Assembly (NCBI GenBank): GCA_973895155.1 | Contig: OZ316892.1 | Coordinates: 30,324,932-30,388,931 of the forward strand | Length of the DNA stretch: 64,000 nucleotides | Source: Marsupella aquatica | Lineage: Eukaryota; Plantae; Marchantiophyta | Direction: 5' to 3' | Program-made: the position numbers and the translations under genes | Notes under the pieces: model-generated | Database searches by the model: none | What the model was told of the DNA's origin: nothing | The model's input: the letters and a program-made list of their open reading frames with translations, nothing else | In this document: piece after piece, positions 1 through 64,000 of the stretch | How the letters are laid out: every line of letters begins with the position of its first letter | Numbering within the stretch: the first letter of the stretch is position 1

Positions 1-2
1 TA

Positions 3-1946
3 GCTGCTCATAGTGGAGCTATAAAAGTAAATTGGGCCCTACTTCTGTTTAATGTAATGAAGGATCAAGTAAGGAGCTTGGAAGCAGGGAGGACCACTTG
101 CTTACAGAATTATCTCTCTCAGCTCTATTATACTCATGACTGTTTATATCTGGAGGAAGAGACAGAGAGGGGGTTACTCCTGATTGACTTGGGTATTGAA
201 GAAGAAATTCATATGGAGGACATTGTACATGTCACCCCATTGAATTCGAATGATCAGAACGTTGAGGTGAATGCTGATGTTCCTATGGAGGATACTTCAT
301 TAGAAATCCCTACACATTCTCCTATGCATAGCAGGGAAGTTGTTTGCCAATCAATAAGTAATGAGAATTTCCCTAGCCGGACTATGGATGCAGATCCACT
401 AGAAGCTGAAGAAGTAAGGAGCATTCATCAACAAGACGATGATGCTACACCAATTGATGCTGCTCCTCATGAGACCACCAGGTCCACTCCTTCGAAGGCA
501 GAGTCGAATCAGCAGCTTATTGATAAGTTGATATCTCTCCTCAGTTGTAGTGATGATGGACTATATGATGCTGTTAATAATTTGAGAATGGAGGCTGTTA
601 GTTTGGGATCACCATTTCATGATCAGCTAAGCCCTGTCATAATAACCTCTCCCCCAAGAGAACCAGCACCAATGGAGTTTGTGATCTGTACTCCTGTCAC
701 TGTACACCCCCCTCCCCTAGAAACAAGTGAGCCTATTCCAGTAACAGATAGTATCAGCTGTGTGGCTATTGTGGATGACTTGTTAGAACTACTACAGTGT
801 GAACCTCGACAGATAGCATCTGTGGTCCGCAACTTGGTCCAACAATGTCCAACTGCTAGTCCTACTTCTAGCCCAGGTTCACAACCTTACAACCCTGATT
901 CCAACTACGAACCCACAGAAGGACCCACCTACAATCGGTCACAATATGAGCACCCTTTTGACAGAGAAGATCTACCTGAAGACTCTGATCCACCCTCAGA
1001 TGGTGAAACTTATAGATCTTATGATAATTCTCTTGAGTCATCCCCAAGGCAGGGATTTGAAGATGTTGATACTGCCTTAAGATCCAATCCAAACTTAGTA
1101 GCAGTTGTCACTTCATCTACTCAAACACCTCGGAATGCCACCATCGAGAGTAGATGCCCGAGACATCCCGAGTCCCAAGTGCACAGGTATGTGGAGACCT
1201 GTAAGATTATGCAGGCCAACAGACCACCGGTTGGAGAATTTTGGAAATACTACTATCTCAAGAAGACAGAGGCCAGTTATATCTTCGACCTCAGGTGTTT
1301 TGGAACTTCCAGACTGGAGATGGCACAATTCGATGAGTTTTGGACTGACTCTCTCTATTTCCGACCCATTCTTGCTGTGATGCTACTTCAAGGAGATGTG
1401 GAGGTGGAGGATTCAGATTTAGTTCTGACATATTTTGGAAATTTGGCAGCTTATGCCCTAGATTTTGTGGTTTCTTTTCTCATGCAGAGTAAGAAATCTA
1501 CTTCTCCCCAGAACGCTTACCTTCCTCGAGAGCCCAAGGTTACCCTTGTTTCAACCAGTTCATTAGCTGAGAAACAGAGAATCTGGAACAATGTCACCTC
1601 TCAAACTCTGGCCAACTTCAATCGGTATTTCAGAGATGTCAAATGGAGGCTTCACCCTTTCTATTCCAGGATGCTGAACTCTGATGAATTTCTATACCAT
1701 TATCCCCAAGTATATGCTGCTACTTGCAATAATTATGACGTGATTGGGATATATAGAGAAGCTCTTCGAATAGACATATGTTATCTAAGGAGAAGAATGC
1801 CCCTGATGTATCCTGAAAGGCAATTGAGATGCCTACCCTACTCTCGAGGATCCCCACGCCAGGCTGAGCTGATGGAAGTTACTCAAGCTCGGACTGTTAC
1901 CCTCGTGGAGCTACTCGAACCAGAAGACATCCGACAACAAGCTTGA
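3..1946 (+). CDS. LTR-encoded accessory protein of family A (N-terminus outside the window)
   Basis: Frame is open from position 3 (AAHSGAIKVNWALLLFNVMKDQV...). Clear homolog of the 800-aa ORF at 41152-43554, and the C-terminal ~280 aa are highly similar. Confidence 0.8.
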   Translation, partial: AAHSGAIKVNWALLLFNVMKDQVRSLEAGRTTCLQNYLSQLYYTHDCLYLEEETERGLLLIDLGIEEEIHMEDIVHVTPLNSNDQNVEVNADVPMEDTSLEIPTHSPMHSREVVCQSISNENFPSRTMDADPLEAEEVRSIHQQDDDATPIDAAPHETTRSTPSKAESNQQLIDKLISLLSCSDDGLYDAVNNLRMEAVSLGSPFHDQLSPVIITSPPREPAPMEFVICTPVTVHPPPLETSEPIPVTDSISCVAIVDDLLELLQCEPRQIASVVRNLVQQCPTASPTSSPGSQPYNPDSNYEPTEGPTYNRSQYEHPFDREDLPEDSDPPSDGETYRSYDNSLESSPRQGFEDVDTALRSNPNLVAVVTSSTQTPRNATIESRCPRHPESQVHRYVETCKIMQANRPPVGEFWKYYYLKKTEASYIFDLRCFGTSRLEMAQFDEFWTDSLYFRPILAVMLLQGDVEVEDSDLVLTYFGNLAAYALDFVVSFLMQSKKSTSPQNAYLPREPKVTLVSTSSLAEKQRIWNNVTSQTLANFNRYFRDVKWRLHPFYSRMLNSDEFLYHYPQVYAATCNNYDVIGIYREALRIDICYLRRRMPLMYPERQLRCLPYSRGSPRQAELMEVTQARTVTLVELLEPEDIRQQA

Positions 1947-2164
1947 GGCAGAATCTAAGTCTTTTTAGTTAAGTTTTAAGAATAGTGCATCTTTCCCTAT
2001 TTTTCAAAATGTGTTATAGAGCTTTAAAAGCTATGAAACTTATTTAGTGTGTAGTCTGTACCTAGGAAAACCTACTGGCAAAATTTCAGAATTTTCCGAG
2101 CCAAGAGTAGAAAGTTAAAAATAGTTGAATTTGGTAAGTCTTTAAGTCTATCGCATTCACCAGA

Positions 2165-2226
2165 TTACGCCTTTATGTTTTTACGCTTTTACGCGATTAC
2201 ATCTTTACGTTTTTACGCTTTTACGG
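2165..2226 (+). repeat. Degenerate short tandem repeat (TTTTACG-like) in the A1 LTR
   Basis: ttacgcc-tttatg-tttttacgc-ttttacgcg-attacatc-tttacg-tttttacgc-tttttacgg. Confidence 0.6.
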
Positions 2227-3140
2227 GTTCTTACTTAGCCATTTCCCGGCTTTTCACTTACTGAATCGTTGTTTTGACTTTTTGAGGAGTATGAAGAGGC
2301 ATGTCTCTTCGACCCTATGACCTCTTACCCTGTAGGCTTTTACTATAAGACCCCTCCACCACTAGTGTAGAAGTATGGTTAAGTTATGCATTTTTGCCTT
2401 TTCCTTGTGTTAAACTAGTTGATCATGAACCTATGAGTTCGAGATCAGGTTTAACATTTGGAGAGACTTACCTCCTTCTTGTGTTTTTACCTATGATTTT
2501 ACCTGTGATTATAAACACAGGAAGCAAATCTTTTGAGTTGTGATGACAGATTCCTTGTTGGTGACTCATTGCAATCTCCTGAGTTCTTAAAGTTAACTCA
2601 TTGAGTTTAAGTCTCATTGAAATTGATGGATTTTCTTTCATGTTGCTTAGTAACATCTAAATGTTGAAGTAGCCACTCTTTTAGATCTTATCTGAGTACC
2701 ACTTAGAAAGAAAGGATAAGACATGTTTACGACATTTTAAAAGGTACTCTCGTAAGCAGTTTAGATTTGAAAAGCAAACGTGGATTTGAATCCTTAAGTC
2801 TTTTCATTTTGACTTATGTCTAAGGAGTAACCTTGGTCTATTCTAGACTCCCTTAGCGTACTTTGAGATTATTTTCTCTTGTGTTTTGTTAATCATTCCT
2901 TTTTCATTAATTTATGGTTACCCAATGCTGAGTTATCATTGAAAACTACTCACCGCTGTGGAGCGATCTTCAAAATACCTTATTAAAGTAATCAATTCTG
3001 ATTACTATGTGTTAAAGAGAGTTTTTAAACTCTCATTTGTGTTTTTATGTATCAAACCAACCCCATCTTGTTCTTTATGGGAACGAATACCGAGTTTGAA
3101 GACCTTTAAGTGTGTTTTTGGTTCTTCATAGCAAACTACA

Positions 3141-6100
3141 AGCAACGTCAATCAAGCGGCACATTTCTGGGGATGCCTGTTCGAACGGGCAACTGAGTAC
3201 ATCAAGACTTACGAGGACGAAGAATCAGAAAGGGCAGCTCGAGAACGACAGGAGCTTGCTTGATTGTGGGAGCTGCAGAAGACGGCTTTCTTAGGAGGCG
3301 AACTCATCAAGGCCGAGTTCTTGTGGACTCCTACTTCCAATCAGCTCGACGATCTTCTGTTTTGCAAAGACAGAATTGTCGGCATACGGGAGGCCATCAA
3401 GAACTACAACGACATCCATTGGGAGTTGAAGGGTAGTATGGAGAGGTGGACCCAGGCAACGGTGCTAGGAGAAACATCCATGGCAGCCAAGATGAAGAGG
3501 AAGGGAGCCGTCAACGAAGAAGCCACCCCGGCAAAAAGAACGAGGTCAGCGGCACCAAAGAAGCCAGAGCAGGAGACAGGGAGAAGCCAAAGAGGAGGAG
3601 GTCGATCCCATCAATGCCATTCCAACCAGGGATGACACCTGGAAAGGCTGGGCGGCAACCCTACCAGAGGAGGTGCAGCTACATTTTGCACGGGAGGAGG
3701 ATGCATGCTTTACGGCCATGCAGACCAAGAAGTACCAAGGCTTCATGGCCGGATCCGACTTGGAGGCCTTTGTAAGATTACCATGGCTGAAGCCGGAGGT
3801 GCCGGATTTAGACCTATTAGAGTTCGTGGGGTCATGGGAACCCGAGACCAATTCCACGAGGATATATGGGAAGGATTTCTATCTTACTCCCAAGGTGATT
3901 GCCGAAGTGTTTGGCTTGCCGATAGGCAATAAGACCAAAGTCGATACCAGGAAGACCTTGCCTAACAAGGAGTTCCGATCGTTCCCCGGCCCATCAACGA
4001 AGAATGGCTTCTTCCGGAACACCTGCACCAACCCGCACATAGGAGAGATGATCGACTTCTTGCGGGTGACCATGCATTGTAACTTGCCAAGAGCAGAGAT
4101 CGGCAAGGCACAGGTCTATCTGGCAGAAAGGCTAGACCCAACCCGGGACTACAACGGGTACCTCCTCAACCAATTGAAGAAGATCTTAAAGGAGGAGCAA
4201 CAGGTAATCGGCCTGGGGAGCGTATCGCGGCTTGGTTATCACATGCCGCTGTTGTGCCAGTATGCCAGAGGTCAGACCTTTGCCCCCACACTTCCCCTGC
4301 AGGTAAGGGCACCAGAGGAAGCTCCAGCATTGAGGCTGGTAGCAGAGAAGCCTCAACCGCCTGTTAGCCCTACGATTGAGCAGGTGTTTAAGCCAAGGAA
4401 AGAGGACCAGCCGATGCAGCAACCAAGCATGCAGAATCTGCTGAAATTGCTGGAGAAGGAAAAGGCGGCACCGGTACCGGCACCGGCTTCGGCATCGGCA
4501 CCAATACAGGACACTGCCCCAGAGGTCAGCCTAAGCAGACTTAGGGGGGAAAACCCCTTTACCGGAACTAAGGAGAGAATTAGGCCGGAATCCAAGCCGG
4601 GAGTTCGAATGTACGTGGGAGTCACAAGCTCTGAATCTGAGGCAGAACTGCCTGAAGCTCCTACCGGCGAAGAGGAGAGGGAGAAGCCGGAAGTCCAACC
4701 AGTAGAGGAGGCAGTGGAGGACTGCAGCCATGATAACTCCGGCTATGGGTCGGACCATCACGTTCCAGGAGTAAGGACCTGTGGCCGGTTTATCCCCACA
4801 CTTCCGAGGGTAGTTCGAGGGGACCCCAACCAATAGAGTAGCCCCGAGTCTCCCCCACCAGATGTTGCTCCCCCGAGCTTTGACGGCATAAAGCAGACGG
4901 CACAGGAATTTCAGGAGCGACTTAGGGAAGCAGAGAAGGCAGCCCTCGCTAGGGAAAAGAATTTGCCAGGAGGAGATTGGCCGGAGGACATCAGGCGGCT
5001 AGCCGAAAAAGGAAGCAAACCTCTAGCCACGATTGAAGAAATCCGCAAGACGGCTTGGGAGCAGAGGCCGCAATGGGCAATGCCGATCACTACTAATTAC
5101 TCCACCTACGCTAAAAATAGAGCCATGGAGTATGGTGAGATGTGTGGGGAACTTGCGCTCAACATCTTTGGGGAGGAGTTGGAGGTAGGACCCCTTTTCC
5201 AGAGGGAGCAGTTGGAAAAGCACCAATTAGAAGAAGCGGTGGCTTTAGAGAGAAGCAAGAAGGACGAGGTCATCCGGCGGCTTAGGAGGATGGAAGCCGA
5301 GATTGAAGATCTAAGGGAGGCCAAGAAAGCCCAAGATGAACTGCGGATTAAGCGGCATGAGCTGAACATCATGCAGGGGCAGTTGGATACCGCGCGGGCT
5401 AATAGTCAGATTATCAAAGATAAACTGACTCAGACCCAGGGAGAATTGGCCGACGCAATCAAGGATAGAGAGAAGTGGAAGAAGGAGCTGAGAGACGCAG
5501 AGGAGGCCCATATAGCAGCCAACAACCGGGTCATGGCGGACACTCAGAGAAGGGAGAGGGCACTGAAGGGAGAGCTCGAGGTCATCCGAAGAGCCCTTGA
5601 GCAGAAGGAGGCCGAGTTAGGGAAATCCTATCAAGGGATTATTGCGCTACAGCAAGAGCTTGCATCCCTGAAGGCCAGCTTCAAGGCCGACTTGCGAGAG
5701 AAGGATGCCCAGCTCGACCAGACTTATGCCAAGATGAATAATATGGAGTCTAAGGTCATAGCGGAGCTCGACAAGGAGCTAAAAGCAACCCAGGAGGAGA
5801 GGGCTACCACCAAGAAGGAATTGGAGGAAGCCCACAAGGAATTGGAGGAAGCCAAGAACGAGCTGGAGGAGGCACGTAAAGACCTGGATGAGACCCAGGA
5901 GGAGTTGGAGGAGATCACAAGGAAGATGGAGAACCTAAGGCGGCGGGCCGACAACCAAACAGAGCGGCTGAAGAAACAAGCCGCAGTATTTAAATGCTTA
6001 GTTGCATCAGGTCCATCTCCCGCTGGAGCAAACCAGTTACCAGGAGTGGTAATTGCCGAAGGACCAGCCGTGACACACGTCCCCATGCCGGATGTTGGCG

Positions 6101-6161
6101 GCAAGGGAAAGGAACCGGCTGTGGAGGTAGTGAAGAAGAAGAAGCGGAAACCTTCGGGGTC
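3141..6161 (+). pseudogene. B2 LTR-encoded PMD-like/coiled-coil ORF, middle part (stops, frameshift, split by insertions A1 and C1)
   Basis: ORF pieces 3264-3635, 3673-4836 and 4963-6204 match the B1 LTR ORF. Stops at 3261 (TGA) and 4834 (TAG), and an 11-bp deletion near 3567. Confidence 0.85.
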
Positions 6162-6520
6162 TGTGACGCCGCCGGTATGGCGGTTAATGAGTGATTCGGT
6201 CTAACTGCGCTCAACACGCACGTTAGGAGTATCTTAGGCCACTATTATTAGCATAACGACAGTATTTAGGTAATCATTATGGATAGGACATCATTAGGCA
6301 ATAAGGGGGAATTCAGGTTTGGACTGGCGGCGGGTCGCTATTCGCACACCTGGGTTACGAGCGTGGAGGGGCCCCTCCCTCCGGTCCGTATAACAAACTT
6401 AAGGAAGCGACCACTGACCCGCGCTGACTCAGACCGGCGGAGTGGCCGGTACACCTCAAGCGTGAGCGGTTCAGCCTATGGGCGTCGAGGAGACGTCGGG
6501 GGATCGGCAAGCCCTCAAGG

Positions 6521-6528
6521 TATAAAAA
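6521..6528 (+). promoter_or_regulatory. TATA box upstream of the C LTR ORF (5' LTR)
   Basis: GGTATAAAAAGG about 100 nt before ATG 6629, followed by a pyrimidine-rich leader. Same motif at 31186. Confidence 0.55.
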
Positions 6529-8319
6529 GGGAGCCGACCCTTTGGAGTGCACCAGTCCATCAGTCCACGCGCCAGCTTTGACCCCAGCTCTCTCGCTCGC
6601 TCTAAGTTGCCACTACTATCTCCTCTGAATGTTGCACACGATCCTCTCCAGCTCGGCCATTCAATTCTGGACGCAGTTCCTATCTACCGGAAGGCACTTG
6701 GCCGACTCATTGAAACACGCCAACCCGCACCGATACAAAATCGAACGCGAGTACGAGAGAGCTATCCGCCTAGCCGGACGTCACCACTATATCCTTAACT
6801 TTGACTACCCGTCTCAGAGCGAGCTTTACCGACCAGCAAAGGTATCTAGGTACTTCTTCAACGGAGACAAATATACCGGTTTCTGGGAAGCATTGCTTTG
6901 GCTTCCGGACGAGGTCTTCAATATCCCGGGTACAATCGACTTGCAACGACATCACTTTGACCACATCCCTGCTCAGGTTCGGGCTATCATCAACAGCGAG
7001 TCCAGCACTACCCGTTCGACAAGGTCGTCTGCACTTGCTTCGGAGAACTTCTACTAGCACCTACAGAGCTTCATGGGAACTCGACCATCAACCAACATGA
7101 CCAACTCACCCGTACCTGTACCCATGCAACCTCAGGCTCAACCTCAGGCTCAGCTTCAGCTTCAGCCTTAGCCGCAACCTAGCCAAACCCCACCACCGAT
7201 TGCCCAGCCGGCACAAGTACGCTCCGTCATCAACGTTGTGGATCTTAGCGATGACAACGAGGCTACCCCACCCTTGACCAGGCGGCCCAGAGGAACAAGC
7301 GCTCAGGGGGCCGGCACTATATCGTCCCTGCCCCCTACTCTGACCCCAGGAGCGGCCCCGGCAGACATGGTGACCGTGGCCGCCCCGGGCCCGTTACTAA
7401 CGGCAGTGGCACTACCCAGGCCCGATCGGAAGGATGGGGAAGTGTCACCTTCCCTGAGCCAGTCAAGGGGGAAGAAGAGGAAGGAATCCGCCACTGCATC
7501 CGGGTTACCATTGGCCACGGTAGCCGTGGCCAAGGTAACAATGCACCGCATGGGGGAAAACGTGCATAAGAATATCCTTCATCCCAAGCATGCGGTGTAC
7601 CTGAAGACTCAGGGATTCGAGCACCTCGCCGCTCTGCCCTGGAACACTTGCACGTACTACGGGGAGGACATGACGGAATTCGTCAAGAATTATGATGATA
7701 CACGTCAGCAAACTCGGATGCGGGGAAGGAATATGTCCCTCACGGAAGAACAGCTCAGGATGATCTTCGGATTACCCGAAGGTGACCATCGAGTCGAATC
7801 ACGGGCTCCCGGGGGCAAGGGAGCCAAGTACCAATCTTCAAGTTTTCCCTCAGAGGGAGCAGTGGACAACGGGTTCGTGATGAGGACCTGCCTCATCCCC
7901 GAGATAGCTGAGCGACTGGAGTTCTAGAGGTACGCCCTCCACATGATGGAACCCCGGGGGGAGATCTCCGCCGCCCAGGTTATCCAGGTCGAGAACTATC
8001 GACCTAGGAAGTGGGCGTCGTACTTCGCTAAGAAATTCCATGGAGAGATGGAGCGGCGAAGGAAGACACTGTACATTGGCGGGAAGGCGTACTTCGCTAG
8101 CCACATCGAGATCATTCTTGAGTGGTATGCTCGGTTTGATCGACGAACCCTTCCCCGTGTCAACGTTACAAAGCTGGTCCCGGCTAGGTGGGTTTTCCCG
8201 GCCTTGGAGAGACGGCCCCAACCCGAGGCCCGAAGTCCGGCGGACACGCCAGCTTCACCCACCCCACCTCCACAAGTAGCTGTGGTCGTAACCGAGGAGG
8301 TACCGGAGGGGTCGGTTGT

Positions 8320-11300
8320 TGTGGTGCGTCCCATGGCTCCCTAAACCCAAGCAACCCCCCAGCTCAAGCCGATTCCCGCGGGTTTCACGCTTGGCGAGGC
8401 CGTTTCCGCGGCTTAGCGGCATGGGACGCTGCTAACCTTCTACTACTACTATTAACATTTTACACACATATACTGGACAGATCCTTCATCGGGTCATGAG
8501 ATACGTAGCCGGCCTAATATAGGCCTTCCCCTGTCTTCCCCTGTCTTCCCCTCCGTCTTGTTAGGTATGTTTGGATTCCGCCGCCGGAATGATCCCCAAT
8601 AGGCTTGGTTAAGCCGCTAAGACCTCTCTCAGCTCGACACATCCAACTCTCACTCCCCTGCTTACTTTCCTTCCTTCTGTTGATGTGGGCACTCTTCACA
8701 CAAGTTAATGCGACACACAAATAGCAAAATGACTCATTCTGACTGAGTCATACCATGCACTTGCCATACAAACAGTACATCTCATACACAAGTTCTGCGA
8801 ACTAAGCCGTGAGGCCAACTCTATTCAGCTCTTAGGCATGAGGAAACATGAATATACACAAGGGTCACTGTATGACTAACCGAGAGCTTCTCGTACTACT
8901 TGATCCCAGCCCGGCTGGTGCAAACTAAAAACTTGCTAAAGAAGAGGCCCTGAGCTCCCCGCTGCCCAGGTACTTATCCTGGTAGTGGATCCGCCATTCT
9001 TTGCATCGTAAGCCTAATCTACTTAACAGTAATCTACTTGCCCGAATCTACCTATGTACAGCAAGGCAGGAGCACAAGTGTTGCTCCTACCAGTGGGACC
9101 GCAATCCCACTAAGCTAAGTGTCAGGGCCGCTCCTGGTTCTGATCCTAATCCTAAACGTGGAGATCCGTGCCCGCCCTGCCCACTCACGCCTCCTCCCTC
9201 CACGTCCGCCCTCCCTAAAAGGAACGGCGCCCTTGCACCGTCACGACACCGGTGGTGGATCCTCAATGGACGCCCCCAACACTTCCTCCGCAGCCACTGC
9301 CGTTGGCCCGCCTACTGACAGATTACCTGCCCTTGACCGAGTCAACTCTCCCTCGGCCTGACTGGGTCCACCTTCGGCTTCAGCCTCGACACCGGCCTCG
9401 GCAATACCCACGGCTTCGGCTTCAACCACCCCCACGGCTTCGGCTTCAGCCACTCCCACGGCTTCGGCCTCAGCCACTCCCACGGCTTCGGCCTCCCCTT
9501 CCCCTAGGGTAGTTGGATCCTTAGCCGTGACCCTGTCTGGGGTCGGTGCTGGGTCTACCTCCTTGATCACCACGGCCTGTGAAGTCGTATTACTCCTTGA
9601 CCCTGAAGGTTTCCGCTTCTTCTTCGTTGGTGGCTCGGCAGCTGGTCCCTTCCCCTTCCCACTTACCTCCGGCACTGGTGCAGGTGGCGCGGCTTGTCCT
9701 TCGGCAATTACCACCCCTGGTAACTGGTTTGTCCCAACAGGAGATGGACCTGCTGCAGCTAAGCATTTAAATACTGCGGCTTGTTTCTTCAGCCGCTCTG
9801 TTTGGTTGTCGGCCCGCCGCTGTAGGTTCTCCATCTTCCTCGTGATTTCCTCCAACTCCTCTTGGGTTTCATCCAGGTCCTTACGTGCCCCCTCCAGCTC
9901 GTTTTTGGCCTCCTCCTGCTCCCTGTGGGCTTCCTCCAATTCCTTCTTCAAGGTAGCCTTCTCCTCCTGGGTTGCTCTTAGCTCCTTGTCGAGCTCTGCA
10001 ATGATGACAGACTCCATCTGGTTCATCTTGGCGTAAGTCTGTTCGAGCATCTCGTCCTTCTCCCTTAGGTCGGCCTTGAAGCTGGCCATCAGGGACGCAA
10101 GCTCCTGCTGCAGCGCCATAATCCCTTGATAGGATTTCCCTAACTCGACCTCCTTCTGCTCAAGGGCTCCGCGGATTTTCTCGAGCTCCCCTTTCAACGC
10201 CCATTCCTTTCTTTGGGTCTCCGCCATGGCCCGGCTGTTGGTTGTTATGTGGGCCTCCTCTGTATTCTTCAGCTCTTGCTTCCACTTTTCCCTTTCTTTG
10301 ATCGTGTCGGCCAATTCTTCCTGCGTCTGAGTCAGTTTATCCTTGATATTCTGATTATCAGCCTGCGCGGCGTCCAACTGCCCCTGCATGATGTTCAGCT
10401 CATGTCGTTTAATCCGCAGTTCATCTTGGGCTTTCTTGGCCGCCCTTAGATCTTCAATCTCGGCTTCCATCCTCCTAAGCCGCCGAATGACCTCGTCCTT
10501 CTTGCTTCTCTCTAAAGCCACCGCTTCTTCTAATTGGTGCTTCTCCAACTGCTCCCTATGGAAAAAGGGTCCTACCTCCAACTCCTCTCCAAAGATGCCG
10601 AGCGCAAGTTCCCCACACATCTCACCATACTCCATGGCTCTATCTTAGCGTAGGTGGAGTAAGTAGAAGTGATCGGCATCGCCCATCGTGGCCTCTGCTC
10701 CCAAGCCGTCCTGCGGATCTCTTCAATCGTGGCTAGAGGTTTGCTTCCTTTTTCGGCTAGCCGCCTGATGTCCTCCGGCCAATCTCCTCCTGGTAAATCC
10801 TTTTCCTTAGCCAGGGCGGCCTCTTCCTCCTGCTTGATTCGCTCCTGAAATTCCTGCACCGTCTGTTTTATGCCGTCGAAGCTCGGGGGAGCAACATCTG
10901 GTGGGGGAGACTCAGGGCTACTCTGCTGGTTGGGGTCCCCTCGCACTACCCTTGGAAGTGTGGGGACAAACCGGCCACAGGTCCTTACTCCTGGAACGTG
11001 ATGGTCCGACCCATAGCCGGAATTATCATGGCTGCAGTCCTCCACTGCCTCCTCTACCTCTTGGATTTCCGGCTTCTCCCTCTCCTCTTCCTCGGTAGGA
11101 GCTTCAGGCAATTCTGCCTCAGATTCGGAGCTTGAGGTTCCCACGTACATTCGAACACCTGGCTTGGATTCCGGCCTGATTCTCTCCTTGTCTCCAGCAA
11201 AGGGGTTTTCTCTTGTGAGCCGGTGTCGGCCTACCTCTGTAGTAGTGTCCTGCATTGTTGCCGTTGCCGTTGTTGTTGCCGATGCCGATTTCTTTTCTTT

Positions 11301-12997
11301 CTCCAGTAGTTTCAGCAGACTCTGCATGCCTGGTTGCTGCATCGGCAAGTCTTCCTTCCTGGGCCTAAACACCTGCTCGATCGTAGGACTAACAGGTGGT
11401 TGAGGCTTCTCAGCCAACGGCCTCGGCGTTGGAGCTTCCTCGGGTGCCCTTACCTGCAGGGGAAGTACCGGGGCAAAAGTCTGACCTCTGGCATACCGGC
11501 ACAACAGCGGCATGTGATAGCCAAGCCGCGACACGCTCCCCATGCCGATTACCTGCTGCTCCTCCTTTAAGATCTTCTTCAATTGGTTGAGGAGGTACCC
11601 GTTGTAGTCCCGGCTTGGGTCTGGCCTTTCTGCCAGATAGACCTGTGCCTTGCCGATCCCTCGGCAAGTTACAATGCATGGTCACCCGCAAGAAGTCGAT
11701 CATCTCTCCTATGTGCGGGTTGGTGCAGGTGTTCCGGAAGAAGCCATTCTTCGTTGATGGCCCGGGGAACGACCGGAACTCCTTGTCAGGCAAGGTCTTC
11801 CTGGTATCAACTTTGGTCTTATTGCCCATCGGCAAGCCAAACACTTCGGCAATCACCTTGGGAGTAAGATAGAAATCCTTCCCATATATCCTCGTGCAAT
11901 TGGTCTCGGGTTCCCATGACCCCACGAATTCTAATAGGTCTGACTCCGGTACCTCCGGCTTCAGCCATGGTAATCTTACAAAGGCCTCCAAGCCGGATCC
12001 GGCCATGAAGCCTTGGTACTTCTTGGTCTGCATGGCCGTAAAGCATGCATCCTCCTCCCGTGCAAAATGTAGTTGCACCTCCACCGGTAGGGTTGCCGCC
12101 CAGCCCTTCCAGGTGTCATCCCTGGTTGGAATGGCCTTGATGGGATCGACCTCCTCCTCTTCGGCTTCTCCCTGCCTCCTGCTCTGCTGCTCGGCTGGCT
12201 TCTTTGGTGCCGCCGACCTCGTTCTTTTTGCCGGGGTGGCTTCATCGTTGACGGCTCCCTTCCTCTTCATCTCTGCTGCCGTGGAGGTTTCTCCTAGCAC
12301 CGTTGCCTGGGTCCACCTTTCCGTGCTACCCTTTAATTCCCAGTGTATGTTGTTGCAGTTCTTGATGGCCTCTCGGATGCCGACGACGCTGTCCTTGCAA
12401 AACAGAAGATCGTCGAGTTGATTGGAAGTAGGCGTCCACAGGAACTCGTCCTTGATGAGTTCGCCTCCTAAGAAAGCCGTCTTCTGCAGCTCCCACAATC
12501 GAGCGAGCTCCTGCCGTTCTCGAGCTGCCCTTTCTGACTCCTCGTCCTCGTAAGTCTTGATGTACTCAGTCGCCCGTTCGAACAGGCATCCCCATAAATG
12601 TGCCGCTTGATTGACGTTGCTCATACCCTCCTTAGGTTGATCGTCGGTATCTACTCTCTCCCCGAGTGCTTGCCTAAGCAGCTGACAGTAGTTGGCCTCC
12701 CGTAGTCGTCTGCCTAGTTCGTGCTCGCAAATGAGCCACCATCTCCTGCAAGCGCTCCTTACCCCTCTCCTCTGCCGGTCCTTCTTCCCGTTGATCCTTC
12801 CTAGCCGCCGACGCTTAACGCGCCCTAACCCTAATCGGGTTTTCACCCTCAGCCTTACCTCCGGCCTCTGCCCGGGTTCCATGGTTGCCCCTAATTGTTT
12901 ATATTTTCCTTGTTTTGTCACTATACTAAGGTGTTCCTAGGGTGCCTTCCTGCTTTACCCACTTAACCGGCCGAGTGATTCCTGTCTAGGCATCACA
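8320..12997 (-). repeat. B1 3' LTR (4678 bp)
   Basis: Direct repeat of 19222-23899, and it follows the PPT on the minus strand. Confidence 0.97.
9241..12882 (-). pseudogene. B-family LTR-encoded protein (~1215 aa reconstructed: PMD-like domain, low-complexity linker, long coiled coil, basic NLS-like patch, AEAEAVGV repeats), with two frameshifts
   Basis: ORFs 11410-12921, 10572-11582 and 9241-10635 join into one frame when a 5-bp (~11658) and a 1-bp (~10643) deletion relative to B2 are restored. ATG at 12882 in GCAACCATGG; the true start is uncertain. Confidence 0.85.
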
Positions 12998-15900
12998 TAG
13001 CTCCCCACTTAATTGTGAAGCATCCTCGCGAACAACTTCATCTTCGTCCATATAGTATTTCTTGAGGCGGTCATAATGGATGCGAACTGGATATACCTCT
13101 CCCGTAATGTTGGCCAATTGCACGGAGCCATTGGGGAACATCATGGTTACTCGAAAGGGTCCTAACCAGCGAGTGTAAAGCTTCCCTGGAAACCTACTAT
13201 ACCTACTGTCATAAAGTAGCACAAGATCACCGGTATGAATACTAACTACTTTTAACCTTTTATCATACTGCTGCTTCATGATATTCTGTCTATATTCTAC
13301 TCTCTCGGCTGAAATCATTCTCGCTTCCTCTAAAGCTTCTAACCTATATTCTCGCTCCTTTAGGCTCTCCTCCGCTGAGGCTCTTTCCTCAATTGTAACT
13401 TGAAATGTCGGTATCTCAAGTTGCGTGGGTACCAGGGCTTCTTGTCCAAAGGTTAAGAAGAAGGGTGTATGACCGGTAGTGGATTTATAGGCCAGATTGT
13501 AAGCAAAAACAGCAGCAAACAATTTATCATCCCAATCGAGTTTGTTCTGAGCTACTGTCTTGTTCAATATCTTTCCTATGATTCCGTTTGCTCGTTCTGT
13601 CAACCCGTTTGCCTTTGGATGGTAGGGAGTAGTAGGCCTATGTTTAACTAAATACTGCTCATTTAAACGACTAATTATATCATTCAAAAAATGGGTTCCT
13701 CTATCACTAACTAATTCTAGGGGTGCTCCATACCTGGTGAAGATCTGCTCATACATGAATCTAGCCGTAGTAATTGCATCATCCTTCGTTGTTGGTCTGG
13801 CCTCTACCCATTTAGTTGCATAATCCGTAGCCAGGATTATGTACTTGTTCCGTCGAGGGTGGGTCAGTGGTTTCAGAGGTCCAATGTAATCAATACCCCA
13901 CTTCTCGAATGGTGCCAGAGGTAGAATAGGGTGCAGTGGATGCCTGGTGGACGCCCTTGGTCCGCCCGCTCGTTGACAAGGATCGCATTGTTTGATAAAC
14001 TGATAGACATCTTTGTGCAAGGTGGGCCACCAGTAACCGGCATTTAATATCTTCTTAGACGTGGTTACTGGGGCAAAATGTCCTCCGGCCTCCTCTCCAT
14101 GCATGGCCCGTAGGACTCGTTTTACCTCTCTCTTCTCCAAACACCTTTGAATCGTGCCGTTGATTCCATGCTTGTGCAGTATGCCTTTAATGCACTGATA
14201 CTGTCTGACCTTCCGCACAAAGACTGCGGCTTGCTCTCGGCTTAATCCTGGCTGTAATCTGGAAGTGCTGAGAAATTGTAAAATCTCAGGGTACCATGTA
14301 CCAGCTATTTCCACAACGAATAGCTCCTCGTCGGGGAATCGATCATCGATGCAATCCGTGGCAGGTTTACCTGTGATCCTTGAAAAGAAGTCGGCATTGG
14401 CATGTAACTTTCCTGGCTTGATCCTCAGCTCATAGTCAAACTCCTGTAATAGCAAAATCCATCTTGCTACTCTGCCTATAAGGTCCGGCTTATTGACTAG
14501 GTACTTCAAACTTTCATGATCAGTATGAAAGATTACCTTGTACCCTAGTAAATAATGCCTAAACTTTTTACAAGAATAAATGACTCCTAATGCTTCTCTT
14601 TCCGTGGTAGAGTAGTTCCGTTCGGCATCGGCAAGCTGACGGCTTGCGAAGTATATGGGATGGTCCCTTCTTTTCTCATCCAACTGACTTAGTACTGAGC
14701 CAATACAGAAGCCCGAGACATCTACAAAAACATGAAAATCTTTGTTCCAGTCCGGTGCTATCATGACTGGGGCCTCTACTAACATCTGCTTCAATTCTAC
14801 CACCGCTGTGACTCGTTCGGGTGTGGGTTCGAAGTCTGCTCCTGCCTTGAGCATATTGGTTAATGGTAAAGCTAGCTTGGCAAAATCCTTGATGAACCGG
14901 CGATAGTAACCAATGCATCCCAAGAAGGATCTTACATCCTTTATGTTCTTAGGTTGCATGATATCTAGCCATACTGCTAGCTTACCTTTGTCAATCTCAA
15001 TGCCCTTCCTTGATACCTTGTGACCTAGTAGCACCCCCTCGGTTACTGCAAAAAAACATTTATCTGGGTGTAACTTGAGACCCACCTCCCTACATCTCAT
15101 GAAGGTTTTCCTGAGGTATTTAGCATGTTTCGATGCCTTCCCGAATACTGCAAAGTCATCAATGAAGATTTCCATGAACTTTCTCAAGTAATCATGAAAA
15201 ATGTTCACCATTAATCGTTGGAACATAGCTGGTACGTTGCAGAGTCCAAACGGCATACGATTGAAGACATAGATCCCCCATTCCGTGATGAAGGCCGTCT
15301 TGATTTGGTCTTCCTGCCGAATCCTGATTTGGTTATAACCAGAGTATCCATCCATGAATGAATATAGTTCATGACTGGCTACCATGTCTAGTACCATATC
15401 AGTAAACGGTAAAGGAAAATGGTCTTTTAATGTTGCTTCATTCAGCTTCCTGTAATCCTGACAAACCCGGATCTTGGGTTTACCATCGGGTCCAGCTTTC
15501 TTGGGAACTATCACAATTGGAGACACCCAGTCTGAATGCAGGACTGGAGTGATGAATCCAGCTTCCACTAGTTTGTCGATTTCTGTTTTGACCAGCAGGG
15601 AATACTTCGGGTTCATCCTTCGAATTGGTTGTCGAAATGATTTGGCTCCTAACATGAGATCAATTCGATGTTCCCCTAGTGTTGGATCTACGCCCTTTAG
15701 ATCTTGGTGACTCCATGCAAACACATCCTGAAATTCAATCAATAAGTCACTGATCTCTTTCTCGAGCTCAGGTGCTAGGTTTCTCCCTAAGTTCAGTTCT
15801 CTTCCCTCTCCTAAGTCGAGCTTCCGATATTGCCGTGCTTGGATCATATTAATCTGCTTCTTCAAATTCGGGTCCAGTTCGGCTTCCAGTCTCTCTAATC

Positions 15901-16228
15901 TCATACCTCCATAAACTGGGATCTCGGCTGGACTAGCCGAGTCGGTCCCTTCCTTGGTGTCCATAGATTGTCCCCTTACCGGTCTATTCGGTTTTGAATT
16001 AGTGGTCGGCTCCCCTTCCTGCCTTGGCTCTGGATCGTGTCTGTCCATCTCATCCACCTCTTGGTCCTGAGAGTTAGGCCGCTGTGCTCTCTCGGCTTCT
16101 AATAGGGCCTCAATTTGTTCTGCCCTTGTAATCGGCTTGTATGCCGATCCCTTGGTATTTAATTCCTTGCCGATGATCGATGGCGTTGTGGACCCCGTCG
16201 GCTCTGCCACAACGCCTGCAGAAAATCC
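12986..16228 (-). CDS. pol: Pol (RT - RNase H - integrase), probably expressed by -1 frameshift from gag-pro
   Basis: RT (DYRKLN, MPFGL, FIDDF), RNase H (DVSGFCIG, TDHESL), integrase (H-H-C-C, WGIDY, SDRGTHF, NGLTER, GPF). No chromodomain. The stop lies 12 nt inside the 3' LTR. Confidence 0.95.
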   Translation of the reverse strand, partial: GFSAGVVAEPTGSTTPSIIGKELNTKGSAYKPITRAEQIEALLEAERAQRPNSQDQEVDEMDRHDPEPRQEGEPTTNSKPNRPVRGQSMDTKEGTDSASPAEIPVYGGMRLERLEAELDPNLKKQINMIQARQYRKLDLGEGRELNLGRNLAPELEKEISDLLIEFQDVFAWSHQDLKGVDPTLGEHRIDLMLGAKSFRQPIRRMNPKYSLLVKTEIDKLVEAGFITPVLHSDWVSPIVIVPKKAGPDGKPKIRVCQDYRKLNEATLKDHFPLPFTDMVLDMVASHELYSFMDGYSGYNQIRIRQEDQIKTAFITEWGIYVFNRMPFGLCNVPAMFQRLMVNIFHDYLRKFMEIFIDDFAVFGKASKHAKYLRKTFMRCREVGLKLHPDKCFFAVTEGVLLGHKVSRKGIEIDKGKLAVWLDIMQPKNIKDVRSFLGCIGYYRRFIKDFAKLALPLTNMLKAGADFEPTPERVTAVVELKQMLVEAPVMIAPDWNKDFHVFVDVSGFCIGSVLSQLDEKRRDHPIYFASRQLADAERNYSTTEREALGVIYSCKKFRHYLLGYKVIFHTDHESLKYLVNKPDLIGRVARWILLLQEFDYELRIKPGKLHANADFFSRITGKPATDCIDDRFPDEELFVVEIAGTWYPEILQFLSTSRLQPGLSREQAAVFVRKVRQYQCIKGILHKHGINGTIQRCLEKREVKRVLRAMHGEEAGGHFAPVTTSKKILNAGYWWPTLHKDVYQFIKQCDPCQRAGGPRASTRHPLHPILPLAPFEKWGIDYIGPLKPLTHPRRNKYIILATDYATKWVEARPTTKDDAITTARFMYEQIFTRYGAPLELVSDRGTHFLNDIISRLNEQYLVKHRPTTPYHPKANGLTERANGIIGKILNKTVAQNKLDWDDKLFAAVFAYNLAYKSTTGHTPFFLTFGQEALVPTQLEIPTFQVTIEERASAEESLKEREYRLEALEEARMISAERVEYRQNIMKQQYDKRLKVVSIHTGDLVLLYDSRYSRFPGKLYTRWLGPFRVTMMFPNGSVQLANITGEVYPVRIHYDRLKKYYMDEDEVVREDASQLSGELCDA
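12998..13012 (-). other. Polypurine tract of B1
   Basis: Minus strand TTAAGTGGGGAGCTA directly before the LTR TG. Confidence 0.85.
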
Positions 16229-19152
16229 ACTGTCCCTGCTACTGCTCCCCACTTAGCCGTTTCATCCAATTGGTCTACATCCTTAACTTCCTCCGGAATT
16301 GCAGCTAAAAAGGTGGATTCTATTGTAAAGCAGTCCTCGACCTCTTCGTCTTCTTCTTCCAAGTCACCTTCCATTGGTTCTTGCCATAATCCGCTGGGGG
16401 GTACCTCTGGTCCAAAGACACCTTCTTCGGTTAGGTTAGTGAAGCATTCTAACCAACGTACTTCATCGGCTGACTCCAGTCCACTATCGTACCCATCTAC
16501 TTCCCTTATGCTTTTCCTACGGTCATCCTTAGTGTCCCAGGATACCGTGATAGAGGGGGTCCCGAAAGTGAACTGCTTTTTACCCCAATCTTCTATTACC
16601 TCGGCTAGGTACAGCCATGGCCTACCAATCAATAGCCGGAATGACGTAGGATTTACCGGTTTCATTACTACATAGTTAATGCTAAAGAAGATACCTCCTA
16701 TCTCTGTCTTGATGCCGGTTAACACTCCCGTAGGAATGACCTGATATCCATTGGCCATGTTCAACACTCTTCCAGTCATCTCCGGTGTTAGACCCCACCC
16801 TTTTGCTGTTGAATCAATCATAATACATACCCCTGATCCTCCATCGATGGGTACCCGTAGTAATAATTCTCCTTGAATCATTAATGGTAATGCTGGGGCT
16901 CCTTGATCTTCTTCTATCATTAGTACGTCGGATCTGGTTGCTACCTTGGGTAATCTCGGCTTGCCGAGAATAGCCTTCCTTAATTGCTTCCGGAAGTACG
17001 GGCTATTTTTCAATAGTTGACCTACTGTTGCCGAGACTCTAGATTCTAGTACATCTTTAGCCAGGTCATAGGGAACAATCGGCTTCTCCTCTGGTGGTGT
17101 TTCCGTCTTGGATTCGGCCAGTTTTGCCACGCTAGTCTCCACAGCTGTTGGGTCTTCCGAAGCAAACAATGCTTTTGCTCGTTTTACATCCTTGGCAATG
17201 GCTTCGGTATTCTCCAGGATTTCTAATTCTCTTAGTTGTTCCTTAACACTAGCCGTAACAGAGGGGTAGAACAACTTAGGATGATCTCGATTGAAGTCGC
17301 TATCTTGTGAAGGATTGGTTTCACTGGTGGGCTCATGGCTTACCTGTATTGCCGGAGCCCTCCCTTCTCCTTCTGTTGATGTTGACGAAGAGTCGATCCT
17401 TTCCTCCGTAACCTTCCCTTTATTTTTGGCCAGCCCATCCCACCTTTCCTTCCTTCTGGTAGATCGAGTAGAGACCCGGTAGCAATCATGATCTAAATCC
17501 TCCTCTGAGAAGGTTGATAGGGCTTCGGCCTCATCATCAGATGGTACGAACTCTGCCTCGGCATCCTCTTGCCATCCTAGTTCGATGTGGTTGATTTGAA
17601 CTCCTCCGGGGGTAGTACCTGGCGGTAAGATCTTGATCGGCAAAAGCTTATGATTTGCGGCCAGGCCTGCCAACCAAGTAGGACATTGCCCTAGCATATG
17701 ATCTTCCTGTCGGCATCCCATACATAGCTGAGCTGGTTGTCCATCACCCTGTTTGCGTGCATTCGGGCATTCTCTAGCAAAATGGCCAGGTTGACCACAA
17801 TTATAGCACGCCGCAAATCTTTGCACATTCGGCCTAGGAGGTACTGACGGGTTCTGAATAATCCGAGGATACATCTCTCCTGGATTGTTCCTTAACCCTG
17901 ACCACAGAGATGCAGGTCTGTTGGATAGGTCTCGTGCTCCAGTCTCACTGATGCCGAAAACACTATCAGCGGCATCTCCCAAAAAGTACTCTACTTCTCC
18001 CTGACATGGTCTGATCTCGGCCACATGCCGAACATGATTAGTATTAAGCTTAGGACAAGCATCTTTATGGTGTCCGGTTTTATAACATAAGGCACACCAT
18101 ACAGAGCTATCCTCCTGTACTACCTTCTTCTTTGGTTTTACCTCTGCAATGATAGCCTTAAGTTGCTCGGTAAGGGCTACGATGTTATCTGGTGGCTTAG
18201 CCTCCATCTTGACTTTCGTCTTCCCTCTCCTTCTGCCCTTCCTTTTCCTAGTTTTTTCTTCTTCAGAACTAGAAGATGACTCACTCTTGCTACTCCCACT
18301 ATTCGAGCTTGACTTATCACTTCTAGACTTCTTGGAATGTTTCTTCTTCTTATCTTTTTTCTTATGGGGTGATCCCTCCTCTGATGAGGAACTCTCAGAC
18401 TTAAGCTGTTTCTTCCGGCTTGTGATATCTGCATTAATGTATAATTGAATATCCTTAATTGCTTCGGCTAAAGTCTCCGGGTTCTCCTTCCTAATTGCAA
18501 AACTCATCTTCTGTGGCAAAGCATTCACCAACCATTGAAGTTGCATACCTTCAGATGCATTGGTCTTTGTACGTCTTACCAGTTTCTGAAAGCGTTGCAA
18601 GAACTTCCTGAAGGATTTGTTCTCCTTGAACCGAAGTTGTCCCAACTTCAGCACTGCTAGTTCTGAAGTTCCAATGGGTCGAAACTCCTTAACAAAGAGT
18701 GTTTTGAAGATATCCCAGATGGCTTGATCTTCCACATCTAATGCTCTGTACCAAGGCCTAGCCTCACCCTTGAACAGGCCGGGAAGAATCTGCATCTTGA
18801 TGGCCGATTCTCCATTTGCTGCAGCGGTTCCCTCGAAATCATCCAACCATTCGTCCGGATCCTCATCTCCTCTCCCATGAAATGCCTTGTAATGTATGCG
18901 CGACCGCTGGCTCAATCTGGTCCCTGGCCTCTCGTCTGGCCGTGCCTCTGGTTCCCCCATGTCGGTTGGAGACTCACTTCTCCTTACCGACTCTTCTTCT
19001 GGTATGTCTTCTTCGACGCCACTTCCAGTTTCGGAGCTACCAGCTCTTTCTGCCCCTCTCAGTCGCTGTGTATCATGCCACCCGGTGAGCTGCTGCAGTC
19101 GAGCTCTCTCCCGTTGAATCACTCTTTCTTCCCTCGGTGTAAGGTCAGTCAT
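16159..19152 (-). CDS. gag: Gag-protease polyprotein (997 aa)
   Basis: Capsid-like region (EDPDEWLDDF...ARPWY), CCHC knuckles (CALCYKTGHHKDAC, CYNCGQPGHFAREC, CMGCRQEDHMLGQC), aspartic protease (IDGGS...LLIGRPWL). Confidence 0.95.
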   Translation of the reverse strand: MTDLTPREERVIQRERARLQQLTGWHDTQRLRGAERAGSSETGSGVEEDIPEEESVRRSESPTDMGEPEARPDERPGTRLSQRSRIHYKAFHGRGDEDPDEWLDDFEGTAAANGESAIKMQILPGLFKGEARPWYRALDVEDQAIWDIFKTLFVKEFRPIGTSELAVLKLGQLRFKENKSFRKFLQRFQKLVRRTKTNASEGMQLQWLVNALPQKMSFAIRKENPETLAEAIKDIQLYINADITSRKKQLKSESSSSEEGSPHKKKDKKKKHSKKSRSDKSSSNSGSSKSESSSSSEEEKTRKRKGRRRGKTKVKMEAKPPDNIVALTEQLKAIIAEVKPKKKVVQEDSSVWCALCYKTGHHKDACPKLNTNHVRHVAEIRPCQGEVEYFLGDAADSVFGISETGARDLSNRPASLWSGLRNNPGEMYPRIIQNPSVPPRPNVQRFAACYNCGQPGHFARECPNARKQGDGQPAQLCMGCRQEDHMLGQCPTWLAGLAANHKLLPIKILPPGTTPGGVQINHIELGWQEDAEAEFVPSDDEAEALSTFSEEDLDHDCYRVSTRSTRRKERWDGLAKNKGKVTEERIDSSSTSTEGEGRAPAIQVSHEPTSETNPSQDSDFNRDHPKLFYPSVTASVKEQLRELEILENTEAIAKDVKRAKALFASEDPTAVETSVAKLAESKTETPPEEKPIVPYDLAKDVLESRVSATVGQLLKNSPYFRKQLRKAILGKPRLPKVATRSDVLMIEEDQGAPALPLMIQGELLLRVPIDGGSGVCIMIDSTAKGWGLTPEMTGRVLNMANGYQVIPTGVLTGIKTEIGGIFFSINYVVMKPVNPTSFRLLIGRPWLYLAEVIEDWGKKQFTFGTPSITVSWDTKDDRRKSIREVDGYDSGLESADEVRWLECFTNLTEEGVFGPEVPPSGLWQEPMEGDLEEEDEEVEDCFTIESTFLAAIPEEVKDVDQLDETAKWGAVAGTVDFLQALWQSRRGPQRHRSSARN
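16169..16228 (-). other. Putative -1 programmed ribosomal frameshift signal
   Basis: G_GAT_TTT in the gag frame, 5-nt spacer, 10-bp stem GGCGTTGTGG/CCACAACGCC, and loop GCCGA complementary to downstream TCGGC. Pol is in the -1 frame. Confidence 0.75.
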
Positions 19153-19199
19153 TACCTACGCTTCCGTTCTAACTTCATATCTCACGGCTTAAGAAATGC

Positions 19200-19217
19200 C
19201 CCCTCCATCTAGCGCCA
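19200..19217 (-). other. Primer binding site of B1 (tRNA-Asn-like)
   Basis: TGGCGCTAGATGGAGGGG, 4 nt after the LTR. One mismatch to the plant tRNA-Asn(GUU) 3' end as I recall it. Confidence 0.8.
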
Positions 19218-19221
19218 AAAA

Positions 19222-22200
19222 TGTGGTGCGTCCCATGGCTCCCTAAACCCAAGCAACCCCCCAGCTCAAGCCGATTCCCGCGGGTTTCACGCTTGGCGAG
19301 GCCGTTTCCGCGGCTTAGCGGCATGGGACGCTGCTAACCTTCTACTACTACTATTAACATTTTACACACATATACTGGACAGATCCTTCATCGGGTCATG
19401 AGATACGTAGCCGGCCTAATATAGGCCTTCCCCTGTCTTCCCCTGTCTTCCCCTCCGTCTTGTTAGGTATGTTTGGATTCCGCCGCCGGAATGATCCCCA
19501 ATAGGCTTGGTTAAGCCGCTAAGACCTCTCTCAGCTCGACACATCCAACTCTCACTCCCCTGCTTACTTTCCTTCCTTCTGTTGATGTGGGCACTCTTCA
19601 CACAAGTTAATGCGACACACAAATAGCAAAATGACTCATTCTGACTGAGTCATACCATGCACTTGCCATACAAACAGTACATCTCATACACAAGTTCTGC
19701 GAACTAAGCCGTGAGGCCAACTCTATTCAGCTCTTAGGCATGAGGAAACATGAATATACACAAGGGTCACTGTATGACTAACCGAGAGCTTCTCGTACTA
19801 CTTGATCCCAGCCCGGCTGGTGCAAACTAAAAACTTGCTAAAGAAGAGGCCCTGAGCTCCCCGCTGCCCAGGTACTTATCCTGGTAGTGGATCCGCCATT
19901 CTTTGCATCATAAGCCTAATCTACTTAACAGTAATCTACTTGCCCGAATCTACCTATGTACAGCAAGGCAGGAGCACAAGTGTTGCTCCTACCAGTGGGA
20001 CCGCAATCCCACTAAGCTAAGTGTCAGGGCCGCTCCTGGTTCTGATCCTAATCCTAAACGTGGAGATCCGTGCCCGCCCTGCCCACTCACGCCTCCTCCC
20101 TCCACGTCCGCCCTCCCTAAAAGGAACGGCGCCCTTGCACCGTCACGACACCGGTGGTGGATCCTCAATGGACGCCCCCAACACTTCCTCCGCAGCCACT
20201 GCCGTTGGCCCGCCTACTGACAGATTACCTGCCCTTGACCGAGTCAACTCTCCCTCGGCCTGACTGGGTCCACCTTCGGCTTCAGCCTCGACACCAGCCT
20301 CGGCAATACCCACGGCTTCGGCTTCAGCCACCCCCACGGCTTCGGCTTCAGCCACTCCCACGGCTTCGGCCTCAGCCACTCCCACGGCTTCGGCCTCCCC
20401 TTCCCCTAGGGTAGTTGGATCCTTAGCCGTGACCCTGTCTGGGGTCGGTGCTGGGTCTACCTCCTTGATCACCACGGCCTGTGAAGTCGTATTACTCCTT
20501 GACCCTGAAGGTTTCCGCTTCTTCTTCGTTGGTGGCTCGGCAGCTGGTCCCTTCCCCTTCCCACTTACCTCCGGCACTGGTGCAGGTGGCGCGGCTTGTC
20601 CTTCGGCAATTACCACCCCTGGTAACTGGTTTGTCCCAACAGGAGATGGACCTGCTGCAGCTAAGCATTTAAATACTGCGGCTTGTTTCTTCAGCCGCTC
20701 TGTTTGGTTGTCGGCCCGCCGCTGTAGGTTCTCCATCTTCCTCGTGATTTCCTCCAACTCCTCTTGGGTTTCATCCAGGTCCTTACGTGCCCCCTCCAGC
20801 TCGTTTTTGGCCTCCTCCTGCTCCCTGTGGGCTTCCTCCAATTCCTTCTTCAAGGTAGCCTTCTCCTCCTGGGTTGCTCTTAGCTCCTTGTCGAGCTCTG
20901 CAATGATGACAGACTCCATCTGGTTCATCTTGGCGTAAGTCTGTTCGAGCATCTCGTCCTTCTCCCTTAGGTCGGCCTTGAAGCTGGCCGTCAGGGACGC
21001 AAGCTCCTGCTGCAGCGCCATAATCCCTTGATAGGATTTCCCTAACTCGACCTCCTTCTGCTCAAGGGCTCCGCGGATTTTCTCGAGCTCCCCTTTCAAC
21101 GCCCATTCCTTTCTTTGGGTCTCTGCCATGGCCCGGCTGTTGGTTGTTATGTGGGCCTCCTCTGTATTCTTCAGCTCTTGCTTCCACTTTTCCCTTTCTT
21201 TGATCGTGTCGGCCAATTCTTCCTGCGTCTGAGTCAGTTTATCCTTGATATTCTGATTATCAGCCTGCGCGGCGTCCAACTGCCCCTGCATGATGTTCAG
21301 CTCATGTCGTTTAATCCGCAGTTCATCTTGGGCTTTCTTGGCCGCCCTTAGATCTTCAATCTCGGCTTCCATCCTCCTAAGCCGCCGAATGACCTCGTCC
21401 TTCTTGCTTCTCTCTAAAGCCACCGCTTCTTCTAATTGGTGCTTCTCCAACTGCTCCCTATGGAAAAAGGGTCCTACCTCCAACTCCTCTCCAAAGATGC
21501 CGAGCGCAAGTTCCCCACACATCTCACCATACTCCATGGCTCTATCTTAGCGTAGGTGGAGTAAGTAGAAGTGATCGGCATCGCCCATCGTGGCCTCTGC
21601 TCCCAAGCCGTCCTGCGGATCTCTTCAATCGTGGCTAGAGGTTTGCTTCCTTTTTCGGCTAGCCGCCTGATGTCCTCCGGCCAATCTCCTCCTGGTAAAT
21701 CCTTTTCCTTAGCCAGGGCGGCCTCTTCCTCCTGCTTGATTCGCTCCTGAAATTCCTGCACCGTCTGTTTTATGCCGTCGAAGCTCGGGGGAGCAACATC
21801 TGGTGGGGGAGACTCAGGGCTACTCTGCTGGTTGGGGTCCCCTCGCACTACCCTTGGAAGTGTGGGGACAAACCGGCCACAGGTCCTTACTCCTGGAACG
21901 TGATGGTCCGACCCATAGCCGGAATTATCATGGCTGCAGTCCTCCACTGCCTCCTCTACCTCTTGGATTTCCGGCTTCTCCCTCTCCTCTTCCTCGGTAG
22001 GAGCTTCAGGCAATTCTGCCTCAGATTCGGAGCTTGAGGTTCCCACGTACATTCGAACACCTGGTTTGGATTCCGGCCTGATTCTCTCCTTGTCTCCAGC
22101 AAAGGGGTTTTCTCTTGTGAGCCGGTGTCGGCCTACCTCTGTAGTAGTGTCCTGCATTGTTGCCGTTGCCGTTGTTGTTGCCGATGCCGATTTCTTTTCT

Positions 22201-23899
22201 TTCTCCAGTAGTTTCAGCAGACTCTGCATGCCTGGTTGCTGCATCGGCAAGTCTTCCTTCCTGGGCCTAAACACCTGCTCGATCGTAGGACTAACAGGTG
22301 GTTGAGGCTTCTCAGCCAACGGCCTCGGCGTTGGAGCTTCCTCGGGTGCCCTTACCTGCAGGGGAAGTACCGGGGCAAAAGTCTGACCTCTGGCATACCG
22401 GCACAACAGCGGCATGTGATAGCCAAGCCGCGACACGCTCCCCATGCCGATTACCTGCTGCTCCTCCTTTAAGATCTTCTTCAATTGGTTGAGGAGGTAC
22501 CCGTTGTAGTCCCGGCTTGGGTCTGGCCTTTCTGCCAGATAGACCTGTGCCTTGCCGATCCCTCGGCAAGTTACAATGCATGGTCACCCGCAAGAAGTCG
22601 ATCATCTCTCCTATGTGCGGGTTGGTGCAGGTGTTCCGGAAGAAGCCATTCTTCGTTGATGGCCCGGGGAACGACCGGAACTCCTTGTCAGGCAAGGTCT
22701 TCCTGGTATCAACTTTGGTCTTATTGCCCATCGGCAAGCCAAACACTTCGGCAATCACCTTGGGAGTAAGATAGAAATCCTTCCCATATATCCTCGTGCA
22801 ATTGGTCTCGGGTTCCCATGACCCCACGAATTCTAATAGGTCTGACTCCGGTACCTCCGGCTTCAGCCATGGTAATCTTACAAAGGCCTCCAAGCCGGAT
22901 CCGGCCATGAAGCCTTGGTACTTCTTGGTCTGCATGGCCGTAAAGCATGCATCCTCCTCCCGTGCAAAATGTAGTTGCACCTCCACCGGTAGGGTTGCCG
23001 CCCAGCCCTTCCAGGTGTCATCCCTGGTTGGAATGGCCTTGATGGGATCGACCTCCTCCTCTTCGGCTTCTCCCTGCCTCCTGCTCTGCTGCTCGGCTGG
23101 CTTCTTTGGTGCCGCCGACCTCGTTCTTTTTGCCGGGGTGGCTTCATCGTTGACGGCTCCCTTCCTCTTCATCTCTGCTGCCGTGGAGGTTTCTCCTAGC
23201 ACCGTTGCCTGGGTCCACCTTTCCGTGCTACCCTTTAATTCCCAGTGTATGTTGTTGCAGTTCTTGATGGCCTCTCGGATGCCGACGACGCTGTCCTTGC
23301 AAAACAGAAGATCGTCGAGTTGATTGGAAGTAGGCGTCCACAGGAACTCGTCCTTGATGAGTTTGCCTCCTAAGAAAGCCGTCTTCTGCAGCTCCCACAA
23401 TCGAGCGAGCTCCTGCCGTTCTCGAGCTGCCCTTTCTGACTCCTCGTCCTCGTAAGTCTTGATGTACTCAGTCGCCCGTTCGAACAGGCATCCCTAGAAA
23501 TGTGCCGCTTGATTGACGTTGCTCATACCCTCCTTAGGTTGATCGTCGGTATCTACTCTCTCCCCGAGTGCTTGCCTAAGCAGCTGACAGTAGTTGGCCT
23601 CCCGTAGTCGTCTGCCTAGTTCGTGCTCGCAAATGAGCCACCATCTCCTGCAAGCGCTCCTTACCCCTCTCCTCTGCCGGTCCTTCTTCCCGTTGATCCT
23701 TCCTAGCCGCCGACGCTTAACGCGCCCTAACCCTAATCGGGTTTTCACCCTCAGCCTTACCTCCGGCCTCTGCCCGGGTTCCATGGTTGCCCCTAATTGT
23801 TTATATTTTCCTTGTTTTGTCACTATACTAAGGTGTTCCTAGGGTGCCTTCTTGCTTTACCCACTTAACCGGCCGAGTGATTCCTGTCTAGGCATCACA
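19222..23899 (-). repeat. B1 5' LTR (4678 bp)
   Basis: Direct repeat of 8320-12997, followed by the PBS. Confidence 0.97.
20143..23784 (-). pseudogene. Second copy of the B LTR-encoded ORF (same two frameshifts plus a private TAG at 23494)
   Basis: ORFs 20143-21537, 21474-22484, 22312-23400 and 23494-23823. Confidence 0.85.
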
Positions 23900-25756
23900 G
23901 TTGTCGCAACCGTTGATGCGATCCAACAGGCCGGGCTAAGTACAGAAGTCGGTACAGCGAAGGTCTTACCCGAGCCCGGGTCTCCCAAAGACCCACCGGT
24001 AGCTATTCCGGAGAACCGGACATCGCTGCAGGAAGACACTCCAGCCCCTTCCAACATTACGTCCCCAGGGCTGGATGTCACTGCCCCGGCCCCCGCACGT
24101 GTTGACGTCTGCCTGTGCCCAACTCCGGACAGACACAACCTGGACCACCCGGAACTCTTCGTACCGGGCACATTTCTGAATGGGCTTCTAGGAGATTTCT
24201 CTCATCAAATTGCCCGGGATACCGGGGAGTTCATGGCCCGGAAGGTAGCCTGTTTCTTCAACCAGGAGTTAGTTGCCGCAGTAAAAGTCAGTCGGAGGCC
24301 CTTCAGAGGATAGAGAGGTACCGGGAGGAGTCCGTGTACCTAAAGAACGAAGTTGCAGCTCAGGAGGCTGAGCTTCTGCAACTACGACCCAAAGTTGCAG
24401 CCGCCGATGAGTTATTAGCAAAGGCGCACGCCCTTACCGCCCTAGCCGAGCAGGCCAAAGCAGGGAACGAGGCCGAGATTTCACGGCTCCGGTCCCAGAT
24501 TGACAGTTTGAAGAAACAAACTGTCAGCTGGCAGAGAGACTTGGAGGAGGCCGAAGAACGAGCCCAGCGGGACACTACGGAGATAGCCACGCTACAGGCC
24601 AAAGTGGCGCGGCTCCAAACCAAAGCCGAGAAGCAGGACCAGCTGGCGGGCAAGCTGATGAGCGACGCCCAGCAGTTGGAGGAGGCATGCCAGGAGGCAG
24701 CAGAGGAGACGGACGCGGCAAAGCGAGAGAACGAATCTCTGCTGGACCAGGTCCAGCTCCTCAAGGCGGACAACGACAGACTTCGGAGGCAGCGGGATGG
24801 CCGCTCCCACTCGGGCGGCTCTGGCAAGCGTGCCAGGCATTAGCGGCGGAGTAGGGATAGAATAGGGTTAGGAATAACTTAGTCAGGCTCTTGGGACAGG
24901 CACCTGCCTTAGCTACAGCAGCGCTGCCATGCTGTCCAGCCTCCGTAGATCACCATCTTCTAATAAGACATAGCCGTTTTCCGGCCTGACTGTCAGCTTA
25001 GTTAGGACCTTAGTCAGCGAATCTTCGGCAAGTGGACACCCCGTCCCTCGGCCCTTAGTATTTAGTGCACCCCTCGGTAGAGGCGAGGGGGGGGGTTTTT
25101 AGTTGCAGAGTTGGGCGTCCGCGGTATGTGCGGGGAGTCCCGACCTCTGGGAATGAAAGAGTACCAAGGGGAGGGGGTAGGACTAAGCTCGTCGGGCGAG
25201 TGCGGAGCCGGGCTCCGTTGTAGTGTGCACCCTCGGCCTTGAACCTGTTCATTCCGGGGCTGTCGGGTCAACTAAGTGTACGCATATGTTCCCTTTGTAG
25301 TAAAATCCTTTCCCATCATTTTCCTTCGTGTAAATCGAGATTGTATGCATGTGCGCGTGTATGTGTGTGGGCTTCTCGTATATGGGTGGCAGCGCCAGGC
25401 CGAACGCACTACCCGAGACGTGCACCGGGTGCAGCCTGCGGGTAAGTGGTTACGAGCACGGGTTGAGGACCTGTATCATCGAATCCGGATCGAAGGCGGA
25501 CAGCACGAAGGCTTAGAAGCCCTTAAGCCGGGGTCGATCCTGCTATCGACTAAGGTACGTTCCGGCGGCGGAACACAAACCATACCTAGGAGGTGTCCGT
25601 ATTTAGCAGTATGCGCACTTAGCGCTAGTTTACGAGAATAAGGTGCATTACGTGCTTCCCTTCCTGCCCGAACCCTCAGATTTACGAGGGATGTGCCCGT
25701 CTAAGCTGAAGTCTGAGTTAAGGCCGCAGCCGATGACGTGACATAGCCTTTGTTTT

Positions 25757-25774
25757 TGGCGCTAGATGGAAGGG
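25757..25774 (+). other. Primer binding site of C1 (tRNA-Asn-like)
   Basis: TGGCGCTAGATGGAAGGG, 13 nt after the LTR end at 25743. Confidence 0.8.
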
Positions 25775-25867
25775 GCACTCTACATATCGTAGAGGGGAGA
25801 CATGTGCGTATTCACCTAGGCAGGATACATCAAGACGTAGTACTAACCATCGCATTTATATGAGTAA

Positions 25868-28800
25868 ATGCCCGTCACTCATTCTCAAGCAGCTTACTTG
25901 AGGAGATTGACCAACGAACGAGAACGAACGAGAAAGTGCAGTCACGACAAGTTCCGATTCTTCGGACTCGGAAGACTCGCACTCGCCCCGACATATGAAC
26001 ATACCCCCGGGACCTTCGGGGTCTGGTTCTACCGGTCTTGCTGTGGTTCCTCCGCCACCACCACCGCCACCTCCACCTATGGCAGCCGCTCCACCGATGG
26101 CCCGCGCTGCTCAAGCTCCTCCACAAATATCGCAACGATCGCGATTTCATTATTGACCTTTCAAGGGGCGTCATGGGGATGATCCGGATGAATGGTTGGA
26201 TGATTTTGAAGCCACGGCTAAAGCTAATGGGGAAGACGCCATTAAGGTTATCAGTAACCCGAGCATCCCTCCTAAGCCAGGGATTTGGTGATCCCCGGTT
26301 TGTTATAACTGTGAAAAGCCATGACACTTTGCAAGGGAATGCACCGAACCAAGACGTCAGGGAGATGGCCGAGGCACCCCACTATGTCAAGTCTGCAAAA
26401 TGGAGGCTCATTCCACAGCCAACTGTCCGTTGGTAATCGCTGCTCAAACGAGCACAGCTAGACCGGCCTAGGCTGGACCGGCCACGAGCGATGCAATCGT
26501 CCAAATGATTGCTGTAGAATGGCAAGATGACAACACTGAGTGGGTGAATTTGGTGGACGTAGCAGAGCACCCTGATCCATTGGATGAGGCCGAGTGCTAC
26601 CGAGTGTCGACAAGGGCCGAACGGAAGGAAGAGAAGACGGAGGAGAAACGAAGGAAAAAGCAAGATACTACTCCGGTGCAGCCAGCGATAGATATACCCC
26701 CGGAGAAGGACGATGACTACCGACGAGACGACCCGAAGCTATTTTTCCCCCGCATCGAAGAATTGGTAAAGAAACAGTTGGAGGCCTACGAAGCTCGGGA
26801 ATACCAGAAGGCAATCGATAAGGACATCAAAGCAGCCGAGACCGCCCGGCGCCAGGAGCAAGAAGAGCAAGAAAAGCAAGAGGAAGCCAAGCTGCAGCCG
26901 AAGGAGGATAAAAAGGAGAACTACAATATTAAGGAAGACGTGAAGAGTTGCCCGGTTACAGCGACGGTGGGGCAACTGCTGCAGAACAACCCACAGTACA
27001 GACGGCAACTAAGGGAGTTGCTCATGGGTTGCCGAAGGAGGAGACTACCCCGAGTTGGGATCGCGGACTGCAACATGATATGCGAGGACCTTGGGGCACC
27101 GGACATCTCGATCGAAATTAATAATTGTACCATCAAGATGGTTCTTGTAGACGGAGGAGCGGGAGTCAACATCATGACCGAAGAAATGTCAGTCAAGTTA
27201 GGATACCTCACGTATCAACCCACAGCCCGAGCTATCAGATTAGCAAACGGGGCAAGGGTCCTCCCATTAGGCACGCTCACACGAGTGCTCACTCTGGTGG
27301 GAGGGGTGGAGTTCTATCTCAACTTCCTAGTCATGAGGCCGGTTCGTCCCTCCTCTTACCCGGTTCTTCTGGGCAGGCCGTGGCTGTACGGTGGCCGCGT
27401 AGTCACGGATTGGGGAAAGAAGGAGCTACGGTTCGGGGAACCCACCGTACGGGTATCATGGGCAATAGACGATTATCAAGGAGAAACCCCACAAGGACCC
27501 GAGGAATATGATTCGGAGACCTCGGAGGAAGAGGAACTCAATATGATTGAACTCATCTCATCCCTGTCCGAGGAAGATGTCTTCGGAGTTGAAGCAACCC
27601 GCGAAACACATCTCCTAAATTACCCGAGGACTGCCATTGAGTCCACCCCAAGCACATCTACTGCCGGGGATGAGGAAACGCACGAACAACTCGTCGAGAC
27701 CAAGGACACGGCTCCAGCTAAGCAGGGAGCCGAGGCTGCTTCTATCATTGCAGAGCCTCGTGACCACGAACCAGCCCAGCAACCGCCCGAGGCCGAAAAC
27801 TCGAGACCGAGACATAAGAAACGAGTCTCATGGGATCCGTCCATTCCGCAATTGGAGGAAGTAACTCCAATCCCGAGACCAATACCGGTTCCACCCATGT
27901 ACGGAGGAGTTTGGCTAGCTGAGCTTGATGCGAGCCTGGACCCGAGCCTGCGAAACCAGGTTGAAGTCATCAGGAAGGAGCACTACCGGAAGTACACCAT
28001 TGGGATGGACAAATCTTTTAACCTGGGCCACGCTCTGACAGGGGAGGCTGAAAAATCCATCCAAGCTTTGCTCAAGGAATATGAAGATGTGTTTGCATGG
28101 AGTCATCATGATTTAACAGGCGTCTCCCCCGAGTTGGGAGAACACATGATCGATCTGAACCTAGGAGCCCATGCGGTACGGCAGCGACAACGTCGCATGA
28201 ACCCGAGGTACTCCATCTTAGTGAAGGAGGAGATTGATCGTCTCCTCGCCGCCAATATCATCTACCCGGTAATGGCCAGCGACTGGGTCTCTCCCATTGT
28301 CATTGTACCAAAGGAGGGAGGTACGGATGGAAAACCTAAGATTCGTATTTGTCAGGACTACCGTAAGCTGAACGACGCAACCCGAAAAGACCATTACCCA
28401 TTACCATTCACGGATAAGGTTCTAGATATGGTAGCCCGAAATGAAATCTATACATTTCTTGACGGGTATTCAGGTTATAACCAAATCTGGATTCGCCTCG
28501 TGGATCAGCTCAAAACAACTTTCACTACGGAGTGGGGGACTTTCGCATTTCGGAGGATGCCGTTCGGACTGTGTAACGCCCCGGCCATGTTTCAGCGACT
28601 CATGATGAATATCTTCCATGATTTCCTACGGGAATTTCTGGAAATATTTATCGACGACTTCGCCATTTTTGGAATTGTCGCCATGCACCCCGAGCACCTA
28701 AGACGTACGTTGCAACGATGCCGAGAGGTTAACCTCAAGCTTCATCCCGCCAAATGCTTTTTCGGGGTAGAGGAGGGAGTGTTACTCGGGCATCGTGTGT

Positions 28801-30828
28801 CCAAACGGGGTATCGAGGTCGATCAAGAGAAGGTCGCGGCCTGGATGGCGGTGGTGTTCCCCGTGGATCAAAAAGCAGTACGATCCTTCTTGGGCTGTGT
28901 AGGGTATTACCGCCGGTTCATTAAAGATTTTGCTAAAATAGCTTTGCCCTTAACAGAGATGATAAAAAAGGACGCGGTGATCGAGGAGACCCCAAGGAGA
29001 CGGGTTGCTTTCGAAGAACTCCGTAAAAGACTCACCACCGCACCTATCATGGTCACTCCAGACTGGAACAAGGAGTTCCACGTGTATGTCGACGTGTCAG
29101 GGTTCTGTATCGGGTCTGTGCTTAGACAGCTTGATACAGACGGACGCGATCACCCCATCTACTTCGCTAGCCGTCAATTATTCACAGCCGAAAAAAATTA
29201 TTCCCCCACGGATCGAGAGGCACTGGGCATAATCTACTCATGTAAGAAGTTCCGGCACTATCTGCTCGGCCACAAGGTCATCTTCCACACGGATCACGAC
29301 AGCCTGAAGTACATGGTCAACAAAGCAGACGTAACGGGACGGATAGCCCGTTGGGTGCTACTTCTCCAGGAATTTAACTATGAAGTTCGGGTTCGGCCAG
29401 GAAAGGCACACCTCAATGCCGACTTCTTTTCACGGCTGGACGGCGTACCAGTCGATCAGCCAATTGATGATATTTTTCCGGATGAGGAGTTGTTCCACGT
29501 AGGGGAGGGGACACCAACGTGGTACGGCTCGATAATCACCTTCCTTTTAACAGGCCGCATCCCTGACGGCATCAATCAGGAGGCCGCCGCTGTGTTTTTA
29601 CGGAAAGCCGGGCCTTACGTCATGATACAGGGTCACCTACATAAGGAAGGTATTAATGGAAAGTTATGATGCTGCTTAGAGTATAAGGAGACGCTTATCA
29701 TGATGCGGGCCCTGCATGAAGAAGAAGCTGGAGGCCATTTCGCGGCAGTCACGACAGCCCGAAAGATTCTGGACTCGGGGTATTGGTGGCCTACATTGCA
29801 TCGGGATGTACAATGCTTCATTAAGGGCTGTGACTTGTGTCAGCGAGCTGGGGCCCCGAGGCGGGCTCATCATCACCCGCTCACATCTGTGCTGCCATCG
29901 GCACCATTCGAAAAATGGGGAATTGATTATATCGGGCCGTTTACTCCCGTTACCCAAAGGCGGAGATGCAGGTACATCCTATTAGCTATTGATTACTCCA
30001 CCAAGTGGGTCGAAGCGCGGGCTACGGTAAAGGACGATGCCGCAACCAGTGCCAGATTCTTATACGAACAGATTTTCACCTGATTCGGCCCACCCTTAGA
30101 ATTGGTAAGCGACCGTGGAACCCACTTCCTCAATGACACCGTAGCCCAGCTTATAGAGCATTACCTAGTCAAGCACCGCAAGACTACCCCGTATCATCCT
30201 AAGGCCAACGGGATGACAGAGAGAGCCAATGGTATCATTGGGAAGATCCTCAACAAAACTGTAGCTGCGCACAAAACGGATTGGGATGATAAGTTGTACG
30301 CAGCGGTGTACTCGTATAATCTAGCTTACAAAACTACTACGAGTCACAGCCCGTACTTTCTTGTGTTCGGCCAACATTCGTTGGTACCCGTCGAGTTTGA
30401 AGTACACACTCCATGGGTCAGCATTCGGGATCGCTTACCTGAATCTGAAAGTTCGTCAGACCGAGCTTATCAGATTGAAGCCCTAGAAGAAGCACGGCTA
30501 CTAGCAGCTCGACACGCCGTGAAGAAACAGGCAACTTTGAAGAAGCAGCACGACAAAGGACTACGGAGGGTCGACATCGTGGCAGGCGATCTAGTCCTTC
30601 TGTACGATAGTAGGTACATGCAGTTTCCAGGGAAGCTTCATACCCGGTGGTTAGGGCCCTTCCTTGTCAATCAGATCTACCGTAACGGATCTTTGGAGCT
30701 TGCGACGTATGCCGGCGATTTACTCCCCCCGTGAATCAGCTACGATCGTGTAAAAAAAGTACCATCATCAAGATGACGACGCCGAGAGTGATGTTCGCGA
30801 GGACGCTTCACAATTAAGCAGGGAGCTA
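25868..30828 (+). pseudogene. C1 gag-pro-pol (capsid largely deleted; stops and frameshifts in gag and integrase)
   Basis: Gag remnant DDPDEWLDDF, CYNC knuckle, PR VDGGA, RT FIDDF and RNase H in ORF 26505-29669. Integrase pieces at 29700-30083 and 30102-30734. Confidence 0.92.
30816..30828 (+). other. Polypurine tract of C1
   Basis: AAGCAGGGAGCTA directly before the LTR TG at 30829. Confidence 0.8.
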
Positions 30829-33800
30829 TGTGACGCCGCCGGTACGGCGGTTAATGAGTGATTCGGTCTAACTACGCTCAGCACGCGTTAGGAGTGTCTT
30901 AGGCTGCTATTATTAGCATAACGACAGTATTTAGGTAATCATTATGGGTAGGACATCATTAGGCAATAAGGGGGAATTCAGGTTCGGACTGGCGGCGTGT
31001 CGCTATTCGCACACCCGGGTTACGAGCATGGAGGGGCCCCTCCCTCGGGTCTGTATAACGAACTTAAGGAAGCGGCCACTGACCCGCGCTGACTCAGACC
31101 GGCGGAGTGGCCGGTACACCTCAAGCGTGAGCGGTTCAGCCTATGGGCGTCAAGGAGACGTCGGGGGATCAGCAAGCCCTCAAGGTATAAAAAGGGAGCC
31201 GACCCTTTGGAGTGCACCAGTCCATCAGTCCACGCGCCAGCTTTGACCCCAGCTCTCTCGCTTGCTCTAAGTCGCCACTACTATCTCCTCTGAATGTCGC
31301 ACACGATCCTCTCCAGCTCGGCCATTCGATTCTAGACGCAGTTCCTATCTACCGGAAGGCACTTGGCCGACTCATTGAAACACGCCAACCCGCATCGATA
31401 CGAAATCGAACGCGAGTACGAGAGAGCTATCCGCCTAGCCGGACGTCACCACTATATCCTTAACTTTGACTACCCGTCTCAGAGCGAGCTTTATCGACCA
31501 GCAGAGGTATTTGGGTACTTCTTCAACGGAGACAAATATATCGGTTTCTGGGAAGCATTGCTTCGGCTTCCGGACGAGGTCTTCAATATCCCGGGTACGA
31601 TCGACTTGCAACGACATCACTTTGACCACATCCCTGCTCAGGTTCGGGCTATCATCAACAGCGAGTCCAGCACTACCCGTTCGACAAGGTCGTCTGCACT
31701 CGCTTTGGAGAACTTCTACCAGCACCTACAGAGCTTCATGGGAACTCGGCCATCAACCAACATGACCAACTCACCCGTACCCGTACCCATGCAACCTCAG
31801 GCTCAACCTCAGGCTCAACCTCAGGCTCAACCTCAGGCTCAACTTCAGCTTCAGCCTCAGCCGCAGCCTAGCCAAACCCCACCACCGATCGCCCAGCCGG
31901 CACAAGTATGCTCCGTCATCAACGCTGTGGATCTTAGCGATGACGACGAGGCTACCCCACCCTTGACCAGGCGGCCCAGAGGAACAAGCGCTCAGGGGGC
32001 CGGCACTATATCGTCCCTGCCCCCTGCTCTGACCCCAGGAGCGGCCCCGGCAGACATGGTGACCGTGGCCGCCCCGGGCCCGTTACTAACGGCAGTGGCA
32101 CTACCCAGGCCCGATCGGGAGGATGGGGAAGTGTCACCTTCCCCGAGCCAGTCAAGGGGGAAGAAGAGGAAGGAATCCGCCACTGCATCCGGGTTACCAT
32201 TGGCCACGGTAGCCGTGGCCAAGGTAACAATGCACCGCATGGGGGAAAACGTGCATAAGAATATCCTTCATCCCAAGCATGCGGTGTACCTGAAGACTCA
32301 GGGATTCGAGCACCTCGCCGCTCTGCCCTGGAACACTTGCAGGTACTACGGGGAGGACATGACGGAATTCATCAAGAATTATGATGATACACGTCAGCAA
32401 ACTCGGCTGCGGGGAAGGAATATGTCCCTCACGGAAGAACGGCTCAGGATGATCTTCGGATTACCCAAAGGTGACCATCGAGTCGAATCAGGGCTCCCGG
32501 GGGCAAGGGAGCCAAGTACCAATCTTCAAGTTTTCCCTCAGAGGGAGCAGTGGACAACGGGTTCGTGATGAGGACCTGCCTCATCCCCGAGATAGCTGAG
32601 CGACTGGAGTTCCAGAGGTACGCCCTCCACATGATGGAAACCCGGGGGGAGATCTCCGCCGCCCAAGTTATCCAGGTCGAGAACTATCGACCTAGGAAGT
32701 GGGCGTCGTACTTTGCTAAGAAATTCCATGAAGAGATGGAGCGGCGAAGGAAGACACTGTACATTGGCGGGAAGGCGTACTTTGCTAGCCATATCGAGAT
32801 CATTCTTGAGTGGTACGCTCGGTTTGATCGACGAACCCTTCCCCGTGTCAACGTTACAAAGATGGTCCCGGCTAGGTGGGTTTTCCGGGCCTTGGAGAGA
32901 CAGCCCCAACCCGAGGCCCGAAGTCCGGCGGACACGCCAGCTTCACCCACCCCACCTCCACAAGTAGCTGTGGTCGTAACCGAGGAGGTACCGGAGGGGT
33001 CGGTTGTCGCAACCGTTGATGCGATACAACAGGCCGGGCTAAGTACAGAAGTCGGTACGGCGGAGGTCTTACCCAAGCCCGGGTCTCCCAAAGACCCACC
33101 GGTAGCTATTCCGGAGAACCGGACATCGCTGTAGGAAGACACTCCAGCCCCTTCCAACATTACGTCCCCAGGGCTGGATGTCACTGCCCCGGCCCCCGCA
33201 CGTGTTCACATCTGCCCGTGCCCAACTCCGGACAGACACAACCTGGACCACCCGGAACTCTTCGTACCGGGCACATTTCTGAATGGGCTTCTGGGAGATT
33301 TCTCTCATCAAATTGCCCGGGATACCGGGGAGTTCATGGCCCGGAAGGTAGCCTGTTTCTTCAACCAGGAGTTGGTTGCCGTAGTAAAAGTAGGTCGGGC
33401 CCAGTCGGAGGCCCTTCAGAGGATAGAGCGGTACCGGGAGGAGTCCGTGTACCTAAAGAACAAAGTTGCGGCTCAGGAGGCTGAGCTTCTGCAACTACGA
33501 CCCAAAGTTGCAGCCGCCGATGAGTTGTTAGCAAAGGCGCACGCCCTTACCGCCCTAGCCGAGCAGGCCAAAGCAGGGAACGAGGCCGAGATTTCACGGC
33601 TCCGGTCCCAGATTGACAGTTTGAAGAAATAAATTGTCAGCTGGCAGAAAGACTTGGAGGAGGCCGAAGAACGAGCCCAGCGGGACACTACGGAGATAGC
33701 CACGCTACAAGCCAAAGTGGCGCGGCTCCAAACCAAAGCCGAGAAGCAGGACCAGCTGGCGGGCAAGCTGACGAGCGACGCCCAGCAGTTGGAGGAGGCA

Positions 33801-34854
33801 TGCCAGGAGGCAGCAGAGGAGACGGACGCGGCGAAGCAAGAGAACGAATCTCTGCTGGACCAGGTCCAGCTCCTCAAGGCGGACAACAACAGACTTCGTA
33901 GGCAGCGGGATGGCCGCTCCCACTCGGGCGGCTCTGGCAAGCATGCCAGGCATTAGCGGTGGAGTAGGGATAGAATAGGGTTAGGAATAACTTAGTCAGG
34001 CTCTTGGGACAGGCACCTGCCTTAGGTACAGCAGCGCTGCCATGCTGTCCAGCCTGCGTAGATCACCATCTTCTAATAAGACATAGCCGTTTTCTGGCCT
34101 GACTGTCAGCTTAGTTAGGACCTTAGTCAGCGAATCTTCGGCAAGTGGACACCCCATCCCTCGGCCCTTAGTATTTAGTGCACCCCTCGGTAGAGGCGAG
34201 GGGGGGTTTTTAGTTGCAGAGTTGGGCGTCTGCGGTATGTGCGGGGAGTCCCGACCTCTGGGAATGAAAGAGTACCAAGGGGAGGGGGTAGGACTAAGCT
34301 CGTCGGGCGAGTGCGGAGCCGGGCTCCGTTGTAGTGTGCACCCTCGGCCTTGAACCTGTTCATTCCGGGGCTGTCGGGTCAACTAAGTGTACGCATATGT
34401 TCCCTTTGTAGTAAAATCCTTTCCCATCATTTTCCTTCGTGTAAATCGAGATTGTATGCATGTGCGCGTGTATGTGTGTGGGTTTCTCGTATATGGGTGG
34501 CAGCGCCAGGCCGAACGCACTACCCGAGACGTGCACCGGGTGCAGCCTGCGGGTAAGTGGTTACGAGCACGGGTTGAGGACCTGTATTATCGAATCTGGA
34601 TCGAAGGCGGACAGCACGAAGGCTTAGAAGCCCTTAAGCCGGGGTCGATCCTGCTATTGACTAAGGTAAGTTCCGGCGGCGGAACACAAACCATACCTAG
34701 GAGGTGTCCGTATTTAGCAGTATGCGCACTTAGCGCTAGTTTACGAGAATAAGGTGCATTACGTGCTTCCCTTCCTGCCCGAACCCTCAGATTTACGAGG
34801 GATGTGCCCGTCTAAGCTGAAGTCTGAGTTAAGGCCGCAGCCGATGACGTGACA
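30829..34854 (+). repeat. C1 3' LTR (4026 bp)
   Basis: Uninterrupted direct repeat of the 5' LTR. Confidence 0.95.
31294..33956 (+). pseudogene. C-family LTR-encoded protein (~887 aa reconstructed: QPQA repeat, PMD-like core, C-terminal coiled coil)
   Basis: Pieces 31363-32568, 32550-33134, 33336-33632 and 33654-33956. Lesions differ from those of the 5' LTR copy, so the consensus is one open frame. Confidence 0.85.
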
Positions 34855-34859
34855 GGGTC

Positions 34860-36121
34860 CGGAGGTTATTCGACCCCTCAAGCCATAGTAAAACCGGTAC
34901 CAACCTCCGGCATGAATAAGGCAGTCGATTCCACTATCACAGAGGGTGGGGATGGCGCGGCCCAAGCCGAACTTCTCAATAATAAGGCCGGTATCCCAGA
35001 TCCACCTCTTGAGCAGGCCGGGGAGACCGTAGCCATGGCGGAGGCCGTGGCCGAAGATGAAGCCGAAGCCAAGGGTGGGCCCAATTAGGCCGATGAAAAG
35101 TTGACTCGGTCAGAGGCAGGTAATCTGTCAGAGGATGGACCAACGGCAGTGGTTGCGGAGGGAGCGTTGGGGGCGTCCATTAAGGATCCACCACCAGTGT
35201 CGTGACGGTGCAAGGGCGCCGCTCCTTTTAGGAAGGGCGGACGTGGAGGTAGGAGGCGTGAGTGGGCAGGGCGAGCGCTCATCTCCAAGTTTAGACTTAG
35301 GATCAGGACCAGGAGGCGGTCCTGACACTTGGAGTATGGGATTTCGGATCCACTTGTAGGAGCAACACTTGTGCTCTTGCCTTGCTGTACATAGGTAGAT
35401 TCAGGCAGGTAGATTACTGTAGGTAGGATAGGCTTACGCTGCAAGGAATCAGGCGGACCCACAGCCAGGATAAGTACCTGAGCTGTGGGGAGTTCAGGGC
35501 CTCTTCTTTAGCAAGTTTTTAGTTGCACCAGCTGGGCTGGGATCAAGTAGTAAGAGAAGCTCTCAGTTGGTCATACAGTGACCCTTGTGTATATTCATGT
35601 TTCCTCATGCCTAAGAGCTGAATAGAGTTGGCCTCATGGCTTAGTTCGCAGAGCTTGTGTATGAGATGTACTGTTTGTATGGCAAGCGCATGGTATGACT
35701 CAGTCAGAAGGAGTCATTTTGCTACTTGTGTGTCGCATTAACTTGTGTCAAGAGTGCCCACATCAACCAAGAGGTAAAGGAAAGCAAGCAAGGGAGTGAG
35801 AGTTGGATGTGTCGAGCTGAGAGAGGTCTTAGCGGCTTAACCAAGCCTATTGGGGATCATTCCGGCGGCGGAATCCAAACATACCTAACCGGAAGGAGGG
35901 GAAGACAGGGGAAGGCCTAACTTAGGCCGGCTTTGTATCTCATGACCCGATGAAGGATCTGTCCAGTATATGTGTGTAAAATGTTAATAGAAGTAGAAAG
36001 AAGAATTAGCAGCGTCCCATGCCGCTAAGCCGCGGAAACGACCTCGCCAGGCGCGAAACCTGCGGGAATCGGCTTGTGCAGGGGGGTTTCCTGGGTTTAG
36101 GGAGCCATGGGACGCACCACA
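34860..36121 (+). repeat. 3' part of the B2 5' LTR, including the end of the LTR ORF (stop at 35205)
   Basis: Homologous to the reverse complement of 8320-9600, and ends GGGACGCACCACA. Confidence 0.9.
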
Positions 36122-36125
36122 TTTT

Positions 36126-36143
36126 TGGCGCTAGATGGAGGGG
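36126..36143 (+). other. Primer binding site of B2 (tRNA-Asn-like)
   Basis: TGGCGCTAGATGGAGGGG. Confidence 0.8.
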
Positions 36144-36190
36144 GCATTTCTTAAGCCGTGAGATATGAAGTTAGAAAGGAAGCATAGGTA

Positions 36191-39125
36191 ATGTCTGACC
36201 TTACGCCGAGGGAAGAAAGAGTGATTCAACGGGAGAGAGCTCGACTGCAACAGCTCGCCGGGTGGCATGATACACAGCAACTGAGAGGGGCAGGAAGAGC
36301 TAGTAGCTCCGAAACTGGAAGTGGCATTGAAGAAGAAATACCAGAAGAAGAATCGGTAAGGAGAAGTGAGTCTCCAACCGACATGGGGGAACCAGAGGCA
36401 CGGCCAGACAAGAGGCCAGGGACCAGACTGAGCCAACGGTCGTGCATTCATTACAAGGCATTTCATGGGAGAGGAGATGAGGATCCGGACAAATGGTTGG
36501 ATGACTTCGAGGGAACCGCTGCAGCAAATGGAGAATCGGCCATCAAGATGCAAATTCTTCTCGGCCTGTTCAAAGGTGAGGCTAGGCCATGGTACAGAGC
36601 ATTGGATGTGGAAGATCAAGCCATCTGGAATTCTTTTAGATCACTATTCGTCAAAGAATTTCGACCCATTGGAACTTCAGAGTTAGCAGTGCTGAAGTTG
36701 GGACGACTTCGGTTCAAGGAGAACAAATCCTTCAGGAAGTTCTTGTAACGCTTCCAAAAGTTGGTAAGACGTACAAAGACCAATGCATTTGAAGGTATGC
36801 AACTTCAATGGTTAGTGAATGCTTTGCCACAGAAGATGAGTTTTGCAATTAGGAAGGAGAACCCGGAGACCTTGGCCGAGGCAATTAAGAATATTCAATT
36901 ATACATTAATGCAGATATCACAAGCCGGAAGAAACAACTTAAGTCTGAGAGTTCCTCATCAGAGGAGGGATCGCCCCATAAGAAAAAAGATAAGAGAAAG
37001 AAACATTCTAAGAAGTCAAGAAGTGATAACTCAAGCTCGGATAGTGGAAATAGCAAGAGTGAGTCATCTTCTAGTTCTGAAGAAGAAAAAACTAGGAAAA
37101 GGAAGGGCAGAAGGAGGAGAAAAATGAAAATCAAGCTAGAGGCTAAAACACCAGATAACATCGTGGCCCTTACCGAGCAACTTAAGGCTATAATTGCAGA
37201 GGTGAAGCCGAAGAAGAAGGTAGTACAGGAGGATAGCTCTGTATGGTGTGCCTTATGTTATAAGACCGGACACCATAAAGATGCGTGTCCTAAACTTAAT
37301 GCTAATCATGTTCGGCATGTGGCCGAGATCAGACCGTGTCAGGGAGAGGTAGAGTACTTTTTAGGAGATGTCGCTGATAGTGTTTTCGGCATCAGTGAGA
37401 CTGGAGCACGAGACCTATCCAACAGACCTGCATCTCTATGGTCAGGATTAAGGAACAATCTGGGAGAGATGTATCCTCGGATTATTCAGAACCCGTCAAT
37501 ACCCCCTAGGCCGAATGTACAGAGATTTGCGGCATGCTATAACTGTGGTCAACCTGGCCATTTTGCTAGAGAGTGCTCGAATGCATGCAAACAGGGTGAT
37601 GGACAACCAGCTCAGCTATGTATGGGATGCCGACAGGAAGGTCATATGCTAGGACAATGTCCTACTTGGTTGGCAGGCCTGGCCGCAAATCATAGGCTCT
37701 TGCCAGTCAAGGTCTTACCGCCAGGTACTACCCCCGGAGGAGTTCAAATCAACCACATCGAACTAGGATGGCAAGCGGATGCCGAGGCAGAGTTTGCACC
37801 ATCTGATGATGAGGCCGAAGCCCTATCAACCTTCTCTGAAGAGGATTTAGATCATGATTGCTACCGAGTCTCTACTCGATCTACCAGAAGGAAGGAAAGA
37901 TGGGATGGGCTGGCCAAAAATAAAGCAAGGGTGAAGGAGGAAAAGATCGACTCTTCGTCAACATCAACGGAAGGAGAGGGGAGGGTTCCGGCAACAGAGG
38001 TAAGCCATGAGCCCACCAGTGAACCCAATCCTTCACAAGACAGCGACTTCAATCGAGATCATCCTAAGTTATTCTACCCCTCTGTTACGGCTAGTGTTAA
38101 GGAACAACTGCGAGAATTAGAAACCCTGGAGAATACCAAAGCCATAGCCAAGGATGTGAAACGAGCAAAAGCGTTGTTTGCTTCGGAGGATCCAACAGCT
38201 GTGGAAACTAGCATGGCAAAACAGTCCGAAGCCAAGATAGAGACACCACCGGAGGAGAAGCCGATTGTTCCCTATGACCTGGCTAAAGATGTGCTAGAGT
38301 CTAGAGTCTCGGTAACAGTTGGTCAACTATTGAAAAATAGCCCGTACTTCCGAAAGCAATTAAGAAAGGCGATTCTCGGCAAACCGAGATTACCCAAGGT
38401 AGCAACCAAATCCGACGTGCTGATGATAGAAGAAGATCAAGGAGCCCCAACTTTACCATTAATGATTCAAGGAGAAATATTACTACGGGTACCCATTGAT
38501 GGAGGATCCGAGGTATGTATTATGATTGATTCAACAGCAAAAGGATGGGGTCTAACACCGGAGATGACTAGAAGAGTGCTAAACATGGCCAATGGGTATC
38601 AGGTCATTCCCACGGGAGTGTTAACCGGCATCAAGACAGAGATAGGAGGTATCTTCTTTAGCATTAACTATGTAGTAATGAAGCCGGTAAACCCTACGTC
38701 GTTTCGGCTATTAATTGGCAGGCCATGGTTGTACCTAGCCGAGGTAATAGAAGATTGGGGTAAAAAGCAGTTCACTTTCGGGACCCCCTCTATCACGGTA
38801 TCCTGGGACACTAAGGATGACCGTAGGAAAAGCACAAGGGAAGTAGATGGGTACGACAGTGGACTAGAGTCAGCCAATGAAGTACGTTGGCTAGAATGCC
38901 TCACTGACCTAACCGAAGAAAGTGTCTTTGGACCAGAGGTACCCCCAGTGGATTATGGCATGAACCAATGGGAGGTAACTTGGAAGAAGAAGATGAAGAG
39001 GTCGAGGACTGCTTTACAATAGAATCCACCTTTTTAGTTGCAATTCCGGAGGAAGTAAAGGAGGTAGACCCATCGGATGAAACGACTAAGCGGGGAGCAG
39101 TAGCAGGGACAGTGGATTTTCTGTA
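36191..39125 (+). pseudogene. gag: B2 gag-protease (stop at 36746, frameshift near 38945)
   Basis: ORFs 36191-36748 and 36761-39022 are near-identical in protein to B1 Gag-Pro. Confidence 0.92.
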
Positions 39126-40881
39126 GGCATTGTGGCAGAGCCGACGGGATCCACAACGCCATCGATCATCGGCAAGGAATTAAATACCAAGGGATCGGCA
39201 TACAAGCCGATTACAAGGGCAGAACAAATTGAGGCCCTATTAGAAGTCGGGAGAGCACAGCGACCTGACCCTCAAGAGCAAGAGATGGAGGAGATACATA
39301 AACAGAATCCAGAGCCGAGTCAGGCAGCGAAGCCGACAAATAATTCAAAACCGAACAGACCGGCAAGGGGACAATCTGTGGACAAGAAGGGAGAAACCGA
39401 CTCGGCTAGTACAGCCAAGATTCCAGTTTATGGAGGTATGCGACTGGAGAGACTGGAAGCCGAGCTGGACCCGAATTTGAAAAAGCAGATTAATATGATC
39501 CAAGCACGGCAATATCGGAAGCTCGACTTAGGAGAGGGAAGGGAACTGAACTTAGGGAGGGACCTAGCGCCTGAACTCAAGAAAGAGATCAGTGATTTAC
39601 TGATTGAATTTCAGGATGTGTTTGCATGGAGTCACCAAGATCTGAAGGGAGTAGACCCAAAACTAGGAGAACACCAAATCAATCTCATGCTAGGGGCCAA
39701 ATCATTTCGACAACCAATTCAAAGGATGAACCCGAAGTATTCCCTGTTGGTCAAAACGGAAATCGACAAACTAGTGGAAGCCAGATTCATCACTCCAGTC
39801 CTGCATTCAGACTGGGTGTCTCCAATTGTGATTGTTCCCAAGAAAGCTGGACCTGATGGTAAACCAAAGATCCGGGTTTGTCAGGATTACAGGAAGCTGA
39901 ATGAGGCGACGTTAAAAGACCATTTTCCCTTACCCTTTACTGATATTGTACTAGACATGGTAGCCAGTTGTAGTTTGCCATAGAGAACCAAAAATCACAT
40001 TTTAAAGTCTCTAAACTCGGTATTCGTTCCCTTTAAGAACAAGATGGGGTTGGTTTGATGAAATAAACTAAAAATAAAGTTTTAAGCTCTTGTGTCACAC
40101 ATAGTAATCAATCTTGACTACTTTAATCAGGTACTTTGAAGATCGCTCCACAGCGGTGAGTAGTTTTTGATGATAACTCAACATCAGATAACCATCAATT
40201 AAGCAAAAGGTTGCAATTAACAAAACACAAGGAAAAATCTCTCAGAGTATGCTTAAGGGAGTCTGGAATAGACCAAGGTTACTCCTTAGACATAAGTAAT
40301 AATGGAATAACTTTAAGGGAATCCAAATCCACACGGCTTTTCAGATCTAAACTGCATACTAGAGTATCCTTTTAAAATGCCGGCAACATGTCTTGACCTT
40401 TCTTCCTAAGTGATACTTAGTCAAGATCTAAAAGGATAAATACTTCAGCATTTAGATGGTACTAAGCAACATGAAGGTGAAAACATCATTTCCAATGCAA
40501 CTTAAACTCAATGAGTTAACTCTAAGAACTTGTGAGATTACAATGTGTCACCAAAGCGGAATCTGACATTATAATTCACGAGATTCATAACTGAGGTTTT
40601 ACTTCAAGTATTTGGGTTCCAAAATACAAGAAGGAGGTAAGTCTCTCCAAATGTTAAACCTGATCTCGAACTCATAGATTCATGATCAACTAGTTTAACA
40701 CAAGGGAGAGGCAAAACTGCAAAACTTAACCATCTCTCTACACTAGGGGAAGAGGTATAAATAGTGATGAACTACAGAATAAGAGGTCACAGGGTCGAAG
40801 AGACATGCCTCTTCATAACCCTCAAAAAGTCAAAACGACGATTCAATAAGTGGAAAGCCGGAAAAAAAATGGCTAAGTATG

Positions 40882-40946
40882 AACTCTTAAACTCTTAAAA
40901 ACTTAAACTCTTAAAAACGTAAAAACTTAAACTCTTAAACTCTTAA
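40882..40946 (+). repeat. AAACTCTT-like tandem repeat in the A2 LTR
   Basis: aactcttaaactcttaaaacttaaactcttaaaaacgtaaaaacttaaactcttaaactcttaa. Confidence 0.65.
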
Positions 40947-41151
40947 TTTCAGTATACTAAAAATTGAGTAGATTCAACTATTTTTAACTTTCTACTCCTG
41001 GTTAGGAAAACTCTGAAATTTTTCCAGCAGGGTTTCCTAGGTACAGACTACAGCCTAAAGAAGTATGACAGCTTCTAAAGCTCTAGAACACATTTAGAAA
41101 AATTGGTAAAAGTACTATACTTTTCAATACTAGCTAAAAAGATAGTCTCCT

Positions 41152-43554
41152 TCAAGCTTGTTGTCGAATATCATCGGGTTCGAGCAGCTCCACGTAGGTG
41201 ACAGTCCGATTCTGTGTTACCTCCATCAGCTCAGTCTGACGTGGTGATCCTCGAGAGTAGGGTAGGCACCTTAGTTGTCTCTCAGGATACATCAAAGGCA
41301 TTCGCTTCATCAAATAACAGGAATCTATACGAAGAGCTTCTCTGTATATCCCTAGTACATCATAGTTGTTGCAGGTGGCAGCATATACTTGGGGATAGTG
41401 ATGCAGAAACTCATCACTATTCATCATCCTGGAATAGAAGGGTCGAAGTCTCCACCTGACATCTCTGAAATATCGATTGAAATGAGCTAGAGTCTGAGAA
41501 GTGACATTATTCCAGATCCTCTGTTTCTCAGCCAATGTACTGGTTGAAACAAGGGTAACCTTGGGTTCTCGTGGTATGTAATCGTGCTGTGGAGCAGTAG
41601 ACTTCTTGCTCTGCATCAGGAAGGAAATCACAAAATCTAGGGCATAGGCGGCAAAGTTTCCAAAGTATGCCAGAGCTAGGTCTGGATCCTCTACCTCTAC
41701 ATCACCTTGGAGTAGCATCATAGCAAGAATAGGCCGAAAGTAAATTGAGTCAGTCCAGAACTCATCAAATTGTGCCATTTCCACTCTAGAAGTTCCAAGA
41801 CACCTAAGATCAAAAATGTAGCTTGCCTCAGTCTTCTTTAGATAGTAGTATCTCCAGAACTCTCCAACCGGTGGTCTATTGGCCTGCATTACTTTGCAAG
41901 TGGTGACATACCTGTGTACTTCTGACTCAGGACGTCTAGGGTACCTGCTTGCGATAGTAGCATTCCTGGGGGTTTGGGTAGACGAGGTGATCACTGCTAC
42001 TAGATTTGGATTTGATTTTAGAGCTACATCAATATTCTCAAATCCTTGCCTTGGGGATGACCAAAGAGAATTTTCATAAGACCTAATAGAGTCATCATCT
42101 GAGGGCGGATCAGAGTCTTCGGGAAGATCCCTTCGAACATAAGGATGCTCATACTGTGTCTGATGATAGGACGGTCCTTCGGTGGGTTCATAGTTAGAGT
42201 CAGGGCTGTAAGGGGGAAAACTTCGACTAGGAGAAGGGGTAGCAGTGGGACATCGCTGCACCAGGTTGCTAACTACAGTGACTATCTGCCGAGGGTTACA
42301 CTGTAGTATCTCCAGTAGATCATCCACAATAGCTGCACAGCTAATATTGTCTGTTACTGGAACAAGGTCACCACCTGCTTGAAAGGAGGTCTGTTGGGTA
42401 ACAGGGGTGAGAGTCACATATTCCACTGGTGTTGTCTCTCCTGGAGGAGAGGTCATCCTGATAGGGCTTAACTGATCAGGGAATGGTGACTTCAAACTGA
42501 CAGCTTCCATTCTTAAATCATTGACAGCATCGAAAAGACCATCATCACTGCAACTAAGAAGAGATGTCAACTTATCGACGAGTTGTTGATTCGCTTCTGC
42601 CTTTGGAGGTGTGGATGAGTTGGTCCTTAGATTGATAGTTGCAAGAACGAGTTCAGCAACGTCGGCTGGTTGCTCAGGGAAATCTCTGTCTTCGCCAGCT
42701 CCAGATTCTCTTGTATAAACTCTTGGTGAATACACCATGTTAGCCAGGGGGTGTCGAACCAGCTCTAAGTTATGAGCAGGTGTATCTTCAAATTCCATCT
42801 CAGCATCCACATTCTGATCATGAGAATCCAGGGGAATAGCATCCACTGGTTCTTCCATACTCAGGTCTTCTTCAATGCCTAACTCAATCAAGAGCAGCCC
42901 TCTCTCCGTTCTCTCCTCTGGATATAAACATTCATAAGCATGATAGAGTTGAGACAAATAAACCTGCAGATGAGTGGGTCTACCTGCCTTCATGGTTCTC
43001 ACCTGATCCTTCATCACATTGAAAATTAACAGGGCCCAATTAACCTGGACGGCTCCACTGTGTGCGGCTACAATTGTATTCACCAAAGCCACTGGACAGA
43101 GGGTTGGCTTCTTCGGGTGTAAAATGGGTACTAGAAATTCCAGAAGCACTCTCAAATCTGGATAAGTACACTGTGTCAAATTCCAGCCATTGGTGAGATT
43201 GCGAATCCCAGAGAAGTAGGGTGTAGACAAATCTTTCTTCTTTGAATATAATCCTTCTCCTTCTGAAGGGCAGCGGAAGGCATAAGCAATTTGTTCTACA
43301 GTCCATAAGCTGGGTCGAGCTCTAATAGTTTGTTGACATTCAGGAGCAAGCATTGATCCCTTTACAAAATCCTGCAAATATGTGTCGAGCTCTACTTTCC
43401 AAGGGACGGCAAGTAGATGCTCCAAACCTAGCTGTTGTAAGGAAGTCCGTAAATTTGCATAGCTATCGGGCGCTTGTGGAATTCGGGCGACTATGCTCTT
43501 AGGAATTGCCAGAGTGTCAACTCGGTACTGTTCATCAATACCGAGGTTCGCCAT
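41152..43554 (-). CDS. Intact 800-aa LTR-encoded accessory protein (PMD-like N-terminal domain, disordered linker, conserved C-terminal domain)
   Basis: ATG-to-stop ORF with no lesion. Homologous to 3-1946 and to the D ORF (LEFLVPILHPKKP...VNWA vs FRFIVPILTPDKP...VNWA). Confidence 0.85.
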   Translation of the reverse strand: MANLGIDEQYRVDTLAIPKSIVARIPQAPDSYANLRTSLQQLGLEHLLAVPWKVELDTYLQDFVKGSMLAPECQQTIRARPSLWTVEQIAYAFRCPSEGEGLYSKKKDLSTPYFSGIRNLTNGWNLTQCTYPDLRVLLEFLVPILHPKKPTLCPVALVNTIVAAHSGAVQVNWALLIFNVMKDQVRTMKAGRPTHLQVYLSQLYHAYECLYPEERTERGLLLIELGIEEDLSMEEPVDAIPLDSHDQNVDAEMEFEDTPAHNLELVRHPLANMVYSPRVYTRESGAGEDRDFPEQPADVAELVLATINLRTNSSTPPKAEANQQLVDKLTSLLSCSDDGLFDAVNDLRMEAVSLKSPFPDQLSPIRMTSPPGETTPVEYVTLTPVTQQTSFQAGGDLVPVTDNISCAAIVDDLLEILQCNPRQIVTVVSNLVQRCPTATPSPSRSFPPYSPDSNYEPTEGPSYHQTQYEHPYVRRDLPEDSDPPSDDDSIRSYENSLWSSPRQGFENIDVALKSNPNLVAVITSSTQTPRNATIASRYPRRPESEVHRYVTTCKVMQANRPPVGEFWRYYYLKKTEASYIFDLRCLGTSRVEMAQFDEFWTDSIYFRPILAMMLLQGDVEVEDPDLALAYFGNFAAYALDFVISFLMQSKKSTAPQHDYIPREPKVTLVSTSTLAEKQRIWNNVTSQTLAHFNRYFRDVRWRLRPFYSRMMNSDEFLHHYPQVYAATCNNYDVLGIYREALRIDSCYLMKRMPLMYPERQLRCLPYSRGSPRQTELMEVTQNRTVTYVELLEPDDIRQQA

Positions 43555-43739
43555 AGCTCTCCTCCGTTATGTTGAGTGCACTAAGGAGTGGGGGAGCTGG
43601 CAGAAACAATGGAGATGGCAGTAAATAAGTCAGGAGTGAGCGCTCGAGGTCTAATTCCCCTTCCCTTCAATTCGCGCTCGCCATCCCGTTGCTAAGTCCC
43701 GTTGAAAGTAGCCGTAAGACGTCGCGATCATCGGTTGCC

Positions 43740-44012
43740 AACTCGTAAGGCACAACTCGTAATGCCCTAACTAGTAAGTCGTAACTACTATACTCGTAAC
43801 TCGTATACTGTCGCAAACTAGTAAACTCGCTTACCCGTAACTAGTAGACTCGTGAAGTGGAGCTTACCCGTAACTAGTAAACTCGTGAAGTGGAGCTTAC
43901 CCGTAACTAGTAAACTCGTAAAGTAAGTTTACTTCGCCATCAGTTTACTCGTAAAAGAGTAACCCGTAGACTGGTATACTCGTAATCTGAGTATACTCTT
44001 AAACTCGTAAAC
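43740..44012 (+). repeat. Degenerate ACTCGTAA/ACTAGTAA array with ~32-bp tandem units, upstream of the A2 ORF
   Basis: Unit gcttacccgtaactagtaaactcgtgaagtgga occurs about three times at 43829-43925, plus many aactcgta copies. Confidence 0.75.
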
Positions 44013-45204
44013 TAAAGTAACTTCCCGATATTAACAGTAAGTGTAGTTTAAACAACGTAAAAAAATTTAAAAATTTCAATTTCTTCATACTTCTGGAATT
44101 ACTCACTACTTACACCAGTCATGAACTATATTCATTCATGGATGGGTACTCTGGCTATAACCAAATCAGGATTAGGCAGGAAGACCAAATCAAGACGGCC
44201 TTCATCACGGAATGGGGGATCTATGTCTTCAATCGTATGCCGTTTGGACTCTGCAACGCACCAGCTATGTTCCAACGATTGATGGTGAACATTTTCCATG
44301 ATTACTTGAGAAAGTTCATGGAAATCTTCATTGATGACTTTGCAGTATTCGGGAAGGCATCGAAACATGCTAAATACCTCAGGAAAACCTTCATGAGATG
44401 CAGAGAGGTAGGTCTCAAGTTACAACCAGATAAGTGTTTCTTTGCAGTAACCGAGGGGGTGCTCCTAGGTCACAAGGTATTCAAGGAAGGGCATTGAGAT
44501 TGACAAGGGTAAGCTAGCAGTATGGCTAGATATCATGCAACCTAAGAACATAAAGGATGTAAGATCCTTCTTGGGATGCATTGGTTACTATCGCCGGTTC
44601 ATCAAGGATTTTGCCAAGCTAGCTTTACCATTAACCAACATGCTCAAGGCAGGAGCAGACTTCGAACCCACACCCGAACGAGTAACAGCGGTGGTGGAAT
44701 TGAAGCAGATGTTAGTAGAGGCTCCAGTCATGATAGCACCGGATTGGAACAAAGATTTTCATGTCTTTGTAGATGTCTCAGGCTTCTGTATCGGCTCAGT
44801 ACTAAGTCAGTTGGATGAGAAAGGAAGGGACCATCCCATATACTTCGCAAGCCGTCAGCTTGCCGATGCCGAACGGAACTACTCCACCACAGAGAGAGAA
44901 GCATTAGGAGTCATTTATTTCTGTAAAAAGTTTAGGCATTATTTACTAGGGTACAAGGTAATCTTTCATACCGATCATGAAAGTTTGAAGTACCTAGTCA
45001 ATAAGCCGGACCTTACAGGCAGAGTAGCAAGATGGATTTTGCTATTACAGGAGTTTGACTATGAGCTGAGGATCAAGCCAGGAAAGCTGCACGCCAATGC
45101 CGACTTCTTTTCAAGAATCATAGGTGAACCTGCCACGGATTGCATCGATGATCGATTCCCCGACGAGGAACTATTTGTTGTGGAAATAGCTGATACATGG
45201 TACC

Positions 45205-46404
45205 TGTGGTAAGTGATAATAATTCAAATGTATGTAATTCGTCCTTAATTACCAAGGTTCGGTCCCGTAAGGAATAAGTGAAATGAATTATGCAGGTGTT
45301 TAAACGCTTTTAAACCTCGAAGCGATTTCTTTACTATCTTTTTGATACAAATGATTCTACAACGACATTTCAATGGATTTCAATCTATCATCAAATTTAT
45401 AAATGATTACTTCTTATCAATAGGTAATCTTAATTTTCATTCCTCATCAACTTCCATATACTCAACAGAGATCGGTTTTACGTTGAATGATTCACTACAA
45501 TTCTCTTTTCCCTAGAATCCAAAGCTTTTCTTTATAAATCCATGACTTTATGACATTCATCCATGAACTTGTGATAAATGTTATGATTCAAGTGCAAATG
45601 TGTGGTACAATTCCTCTGGTTCAATCTTCCCTCCTATGCCCAAAACTGGCTTGAGAGAAAGACCCAAAACTGGTCAAAGATTAATTTCCAAGAAAAGACA
45701 ATGAATCATGATCTTGGGAGTCCACTTGTAAGGCTCCCTCAAAAGGTTTAAGATGCCAAAAGGTTTTAGAAGCCTAAAAACCTTTTCTCATCTAAACTTA
45801 GGGTCCTAAAAGGTAAAATAAGTCTAAGACTCTCTATATCTAATTCCTAAAGGTACACTAAACTATGGCCCTCTATATCCTACTCTATCTAACTCATTGG
45901 AAAGCTCAAGAGGTCAGAAAAGAGATAGAAAACGATTTAAGTAACATATGCCAAAACACCTTGGAGAATCGGTTTGGGTTATTCTGAAGCTGGTCTTTTG
46001 GAACCAAACTGAAATTCTCCTTATAGCCCTTGGAAAGAGCTTTCCAACGCACCAAATATCTCCTCAAACCGACATCGGACCGATCCGCAATCGTCCGTCA
46101 AAGTTGCTGCCAAAAGTCTAAACCGATTTTCCAACTTCCAAAGCGATTCTTCAGCCGGTCTTTCTGCAAAGCGATTCTTCTGCTTCCTCCCGGAGCGATT
46201 TGTTTCGGATTTCTTTGAAAGCGATTGTTTGTCTGAAACGATTCTTCCTTCCAAACTCAAACTTCTTAGCTTTCTTCCATAACATTCCTTTGAGGCTTAG
46301 AATGGATTAAGGGGTGACAGATAAACCTAAATAAGCTTCAAGTAAGGTTAAAATGTTTTTAAATGGATCACATTCACTCCGTAGTTCCTTTTTACCTTTC
46401 CACA
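45205..46404 (-). repeat. D 3' LTR (true end either 45205 or 45343)
   Basis: Follows PPT2. The segment 45205-45343 has no counterpart in the 5' LTR. Confidence 0.8.
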
Positions 46405-46417
46405 TAACCCCCTCCTC
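46405..46417 (-). other. D PPT2 (LTR-adjacent)
   Basis: GAGGAGGGGGTTA before TGTGG. Confidence 0.85.
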
Positions 46418-47206
46418 AAATGTGAAGCGACCTCGCGAACACTTGAGTCGTGGAAAATTCTCTTCTTCAGATGTACCAGGTCATGATCTCCTCTAGCACC
46501 ATCATGTTGTAGGGTGGCGTCTTCTTCTTGTTGGAGGATTGGCCAAAGCATAAATGTCCAGTACCAAATGCTCAATGTTATTGATGGTCCCATTGAGAGA
46601 AAAATGGATAATATGCAGGGTAACATCTTCGCACCAAGTAATGGCAATCCAATTCAAGCCATTCCTTCCTCTCAAACTCAAGGTCTGAGCTTGAAGAAAA
46701 GCTCTTCTCAAAGCAGCAATCCTTATAGAACCAGGAGTTCTATGGCCAGACATGGAGATTTAATGGAGGAGAGGTCAAAAGTTAGGGAGAATTCACTGAG
46801 GAAAAATCAAAAGATGGGTAAGCTAAGGAAAAACAAAGAGAGTTTTAAAGTTAAAAATGAAACGGTTTGAGGTATTTTGACTCAAAGGATAGAAACGGTT
46901 CTGATTTTAATAACTTTTGGAGATTTTTGGGAAATATGGAAAGGAAAAGGTAGTTTCCTGATTAAAAGCGATTGAGGAACAATAGAGATAGAGTTTTGCA
47001 AAGGATCTAAAGTAGGAAGAATAAAACATAAGGGGGAAATTCGCCAACAGAAAACATCTCAATTCAGAGTCATCAAGTAAGCACAGCTGAAAAAATGTCA
47101 CAGTTTATAAAGCTCTCCTTCGAATCTCTGTAGTACATCAGGCTCTTTAAACAATGCCCTGAAATGCATAAATCTTCTCACAAAATGGCACCATGTACTT
47201 CAGGCG

Positions 47207-49677
47207 TCAACTATCGCTTGGTGGCATCTTTCGCTTGAGGACAGCGGGGGGAAATCTCCGGGTCTTCTTAAGACTTCTGGCCAAAGAGTGGGATTTGAAT
47301 TGCTTCCGCTTCTCAAGACCGGATCGGCGGACAGGGGGAAAAGAGTCCTCAATGGTCTCCATCTGAATGATCTCGGTACTTGGCTCCTCATCCTCTTCTA
47401 AAACATCCTCTATTGGAATGTCATTAACTGGAGAAGAATTGCAAGGCTCAACAGAAGGAATCGGTTCAGATAAGTCCTGGTCTTCTTCAAACTGAGGCTA
47501 AGTAAATTCAGGAGTAACCAATGGAGGATTGAACAACTGATTGTCTTCCACCACCTTAGCAACAAAAACATATTCACGGTCAATCATCGGGGTAGGGCAG
47601 GAGTACCGGCGAATTTCCTCTGACAACTCAAACTTTTCATCAGTGAGAAGCAGTATCTGAACTCGGGCGGATGCAAGAATCGCCCTCTCCAATTTTTTGA
47701 CACTGAATCCGGAATCACCTCCAATTTGCTGTATCCGGTCAAAGACTGTAGGGCTTTCCTGTTCTCGAAAAAGCCTTCCAAAAGTACCTGGCTCTCCAAA
47801 GTGACAATCGCCCTCCGCTTCTGGATTAGGGAACCAAAATTACATGAACCACTGGAAACGTCTGGTATCAAGTTGACAGTAGAGCCAGAGTGAATCTCAA
47901 TGTCACCAGCGACCAAGTTTGAAAGATGCTCATCTAACTTGGCTAGATAGCCACATTGAAACTTAGTAGCCCACCCTGCAAGGTTTCCAAGGAGTCTGGT
48001 AGCTAGAGAAAGATCATCAACCTGCAGGTCTCCAAAAAGTAAGGCAAACGCTAGCAATTCTCGGGCATCCGTAGTGGATTTACTCCAGACACTATAGATT
48101 AGGGTCAATGATACCTTTCTGGTCTTTTCAAAGTCAGGTAAACAATAATAATAACAGACCATGAACTTTTGAAAATGGTAGTAGCAAAGGAAATTGACCG
48201 AGGGTGTAATGAAATGAATTAACCCGTGGGAAAATCGCTCTAAGTCTTGTCTCCCTTCACACGATAATACAGTCAAATCATTCCGGATCGGTAAAATGAC
48301 TGCTTCTGTCTGAGGTCTCTCTTCAAGAATCATTTTGGGTGGAGGAATGGCAGGAAGACGGTGGTCAACAAAATCTTGCAATTCGCCTACCACCTTGAAT
48401 AGTACTTCATACTTCCGGTCCAGAAGTCCTTTCTGATTAGTAATGGCTGTGGCAATCCGGCTCAAACTCTTCTCATCAGTCTGCCATCCTTCAAAGGTCA
48501 ATGCCGCAAGTTGGAGTCGTTCTACTGTCGATAGAGCGATTGTTTGAGCTGCTTCTCCGATCTGTACAACAGAATGTTGAATTGCTGGCAAAACAGTTCC
48601 TTGGACCAATTCTTGAATTTGCTTCTCCAAGCGCTTCGTCTCTGTATCATGGTTCTGCTTCTCTTTATTAGCAGCAGCAACTTGAACTAGCAATTTGTCA
48701 ATGTGATCAAGAAGGTCAGTCGAAGGGCAAGAAAAACGATTTGACAAGTCCTCCACAAGTTTAGCATTTGCGGAATTTGCCTTACAAAACTCCTTTGTAA
48801 CTGCACGAAATTTTGCTTCAATCAGCGAAATGTCTTCTTTGCCTTCCAGATTCACAAACGGCACTGCTCCCTCTCTCTTCTTGATCTTTGATGCTCTAGG
48901 AGGCGATTTGACTGTCTCTTGTCGTTTCCGCAACACTCGGCCGCCGATCACTTCAGATTTGACGATCGGTTCAGCACAATCTTCCTCTTCGCTGTCAGTG
49001 GCATCCTCAGCTGAAGGCGGATCTTCCATGAGTGACCGATTGGCCAAGGCCTCTTCATATTCTTGGAGTTCCATAGATGACAGTTTCCCCTCCGATCGAT
49101 ACAGATGATACAACATTGGTGAAATAAAGAAATCCATCCCATCCTTCACCTTTTTGCATCGTAGCTGAAACGAGTCCCAAAGAAGACTTGCCCAGTTGAC
49201 CGGCTTCCCCTTCTCATATGCAGTGATAATCATCGCTGCCAGCTTTCCAGTAATCCTTTTTGGCTTATCAGGAGTAAGGATGGGCACGATGAAGCGGAAA
49301 ATCGCCCTAAGCACAGGATCACAAGCAGAATCGGGCGTGAAACCTTCCTTTGTAAACGCACTCAAAAATCGATCCTTGCAAATGTCATGGAAGAGACGGG
49401 AAGATGTAAAATCCTCAGGGGTGAGACCTAAAGATGAAATGACATAGCAGTCCGCTACTGCCTTCAGACTGAATGCTGTATAATCCGACCTGGGGCTCAA
49501 CCCTTTTGAGGTCCTATTCCGCAGCCGAATTTCATCCACCAAACTTGCGCTACTAATCACCCAAAGGAAATCCGCAAGCGATTCTATTCCCACTTTCCGA
49601 TAGTTGTCTACATTCGCCACGATCTCTGAATCAGGTGGCATCAAAACCATCTTTGCCTTTCCCATCGCGCTCCCCAA
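47207..49677 (-). pseudogene. D internal extra ORF, homolog of the family A LTR protein (697-aa ORF plus a frameshifted C-terminus)
   Basis: Shares both the N-terminal block and the C-terminal block (LAFALLFGDLQVDDLSLATRLLGNLAGWA vs LAMMLLQGDVEVEDPDLALAYFGNFAAYA) with A. The alternative frame EEIRRYSC resembles EALRIDSC and continues, through one TAG, to 47207. Confidence 0.8.
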
Positions 49678-50124
49678 TCTTGGATCAAGAAAATTCTCAT
49701 CTATTGTTAAAAGCCTCCCTTCGATGGATCAGATTGCTTCCACTCCCAAGAAGAAAATGTTTGCTCACAGTACTCTGCCATTGCCTTCAAGAATCGCTTG
49801 ACGTTCCTTCGATAGCAATGATAAATTCTGGACCTGAATAGTCCCTCCTCTTCTCTTGATTCCCTCAAAGCACCAAGGCTCGTACTTTCTTGGCGTCTCA
49901 GTACTTGATTGCTTCGTTCAACTTCTGGCATATAAATCTCTTAAATTGTTTTACCATTTTTACTAGGGTTTCTTTTCCTCTTTGGTTTGAGCTTTCCATG
50001 TTACTAAACCTAAACATTCCTAGATAGGGGACTTAAAAATTTTCATTTTTTTAATTTTTATTTTAAAAACTATTCTATTCAGTACTTCTACCTTGCTAAT
50101 CCTTATAAGATACAACTTCATATA

Positions 50125-50137
50125 CCACCCCCTCCTC
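50125..50137 (-). other. D PPT1 (immediately after pol)
   Basis: GAGGAGGGGGTGG about 25 nt after the pol stop. The core TGAGGAGGGGGT is identical to PPT2. Confidence 0.75.
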
Positions 50138-50160
50138 ATAATTGGAGTGGCCACGCGACA

Positions 50161-53056
50161 TTAATCTAAACTCTGGGAGGTATATTTTTTGACTCTATGA
50201 CCATTGACTCTAGTGGGTAATAGGTCTCCAGCAGTGGTGGCAAGTTGGAGACTACCATTAGCCCAAACATTTTTAACTAAATAGGGTCCACCCCACCTAG
50301 TGTGGAGTTTCCCTGGAAATTTTAAATAACGGTTGTCATAAAGTAAAACTAAATCTCCAGCTTCAATAGGGGTCGGCTTCAGTTTCTTATCATAATTCAC
50401 TTTCCGATTCTGTTGCTGAGTATGAGTGTGTGAGTGCATAGAGGCGATTTTCCTCTAAATGCTCCAACTCTACCAATCTAAGGAGCTGACTTTCCTCAGG
50501 AGGTAATCTTCTGTCATCTAATACCCGTGCAGTAGGTATACTAAATTCTATAGGAACAATGGAGTCCATACCATAAACCATATAAAAGGGAGTGCGTTTG
50601 GTTGTGATCTTTTGTGCTGTCCTATAAGCCCAAAGTGCAGACGGAAGCTTCATATCCCAATCACTCTTGTGTGCTGAAACGATTTTTGTGAGAATCTTAC
50701 AAATAATGCCATTTGCTCTCTCCGTCAAACCGTTTGCTTTAGGATTATAGGGTGTTGTTTTTCTGTGCTTAATCAGGTAGGTGTTTGTGAGAAGTTCCAT
50801 GGTGCTGTTGAGGAAGTGTGTGCCTCTATCACTGACCAACTCTAAAGGGCAACCATATCTAGTGATAATATTATCAAAAAGAAAAAGTGATGTGACGGCG
50901 GCATCATCTCTTCTCACTGCCTCGGCTTCCACCCATTTAGTGGCGTAATCTGTTGCAACAATGATGTAGCGATTTCTCCTCCTTTGTGTCACTGGTTGGA
51001 TAGGACCCACAAAATCTATCCCCCACTTCTCAAATGGAGCCAAAGGCATGATAGGTATTAAGGGCCATCTCCCACTCAGCAGAGGTTTTCCCATCCTTTG
51101 GCATGGATCACATCCCTTGATAAACTGGAAAACATCCCTATGCATAGAGGGCCACCAGTAGCCCGCATCTCTAATTTTAGCAATTGTAGTCGCAACAGCA
51201 AAATGCCCTCCAGAATTCCCTTCATGTAAAGCACTTATCACCCAGGGGATTTCATGCCGCTCCAAACACCTCTTGAGTTTAAGATCAGGCATGGCTTTGT
51301 GTAACACACCTTGAATGAGAGTATAAGGCCCTGCCTTATACACAAAAACCGCTTGTTGCTCTGCATTCATTGGCTCTGGTGGTCGTCCCGTCAGAAGGTA
51401 AGTCACAATATCAGCATAAAGCGATTGTTCTCCCTCGATGTGAAACAGCTCCTCATCAGGAAAATGATCTGGTACCGCTTCCTTGCCATCTTCTCCCTCC
51501 AACCGAGATAAGTAGTCTGCATTGACGTGACTCTTGCCTGCTCGTACTTCCACTTTGAATTGGAATTCTTGCAAAAGCAGGACCCACCTTGCAATTCGGC
51601 CCGACAGGTCCACCTTGTTGAACAGATATTTCAACAAATGATGGTCCGTATGAAACACAGTGTCATAGCCAAGGAGGTAGTGTCTGAACTTTTTGCAGGC
51701 AAAGACCATGCCTAAGGCCTCTCTCTCCGTGGTGGAGTAATTTCTCTCTGCACTATTCAACTGGCGACTAGCAAAATAAATTGGATGGCTCTTATCATGC
51801 TCATCCTTTTGACTTAGTTCTAAGCCTATACAAAACTTGGAGGTATCTACAAAAACATGAAAAACTTTTTCCCAATCGGGCGGGATAAGGACAGGAGCGA
51901 CTGTTAACTTATATTTGAGGGTAATGAAGGCATTTTCCCTAGCATCACTCCACTCATAAGGAGCATCCTTCTTGAGGAGTTGAGTAAGAGGTGTGGCAAG
52001 GACGGAGTAGCCCTCTATAAACCGACGGTAATAACCCACATACCCTAGGAAACCCCTTAGCTCACGCAAGTTAGTGGGAACTTCTAAGGCAAGGATTACC
52101 GCGACTTTATCATGATCCACAACAATGCCACTCTGGGATATCTTATGCCCAAGCAAAATTCCCTCCTTCATGCCAAAATAGCACTTCTCAGGGTGTAAAC
52201 ATAGCCCTGCCTCCCGACACTTGGCAAATGTTTTCTTCAAATACTCTAAATGGTCTTTCTTCTGCCCATAGACACAAAAATCATCTATAAAAATCTCTAA
52301 AAAATCCCGCAAGTATTCCTGGAAAATAACAGTCATTAGTCTTTGAAAAGTAGCGGGGGCATTGCACAAACCGAAAGGCATTCTAGAAAAAGCATAAGTA
52401 CCCCAATCGGTTGTGAATGTGGTCTTGGACTGATCTGATTTCCTAATAAATACCTGGTTATAACCTGAAAATCCATCTAGGAAACTATACATCTCATGAC
52501 CAGCAACCTGATCTAGGATAGTATCAGTAAAAGGTAAAGGATGGAAATCTTTTCTAGTAGCGGCATTTAATTTTCTATAATCTTGACATACCCTAATCTT
52601 AACCTTTCCATCTGGTCCAGGCTTCTTAGGAACTATCACTATTGGTGAGACCCACTCACTACTTAAGACAGGATAAATGAAACCAGCCTCAAGCAACTTA
52701 TCTAATTCGGTTTTAACCATAAGAGAGTACTTAGGATTCAGTCTATACTGACGTTGCCTAATAGGAATTGCCCCTTCTACCACATCTATCCTATGTTCAC
52801 CTAAGGTAGTGGAAATGCCTTTAAGGTCATGGTGGCTCCATGCAAAAACATCTTTATATTCTTCTAGTAGCTTCTTATATTTTTGCTTAGATATGTCATC
52901 TAACGCTCTTCCTACATTGAAGGTTTTATCGGTTTCTAATTCAATTTTAACATATTGGGTTTTCTTAACCATACCCTCAGTCATACTAGCTGATTCCTCA
53001 AAGTAAGCAGTACTCTTCCCTAGGGCTACCTCCCCTTCCTTAGGTTTCTGTAATTG
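50161..53056 (-). pseudogene. pol: D pol (RT-RNase H-integrase; one frameshift near 50435)
   Basis: ORF 50390-52984 (FIDDF, DTSKFCIG, HHCC, DDE) plus 50161-50439 (GPY). In frame with the gag-pro stop. Confidence 0.92.
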
Positions 53057-53059
53057 CTA
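53051..53059 (-). other. Putative stop-codon readthrough signal TAG-CAA-TTA
   Basis: The single in-frame TAG between protease and RT sits in an exact UAG-CAR-YYA context. Confidence 0.75.
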
Positions 53060-56000
53060 TTCTTCCCAATCCGATTCTTCCATCTCCTCAATCGGTTTCG
53101 GTTCCAGAAGAGGTGAAAGAATCGCTTTAGGTGTAAAAATCGGTTTAGGTGCAAGAATCAAAGTAGGATTGGAAGAGGGAATTTCAGACCCTTCTGGAGA
53201 ATTTGTCTCGTGGACTTGCCTGACCTCTTCATCTTCACCGGTTGAGTAGGTGTAGACCTCCAAGTATCGAACATCCTCCTCAAACTTAAAATCCTCCTCT
53301 TGGAGCTTCATCATCTCATCTACCCATCTTGATTCCACTGTCGAGGTACTATCATCCGAAGTGTATCCCGGATCGAACGACATGGTCTCACCGAGATGCT
53401 GCACTTTATCCCAAGACAAGATAACTTTGGGGTGCCCAAACGAAAAGGTTTTGTTTGCCCAATTCACCTTGACTTTGGCCTTATAGAGCCATGGTCTACC
53501 TAAAAGGATAGGGAAAGTAGATGGTGTAGGGGGGTCAATTATCAAAAAATTTAAGACAAAAGGTAACCCTCCTATGATAACCTCTATGTTTCCTAATTTT
53601 CCTAAAGGAAAGACCCTAGATTGGTCTGCCATTCTAAGAACACGAGGAGTTGCTTCAAACTTACTAAATCCTAATGATCTTGCTGTTTGTGCTATCATTA
53701 TATTGACTCCAGACCCACCATCAATAGGTACACTCCTAATAAGGCATCCATCAATTTGTAATTCTACATCCGGGGCTCCAAAATCCTCTATCTCAGTAAA
53801 ATTCACAGACACCGGGGGCATCTTATACTTCCTACGCCTACTACTTAAAAGAGGTTTAAGTTGCTTCCTATACAATGCATTATCCCTCAACAACTCTCCA
53901 AAGGTAACATTAGCTGGAGTACTAGCCACATCTTTAACTATATTATATCCTAACTTCTCATCTACTCTAACACCCTCAAATTTTGATCCATCTTGAAAGG
54001 TGACTTGTTTAAACGGCACTTGCTCCTTAGAAGTCTGATTCGTGACTTCTTTCTCAATGTACTCTTGAGCTTCTGAAGATATGTCACGGATAAAGTACTT
54101 AGGGTCATACCTGTCATATGCTGGGTCTAATTCCTTGGGAAGTCCCTCCTTCTGCTTACCTCCAAGCGGTTGTTCATTCGCTCTAGCCTTCTTTGCATGC
54201 TTCTGAGGAAACGCAATTGGTCCGTTGGAAGAATCGCTTTTTGGCAAAGCGATTGGTGCGGCTGACGAATTGCTTTGGGTATTCTTGAGCAGCTCTTTCC
54301 TTTTGGCACTTCGGGTTGTGGTCCGATATACTGGAATTGATTCCTCCGGGTTCACCTTCTCCTCAGTTATGAGGTGTGTGTCTTCCAGAAATATCATCCG
54401 GACTTCTGCCGTTTCTCCCTTCTCCGGATCCTTCACATACTTCACCATCAACTTTGGCTGCACCGGTTTGGGGCATTCGATTGGGAGATGGCCCTCGTCT
54501 CCACAGTTCCCACATATAGGGGTATATGCATAAGGAGCCTTTGGGTAAGGGCACTCAGGTGCATAATGTCCCGCTACTCCACAATTGTAGCAGGTCCCAG
54601 GGATTCTCTGTGTACGAGGTGGATAGCCTCCGGGTGGTTCCATTGGAGGTTTGACAGGAGGTCTCATTGTCATGGGCCTAGGCATCATACTTCCTCCCAT
54701 ACCCCGACCCATTGGTGGTCTTGGTGGTCCCATTGGTCTTCTCATAGGCGGGGGATTATTGACCATGTACCAGTCAATCTCGTCTTGTTCTTCTGCATAG
54801 TAGGCTGGTTCGTCCCATTCTTCCGCAATGTATTGAGCTTGCCTCCCCATGTGTGGACACTCCACTGGATAGTGGCCTCTTTCTCCACATCTAGCGCACC
54901 AAACATTTGGTCGGTTTATCGGAGCAGGCCTCCTCTTTGGGCGATTGTCTGCCAAATTAACTGAAAGTTTATCAAATTTTCCACTCAACTCATCAATCGT
55001 TTTTTCACACCTGTAAGGGACTTGAGCGCATTATTAGTTGGCTGATATACTTTTCCCCTGTCTCTACGATGGCGGGTGGACTCATCATCAGATGAGGATG
55101 ATGAAGAGGAGGAAGAGGAGGAAGAGGAAGAACTAGACTCTGACGATGAGGAGGAGGTACTAGAAGAACTTATTTCTTTCTTTTTACCTCCTGACCTTTT
55201 CTTCCTCCGCTTTCTTTTCTCTCTCTCCTTTTCTTTCTTCTCCTCTTTTTTCAATTCTTTTCTCTGAGACATCTCAGTATCTTCAAACTCTTGTGCCGCT
55301 TCAATCGCTTCTCCTAAATTGGCAGGGTGTGATCTCCTAACGTATCTATTCATCTCTCTAGGCAATCCTCCTGTGAAATACTCGGTTTGCATCTCATCAC
55401 TAGGCAGAGGTCTAATCTTAAGAATTAATTTCCTAACATTCTGAGAATAAGTTCTCAATGTGTCTTTTTTTCTCATGCGAATTCTCCTAAGTCTAGCTAA
55501 CACTCTAGAAGTGGCTCCTGCTTCTCTTAATTCTTTCCTAAAAGCATTTTGTAAATCAGGCGAGATACCCTGAATAGCTGGGGTAAGGGATAGAGTATAC
55601 CATTTATGTGCTTCATTTTTCATGAGTCCTTCAAAAATCCGCAAGAGATCTGGATCCGCATTTTCCTTGTTGGTTTTGGCTGTTGACAAAAATTCTCCCA
55701 GCCAATCATCTGGATCTTGGCCTCTTCCCTTGAAAACCGTATATTTCAGCCTTGTGGAGGATGTCATGATGGAAGGAGGACGGGCACTAGAGGACCCAGG
55801 AGATAATGAAACAAACGATTTCTTTACTACCTTAATTGGCGCAAGTAGAGATCCTTTAGAGATTAAGTTTCCTATCAATTGATTAGCCCTTTCTCCCTCA
55901 AGTGCACCTTGAGTCACCAAATCTTCTAAATGTTGAACCTTTTCGGCAACAGTAGGTGATTCTGGTACCATAGATTGTTCCCTCTCTTCAAAATCACTAA

Positions 56001-56229
56001 GACTATTTAAATTATCCACATCTTCCTCAATGTACCTCTCACTTCTATGTCTTGTAAGATCAACATATGGCACTGGCTTAGTCTTTGTGATTCTAGTCTT
56101 ACCTCTATCGTTTGAGTTCGATCTTGACCTTCCGTCGGAAGATCCCTCCTCAGATGGGGTCAATTTCTTTTGTTCTCGATTGTTATATCTCTTTTCTCGT
56201 TCAGAAAGGTTAGTAATGTCCCTACTCAT
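53057..56229 (-). pseudogene. gag: D gag-protease (1-nt frameshift in an A-run near 55000)
   Basis: ORFs 54985-56229 (QDPDDWLGEF, poly-Ser) and 53057-54988 (three CCHC knuckles, IDGGS, LLGRPWL). Confidence 0.9.
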
Positions 56230-56897
56230 GAAATCTTTGCATATGAACTAAAGAGTCTTGCCATATCCCAAAATTCTAAAACAAAGGAAGCAATCTTTCT
56301 CCCCAACCGATTAATTCATTGGAAGCAAGAAACAAAAATACAGAAACAAAAAATGATATATCTGTCGGAACCGATTGTCACCAAGATTTCGCCATTAATT
56401 TTTCCAAGAATCGGTTTCTCTCTTTACTTTTCTAGCCTAACTAAAATTAAAAAATGATAATGGAAAAGATTTACTTCCCTTAAGGCCAATAGGTCCATTC
56501 AATTCAGAGGTGGTAATGGAGATCCTTTGCTAGCAGGTGATTTTACTTTTCTAAGTGATTTCTTGGCCTTCCCCCTGACTTCCTTTTTTGCTATCTCCAT
56601 TTTTGCCTCTTCTTTCAGTAACTTAACCAACGCTGAAGGAGCATTGTCTATTGAGAAAGGTTTTACTTTAAATGTAAAAGGAGAGCCAAAGAGCATTGAA
56701 TTGTCCATACTTACAAAGTATATGTTCCTTCAGGAATCAATCCGATTGTCCACCTGCTGAATCCTCCTCTTGTCGTGAATTATCTTTCTTGGCCTTACAC
56801 AATTTGTTTATCGTATCAAAATCGATTGTCTGTCTGTACTTCAATCTTTATTTCGGCCAATTCTCTTGGCCTCCTTCATAAATCGCTTTTGATTTAT

Positions 56898-56915
56898 TCC
56901 CCGGCAGCGGCGCCA
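56898..56915 (-). other. Primer binding site of D (tRNA-Asp-like, Athila type)
   Basis: TGGCGCCGCTGCCGGGGA. Confidence 0.85.
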
Positions 56916-56919
56916 AAAA

Positions 56920-57980
56920 GATACAAACGATTCTACAACGACATTTCAATGGATTTCAATCTATCATCAAATTTATAAATGATTACTTCTTATCAATAGG
57001 TAATCTTAATTTTCATTCCTCATCAACTTCCATATACTCAACAGAGATCGGTTTTACGTTGAATGATTCACTACAATTCTCTTTTCCCTAGAATCCAAAG
57101 CTTTTCTTTATAAATCCATGACTTTATGACATTCATCCATGAACTTGTGATAAATGTTATGATTCAAGTGCAAATGTGTGGTACAATCCCTCTGGTTCAA
57201 TCTTCCCTCCTATGCCCAAAACTGGCTTGAGAGAAAGACCCAAAACTGGTCAAAGATTAATTTCCAAGAAAAGACAATGAATCATGATCTTGGGAGTCCA
57301 CTTGTAAGGCTCCCTCAAAAGGTTTAAGATGCCAAAAGGTTTTAGAAGCCTAAAAACCTTTTCTCATCTAAACTTAGGGTCCTAAAAGGTAAAATAAGTC
57401 TAAGACTCTCTATATCTAATTCCTAAAGGTACACTAAACTATGGCCCTCTATATCCTACTCTATCTAACTCATTGGAAAGCTCAAGAGGTCAGAAAAGAG
57501 ATAGAAAACGATTTAAGTAACATATGCCAAAACACCTTGGAGAATCGGTTTGGGTTATTCTGAAGTTTGTCTTTTGGAACCAAACTGAAATTCTCCTTAT
57601 AGCCCTTGGAAAGAGCTTTCCAACGCACCAAATATCTCCTCAAACCGACATCGGACCGATCCGCAATCGTCCGTCAAAGTTGCTGCCAAAAGTCTAAACC
57701 GATTTTCCAACTTCCAAAGCGATTCTTCAGCCGGTCTTTCTGCAAAGCGATTCTTCTGCTTCCTCTTGGAGCGATTTGTTTCGGATTTCTTTGAAAGCGA
57801 TTGTTTGTCTGAAACGATTCTTCCTTCCAAACTCAAACTTCTTAGCTTTCTTCCATAACATTCCTTTGAGGCTTAGAATGGATTAAGGGGTGACAGATAA
57901 ACCTAAATAAGCTTCAAGTAAGGTTAAAATGTTTTTAAATGGATCACATTCACTCCGTAGTTCCTTTTTACCTTCCCACA
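56920..57980 (-). repeat. D 5' LTR (~1061 bp)
   Basis: Near-identical direct repeat of 45344-46404. Confidence 0.92.
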
Positions 57981-58554
57981 GGTCCCCTCATATATACTAC
58001 ATAGGGGTCGTGTGGGGGCAGCTCACGGTCGTCAGCACAGCCGCACAGGGCCGCCAGGCGGGGTGGCCTCTCCCACCCTAATAATAAATAATAATATTTT
58101 ATTATTAAAAGCCGCTCCCTCCCTCCTCATATATGTGTGGCGCCGTGGCGGGGAGGCGGGTTTGTTGCTCCCTCCCTTGTTGGTGGGAGGGAGCAACATT
58201 ATTATTATTACTAGAACTAGAATCAAGCTCAATACCCGTGCGTTGCACAAAAGAAGTTTAGGGTTTGTGGTATGCATCCCTGTTCATGGTATGCATCAGA
58301 GTTCATCACTTTATGTTTTCCATGGCCGTGGCAGGGAGCCACAACAAATAAGGGAAAGGTTTAGGGAAAACCCCTTAACCCGTAAACGCAAAACCCTAAC
58401 TGCCAGGAGGGAAGTCTGAGTGGTGCCCTGGATTGATCGATACCATCAGGGCTCGTGATGAGATTGCTGCACTATGCGGGGTTCTGATCATGAGTTGACA
58501 AGATTGGAGTTATCCCTTTGTGTGTGCAAGGCCGGGGCAGGGAGCCATGACAAA

Positions 58555-58980
58555 GAAGGTAAGGGTTTAGGGAAAACCCCTAAACACGTAACCACAGAAC
58601 CCTAACCGCCGGGAAGGCTGAGGGGTGCCCTGGTTTTCTGCCATGAATGGAGTTTGAGGTAATTCCAGGTTCGGGCAACCCAAATAAACCTTAAACTCCG
58701 GGCGGGTGTGTGCTGGCCAGCCGCACAGGGAGAGGCTCTACGCGATAGTCGTGCAGCGGGGAGTTGAAGAAGGCAAGGGTTTAAGGAAAACCCCAAAACA
58801 CGTAAACACAAAACCCTAACAGCCGGGAGGGAAGGCTGAGGGGTGCCCTGGTTTTCTGCCATGAATGGAGTTTGAGGTAATTCCAGGTTCGGGCAACCCT
58901 AATAAACCCTAAACTTTGGGCGGGTGTGTGCTGGCCAGCCACACAGGGAGAGGCTCTACGCGATAGTCGTGCAACGGGGA
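58555..58980. repeat. Tandem ~218-bp repeat (two copies plus a partial upstream) containing AAACCCTAA-like motifs
   Basis: ggctgaggggtgccctggttttctgccatgaatggagtttgagg occurs at ~58616 and ~58834. Confidence 0.75.
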
Positions 58981-59264
58981 GGTGCTATGGTAGTATAGTT
59001 TTGTGGAGGGCGTTCGTGTTCTCTAAGGCGAGTGTTGTGCCCATGGAGTGAACGTGGGTTGAGGGTCTAGGGTCACACGTCCTGGTTGCTGTAAAGCCAG
59101 GAATCGGGTGTCGCAAAATTAGATGGCGGGGAAATGATTGAGTGTTACGGAATTGGCCAGAAAGAGGTAAATCCCGTGAGTGAAGTTCCAGGAGAGGCAG
59201 AGGTGAGGCAGTCCACAGTGGCCGCAGCGTATGGAGAGGCTCTACGCGATAGATGGCAGGGTAG

Positions 59265-60240
59265 GCAGAGTTGGTGTGAGGGGAGTACAGGAAGATGGCC
59301 GCAATGCTATCCGGGCTCCCGAAGCCGTGACGTTTGAAGAATGGTGCAGGGATTGATTAACTTTGTATTTTCATGGCACGACTGTCTTTTTCGGGCGTTC
59401 AGGGCAAGAAGAACACGAAACTACGGTAAACCCCAAACCGTAAACGTGAGTTGGCATTTGGAGGATGACAGGATTGTAGTTGATCCCTTGGTGTATAGGG
59501 GGCCGCGGGAGGGAGCCACAAGGAACAACGCAAGGGTAAGGGAGCCCTAAAATAATCCCAAAATGACGGGGATGGAGGGTGGGCAGAGTTGATGTGAGGG
59601 GAGTATGGGAAGAAGGCCGAAGTGCTATCCGGGCTCCTGAAGCAGTGATGTTTGAAGAATGGTGCGGGGATTGATTTACTTTGTATTTTCATAGCATGAC
59701 AGTCTTTTTCGGGCGTTCGGGGCAAGAAGAACACGGAACTACGGTGAACCCTAAACCCTAAACTCCTGAAGCAGTGACGTTTGAAGAATGGCGCGGGGAT
59801 TGATTTACTTTGTATTTTCATGGCACGACTGTCTTCTTCGGGCTTTCAGGGCAAGAAGAACACGAAACTACGGTAAACCCTAAACCATAAATGGTAAACC
59901 CTGAACCGGAGACGGTAAACCCCGAACCGTAACCGTGAGTTGGCATTTGGAGGATGACAGGATTGTAGTAGTTGATCCCTTGGTGTATAGGGGGCCGCGG
60001 GCGGGAGCCACAAGGAACAACACAAGGGTAAGGGAACCCTAAAATAAACCCTAAATGACGGGGAGGGAGGGTGGGCAGAGTTGATGCGAGGGGAGTATGG
60101 GAAGAAGGCCGTAGTGCTATCCGGGCACCCGAAGCAGTGACGTTTGAAGAATGGCGCGAGGATCGACTTGCTTTGTAATGTTGCTTCCTTTGTATTTTCA
60201 TGGAGGGACAGTCTTTTTTGGGCACTTGTGGGAAAAAGAC
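59265..60240. repeat. Degenerate composite tandem repeats
   Basis: gaagcagtgacgtttgaagaatgg...tgtattttcatgg at ~59321, 59639, 59768 and 60131. gtgagttggcatttggaggatgacagg at ~59446 and 59935. Confidence 0.75.
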
Positions 60241-60307
60241 CACGAAAAAGACCGCAAAGACCGCGCATTGCGATCGCTGGGCTGCACGAAAATGTATATA
60301 GAAGATA

Positions 60308-60615
60308 GTGATCTTTATTAGGAATTGGATAGAGATGATCTCTATCCAAATGGATGGAGATCATCCCTGTCCAATTGCATAGATATCATTTATTTCCAAA
60401 TTGACGATAGAGGATGTCCTATCAGACGATGCTGAGGACCTTTATTAGGAATTGGATAGAGATGATCCCTGTCCAAGTAGAGGATAGAGATGATCCCTGT
60501 CCAATTCGTAATAACGATTGTCAGTATCCTCTCATCGAACAGAGATGATCTTTATTACAAATTGGACAGAGATGATCCCTGTCCAAGTAGAGGATAGAGA
60601 TGATCCCTGTCCAAT
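60308..60615. repeat. Short degenerate array GATAGAGATGATCCCTGTCCAA
   Basis: About six copies, at ~60328, 60353, 60455, 60483, 60565 and 60593. Confidence 0.7.
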
Positions 60616-61278
60616 TTTTGTCAATTACAAAAGTAAGATTTCCAAACTAATATGCCTGGATGGGACTATTGCAGGGAGCTATCTAAATGCATTGAAACCA
60701 CAGATTTCAGACGCAGATTGCTCCGAGGGAGTCTTGTTGGAGTAGAGCAGAGAAGATTTTTGTTGGGGCCTTGAGTTCTCCAGAGTTGATTTTGATTTCC
60801 TTAGCACGTCAACGAGACGGGATCCCATTTTGTGCATAAAGGTCAGAACCGCAGATCAGGAGACTCTTGTACTCGGACCTGTAGTCTTCATTGGAATTGA
60901 AGGAAGAGGGTTTGTTTCTGTCATTCTTGAGCTCCATGAAAGGATACGATGGGTTAAACTACATCTACCATCAAAGGCGTATTCTTCAGAATTCAATGTT
61001 GAGTGGTCTGCAGCTGGAGAACTTGGCGTGTTGGCAATGGGCTTTTTCCCTAAGTCATATTCAACTCAAAAGGTGACTACTGGAGTGAAGGGGATTCTTC
61101 CACTTGACATCATGTATGGGTTTCAATATGTGAAGCTGAATATGCATAAACACCAAGGGAATTATACATTTCTGGTGACATGGATTTTAAATAATTTGCT
61201 TGACAAGGCAGGATTCCTATCTTCGGAATCAGGTGTTTTCCTTGACAAGCAAATTGCATTTGCGGAGGAGTTTGCAAT

Positions 61279-64000
61279 CACTAGAAGAATCCGAGGTGAA
61301 CTGAGACCGCAATATATGACTCATTTTGGCTCATGTGACTTCATTGTGACTCAACGTGACTTGACCCACGCTGTGACCCTTGGAGTTGCAAAAGTTGAGA
61401 CCAAAAAATGGAAGTCACTATTGATACTGGGCTTTGCAACTTGCTTGATACCCATTTGTGACTGATCTATGACTTTATTGTGGAGTCTAGCCTTGTTTCG
61501 ACATGACTGCAATATGACTTCAGCGAGTCACATCGTAAGTCACATACATGACTTACCCGCATTCAACAACGACTAGCGTGTGACTATTTAGTGTCACAGG
61601 AGAGACCAATGGAGACCCTGGCCCGCGTCACACAACAGAACCATTTGGGACTCTATATACTCATGTTTATAACTAATAAGGTTCACATGCAAGTTATAAC
61701 CATGACTAATGAACACAGAGGGACAGTTCATAAGAAGAGAGAGCACTCGACATTACAATACATAGAAACCTGATGTTCTAACTTTAGAAATATAACACAT
61801 TGAATACAAGAAATGAACATAGCATGAATGACATCCACATGAAACAAAGCATCATATAAGCAGATCCTACATAAAACATTCATAAGAATTAAACACAATC
61901 ACAATCTTGCTAAAAAATGAAGATCATTTGAATTCCAATGGAATAGTTTACAATGTGATCAATGTAATTTAGACAAAACAGGAACTCATAATTGATGACT
62001 GTAGGATGAGATAACTGAAAGCACATGCATGATACTATGAATCTCCAAGAGGACATGATTCTTGTACTGCTTCTTGACATCTAAAATCTACATAACATGA
62101 CTCACACTACAAACAAATAATGGCATGACATTGTTATGGATCCTCTATGAACTTGCTTGGCCATAATACCAAAGAACCTGCAGCATCTCCAAGTGTCTTT
62201 TGAGGAGGATCATCATTTGTGTTTGGAATGGGAAGGACAGCTTTAGGTTTCACTAGTAATGTGACTAACACTACTGAATAACCTGGGGGAATCCTCTTGC
62301 CATGGAACGTTGTGGAACCAACCTGCACTCTGGCAAATCCTACTCGTGTTCCACTCTCATCAACAGCTAACAAGCCACTTTGTCCCTCAGCATTAGGTGC
62401 TTTCCCCACTTCCACCTTAGATCTTTCTGCCAGCACTGTTCTTGGAGGTTTGTATGAAACCTTTGATGTGGCTCTGCTCCCACCAGCAGACTTGCTTCGT
62501 GTGCGCATGCTTCCTCTCTTCACAGTAGTGAAGCTAGGCTCAGTAGGTTCCTCTGTTAGGACTGTCACAGTAGCAGGTTCATCACCTGGGAGTGTCATAC
62601 CAACTAACTCTTTGGTTGGATTTATCTCAACAAGAGGCACACCTGTCATTGAGAATGATACATTCTGCAAATCATTTATCTCTGCAATGGAGTCAAGATC
62701 TACATAGCATGAATCTGGCTCAATGGTATCATTGTCATGCTTGCTGATATCCTCATTTGCCCCAACATTGATATCATCCACTCCCTTGCCAATGTCATCC
62801 TCATCCAAACATGGTTGACTGCCCTCTGTCAAACAAGTTGCTTGTACAGACTGCAACTTTGTTGCCTCTAAATTACAGAGAGTATTTGCCAGGTTCTCAT
62901 ACTTCTTCTCTGTAGCACCTGTCTTATTCTCTATGGACACAACAACCACAATATATGTTACTGAAAATAACACATTCAACAAACAATGTCAATTCAAACT
63001 ATACATTTAATAATCATATCCCACACAGTTGTAAAGGCCTTACCTTCAAGCCTACATGTCGTTGGCATGCCAGAAGAGTGCATCGACTTTGCCACCTCAA
63101 GTGGTGATGGTGGAACTCCTGCAAAATTGGAATCAATTTTATCTCTCACCGACACAACAGCTTCCATTAATGTCTTGAAGTTCACATGGAACAAGTCAGT
63201 CAATGAATTCAAACGTTCATTGATCTCTGGAAGACATGTTTCGACAGCCTTCAAACGACCACTTATCTCTGTAAGTGAAGATCCACCTCCCTACATGACA
63301 CAGGGGTATAGGTTCAATCACTCCATATGAAATGTTGGGCAATATATGCACAATCAATGTTATATACAGTGTACACCTGAAATTCAACGCAGGTCATTCA
63401 ATTACCAATCAGAACTCATATAACTTACATGCTTGGAGGATTCAGATGCACCCTCTTGAGCCCGGGTGTTCACAATTTCAGCCCTCAACTCTTCTTTTGA
63501 AGGGCTTTGCCCCAATTGGGCTTTCTGCACATGCATGGCAAACACAAGTTATCGATCAATATTCAGGGAACGTACACTAAAAAACAAAGTTTACATGTAT
63601 GGGTTTACACTAAAAAATAGTACATAGTGTAGCATAAATTACATAGCTAGGCCATTCATTCTTACCAAACGTTTAGCTGTCGGTGCAGTGCCGGTCCTTC
63701 CTGTCAGATTAGGGTTCTGAACACTCAACCTGGCCTCGGTCATCTGTGAACTCTTCTTTTTTGAAGCATCTGTTACAAAATAAGCTACTAACCTTGCCCA
63801 CACTTTATCATCACAACTGGCTGGTGGAGGCATATCTGGCTTCTCCCCACCTTCCTTCCAAGCCTTATGCATTCTCCACCTCTCTTGCTTGATAATTTTA
63901 CCTGCTGTACTCTCTAGGCAACCTATGTCCACGCCATCATCACTGCCCACATAATTCCATTTGGCAGCAACATTTTCACATACAGTCTTCCAATCTTTTG
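61279..64000 (-). mobile_element. CACTA (En/Spm) transposon end, extending beyond the window
   Basis: CACTAGAAGAA at 61279, followed by dense TGACT/AGTCA subterminal motifs (61316-61610) and a TnpA-like gene. Confidence 0.65.
62134..63950 (-). CDS. Spliced CACTA TnpA/ORF2-like protein (partial; Ptta/En/Spm-like region and Tnp1-like C-terminus)
   Basis: WARLVAYF...KKKSSQMTEAR and FHGKRIPPGYSVVLV...LPIPN..DDPPQKTLGDA.GSLVLWP. Probable exons >63950-63666, ~63525-63429, ~63290-63044 and ~62930-62134, with GT-AG borders. Confidence 0.7.

Follow-up and report, generated by a model that had tools for sequence, protein, structure and literature searches.

LTR-resident accessory genes of liverwort Ty3/gypsy retrotransposons are under purifying selection and may encode VANC-like anti-silencing proteins

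A nest of Ty3/gypsy retrotransposons in the liverwort Marsupella aquatica, resolved in a 64,000-nt stretch of genomic DNA (the window), carries accessory genes inside giant LTRs, and these LTR-resident genes are real and under purifying selection. A whole gene of 800–1200 codons inside a plant LTR is an architecture absent from the literature searched, and the choice between two PPTs offers a simple account of it. With a probability of about 0.5, and on the strength of a predicted fold, we propose that the gene product is a VANC-like anti-silencing DNA-binding protein acting on the motif of its own family. The gene in each LTR would encode a protein that recognizes a short motif, containing CG and recurring in its own family, and the bound protein would keep the motif-bearing family copies from silencing. 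Plus-strand priming at the PPT directly 3′ of pol would put the gene inside the LTR, and a second PPT with a ~1 kb LTR downstream would make the same gene internal. A TATA-like box 340–480 nt into the LTR may let every LTR, solo LTRs included, express the protein, which would act in trans.

The nest was resolved by self-alignment and border inspection. Element B (8320–23899, minus strand) has TG...CA ends, the TSD GTTGT, a PBS and a PPT, and its two LTRs of 4678 bp make up 60% of the element and differ at 10 positions (99.8% identical). Read along the minus strand, it consists of the 5′ LTR (19222–23899) with one gene copy (20143–23784), a PBS (19199–19221; TGGCGCTAG...), gag (16159–19155; 998 open codons with gag and zinc-knuckle matches), pol (12986–16252; 1088 open codons with RT, RNase H and integrase), a PPT cassette (12998–13033) made of a conserved GTTCGCGAGGA-type motif and a purine tract and overlapping the pol end, and the 3′ LTR (8320–12997) with the other gene copy (9241–12882). 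B is inserted within the 5′ LTR of element C (6162–34854, plus strand, TSD GGGTC), which itself lies within an LTR of another B-family copy, B′. In C, the 5′ LTR of 4002 bp is split by B into a first part with a broken gene copy (6162–8319) and a second part (23900–25743), with a PBS 13 nt further on; the internal region (25744–30828) holds a protease-RT-RNase H ORF, a broken integrase and a PPT cassette (30793–30828), and the 3′ LTR of 4026 bp (30829–34854) contains a TATA-like box near 31186 and a broken gene (31294–33956). No recognizable gag match was seen in C at 25744–26500, where the long ORF opens with protease, and gag may have been deleted or broken.

The plus-strand LTR of B′ carries a disrupted gene copy at 3141–6161, resumes at 34855–36121 and is followed by a PBS and gag-pol (36122–39968 and 44115 to ~45204). 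Within the B′ pol lies A, a solo LTR of 4146 bp (39969–44114, minus strand, TSD CCAGT) with TTACGAG-type repeats in its first ~370 bp, and the 3′ part of another A-family LTR, A′, occupies 1–3140 on the plus strand and contains a 647-aa open frame with 72% identity to A. Element D (45344–57980, minus strand) has LTRs of ordinary size, 1061 bp, and carries its extra ORF internally (47584–49665, minus strand; 693 aa counted from the first ATG); the ORF is a homologue of the LTR genes and is flanked by a degenerate PPT (~50125–50165) and an intact PPT (46405–46440), which is followed by the 1061-bp LTR. D has no matching TSD (45205–45343 and 57980), and D-like sequence runs beyond its 3′ LTR at the point where the B′ pol breaks off, a pattern suggestive of a rearrangement. 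The LTR borders that the original prediction had drawn from TSDs, PBS and PPT were confirmed for B and C, and for A by its TSD and by the contigs of a public run described below; self-alignment reproduced the predicted LTR sizes of 4678 bp, ~4.0 kb (C) and 4146 bp.

One long ORF had been predicted for each LTR. This held for A, whose intact gene (41152–43554, minus strand) encodes 800 aa with an N-terminal core predicted to be VANC21-like and a conserved C-terminal domain, and which is the only unbroken LTR ORF in the window, A′ being open up to the window edge. It did not hold for B, where the gene falls into three frames, or for C, where stops and frameshifts interrupt it; the predicted lengths of ~1215 and ~887 aa stand as codon counts across the breaks and not as intact ORFs. 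Two frameshifts, at about positions 1335 and 2351 of the LTR, are common to both copies in B, and one stop is found in the 5′ copy in addition; the lesions of the B′ copy are different ones. B therefore transposed while already frameshifted, which argues that the protein acts in trans. Every lesion in the two C copies is private to one LTR, so the frame was open when C inserted. Unbroken 808-aa A-like proteins and one 906-aa C-like protein are present in the protein collection.

The dN/dS ratio was 0.16 for A/A′ (636 codons, 95% interval 0.12–0.22) and 0.26 for B/B′ (996 codons, 0.21–0.33), with 1.19 and 1.32 in the shifted-frame controls and, for comparison, 0.18 in gag and 0.22 and 0.07 in two parts of pol. 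This calculation had been proposed with the original prediction for genome-wide copies; on the window copies it gave a signal well beyond chance. The most conserved part of the A protein is its C-terminal ~280 aa (41152–42050; dN/dS 0.08), found also in D and two database proteins, with no Pfam match and, in an Atlas search of residues 520–800, no match at 0.9 or above. Between A and A′ (41152–44114 and 1–3140), the non-coding 1.2 kb 3′ of the ORF is ~83% identical and synonymous sites of the ORF are near saturation (dS about 1.0), a contrast that points to strong constraint or to recombination between LTR parts. The two C gene copies (30829–34854 against 6162–8319 plus 23900–25743) gave a dN/dS of 0.49 (0.29–0.85), which departs from the neutral drift expected of copies of a single insertion and may have arisen from later recombination or from a template switch between two distinct C RNAs.

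Near-identical contigs covered A end to end in all four public runs. Among the nine indels listed in these contigs, seven lie outside the ORF and two inside it as a near-compensating pair, and two runs contain the empty site of the A insertion. In run X3, two contigs continue past the end of A into a primer site (TGGCGCCG) resembling that of D; this continuation into a PBS supports the view that A is a real LTR whose ORF is in sense.

Gag followed by RT-RNase H-integrase between LTRs with PBS, PPT and TSD identifies B as Ty3/gypsy, and C and D likewise with breaks. The Pfam search found no second, archaeal-type RNase H, the mark of the Tat clade, in the pol frames of B, C and D, and no chromodomain, the mark of chromoviruses, pol ending at the PPT; by these sequence marks the elements are classed as non-chromovirus, non-Tat Ty3/gypsy. 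The closest named RT-RNase H proteins come from the liverworts Calypogeia fissa (69–70%) and Riccia sorocarpa (55–60%), with angiosperm matches at 36–51%, and the retrotransposon lineage is likely one of liverworts and mosses. A scan of metagenome contigs by integrase alignment yielded 78 loci, 26 of which entered a 40-row integrase tree together with three window elements and 11 proteins. In this tree, a 22-row bryophyte group stands apart from the angiosperm proteins, all eight rows labelled as LTR-type fall to the same side of one branch (91/82), and another group (100/99) unites D with L001, L008, L011 and L053.

All four proteins (A, B, C and D) have a domain of ~200 aa in common, and the second, C-terminal domain is shared by A and D. 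The profile of the ~200-aa domain matched 247 proteins in a full HMMER search, the named ones among the 20 looked up being from Calypogeia and Selaginella, and word-indexed protein searches returned a single A-like cluster only. Ten of the 78 metagenome loci encode the domain (E ≤ 4e-11), invariably in sense and directly 3′ of pol. In seven of them (L002–L007 and L009), an intact PPT cassette and a TG directly 3′ of pol precede the gene, as in B and C, and in L002 and L006 the bases 3′ of the PPT form an inverted-repeat match to those 5′ of the PBS; none of the seven is spanned across both LTRs by a contig, and we therefore infer the LTR position there. The lineage-wide LTR system of the original prediction probably extends, by layout, to seven related elements, all in the integrase group of B and C, but the gene is not housed in LTRs exclusively. 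The cassette 3′ of pol is degenerate in D, L001, L011 and L053; in D and L001 the homologous gene is internal and followed by a second intact PPT cassette and an LTR of ~1 kb, and in L011 and L053 it follows the degenerate PPT. One locus of a different bryophyte-type clade carries an unrelated 252-codon frame 3′ of pol (L013:7076–7831).

In a quick domain tree of 22 rows, the A gene joins those of L001, L011 and L053 (SH-aLRT 96), so the gene position has changed at least twice. Whether the gene sits inside the LTR appears to be decided by the PPT that primes the plus strand. An extra PPT in the pol-to-3′-LTR linker of Athila4 and Calypso (PMC2829016) suggests that the internal state is the older one; the opposite direction is allowed by the first PPT of D-type elements, which looks decayed.

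Each LTR could plausibly express its gene, to judge from promoter-like motifs. A canonical TATA-like match lies 339–461 nt into the LTR, 5′ of the ORF, in six of the 11 giant-type 5′ regions (C, L003, L004, L005, L006 and L009); the match in B is at +95, L002 and L007 have solely earlier ones, the L010 region is too short, and A has no match by pattern, with a weaker TTATTTAC near +480 seen by eye. The chance is slightly below even that the gene belongs to R or U5, 3′ of the sole LTR promoter, and not to U3; it would then be the first cistron of the genomic RNA, like ORF1 of Ogre. Such a position is compatible with an anti-silencing as well as a replicative function, and the giant LTR could be ancestral in the clade and the D-type elements derived. 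The TATA-like boxes 5′ of the ORF favour it, together with their absence 3′ of the ORF in B, C and L007. So do the short LTR of D, where a motif cluster is accompanied by a TATA-like box at the same distance (+379), the absence of such a box 5′ of the internal ORF in D, L001 and L053, and the resemblance of the degenerate first PPT of D-type elements to a decayed terminal PPT. TATA-like matches are also found 3′ of the ORF in A, A′, L005 and L006, however, and in D and L001 the gene has pol on one side and the 3′ LTR on the other, which, with the linker PPT of Athila4 and Calypso (PMC2829016), favours capture into U3.

The core domain is predicted to have the VANC21 fold, its top fold match being the DNA-bound nuclear protein VANC21 (PDB 9lnk) at 8–10% identity. 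In PDB and BFVD, Foldseek found no match at E ≤ 0.001, and a PDB sequence search returned coiled-coil noise only. The window LTR proteins contain no Pfam domain apart from weak coiled-coil matches; DUF1985 in particular was absent from the results for the A core (0 families), from those for 82 homologues at a threshold of E ≤ 0.001 and from the 25 families listed for 104 members. Transposase_32 (PF20167) showed distant similarity to one Selaginella homologue (E 3.5e-8; best 34 bits against a Pfam cut-off of 45) and occurred in 21 of 30 Atlas matches (Atlas score 0.90, 152–156 shared features); it had no match in the window proteins themselves, and the core profile left three PF20167-bearing angiosperm polyproteins unmatched. 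In our reading the domain is distantly related to accessory domains of plant transposons (Transposase_32; VANC/DUF1985-like fold). At this identity and with no DUF1985 Pfam match, the protein would be a candidate that works like VANC and not a member of that family, whose carriers are VANDAL elements, MuDR DNA transposons, instead of Ty3/gypsy LTR retrotransposons. A scan of viral contigs found no relative, and a ribozyme or tRNA had no support from Rfam at gathering thresholds or ARAGORN.

Each VANC protein binds short motifs that have accumulated in the element encoding it, and the motifs vary from family to family (PMC5735166). We examined 53 sequences after tandem-repeat masking, made up of four elements from the window and the 49 metagenome loci (of 78) that reach 3 kb, a length that the gene-bearing L009 and L053 fall short of. 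At a corrected p < 0.01, 11 of the 12 gene-bearing elements showed enrichment of a CG-containing 6–7-mer, against two of the 41 others; the comparison was posed after the observation, its 12 elements are relatives of one another, its controls are for the most part distant, and L008 counts as a control though a member of the clade. The enriched motifs are of six different types, and C is the lone gene-bearing exception. In the window, AATCGCT occurs 22 times, 20 of them within D and one 23 bp outside it. A short family-specific motif repeated in the encoding element is a likeness to VANC systems, but known VANC motifs are free of CG and lie in non-coding DNA, whereas those found here contain CG and lie in coding DNA as well. 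Tentatively, the giant LTR may be a self-contained cassette of promoter, VANC-like gene and target-motif arrays, in which protein and motif co-diversify by family and which survives solo-LTR formation, so that deletion of retrotransposons by the host would leave a trans-acting family activator behind.

An accessory gene of the same fold could, however, serve replication or integration, through chromatin tethering of the pre-integration complex, nuclear import or packaging, with the repeated motifs as host-factor binding sites or a by-product. We consider this less likely than an anti-silencing role: in B and C the domain is followed by basic patches and by long stretches predicted to be coiled coil (in B, after the VANC-like core), the nesting of all four families in one another suggests targeting to retrotransposon-rich chromatin, and regulatory or nuclear roles have been proposed for extra ORFs (PMC7264820), but B is recent and both of its copies were already frameshifted, so the protein was not needed in cis, and the family-typical motifs would otherwise go unexplained. 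An envelope-like factor for cell-to-cell spread would agree with the sense orientation, the site 3′ of pol in D-type elements and the distant relation to the Athila extra-ORF domain PF20167 (PMC11728184); it is improbable given that no transmembrane segment was found in any of the 16 LTR-gene or extra-ORF frames scanned (best 19-residue hydropathy ≤ 1.47) and that the best match by fold is to a nuclear protein bound to DNA.

Local duplication, which the original prediction had named among the findings that would overturn it, or neutral captured DNA with non-functional ORFs, fits the fact that every B, B′ and C gene copy in the window is broken. It is contradicted by borders set by TSDs, PBS and PPT, by A lying whole in contigs of four runs, by dN/dS of 0.16–0.26 and by the 247 proteins matched by the domain profile, and we treat it as refuted. 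The probability left after these readings and the preferred anti-silencing one goes to other functions.

Protein-coding sequence in an LTR, duplicated at each replication, is known from the MMTV sag gene, an LTR-encoded superantigen, and from the overlap of HIV nef; these are animal retroviruses, and the proteins are much shorter, unrelated and have immune functions. The extra ORFs of Athila/Tat/Ogre elements (PF20167, PF03078 ATHILA, PF10536 PMD) are likewise sense accessory ORFs of non-chromoviruses, with distant PF20167 similarity, and the Athila-like layout of a sense extra ORF between two PPTs is found in D and L001 and not in A, B or C. Those ORFs lie in the internal region (PMC6317226, PMC7264820), whereas the gene here lies inside the LTR, is present twice per element and is kept in solo LTRs, and no transmembrane helix was found in its product. 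Retrosat2/RIRE3 (Tekay) elements also combine very long LTRs (>3 kb) with an extra ORF, but they belong to a chromovirus lineage, and their ORF0 is described as lying upstream of gag-pol rather than within the LTR (PMC3485330). Phygy and Selgy of REXdb are non-chromovirus Ty3/gypsy elements of non-seed plants as well; they are described as short, with the polyprotein filling the internal part, against 12.6–15.6 kb and an extra gene here, and the NCGN insertion preference of Phygy (PMC6317226) does not fit the 5-bp TSDs GTTGT, GGGTC and CCAGT. LTRs of up to about 5 kb are noted in the same survey (PMC6317226). We found no prior description of LTR-resident genes in plant retrotransposons in the literature covered, which was mostly open-access, and none in the available text of PMC4408406, PMC12885004, PMC7466625, PMC12844716 and PMC3485330; REXdb supplements may list such elements.

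The function of extra ORFs in plant Ty3/gypsy elements is stated as unknown (PMC7264820, PMC4408406, PMC6317226), and their modulation of methylation is named as a question in PMC12844716; a predicted VANC-like fold and candidate target motifs for each family give that function a testable candidate. Solo LTRs of A-, B- and C-type families would be complete genes and not inert scars, which bears on TE annotation and on models of genome-size control in bryophytes. If the proteins are motif-specific de-silencers, they constitute a natural library of epigenome-targeting domains. Should the tentative cassette reading be true, VANC-like anti-silencing would be a land-plant-wide retrotransposon strategy, and a function would be suggested for the unexplained env-like ORFs of Athila-type elements.

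Outside the nest, 58299–60616 and 62134–62988 contain tandem duplications of 129 bp and 218 bp and a 284-codon frame without a Pfam match. The sole block common to the B and C LTRs is 28 bp long (TTCCGGCGGCGGAA-type), lies near their 3′ ends (8562–8589 and 34671–34699) and is a candidate conserved cis-element. At a similar place 3′ of the ORF, the 8-bp tandem arrays of the two A-family LTRs differ, being of the TTACGCTT type in A′ (2165–2225) and of the AAGAGTTT type in A (40882–40946), a sign of fast motif turnover.

What the first reader, a model, noticed from the sequence alone, without database searches (positions are those of the whole stretch)
11500..12030. All four unrelated-looking accessory ORFs share a plant-mobile-domain (PMD)-like core
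Manual alignment: B GLEAFVRLPW..EFVGSWEPETN..LTPKVIAEVFGLPMG..NGFFRNTCTNPHIGEMIDF; C GFEHLAALPW..EFVKNY..LTEEQLRMIFGLPEG..NGFVMRTCLIPEIAERLEF; A GLEHLLAVPW..DFVK..WTVEQIAYAFRCPSEG..NGWNLTQCTYPDLRVLLEF; D GIESLADFLW..FSLKAVADCY..EGFTPDSACDPVLRAIFRF. The B segment resembles the PMD signature as I recall it (ERWRPETHTF...ITLEDV..ILGLP.G; PF10536, MAIN/MAIL1 family), which is linked to chromatin silencing control. Basic NLS-like patches and the lack of obvious transmembrane segments suggest nuclear proteins. Inference: a rapidly diversifying, element-encoded chromatin or anti-silencing factor.
Basis: partly seen in the sequence, partly recalled or inferred. Interest (0 to 1): 0.85.

Follow-up and report, generated by a model that had tools for sequence, protein, structure and literature searches.

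The report
VANC-like genes inside retrotransposon LTRs
Four nested plant retrotransposon families share one accessory protein domain, in three of them encoded inside 4-kb terminal repeats, whose predicted fold most resembles the transposon anti-silencing protein VANC, so these elements likely use it to recognise their own DNA and resist host silencing.

Summary
The shared domain is real. All 14 quoted motifs are present. A profile built from relatives of A finds D, C and B at E 9e-33 to 6e-4; the next hit is 0.59. It is not PF10536 by sequence. Predicted structures of the A and B domains both rank VANC21-DNA first among 48,161 chains (Z 7.1 and 5.1), a middling but isolated match. Two papers report VANC as structurally similar to the PMD of MAIN/MAIL1, so 'PMD-like' holds at fold level only. 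The genes show purifying selection. B, D and that relative each carry their own CpG-containing 5-mer, enriched even at synonymous sites of gag-pol, as VANC-type self-recognition predicts. DNA binding, expression and anti-silencing are untested. The scan has noted LTR-borne genes before, in other genomes (fungal in one).

The parts
11480..12070 (-). Shared domain, family B, in the 3' LTR of element B1 (the finding); frame changes near 11660
   Evidence: other copies differ by an indel at that place
9241..12936 (-). Family B accessory gene region in three frames: N-terminal extension, domain, Pro/Glu-rich linker, long coiled-coil-like segment, basic patch; frame changes near 11660 and 10640
8320..12997 (-). 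B1 3' LTR, 4678 bp, TG...CA, contains the whole accessory gene
   Evidence: 10 differences from the 5' LTR
12998..13033 (-). Conserved block ending in the polypurine tract of B1
12986..19155 (-). B1 gag-protease (19155-16159) and pol RT-RNase H-integrase (16252-12986), both open; studded with GCCGA
19204..19221 (-). B1 primer-binding-site-like sequence (TGGCGC after a short T run)
   Evidence: tRNA identity not tested
19222..23899 (-). B1 5' LTR with second copy of the accessory gene (domain starts 22896); target-site duplication GTTGT at 8315-8319 and 23900-23904
3634..4281 (+). Shared domain in the 5' LTR of the older copy B0, open throughout; the sequence that was modelled
6162..25743 (+). 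Family C 5' LTR (6162-8319 and 23905-25743), split by the B1 insertion; domain from 7613 with a stop at 7925-7927
30829..34854 (+). Family C 3' LTR, 4026 bp, TG...CA, after a PPT block at 30793-30828; accessory gene 31336-33953, domain from 32302, broken; duplication GGGTC at 6157-6161 and 34855-34859
39969..44114 (-). Family A insertion, 4146 bp, TG...CA, duplication CCAGT, no gag or pol; inferred solo LTR
   Evidence: empty site seen in contigs of 2 of 4 runs
41152..43554 (-). Intact 800-aa accessory ORF of A: shared domain (about 43510-42850), linker, second C-terminal domain also in D
43739..44002 (-). Degenerate tandem array of TTACGAGT-type words upstream of the A ORF; a second 8-bp array at 40882-40946
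1..3140 (+). Diverged second family A copy (80% nt), ORF open to 1943, same CA end; its 8-bp array at 2163-2225 has a different unit
47584..49665 (-). Family D accessory ORF, 693 aa, open; lies between pol and a short 3' LTR
50125..50160 (-). Degenerate second PPT block directly after the D integrase stop, upstream of the D accessory ORF
   Evidence: 25 of 36 identical to D's working block; best unrelated site 21 of 36
45344..46404 (-). D 3' LTR (1061 bp shared with the 5' LTR at 56920-57980), working PPT block at 46405-46440

Best explanation
The four ORFs are one accessory gene family of non-chromoviral Ty3/gypsy retrotransposons whose shared 200-residue domain is predicted to have the VANC/PMD-type fold and likely binds a short DNA word private to each element family, which would keep that family's copies transcribable despite host silencing. 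Shown: homology of the four domains; position directly after the post-pol PPT block, hence inside the LTR in B and C; purifying selection; family-private CpG words in B, D and L002 and word arrays in A. Predicted: the fold, and a coiled coil in B and C that would oligomerise the protein. Inferred: A is a solo LTR; the protein is nuclear and binds the word; binding lifts DNA methylation or repressive histone marks; protein and word co-evolve, which explains the fast divergence; because the gene rides in the LTR, solo LTRs could supply it in trans.
For: Homology. Family of 290 clusters at E<=0.001. Fold: A model pLDDT 90.9; VANC21-DNA first by Foldseek (E 0.15, probability 0.75, TM 0.41, next 0.12) and by VIA-align (Z 7.1, 209 aligned, rmsd 4.4, next 4.4; Z 7.4); B model also VANC21 first (Z 5.1, 170 aligned, rmsd 4.2, next 2.6). 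VANC21 binds a short motif and demethylates its elements (PMC5735166); MAIN/MAIL proteins sit on motifs and oppose Polycomb. Selection: dN/dS 0.16 over 636 codons of A vs A' at dS about 1; 0.27-0.31 for B0 vs B1. Motifs in gag-pol against synonymous-codon shuffles, best of all 5-mers, family-wise p: B1 GCCGA 34 vs 14.3 (0.003), D AACCG 17 vs 5.9 (0.007), L002 TCCGG 39 vs 13.9 (0.003); none of these is enriched in another family's gag-pol, and total CpG is depleted; related words top the same families' LTRs. Host methylation pressure: 70 of 98 differences between C's two LTRs are transitions in CG or CHG context.
Against: Z 7.1-7.4 is in the range the tool calls middling, identity is 9-11%, and no sequence method links the family to VANC21. 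Foldseek did not list VANC21 for the weaker B model (pLDDT 69.9), and the two models share alignment rows, so they are not independent. C's motif is not significant family-wise (CCCGA, p 0.076). A's word is not enriched in its ORF. Non-coding arrays like VANDAL's occur only in A, not in B, C or D. CpGs inside GCCGA are not clearly better kept between B0 and B1 (45 kept/12 transitions vs 230/95, p 0.26); of 18 tests only GCCG (0.002) and a foreign word, TCCGG (0.03), passed, post hoc. There is no control element lacking the gene. All B and C copies here are broken. The words are 5-8 bp and CpG-containing, unlike the VANC21 and VANC6 motifs.
Confidence: 0.55

Rival explanations
1. The protein binds its own element's DNA but acts as a transcriptional transactivator or autoregulator of the LTR promoter, without removing silencing marks (like foamy virus Tas; recalled).
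For: Same fold and motif evidence; acidic and proline-rich linkers; A's word array lies directly upstream of the ORF.
Against: In B, D and L002 the word is spread through gag-pol, not confined to the promoter; the closest solved fold is a demethylating factor.
Confidence: 0.17
2. The domain has the VANC/PMD-type fold but works in the replication cycle (binding cDNA or RNA, nuclear import, integration targeting), and the private words are packaging or assembly sites.
For: Words cover the whole element, as packaging signals might; such roles are proposed for other additional ORFs (PMC7264820).
Against: No tested member of this fold group in the papers I read has that role; the preference for CpG-containing words is unexplained by it.
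Confidence: 0.13
3. The VANC match is a chance helical similarity and the words come from family-specific mutation or codon-pair bias; the ORFs are a real but unrelated accessory family.
For: Middling Z and no sequence link; inconclusive CpG-retention test; no gene-less control (one search found none).
Against: The match spans the whole domain, is first in two programs and for two models, and lands on a plant transposon accessory protein among 48,161 chains; language-model neighbours are retrotransposon ORF1 families.
Confidence: 0.12
4. The ORFs are env-like membrane proteins for cell-to-cell spread.
For: Sense orientation 3' of pol and coiled coils, as in env-like ORFs (PMC7264820).
Against: No transmembrane segment in the window ORFs; 1 of 150 relatives has a hydrophobic peak; no viral fold match.
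Confidence: 0.03

Closest known systems
VANC anti-silencing proteins (DUF1985) of Arabidopsis VANDAL Mutator-like transposons; VANC21-DNA structures 9LNJ/9LNK
   Same: Best fold match over the whole domain; element-encoded, fast-evolving accessory gene; globular domain plus coiled coil (PMC13547354); family-specific short words in the element, with arrays in A (PMC5735166).
   Different: Host element is an LTR retrotransposon, not a DNA transposon; 9-11% identity; no DUF1985 match; words contain CpG and in B, D, L002 are dispersed into coding DNA; VANC is described as dicot-specific; binding and demethylation not shown here.
Plant mobile domain PF10536 (gypsy PMD-A; MAIN/MAIL1/MAIL2 PMD-C)
   Same: Similar short motif around GSWEPET...FGLP; carried by gypsy extra ORFs, often with a coiled coil (PMC5418596, PMC4408406); linked through the VANC fold.
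   Different: No HMM match; known PMD extra ORFs are in the internal region (the earliest reported one antisense, in gymnosperm Tat III); here sense and inside the LTR, with named relatives from a liverwort.
PF20167 Transposase_32 and PF03078 ATHILA ORF1 of Athila elements
   Same: Nearest named families by language-model features (0.88-0.92) and weak HMM hits in 2 of 117 members; sense ORF 3' of pol in elements without a second RNase H; nuclear localisation predicted for one (PMC11728184).
   Different: Best 17 bits against a cut-off of 45; described as internal, between pol and the 3' LTR, which here fits only D.
Retroviral genes in the LTR, such as MMTV sag (recalled; also named in earlier scan notes)
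   Same: Protein-coding gene after the PPT, duplicated in both LTRs.
   Different: Unrelated protein; non-infectious plant element; LTR 4.0-4.7 kb and mostly coding.

Membership tests
PF10536 plant mobile domain | HMM match at or above Pfam's cut-off | tested here: not met
   No family for any window copy; not among the 25 of 43 families shown for 117 members
PF10536 plant mobile domain | Direct structural or profile-profile match to a PMD protein | not testable with these tools
   No AlphaFold DB or HH-suite library; only the indirect link through VANC21
VANC / DUF1985 | Same fold as the VANC21 DNA-binding core | tested here: inconclusive
   First hit for both models, whole domain, well above the next row, but Z 5.1-7.4 and Foldseek E 0.15; absent
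VANC / DUF1985 | Sequence match to DUF1985 or to VANC21 | tested here: not met
VANC / DUF1985 | Encoded by a VANDAL (Mutator-like) DNA transposon | tested here: not met
   Context is gag-pol with LTRs
VANC / DUF1985 | Family-specific short motifs accumulated in the element, often as non-coding tandem repeats | tested here: inconclusive
   Arrays in A and A'; dispersed words significant in B, D, L002, not C; link to the protein not shown
VANC / DUF1985 | Sequence-specific DNA binding and loss of methylation in trans | not testable with these tools
   needs experiment
PF20167 / PF03078 Athila ORF1-like | HMM match at cut-off | tested here: not met
   PF20167 best E 0.005, 17.2 bits vs 45, in relative P0068
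Ty3/gypsy LTR retrotransposon | gag, protease, RT, RNase H, integrase order; TG...CA LTRs; 5-bp duplication; PBS and PPT | tested here: met
   B1 and C; D lacks a matching duplication
Tat clade (Ogre, Retand, TatI-III) | Additional archaeal-type RNase H domain | tested here: not met
   Pfam shows one RNase H region in B, C and D pol; REXdb profiles not available
Athila, Phygy or Selgy clade | Placement in an RT phylogeny with reference elements | not tested
   No reference sequences were obtained
env-like ORF | Transmembrane segment | tested here: not met
   (hydropathy scan only)

The most novel reading that the evidence does not exclude
A widespread lineage of gypsy retrotransposons of seed-free plants carries an LTR-borne, sequence-specific anti-silencing gene: each family writes its own CpG word throughout its genome, even into synonymous sites of gag-pol, and its solo LTRs act as dispersed trans-acting donors. 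This family would be an early branch from which Athila ORF1, PMD/MAIN and VANC derive, making the fold a retrotransposon invention older than seed plants.
Probability: 0.3. Interest if true: 0.93.

Novelty: new variant of a known kind. Interest (0 to 1): 0.76.

Why it matters
In the papers I read, sequence-specific anti-silencing is shown only for VANDAL DNA transposons, the function of retrotransposon extra ORFs is called unknown, and the ancestry of genic versus gypsy PMD is called fully open (PMC5418596). This family supplies a candidate retrotransposon counterpart with a predicted target word per family, so binding and anti-silencing are directly testable, and it could extend the set of motif-programmed epigenome effectors. 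The LTR position may explain why it was missed: one survey capped LTR length at 2000 bp and reported no extra ORFs in moss Tat-like elements (PMC4408406); that link is my inference.

Tried and rejected
No whole genome is held. Word-index protein searches were nearly blind: 1 hit for A, none for B among longer proteins, 2 for the alignment. PDB sequence searches gave only low-complexity or chance hits. Viral fold library: nothing at E<=0.001. No solved PMD/MAIN chain was listed in the fold searches, which excludes nothing. Viral contigs: no relative of the domain, the PPT block or B's RT, so no gene-less control for the motif test. No RNA holder listed; expression is unknown. CpG retention test inconclusive. 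B and C N-terminal extensions are not detectably related. The C-terminal domain shared by A and D has no Pfam or PDB match and was not modelled. No tRNA genes. The VANC21 structure paper and Sasaki 2022 are not held, so DNA-contact residues could not be mapped. Rejected: tandem elements sharing a 1-kb LTR (the repeat is 4678 bp, bounded by TG/CA, PPT, PBS and duplication); host-gene capture in one copy (several families, purifying selection). No complex prediction was run.

Full report
Context. The window is a nest of Ty3/gypsy retrotransposons. The finding lies in element B1 (minus strand, 8320-23899). Its two LTRs are 4678 bp, differ at 10 sites, begin TG and end CA, are flanked by a GTTGT duplication, and adjoin a PPT (12998) and a PBS-like site (19221). 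B1 sits in the 5' LTR of element C (6162-34854, 3' LTR 4026 bp, duplication GGGTC), which sits in the 5' LTR of an older B copy, B0. B0's pol holds a 4146-bp TG...CA insertion of family A with a CCAGT duplication and is cut at 45204 by element D. Contigs of 2 of the 4 runs laid show the empty A site. The host is not given. Of 30 relatives looked up, 2 carry an organism name, both the liverwort Calypogeia fissa; a seed-free plant is my inference.

The observation. The quoted motifs are all present (14 of 14). Four of six pairwise comparisons beat all 1000 shuffles; C-D is marginal and B-D is not significant. A phmmer search with A's first 260 residues found 290 clusters at E<=0.001 and listed 150. 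I aligned 116 of these, chosen for coverage. The resulting HMM picks out exactly the eight accessory segments among 1151. The shared domain is therefore real. It is about 200 residues long; the family is held together by a few positions such as W52, R78, F114, G123, F140, P143, W173, with a median pairwise identity of 27%. Flanks differ: B and C have unrelated N-terminal extensions and coiled-coil-like C-termini; A and D share a second C-terminal domain (score 95, 0 of 1000 shuffles).

Is it PMD? Not by sequence. Pfam finds nothing in the window copies. Among 117 members the most frequent families have two members each, one being PF20167 (25 of 43 families shown). The ESM Atlas gave unnamed clusters, then PF20167 (0.89) and PF03078 (0.88) for B, and PF20167 and PF03078 at 0.92 for relative P0031; shared-feature counts were under the tool's 170 guide, so these are leads. 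The A model is confident (pLDDT 90.9). Foldseek ranks VANC21-DNA first, though at E 0.15; VIA-align over 48,161 chains gives VANC21 Z 7.1, 209 aligned, rmsd 4.4, next 4.4 (Z 7.4). The B0 model is weaker (69.9): Foldseek lists no VANC, VIA-align ranks it first at Z 5.1, 170 aligned, rmsd 4.2, next 2.6. These scores are middling, but the match covers the whole domain and stands alone. Borreda et al. 2026 (PMC13547354; passages, outline, section 10 read) and Pelissier et al. (bioRxiv 10.1101/2024.09.27.615353; passages) report that VANC and the MAIN/MAIL1 PMD are structurally similar. I put membership of a VANC/PMD/Athila-ORF1 fold group at about 0.8 and membership of PF10536 as not met.

The gene is inside the LTR. 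In B and C the whole accessory gene lies after the PPT and is duplicated in both LTRs. A's intact 800-codon ORF fills an insertion with LTR-type ends and no gag or pol; no full A element was seen, so 'solo LTR' is inferred. Laid contigs show a drop in summed depth at 12997 in 2 of 4 runs; the tool warns that this is no copy number, so it is weak support. A metagenome scan gave 5 loci. In the 2 that reach pol (L002 and L003, near-identical, so one lineage) the integrase stop is followed by the same conserved block, a PPT, TG, and the ORF about 570 bp later; no second LTR is on those contigs. D is the exception: its ORF is internal and its LTR about 1.06 kb. But a degenerate PPT block sits right after D's integrase stop (25 of 36 identical to its working block, background at most 21). 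The cassette thus follows a post-pol PPT block in every case that can be checked, and a duplicated block appears to have moved the LTR border in D; the direction of change is unknown.

Selection. A versus A': dN/dS 0.16 over 636 codons at dS 1.05 (domain end 0.08 on 68 codons, C-terminal domain 0.07). B0 versus B1: 0.27-0.31 in four segments, against 0.13-0.25 for gag-pol. C's two LTRs give 1.15 and 0.28 on small counts, as expected for decay after insertion. B1's two frame changes are absent from B0, and other copies differ by indels at the same two places.

Private words. VANC proteins bind short motifs that accumulate in their own elements (Hosaka 2017, PMC5735166; passages). I looked for the equivalent. 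A has a TTACGAGT-type array upstream of its ORF (8-mer 7 times in 560 bp, shuffle maximum 3) and an 8-bp array downstream whose unit differs between A and A'. The other 9 non-coding regions tested gave little: A's 3' region just exceeded its shuffles, and those of B, C and D did not clearly. In gag-pol, shuffling synonymous codons and taking the best of all 5-mers gave GCCGA for B1 (34 vs 14.3) and B0 (25 vs 10.9), AACCG for D (17 vs 5.9), TCCGG for L002 (39 vs 13.9), family-wise p 0.003-0.007, and CCCGA for C (25 vs 12.4, p 0.076). All contain CpG, although 24% of 5-mer classes do and total CpG is below the shuffled mean. Each word is enriched only in its own family's gag-pol; GCCGA and TCCGG recur in the cognate accessory ORFs, D's words do not clearly. 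Against: in-word CpGs are not clearly better preserved between copies, and I have no element lacking the gene as a control.

Mechanism. Most likely the LTR carries a self-contained cassette; CT-rich leaders precede the ORFs and C has a TATA-like site at LTR position 358, but no RNA was available. The soluble product would bind its family's word through the VANC-like domain, oligomerise through the coiled coil where present, and lift or block silencing across the element. The host does methylate these elements, judging by 70 of 98 differences between C's LTRs being CG or CHG transitions. Binding, localisation and anti-silencing are inferred. Confidence 0.55; rivals are a plain transactivator (0.17), a replication-cycle factor (0.13), chance fold plus mutational bias (0.12) and env-like (0.03).

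What is known. Extra ORFs with PMD, Transposase_28 or Athila ORF1 are known from Ogre, Retand and Athila, and LTRs up to about 5 kb are known in non-chromoviruses (Neumann 2019, PMC6317226; passages). Reviews place such ORFs between pol and the 3' LTR with unknown function (PMC7264820, parts 1-2 of 3; PMC11963269 and PMC11728184, passages). Ikeda 2017 (PMC5418596; passages) describes gypsy PMD-A in angiosperms; Ustyantsev 2015 (PMC4408406; passages) finds the first PMD ORF in gymnosperm Tat III and none in moss Tat-like elements. The Apopellia genome paper (PMC12885004; passages) lists Athila, Phygy, Tat and Selgy without such ORFs in the passages seen. My ten searches returned no paper on this family, on a coding LTR in plant gypsy elements, or on a VANC-fold retrotransposon ORF; the library lacks most subscription papers, and the VANC21 structure paper, Sasaki 2022 and Steinbauerova 2011 were not seen. 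Supplements were not consulted and may bear on this, notably those of PMC13547354, PMC6317226 and the Pelissier preprint. Earlier scan notes describe LTR-borne genes and a word-studded element in other genomes; none matched by place or sequence.

Verdict. Observation confirmed; interpretation partly supported. A new variant of a known kind: an unnamed VANC/PMD-fold-like accessory family, mostly LTR-borne, with a testable target-word prediction. Interest 0.76.

Noticed in passing
window 42030-41152 (-), 48300-47584 (-): Second conserved domain at the C-terminus of A and D (dN/dS 0.07 in A vs A'), also in relative P0139; no Pfam or PDB match.
   Followed up: partly
window 50160-50125 (-): Relic PPT block after D's integrase suggests that LTR borders move by PPT duplication.
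   Followed up: partly
window 12986-13033, 30793-30828, 46405-46440; L002 2490-2530: A block beginning GTTCGCGAGG just before the PPT is conserved across families whose RTs are 61-71% identical; in B the pol frame runs through it and ends 12 bases inside the LTR.
   Followed up: partly
window 45205-45343: 139 bp starting TGTGG between the B0 break and D's shared LTR end; D has no matching target-site duplication and its 5' LTR lacks a terminal CA, suggesting a rearrangement.
   Followed up: no
window 3140-3141, 6157-6161, 8315-8319: Three successive insertions (A', C, B1) landed in the accessory genes or LTRs of related elements; may reflect target preference or target size.
   Followed up: no
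window 58268-61362: Flanking region with 218-bp and 129-bp tandem repeats, 25-55 bp repeats and many AAACCCT-like words.
   Followed up: no
window 62134-62988 (-) and 60746-61465 (+): Open frames of 284 and 239 codons without Pfam match; the first may be the end of a DNA transposon gene (impression only).
   Followed up: no
L001, L004, L005: These loci are also rich in ATCCGG/TCCGGA/CCGGA words, like L002.
   Followed up: partly

Follow-up and report, generated by a model that had tools for sequence, protein, structure and literature searches.

Organization of the window

The window, i.e. the whole stretch of 64,000 nucleotides that was analyzed, is a nest of elements in which A1 and D lie within the 5′ LTR of B2, A2 lies within the reverse transcriptase (RT) gene of B2, B2 is cut off by C, and B1 lies within the 5′ LTR of D (Table 1). 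Four insertions, those of A1, D, A2 and C (at 3141, 6162, 39969 and 45205, respectively), are located in or against B2, making up a dense nest of related Ty3/gypsy families. Exact 5-bp duplications were identified for both B1 and D. Element C (45205-57980) has a 5′ LTR that lacks the last 139 bases of the 3′ LTR, its flanks differ at 1 of 5 bases, and the remainder of B2 is missing beyond it, features that suggest a deletion or rearrangement. The region 58163-58220 contains a GC-rich hairpin followed by CTAG, which we take to resemble a Helitron 3′ end, and repeat arrays of ~210, 129 and 25-28 bp extend up to ~60620; on the minus strand, a 171-aa ORF at 62134-62649, with no Pfam match, presumably resembles the C-terminal part of CACTA TnpA-like proteins.

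Table 1 Features of the A2 locus and of the surrounding elements.
Feature	Position	Strand	Evidence or remark
Solo LTR A2	39969..44114	- (element sense)	4146 bp, TG...CA; in other copies, a PBS adjoins the 39969 end
Target site duplication, left copy, CCAGT, 5 bp	39964..39968	.	Empty site found
Target site duplication, right copy, CCAGT, 5 bp	44115..44119	.	Empty site found
Intact accessory ORF, 800 aa, ATG-to-stop, in U3, sense	41152..43554	-	Chance frame estimate; dN/dS
N-terminal domain, aa 1-230; fold predicted to resemble VANC21, features akin to Transposase_32/ATHILA	42865..43554	-	Structure model, Atlas
C-terminal domain, helical, aa 541-800; highest conservation in the protein, without a clear match in structure searches	41155..41934	-	dN/dS, model
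CpG-rich array preceding the ORF, with 13 TTACG-core motifs; candidate promoter or binding sites	43713..44060	-	Shuffles
Second short-motif array, after the ORF	40880..40950	-	1 TTACG vs. 6 at the same place in A1
TATA-like site, candidate main LTR promoter	40756..40764	-	~790 bases before the LTR 3′ end; A1 letters differ
U5-end motif	40023..40043	-	16/21 letters shared with the corresponding place of the C LTR (sense strand); weak alone
Copy A1, another member of the A LTR family, truncated at the window edge	1..3140	+	ORF 3-1946 open; B2 LTR sequence next
B2 internal region, Ty3/gypsy host of A2	36122..45204	+	RT interrupted by A2
B1, full element, two 4678-bp LTRs with long frames related to the A N-domain	8320..23899	-	LTRs differ by 10 substitutions, no gaps
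Element D, ~4.0-kb LTRs with related broken frames	6162..34854	+	B1 inside its 5′ LTR
C ORF, 693 aa, homologous, outside the LTR, between integrase and PPT	47584..49665	-	C 3′ LTR 45205-46404 (1.2 kb)

Ends and insertion site of A2

A first-pass annotation of this DNA had described A2 as a unit with TG and CA termini and a perfect 5-bp target site duplication, and this description is borne out by the CCAGT copies on both sides, by an uninterrupted relative of the target and by the empty site itself. The target of the insertion is the RT gene of the Ty3/gypsy element B2; the flanks of A2 align to the uninterrupted pol of B1 with an overlap of exactly 5 bases (15374-15378), and contigs that join 39963 to 44115, i.e. 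the empty site, were found in three of four public runs (X1, X2 and X4). A deep contig ends exactly at 39969 in three of four runs (X1, X2 and X5), as expected with many different flanks beyond this point, and there was no loose contig end at 44114 among the 24 loose ends listed (681 others).

The interior of A2 also agrees with the annotation in that neither internal repeats nor gag or pol were detected. Self-BLAST (word size 7) yielded no terminal direct repeat, just short motif arrays; any internal same-strand copy of the first or the last 25 bases has at least 9 mismatches; and no A2 frame produced a gag or pol Pfam match. There is no match in A2 to the PBS or pre-PPT motifs of the neighboring elements, the pre-PPT motifs of B, C and D being absent at a level of at least 17 mismatches in 38. 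The anatomy of a TRIM or LARD, that is, short terminal repeats with a PBS and PPT inside the unit, was looked for in these searches and is absent.

Primer binding site and orientation

In contigs from two of four public runs (X1 and X2), the sequence beyond the 3′ end of A2 consists of 5 spacer bases, a run of T and then a PBS. All 11 PBS letters visible in X2 are identical to the PBS of element C, and 10 of the 11 letters behind the A2-family end are those of the Athila Asp/Asn PBS in the ATHILAfinder paper. The X5 contigs at the 39969 end have other, unrelated flanks. The depth of the PBS-side contig in X1 is up to ~51, a value obtained by subtraction that presumes no third contig, compared to a depth of 86 for the contig that goes no further than the terminus; these depths do not represent copy numbers. 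Because the PBS continues from the 39969 end, this end is the 5′-LTR end in other copies, and the strand of the ORF is the sense strand of the element. The opposite assignment, with the plus strand as sense and the ORF antisense, had been drawn from a plus-strand TATA-like word at 40756 and is ruled out by the junction of the PBS with the 39969 end. The U5-end motif scored 25 on the opposite strand vs. 22 and does not by itself settle the orientation.

Given this polarity, the 800-aa gene appears to sit in U3, upstream of the TATA-like site at which the promoter is putatively placed. The first 25 bases of A2 (44090-44114) and the TATA-like region (40756-40780) show an inverted match of 18 of 25 bases, which is borderline chance by a rough hand estimate; A1 differs there.

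The X1 and X2 contigs, with their spacer and Asp-type PBS past the 3′ end, together with the absence of TRIM/LARD anatomy, uphold the solo-LTR reading of the first-pass annotation, and A2 is very probably a solo LTR with a gene in U3. The same annotation had offered the alternative of an LTR-less unit mobilised by integrase in trans; a TRIM/LARD-like element moved whole in this way belongs to the same alternative. No contiguous two-LTR parent was seen among the short contigs of the runs, in line with such an origin, but with terminal direct repeats, PBS and PPT all absent inside A2, the element would have no means of reverse transcription, and the PBS joined to the A2 end in other copies likewise renders this origin highly improbable. 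It is also improbable that A2 arose by deletion within an element whose LTRs were shorter and is composed of the start of a 5′ LTR, an internal extra ORF and a 3′ LTR. Sister element C has such a layout, with a 1.2-kb LTR, and A has ~1.19 kb past its stop codon; however, one deletion that keeps the internal ORF must retain the PPT and the second LTR start, and a single deletion thus cannot yield A2, where neither is present (the first 25 bases do not recur, the best same-strand match having 10 mismatches, and the pre-PPT motifs are missing, as described above). Furthermore, A1, at a dS of ~1, shares the layout of A2.

The open reading frame, copy A1 and selection

Inside the unit, the ORF of A2 is flanked by 560 bases at one end and by 1183 bases at the other, and the chance of an 800-codon frame at the composition of A2 is ~1 × 10−21. 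The uninterrupted ATG-to-stop frame reported earlier is indeed there (43554-41152), on the minus strand, which had been left unstated. Copy A1 is cut at the left edge of the window; its protein is 73% identical to that of A2, and the 1.19 kb downstream of the A1 ORF, ending at 3140, are 81% identical to A2. There is no PBS after A1 (3140), where B2 LTR sequence was found instead.

Over 637 aligned codons, the comparison of A1 with A2 gave dN of 0.17 and dS of 1.14, a ratio of 0.15 (NG86; bootstrap 0.11-0.20). The ratio is 0.06 (0.03-0.10) for aa 541-800 vs. 0.27 for the linker (aa 231-540), which matches the previous description of A1 as a copy that is also open, with a conserved C-terminus and a variable linker. 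The purifying selection that this description was taken to suggest, and for which the A1/A2 ratio was called for, holds for the family as it transposed, the value of 0.15 being a measure of that history and not of the solo locus.

Among the X1 contigs, three long ones show 5 differences from A2 over 2122 bases (~0.24%). At this divergence, an unselected frame stays stop-free 68-77% of the time, so that the open frame of A2 is no evidence of selection at the solo locus; the solo copy is probably just young, and youth alone would explain the open frame. Variants of the A family in which most or part of the ORF is deleted were observed, the contigs of X6 and those of X1 and X2 skipping 41251-43688 and 42204-43091.

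Protein domains and predicted fold

The model of the N-terminal domain is confident (pLDDT 95). Its best structural match is VANC21 bound to DNA, with a Foldseek E-value that is not significant (E = 0.22, TM = 0.42); with VIA-align, 213 of the 230 residues are aligned (Z = 7.0, rmsd 4.7, 11% identity), a score in the range, below 8, where according to the tool's own warning a match may mean a mere common arrangement. VANC21 is alone at Z of at least 5 among 48,161 chains, the runner-up reaching 4.3. The predicted similarity is moderate, yet clear of the other matches and extending over the whole domain; a shared fold proves no function. Language-model features (Atlas) for aa 1-230 give a lead only: 23 of the 30 matches belong to Transposase_32 clusters and 3 of the 30 to ATHILA, the top match scoring 0.91 with 158 shared features vs. 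170 typical for true family members. The domain is not basic (22 K+R, 24 D+E), and no segment of the A2 protein is strongly hydrophobic (the best Kyte-Doolittle mean over 19 residues is 1.46), which counts against an Env-like role.

The C-terminal domain is modeled as all-helical (pLDDT 87). All its Atlas matches are below 0.9, the best VIA-align Z is 4.0 and the best Foldseek E-value is 0.56, which does not imply a novel fold.

At the sequence level, the ORFs of A2, A1 and C have no Pfam match (E = 0.05), and a word-index protein search retrieved one relative, P0001. A profile of A2, A1, P0001 and C detected 447 proteins at E ≤ 0.001 among 1.84 billion; among the 150 relatives listed, 12 match best in the C-terminal domain, 1 matches over the full length and the remainder match in the front part. 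None of the 60 relatives scanned, out of these 150, matched PF20167, PF03078 or PF10536 (Transposase_32, ATHILA and PMD; E = 0.01). Longer forms of the C-terminal domain were found in 0 of 5387 candidates, and 0 of 73 pattern matches were confirmed in a single-protein query for related loci in JGI metagenomes. A sequence search against solved structures returned just coiled-coil noise from alignment overhangs.

Motif arrays flanking the gene

The first 560 bases of A2 contain 13 TTACG motifs, compared to a mean of 2.3 and a maximum of 7 in 1000 shuffles, and their CpG ratio is 1.32 vs. 0.43 in the ORF. The TTACG array is absent from the 3′ internal region of C and sparse in the B LTR.

Position of the gene in neighboring elements

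Both domains of the A protein align to the 693-aa ORF of C (E = 1 × 10−10 and 4 × 10−8), and its N-terminal part is weakly similar to frames in the LTRs of B and D (E = 4 × 10−4 to 8 × 10−3 in a set of 14 window proteins). The simplest account would be a single 3′ extra ORF in the ancestor, the site of plus-strand priming lying before the gene in A, B and D and after the gene in C. The two B1 LTRs (8320-12997 and 19222-23899) share two frameshifts, near LTR positions 1336 and 2351, which indicates that the break in the gene did not prevent the element from being copied; the B2 LTR is broken elsewhere. The shared frameshifts fit supply in trans and a dispensable gene equally.

Riccia sorocarpa provides the closest named relatives of the C pol (up to 71% over RT-RH). 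In a tree built without lineage-labelled references and without A pol, the B, C and D pol proteins group with Riccia and Calypogeia proteins, B1 and D clustering with a Calypogeia fissa protein (support 100/99; 27 of 28 rows kept). The genome that carries these elements is probably that of a liverwort. No aRH Pfam match was obtained for the pol of B1, C or D.

Proposed mechanism and implications

Reverse transcription copies U3 to both ends of an LTR retrotransposon, and LTR-LTR recombination leaves one LTR. A gene in U3 would thus be present in two copies per insertion, of which recombination leaves one. Our preferred reading, with a probability of roughly 0.45, is that A2 is a solo LTR of an Athila-like Ty3/gypsy element that carries an 800-codon gene in U3, the product of which would be a VANC-like DNA-binding protein with an anti-silencing effect in trans. 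The gene of A would be the usual 3′ extra ORF, included in the LTR or not depending on whether the PPT lies before or after it; the first 560 bases may drive the gene; the N-terminal domain, predicted to fold like VANC21, would allow the protein to bind the arrays of short TTACG-core motifs that its own LTR contains; and the product could act in trans, in the manner of VANC, to protect the family against silencing. Provided that A2 is a solo LTR carrying a gene in U3, we consider the odds of the anti-silencing role to be about even. The effect may go in either direction, as the structural relatives of VANC include host MAIN, a protein with a role in silencing.

The protein could, conceivably, have another job in the parent element, such as chromatin tethering or target choice, RNA handling or particle assembly, and the solo copy would then be a recent silent passenger. 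This is a serious possibility, if short of an even chance: the near-identical copies are ~0.24% diverged, a distance at which frame survival of 68-77% is expected without selection; the most conserved part of the protein is the C-terminal domain, which has no VANC match; and orthologous LTRs with MMTV sag gave no sign of selection after insertion in the available text of PMC4667437. On the other hand, VANC21 ranks first in two structure searches and spans the whole N-terminal domain, and arrays of short motifs with turnover between subfamilies flank the gene.

Beyond the preferred reading of A2 itself, it is conceivable, although unlikely, that several liverwort Ty3/gypsy families shifted the plus-strand priming site ahead of a VANC-like gene, such that their solo LTRs would be cassettes (motif array, gene and end signal) supplying an anti-silencing protein in trans. 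Should this be the case, the main route by which the host purges retrotransposons would leave behind helpers for the family.

Solo-LTR formation is usually seen as the end of the coding life of an element, and plant LTRs as non-coding; A2 keeps a large gene of a family under selection. Since one window contains both arrangements, the gene being part of the LTR in A, B and D but not in C, the shift of an LTR boundary and the capture of a gene become directly addressable. If the fold prediction is true, the long-unexplained extra ORF of Athila-type elements acquires a testable function, and sequence-specific anti-silencing would be extended from MuDR to LTR retrotransposons. The C-terminal domain is a conserved, confidently modeled fold without a clear match among solved structures.

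Comparison with known systems

The extra ORFs with PMD of Ogre/Tat elements, considered here together with host MAIN/MAIL1, are, like the A gene, accessory ORFs of non-chromovirus elements. In the accessible text of PMC4408406 and PMC13547354, however, the Tat ORFs occupy the 5′ or the 3′ end of the internal region of elements with an aRH domain, whereas the pol of B and C has no aRH Pfam match.

VANC21 of VANDAL21 (MuDR; PDB 9LNJ and 9LNK) is the best structural match of the A N-terminal domain, and motif arrays in non-coding DNA are common to both systems. VANDAL21 is a dicot DNA transposon, whereas the A gene is encoded in an LTR; the two proteins are 11% identical, and binding or demethylation by the A protein is only predicted. 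According to the sections available of PMC5735166, VANC targets tandem arrays of short motifs, with turnover between families and differences between subfamilies; the A arrays likewise differ between A1 and A2, although the motif is a different one and its role as a target is putative. VANC is itself described as structurally homologous to MAIN in the part of PMC13547354 consulted.

Athila (OTA) elements share with the A family an Asp-type PBS past a short spacer, a 5-bp duplication and a sense extra ORF 3′ of pol, as well as the Atlas likeness of the N-terminal domain. Sister element C has the textbook Athila layout, with the extra ORF between pol and the 3′ LTR, whereas the A gene is inside the LTR. 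In the available portions of PMC6317226, PMC11728184, 10.64898/2026.03.20.713144 and PMC7264820, extra ORFs of the Athila type are placed in the internal region, on either the upstream or the downstream side of gag-pol, and 1-2 kb is the default length of Athila LTRs; LTRs of non-chromovirus elements of up to ~5 kb are also known (PMC6317226, same portion). The A gene differs from this pattern by its location in a 4.1-kb LTR, the lack of a match to PF03078 or PF20167 and the additional C-terminal domain. Titles and abstract openings (covering few subscription papers and no supplements) revealed no plant retrotransposon gene inside an LTR.

The closest precedent for A2 is sag of MMTV, likewise a protein gene in U3 that is kept in solo LTRs. 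In the text available of PMC4667437, 490 of 527 sag contigs are without any other retroviral gene, and dN/dS below 1 is attributed to the replicating lineage. The MMTV gene is carried by an animal betaretroviral LTR, whereas A2 is a 4.1-kb LTR of a plant Ty3/gypsy element that encodes an 800-aa two-domain protein, with no relation between the proteins indicated. The survival of a U3 gene in solo LTRs is known from MMTV-like retroviruses; A2 is very probably a plant solo LTR with an intact, family-conserved gene in U3.

Follow-up and report, generated by a model that had tools for sequence, protein, structure and literature searches.

Coding sequence in or overlapping U3 is known from several retroviruses (MMTV sag, HIV nef and foamy bel/bet), where it is duplicated in each round of reverse transcription. 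In Athila4, the extra polypurine tract (PPT) lies after the env-like gene. Both the origin of LTRs of several kilobases and the role of the extra ORFs of Athila-like elements are open questions (PMC7264820, PMC6317226). As described in the part of PMC2829016 cited here, Athila elements have one extra PPT in the linker between pol and the LTR, its position relative to the ORF being left unstated, and a PPT placed further upstream normally loses the competition and has no att site (section 17). Second PPTs that share the core of the LTR-defining PPT, precede it and have no att site have been described as central or internal PPTs in HIV-1, Ty1 and EVADE and as multiple PPTs in Sireviruses (PMC7197481, PMC2829016, PMC13332604). 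In HIV-1, priming at the central PPT without the 3′ PPT gives 1-LTR circles (PMC13332604). The sections cited do not report any of these tracts as the LTR border of successful families, whereas here it is at this position that the LTRs of relatives start. In the titles and abstract openings of papers outside subscription journals, our search found no description of a switch between PPTs or of an LTR-borne gene in a plant retrotransposon.

The window analysed is a stretch of 64,000 nucleotides from the liverwort Marsupella aquatica (contig OZ316892.1), and it carries the following features.

A, solo LTR: 39969-44114, minus strand; 4146 nt, TG...CA, TSD ACTGG, no pol, intact accessory ORF at 41152-43554.
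A1, second LTR of the A family: 1-3140, plus strand; cut by the window edge, ORF at 3-1946.
B 3′ LTR: 8320-12997, minus strand; 4678 nt, frameshifted accessory ORF (9241-12936) inside.
B canonical PPT cassette: 12998-13035, minus strand; within the last pol codons.
B 5′ LTR: 19222-23899, minus strand; 99.8% identity to the 3′ LTR, TSD ACAAC.
C 5′ LTR: 6162-8319 and 23900-25743; split by B, TSD GGGTC.
C canonical PPT cassette: 30791-30828, plus strand; at the pol end.
C 3′ LTR: 30829-34854, plus strand; 4026 nt, accessory ORF pieces inside.
D 5′ LTR: 56920-57980, minus strand; 1061 nt, without the last ~138 nt present at the 3′ copy.
D primer-binding site (PBS), tRNA-Asp type: 56898-56915, minus strand; near-identical to the tRNA-Asp PBS in Table 1 of PMC2844528.
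D gag: 54985-56247, minus strand.
D pol: 50161-55030, minus strand; PR-RT-RH-IN, no additional RNase H (aRH).
PPT1 cassette of D: 50123-50160, minus strand; core 50127-50138, non-canonical, TA/TG junction absent at the usual spacing.
D accessory ORF: 47207-49665, minus strand; N-domain common to A, B and C, C-domain common to A.
PPT2 canonical cassette of D: 46405-46442, minus strand; hairpin motif, core 46407-46418 and TA/TG junction, adjoining the LTR.
D 3′ LTR: 45205-46404, minus strand; 45344-46404 is the part that matches the 5′ LTR.

By its features, D is an Athila-like gypsy element. The Ty3/gypsy features are present (LTRs, PBS, PPT and the order gag-PR-RT-RH-IN), no RNase_H/RVT_3 match was found in the pol of B, C or D, in which the D-E-D-D residues of the native RNase H are intact, and the D PBS matches the tRNA-Asp PBS of FIDEL. 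TSDs of 5 bp flank A, B and C, and the D copy has none. In supplement 3 of PMC6317226, REXdb Athila elements have a tRNA-Asp (72%) or Asn (12%) PBS, a 5-bp TSD and no additional RNase H. As in the Athila elements of the non-chromovirus OTA group (Athila4, Calypso, FIDEL, Diaspora), D also has an additional sense ORF downstream of pol and one more PPT between pol and the LTR (PMC6317226, PMC2829016). It differs in that PPT1 precedes the ORF, as opposed to the order in Athila4, that the ORF has no transmembrane segment, and that sister families hold it inside the LTR. Pol identity to the angiosperm matches was ~42%. An env-like ORF is ruled against by this lack of a transmembrane segment, the maximum 19-residue Kyte-Doolittle mean being 0.6-1.5 in the nine ORF segments analysed. 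Membership in Tat (TatI-III, Ogre, Retand) is disfavoured by the absence of aRH in the B, C and D pol, some kinship being still conceivable because Marchantia has Tat elements, Z1/Z2, that lack aRH (PMC10508981), and Phygy and Selgy were set aside, as these have a 4-bp TSD, a tRNA-Trp/Ala PBS and no extra ORF. The coding sequence inside the LTR and its duplication by reverse transcription recall the retroviral U3 genes, but here a whole gene of 600-1200 codons lies in plant LTRs of 4-4.7 kb and sister lineages keep it outside.

The D copy is damaged: its pol has an in-frame stop near 53057 and a frameshift near 50420 (the true stop is TAA at 50161-50163), and, judged against P0001, its accessory ORF has a frameshift near 47790 and a stop at 47498-47500, with its true end at ~47207. 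The LTR pair is 99.3% identical across 1061 nt, and the 3′ LTR probably extends to 45205, where a CCACA end forms a 9/12 inverted repeat of the LTR start. A first-pass annotation of this DNA had described short LTRs in D and two PPTs of the same core around its ORF. Both points stand, except that its PPT coordinates were off by 1-2 nt: the 12-nt cores are identical, and TGAGGAGGGGGT is present exactly twice in the window, both times on the minus strand (50127-50138 and 46407-46418). At up to two mismatches there were 15 matches, a number reached in 1/100 shuffles. PPT1 lies 23 nt past the true pol stop, and the 12 nt that it has in common with the PPT2 flank compare with at most 8 nt in all 178 other 101-nt windows of the D 3′ internal region. 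The hairpins at the PPTs are recurrent, each weak alone (z from +0.7 to -2.1). The same annotation had put the functional PPT of B and C at the end of pol, and indeed the C PPT lies there and the B pol reads through its own PPT into the LTR; we take the PBS of both elements to be of the tRNA-Asn type. Its estimate of ~4.8 kb for a D LTR begun at PPT1 also held, the computed length being 4.78-4.92 kb, versus 4.15 kb in A, 4.68 kb in B and 4.03 kb in C. It had further read the two layouts as standing side by side; they do share the window, but the pol identity among B, C and D is ~57%, and these are therefore distant families and not the before and after states of one element.

Relatives show both layouts as well. 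PPT1 is kept in the D relatives L003, L005, L013, L041 and L077, and a hairpin plus G-run follows the pol stop in all five D-clade loci and in L010, L012, L033, L080 and L081. L005, a circular contig whose pol is identical to P0003 at 916/917 positions and 72% identical to that of D, repeats the D layout: pol, a PPT1 without TG, an ORF of 745 aa, a canonical PPT2, an LTR of ~1 kb and a tRNA-Asp PBS. It is the only relative in which both PPTs are complete, and the core that they share is GGGGAGCTA, as against the 12 nt shared in D. In L004 and L008, as in B and C, the ORF is inside an LTR, which starts at the pol-end PPT and whose end before the PBS is an inverted repeat of the post-PPT sequence (9/12 and 11/12). 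L006, L007 and L009 have the entire ORF and 218-1106 nt beyond it, with no second cassette. L012, outside this ingroup, has a PPT1 without TG, an ORF, and a hairpin, GGGG and TA/TG junction at the contig end; it looks like a two-PPT outgroup, although it has a PPT2 score of just 5 bits and an ORF of weak homology. The candidate PPT-to-ATG distance is alike in the two layouts (mostly 435-770 nt; 115 in B, 175-235 in L041), and the ORF stop lies 0.9-1.2 kb from the LTR end in A, B and L005. The PPT cassette pattern gave 0 matches in genome contigs, and viral contigs gave no matches.

By sequence comparison, the accessory ORFs of A to D are homologous, rather than unrelated captures. The D and A ORFs, homologous already according to the first-pass annotation, have two matching blocks, at E 1e-10 and 5e-8 (by profile, 1e-30 and 1e-11), and those of B and C have the N-domain alone in common with the others. 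Capture of unrelated ORFs into the LTRs, with PPT1 as a chance purine run, would fit the 15-28% identity of the B and C ORFs to the rest and their profile E of ~1e-6. It is largely refuted, and we regard it as very improbable, in view of the N-domain common to all the ORFs, the hairpin and G-run that recur past the pol stop in the D clade and beyond, and the shared 12-mer, which beats every control window. Pfam assigned no family to the window accessory ORFs tested, and 0/40 of their homologs reached the cut-off, one matching PF20167 at E 0.014; the nearest ESM Atlas clusters are PF20167 (Transposase_32) and PF03078 (ATHILA ORF-1), at 0.91 and 0.90, and the Atlas search with the C-domain scored under 0.9.

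The presence of both layouts, the homology of the gene, the matching spacing and the conservation of PPT1 are the observed base of our proposal. In an Athila-like element such as D, the gene lies between a conserved PPT1 and an LTR-defining PPT2, and we judge it somewhat better than an even chance that the relatives with the gene in LTRs of 4-5 kb arose through a shift of plus-strand priming, together with the integrase site, to the position of PPT1, probably in more than one event. PPT1 may be a second, central-type primer, because its core is common to PPT2 within each element. In D-type elements PPT2 would outcompete it, being nearer to the end and carrying the att site. After loss of PPT2, PPT1 would gain a TA/TG att site and a canonical cassette, perhaps copied from PPT2 via template switching, and the stretch from PPT1 to the LTR end would become U3; the gene would thereby be duplicated, one copy being left in every solo LTR. 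Since an upstream PPT is outcompeted and lacks an att site, such a switch would take two changes or more.

A PPT2 scar was not found in the A, A1, B and C LTRs, in the L008 5′ LTR or downstream in L006, L007 and L009. The post-PPT1 DNA of D, whose comparison with the A LTR start the first-pass annotation had suggested as a check, gave no alignment (15/200 shuffles were equally good), and 0/9 comparisons of post-PPT1 and LTR DNA of D or L005 with A, including its 3′ part, went beyond shuffles. At the A LTR start two X1 contigs stop exactly at the first LTR base; the contig alignment there covered the LTR to 2 nt inside its start, short of the PPT upstream of A. A search for D copies starting near 50120 had also been suggested; none was seen, and there were no loose contig ends there, among the matches listed for contigs of four sequencing runs aligned to 44800-58400. 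In these contigs the summed read-contig depth was lower over the D ORF than over the D LTRs, depth here not being equal to copy number.

A profile of the B and C cassettes matches the D PPT2 at 42 bits and leaves PPT1 unreported; the pol-end cassette of the long-LTR elements thus resembles PPT2, not PPT1. This is what the reverse direction would lead one to expect: the gene-in-LTR state would be ancestral, and the cassette and LTR start would have been duplicated downstream of the ORF to give the D type, the new PPT2 winning at once, the LTR shrinking and PPT1 losing its att site. Such a change would be a single dominant step, the downstream PPT being the kinetic winner (PMC2829016, section 17), and would account for the degenerate PPT1 and the absent scar; moreover, the ingroup backbone has no firm branching order. 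We nevertheless consider it unlikely, as it requires separate shortenings in the L012 and D clades and one change for A (~3 changes versus 2), and in angiosperm Athila elements, as described in the parts of PMC6317226 and PMC7264820 cited, the extra ORF stays between pol and the LTR.

The trees favour, modestly, movement of the ORF from an internal position into the LTR. Pol trees and tests used subsets of 33, 26 and 18 rows (seven near-duplicate or short loci left out; four short rows left out of the IN tree), the 33-row tree being rooted on unlabelled angiosperm rows and the 26-row tree being a quick tree; the ORF tree had 24 rows. L012 falls outside the ingroup (support 100/100 with 33 rows, 100 in the 26-row quick tree), and uniting the D and L012 groups was rejected (p-AU 2e-41). 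A single long-LTR clade receives uneven support, from 96.7/92 with 33 rows to 72 with 26 and 41 with 18, and a grouping of the D clade with the L004 group was not rejected (p 0.39). In the ORF tree the A ORF joins those of L003, L005 and L041 (94/95), and a single clade of all LTR-borne ORFs was rejected (p-AU 0.0014). Given this and the two-PPT look of L012, the ORF is likely to have entered the LTR on two or more occasions.

ORF and pol trees are only partly congruent, the D pol grouping with those of L005, L003 and L041 and the D ORF not. This would fit an exchange of modules that makes a primer switch unnecessary: deletion of the ORF between similar PPT cores would leave a canonical cassette of PPT2 type where pol ends, and the ORF would later be recaptured into U3, or ORF and LTR modules would be swapped between families via template switching. 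Athila families are known to recombine (PMC2410132), loss of the ORF region is known in Diaspora (PMC1142308), and since A lacks pol, its ORF position could reflect recombination. However, the like spacing in both layouts is simpler with a module that stays put, the L004-L009 ORFs form one clade that agrees with their pol clade (99/98), and the placement of the D ORF is unsure because of its long branch; we assign module exchange a low probability. The switch of PPTs put forward in the first-pass annotation is thus favoured in part: the two layouts, the homology, the PPT1 conservation and the modest tree preference speak for it, and the missing scar, the lack of a D copy begun at PPT1, the PPT2-like cassette of B and C and the varying support for one long-LTR clade do not. 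Neither of the outcomes that it had named as fatal, an unconserved PPT1 or capture of unrelated ORFs, arose.

A function for the ORF is suggested by structure prediction. VANC21 (PDB 9lnk) was the top structural match for both predicted N-domain models, which share alignment rows: Z 6.5, rmsd 4.4 and 207 aligned residues for model 1 (next match 4.3), and Z 7.7, rmsd 4.2 and 199 aligned for model 2, for which it was the sole chain among 48,161 at Z≥2. Both Z-scores are below 8, at a sequence identity of 9-14%. Foldseek searches of PDB and BFVD with the accessory ORF models gave no match, and a sequence-profile search of PDB retrieved neither VANC nor any other entry. VANC targets are family-specific short motifs in non-coding DNA (PMC5735166). 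Here, in 9/13 non-coding sets the highest-ranking 6-mer has a CG and stands clearly above the shuffled maximum; B, C and L012 showed no such enrichment, and in A1 it was marginal. Repeated LTR motifs are also known without VANC. These elements may resemble VANDAL21 in the predicted N-domain fold and in the family-specific non-coding motifs, and differ in being retrotransposons rather than Mutator-like DNA transposons, with an rmsd above 4 and no sequence-profile match. The ORF product may be a VANC-like, sequence-specific DNA-binding anti-silencing factor that would target family-specific CG motifs in the non-coding DNA of its own element.

The fold match gives a non-membrane 'env-like' ORF a specific, testable candidate function. 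As a tentative extension, which we hold possible but doubtful, a bryophyte Athila-like clade would repeatedly toggle its LTR border between two PPTs, moving a whole VANC-like anti-silencing gene into U3, and each solo LTR would unite the gene, its target motifs and the LTR signals in one self-contained cassette that could maintain demethylation of the family in trans. If true, this would offer a concrete route to LTRs of 4-5 kb and explain what the extra ORF of Athila, long a puzzle, does. Because related families hold the same gene either within the LTR or outside it, comparative genomics and a reporter edited at one site can test how LTR borders evolve. Such solo LTRs would be labelled host genes by annotation tools designed for short, non-coding LTRs. 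The LTR-borne ORFs are under purifying selection, with a dN/dS of 0.14 in A and 0.26-0.45 in B, compared with 1.1 in the post-insertion C control.

The polypurine tracts around the accessory ORF of element D are real and conserved, and across the clade this two-PPT feature is one state of a polymorphism in layout. The window consists of nested Ty3/gypsy elements:

Element D, minus strand, in order: 5' LTR (56920-57980), tRNA-Asp PBS, gag, pol, PPT1 (just after pol), accessory ORF, PPT2, 3' LTR
Element B, complete: LTRs of 4678 nt, 99.8% identical; TSD ACAAC
Element C, complete: LTRs of about 4.0 kb; TSD GGGTC
A, solo LTR of 4146 nt; TSD ACTGG
Second A-family copy, cut by the window edge

As the first-pass annotation had proposed, the two tracts have a common core: the 12-mer TGAGGAGGGGGT occurs exactly twice in the window, at 50127-50138 (PPT1, 23 nt past the true pol stop of D) and 46407-46418 (PPT2), and in control windows sharing of the PPT2 flank reached at most 8 nt (0 of 178 above that). 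The proposed homology of the D and A ORFs also held, with matches in the N-terminal and C-terminal blocks. The N-domain is present in the LTR ORFs of B and C as well (about E 1e-6, profile search), the accessory ORF profile having been built from 135 homologous stretches. Beside these matches, capture of unrelated ORFs seems very improbable. An LTR starting at PPT1 would measure 4.78-4.92 kb.

The metagenome scan gave 297 confirmed stretches; among the best 79 loci, which were retained, the pol end is visible in 15 ingroup loci. Nine of these (L001, L002, L004, L006-L009, L011 and L027, the last a near-copy of L009) carry there the canonical cassette GTTCGCG.GG..C.C(T)TCACA...GGGG, then TA|TG or AA|TG, and the N-domain lies downstream of it in eight. 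Five others (L003, L005, L013, L041, L077) have a hairpin and G-run of another type lacking TA|TG, as does D PPT1, with the ORF visible in three; the fifteenth, L042, was placed in neither class. The circular L005 repeats the entire D layout. The LTR end that precedes the PBS in L004 and L008 is an inverted repeat of the post-PPT sequence at the pol end (9/12 and 11/12, respectively), from which we infer that their accessory ORF lies inside the LTR. No second cassette was found downstream of the ORF in L006, L007 or L009. In L012, PPT1 lacks the TG, the ORF is weakly related, and a hairpin+GGGG+TA|TG that scores only 5 bits with the cassette profile lies 22 nt short of the contig end. Short contigs of a cyanobacterial MAG (L080, L081) hold L012-type retrotransposon ends, likely plant contamination of the bin. 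In a Marchantia-like clade (L015, L017, L019, L025), TA|TG follows pol after a largely non-purine tract, GATGGTCGCCAAT, with no G-run. The PPT cassette and LTR start of B (12986-13035) are translated as its last pol codons, a dual-coded signal.

The annotation also took Athila to have two PPTs around its extra ORF, which may not be so: in Athila the extra PPT is probably positioned after the env-like gene. Judged by features rather than by tree, D behaves like an Athila element that has a PPT of the central type; section 17 of PMC2829016 describes one extra PPT within the Athila linker. Our literature search (titles and abstract openings of non-subscription papers) found no description of a plant retrotransposon with a gene in its LTR, or of a PPT switch.

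The annotation had further suggested that a switch of priming from PPT2 to PPT1 pulled an internal ORF into the LTR, and we lean slightly towards such a switch. The direction has modest support from parsimony (~two moves into the LTR vs ~three out) and from angiosperm Athila, in which the extra ORF is internal according to PMC6317226 (the 47% column of its supplement 3 is ambiguous) and PMC7264820. The single long-LTR clade varied in support (96.7/92 in one pol tree, 72 and 41 in two others). The reverse, with the gene first in the LTR and later outside it, could be achieved by one dominant duplication; we consider it unlikely. In the pol tree, D grouped with L003, L005, L013 and L041 (99.2/100), and the L012 clade fell outside the ingroup (ingroup support 100/100, and 100 in another pol tree). 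Uniting the D and L012 groups, both two-PPT, was rejected (p-AU 2e-41); uniting the D clade with the L004 group was not (p 0.39). The pol tree also includes several branches (Riccia, Calypogeia, P0004, P0005 and P0010) to which no layout was assigned. In the ORF tree, A grouped with the ORFs of L003, L005 and L041 (94/95), and one clade of all LTR-borne ORFs was rejected (p-AU 0.0014). Module exchange also appears unlikely.

Other results complicate a simple primer switch. Post-PPT1 DNA had no similarity to the A LTR start, and no PPT2 scar was found in the long LTRs. The cassette profile, constructed with D and L005 excluded, scored their PPT2s at 42 and 24 bits, respectively, and reported neither PPT1. 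Since it picks PPT2s and not PPT1s, the long-LTR primer site looks, from its sequence, like a PPT2 set at the PPT1 position. According to section 17 of PMC2829016, upstream-primed strands lose the competition and have no att site, and PMC13332604 reports that HIV-1 priming from the cPPT alone gives 1-LTR circles; on this basis, a forward switch would require both PPT2 loss and att gain at PPT1. The att gain may be a short step, since five bases past the PPT1 G-run D has TATG, and L003 has TGTG.

The LTR-borne genes are under purifying selection (dN/dS 0.14 for A and 0.26-0.45 for B; neutral control, C LTR vs C LTR, 1.1). No transmembrane segment was found in the accessory ORF, for which the Atlas search lead was PF20167/PF03078. 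AlphaFold models of the A and L009 N-domains (pLDDT 93 and 94; 29% identical) had the same best structural match, VANC21-DNA (9lnk_A): Z 6.5, rmsd 4.4 over 207 aligned residues for A (next match Z 4.3), and Z 7.7, rmsd 4.2 over 199 for L009 (the sole chain of 48,161 at Z of at least 2), middling Z values from models whose underlying alignments overlap. Foldseek and sequence profile searches with the N-domain did not return VANC21. According to PMC5735166, the binding targets of VANC proteins are short motifs, specific to each family, within non-coding repeats. Of 13 non-coding sets here, 9 have a top 6-mer that includes CG and lies clearly above the shuffled maximum. This 6-mer changes from family to family: A2 has ACGAGT, D has AGCGAT, L005 has AGCGCT, and L004/L007/L008/L009 have ATCCGG/TCCGGA. 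We regard a predicted anti-silencing role of the protein as about an even call. At the A LTR start (43720-44020), the stretch ahead of the ORF is occupied by a dense TACGAGT/TACGGGT array; in other families the CG words are different ones.

The nearest named relatives of the D pol are from Riccia sorocarpa; those from Calypogeia fissa and Marchantia rank lower, and a liverwort is therefore the likely host. In this D copy, accessory ORF and pol are both broken. A TSD is absent, and the B-like pol found to the left of D is not continued in the right flank, so the copy is likely recombinant. A second B-family element, B' (plus strand; 3141-6161, 34860-39968, 44115-45204), is the element into which C, the A solo LTR and D are inserted; the B' pol ends at 45204 without resuming on D's far side, which suggests recombination between two D copies. 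The D 3' LTR is apparently ~138 nt longer than its matched part (45205-45343, a stretch that variant contigs from all 4 runs cover), and it ends in CCACA, an inverted repeat of the LTR start at 9/12 positions; the 5' LTR is missing this U5 terminus and directly meets the PBS spacer (56916-56920). Two PPT-like purine words, ATATGAGG(A/G)GG, lie in the outer flank (minus strand, 57985-58000 and 58115-58140), one immediately preceding the 5' LTR. Between the main ORF and PPT2 is an 83-codon ATG ORF (46500-46753, minus strand). A 284-codon ORF (62134-62988, minus strand) had no match in a Pfam search. A hairpin and CTAG at about 58210-58250 (minus strand), which we take to resemble a Helitron 3' end, stand beside degenerate tandem repeats at 58300-60600.
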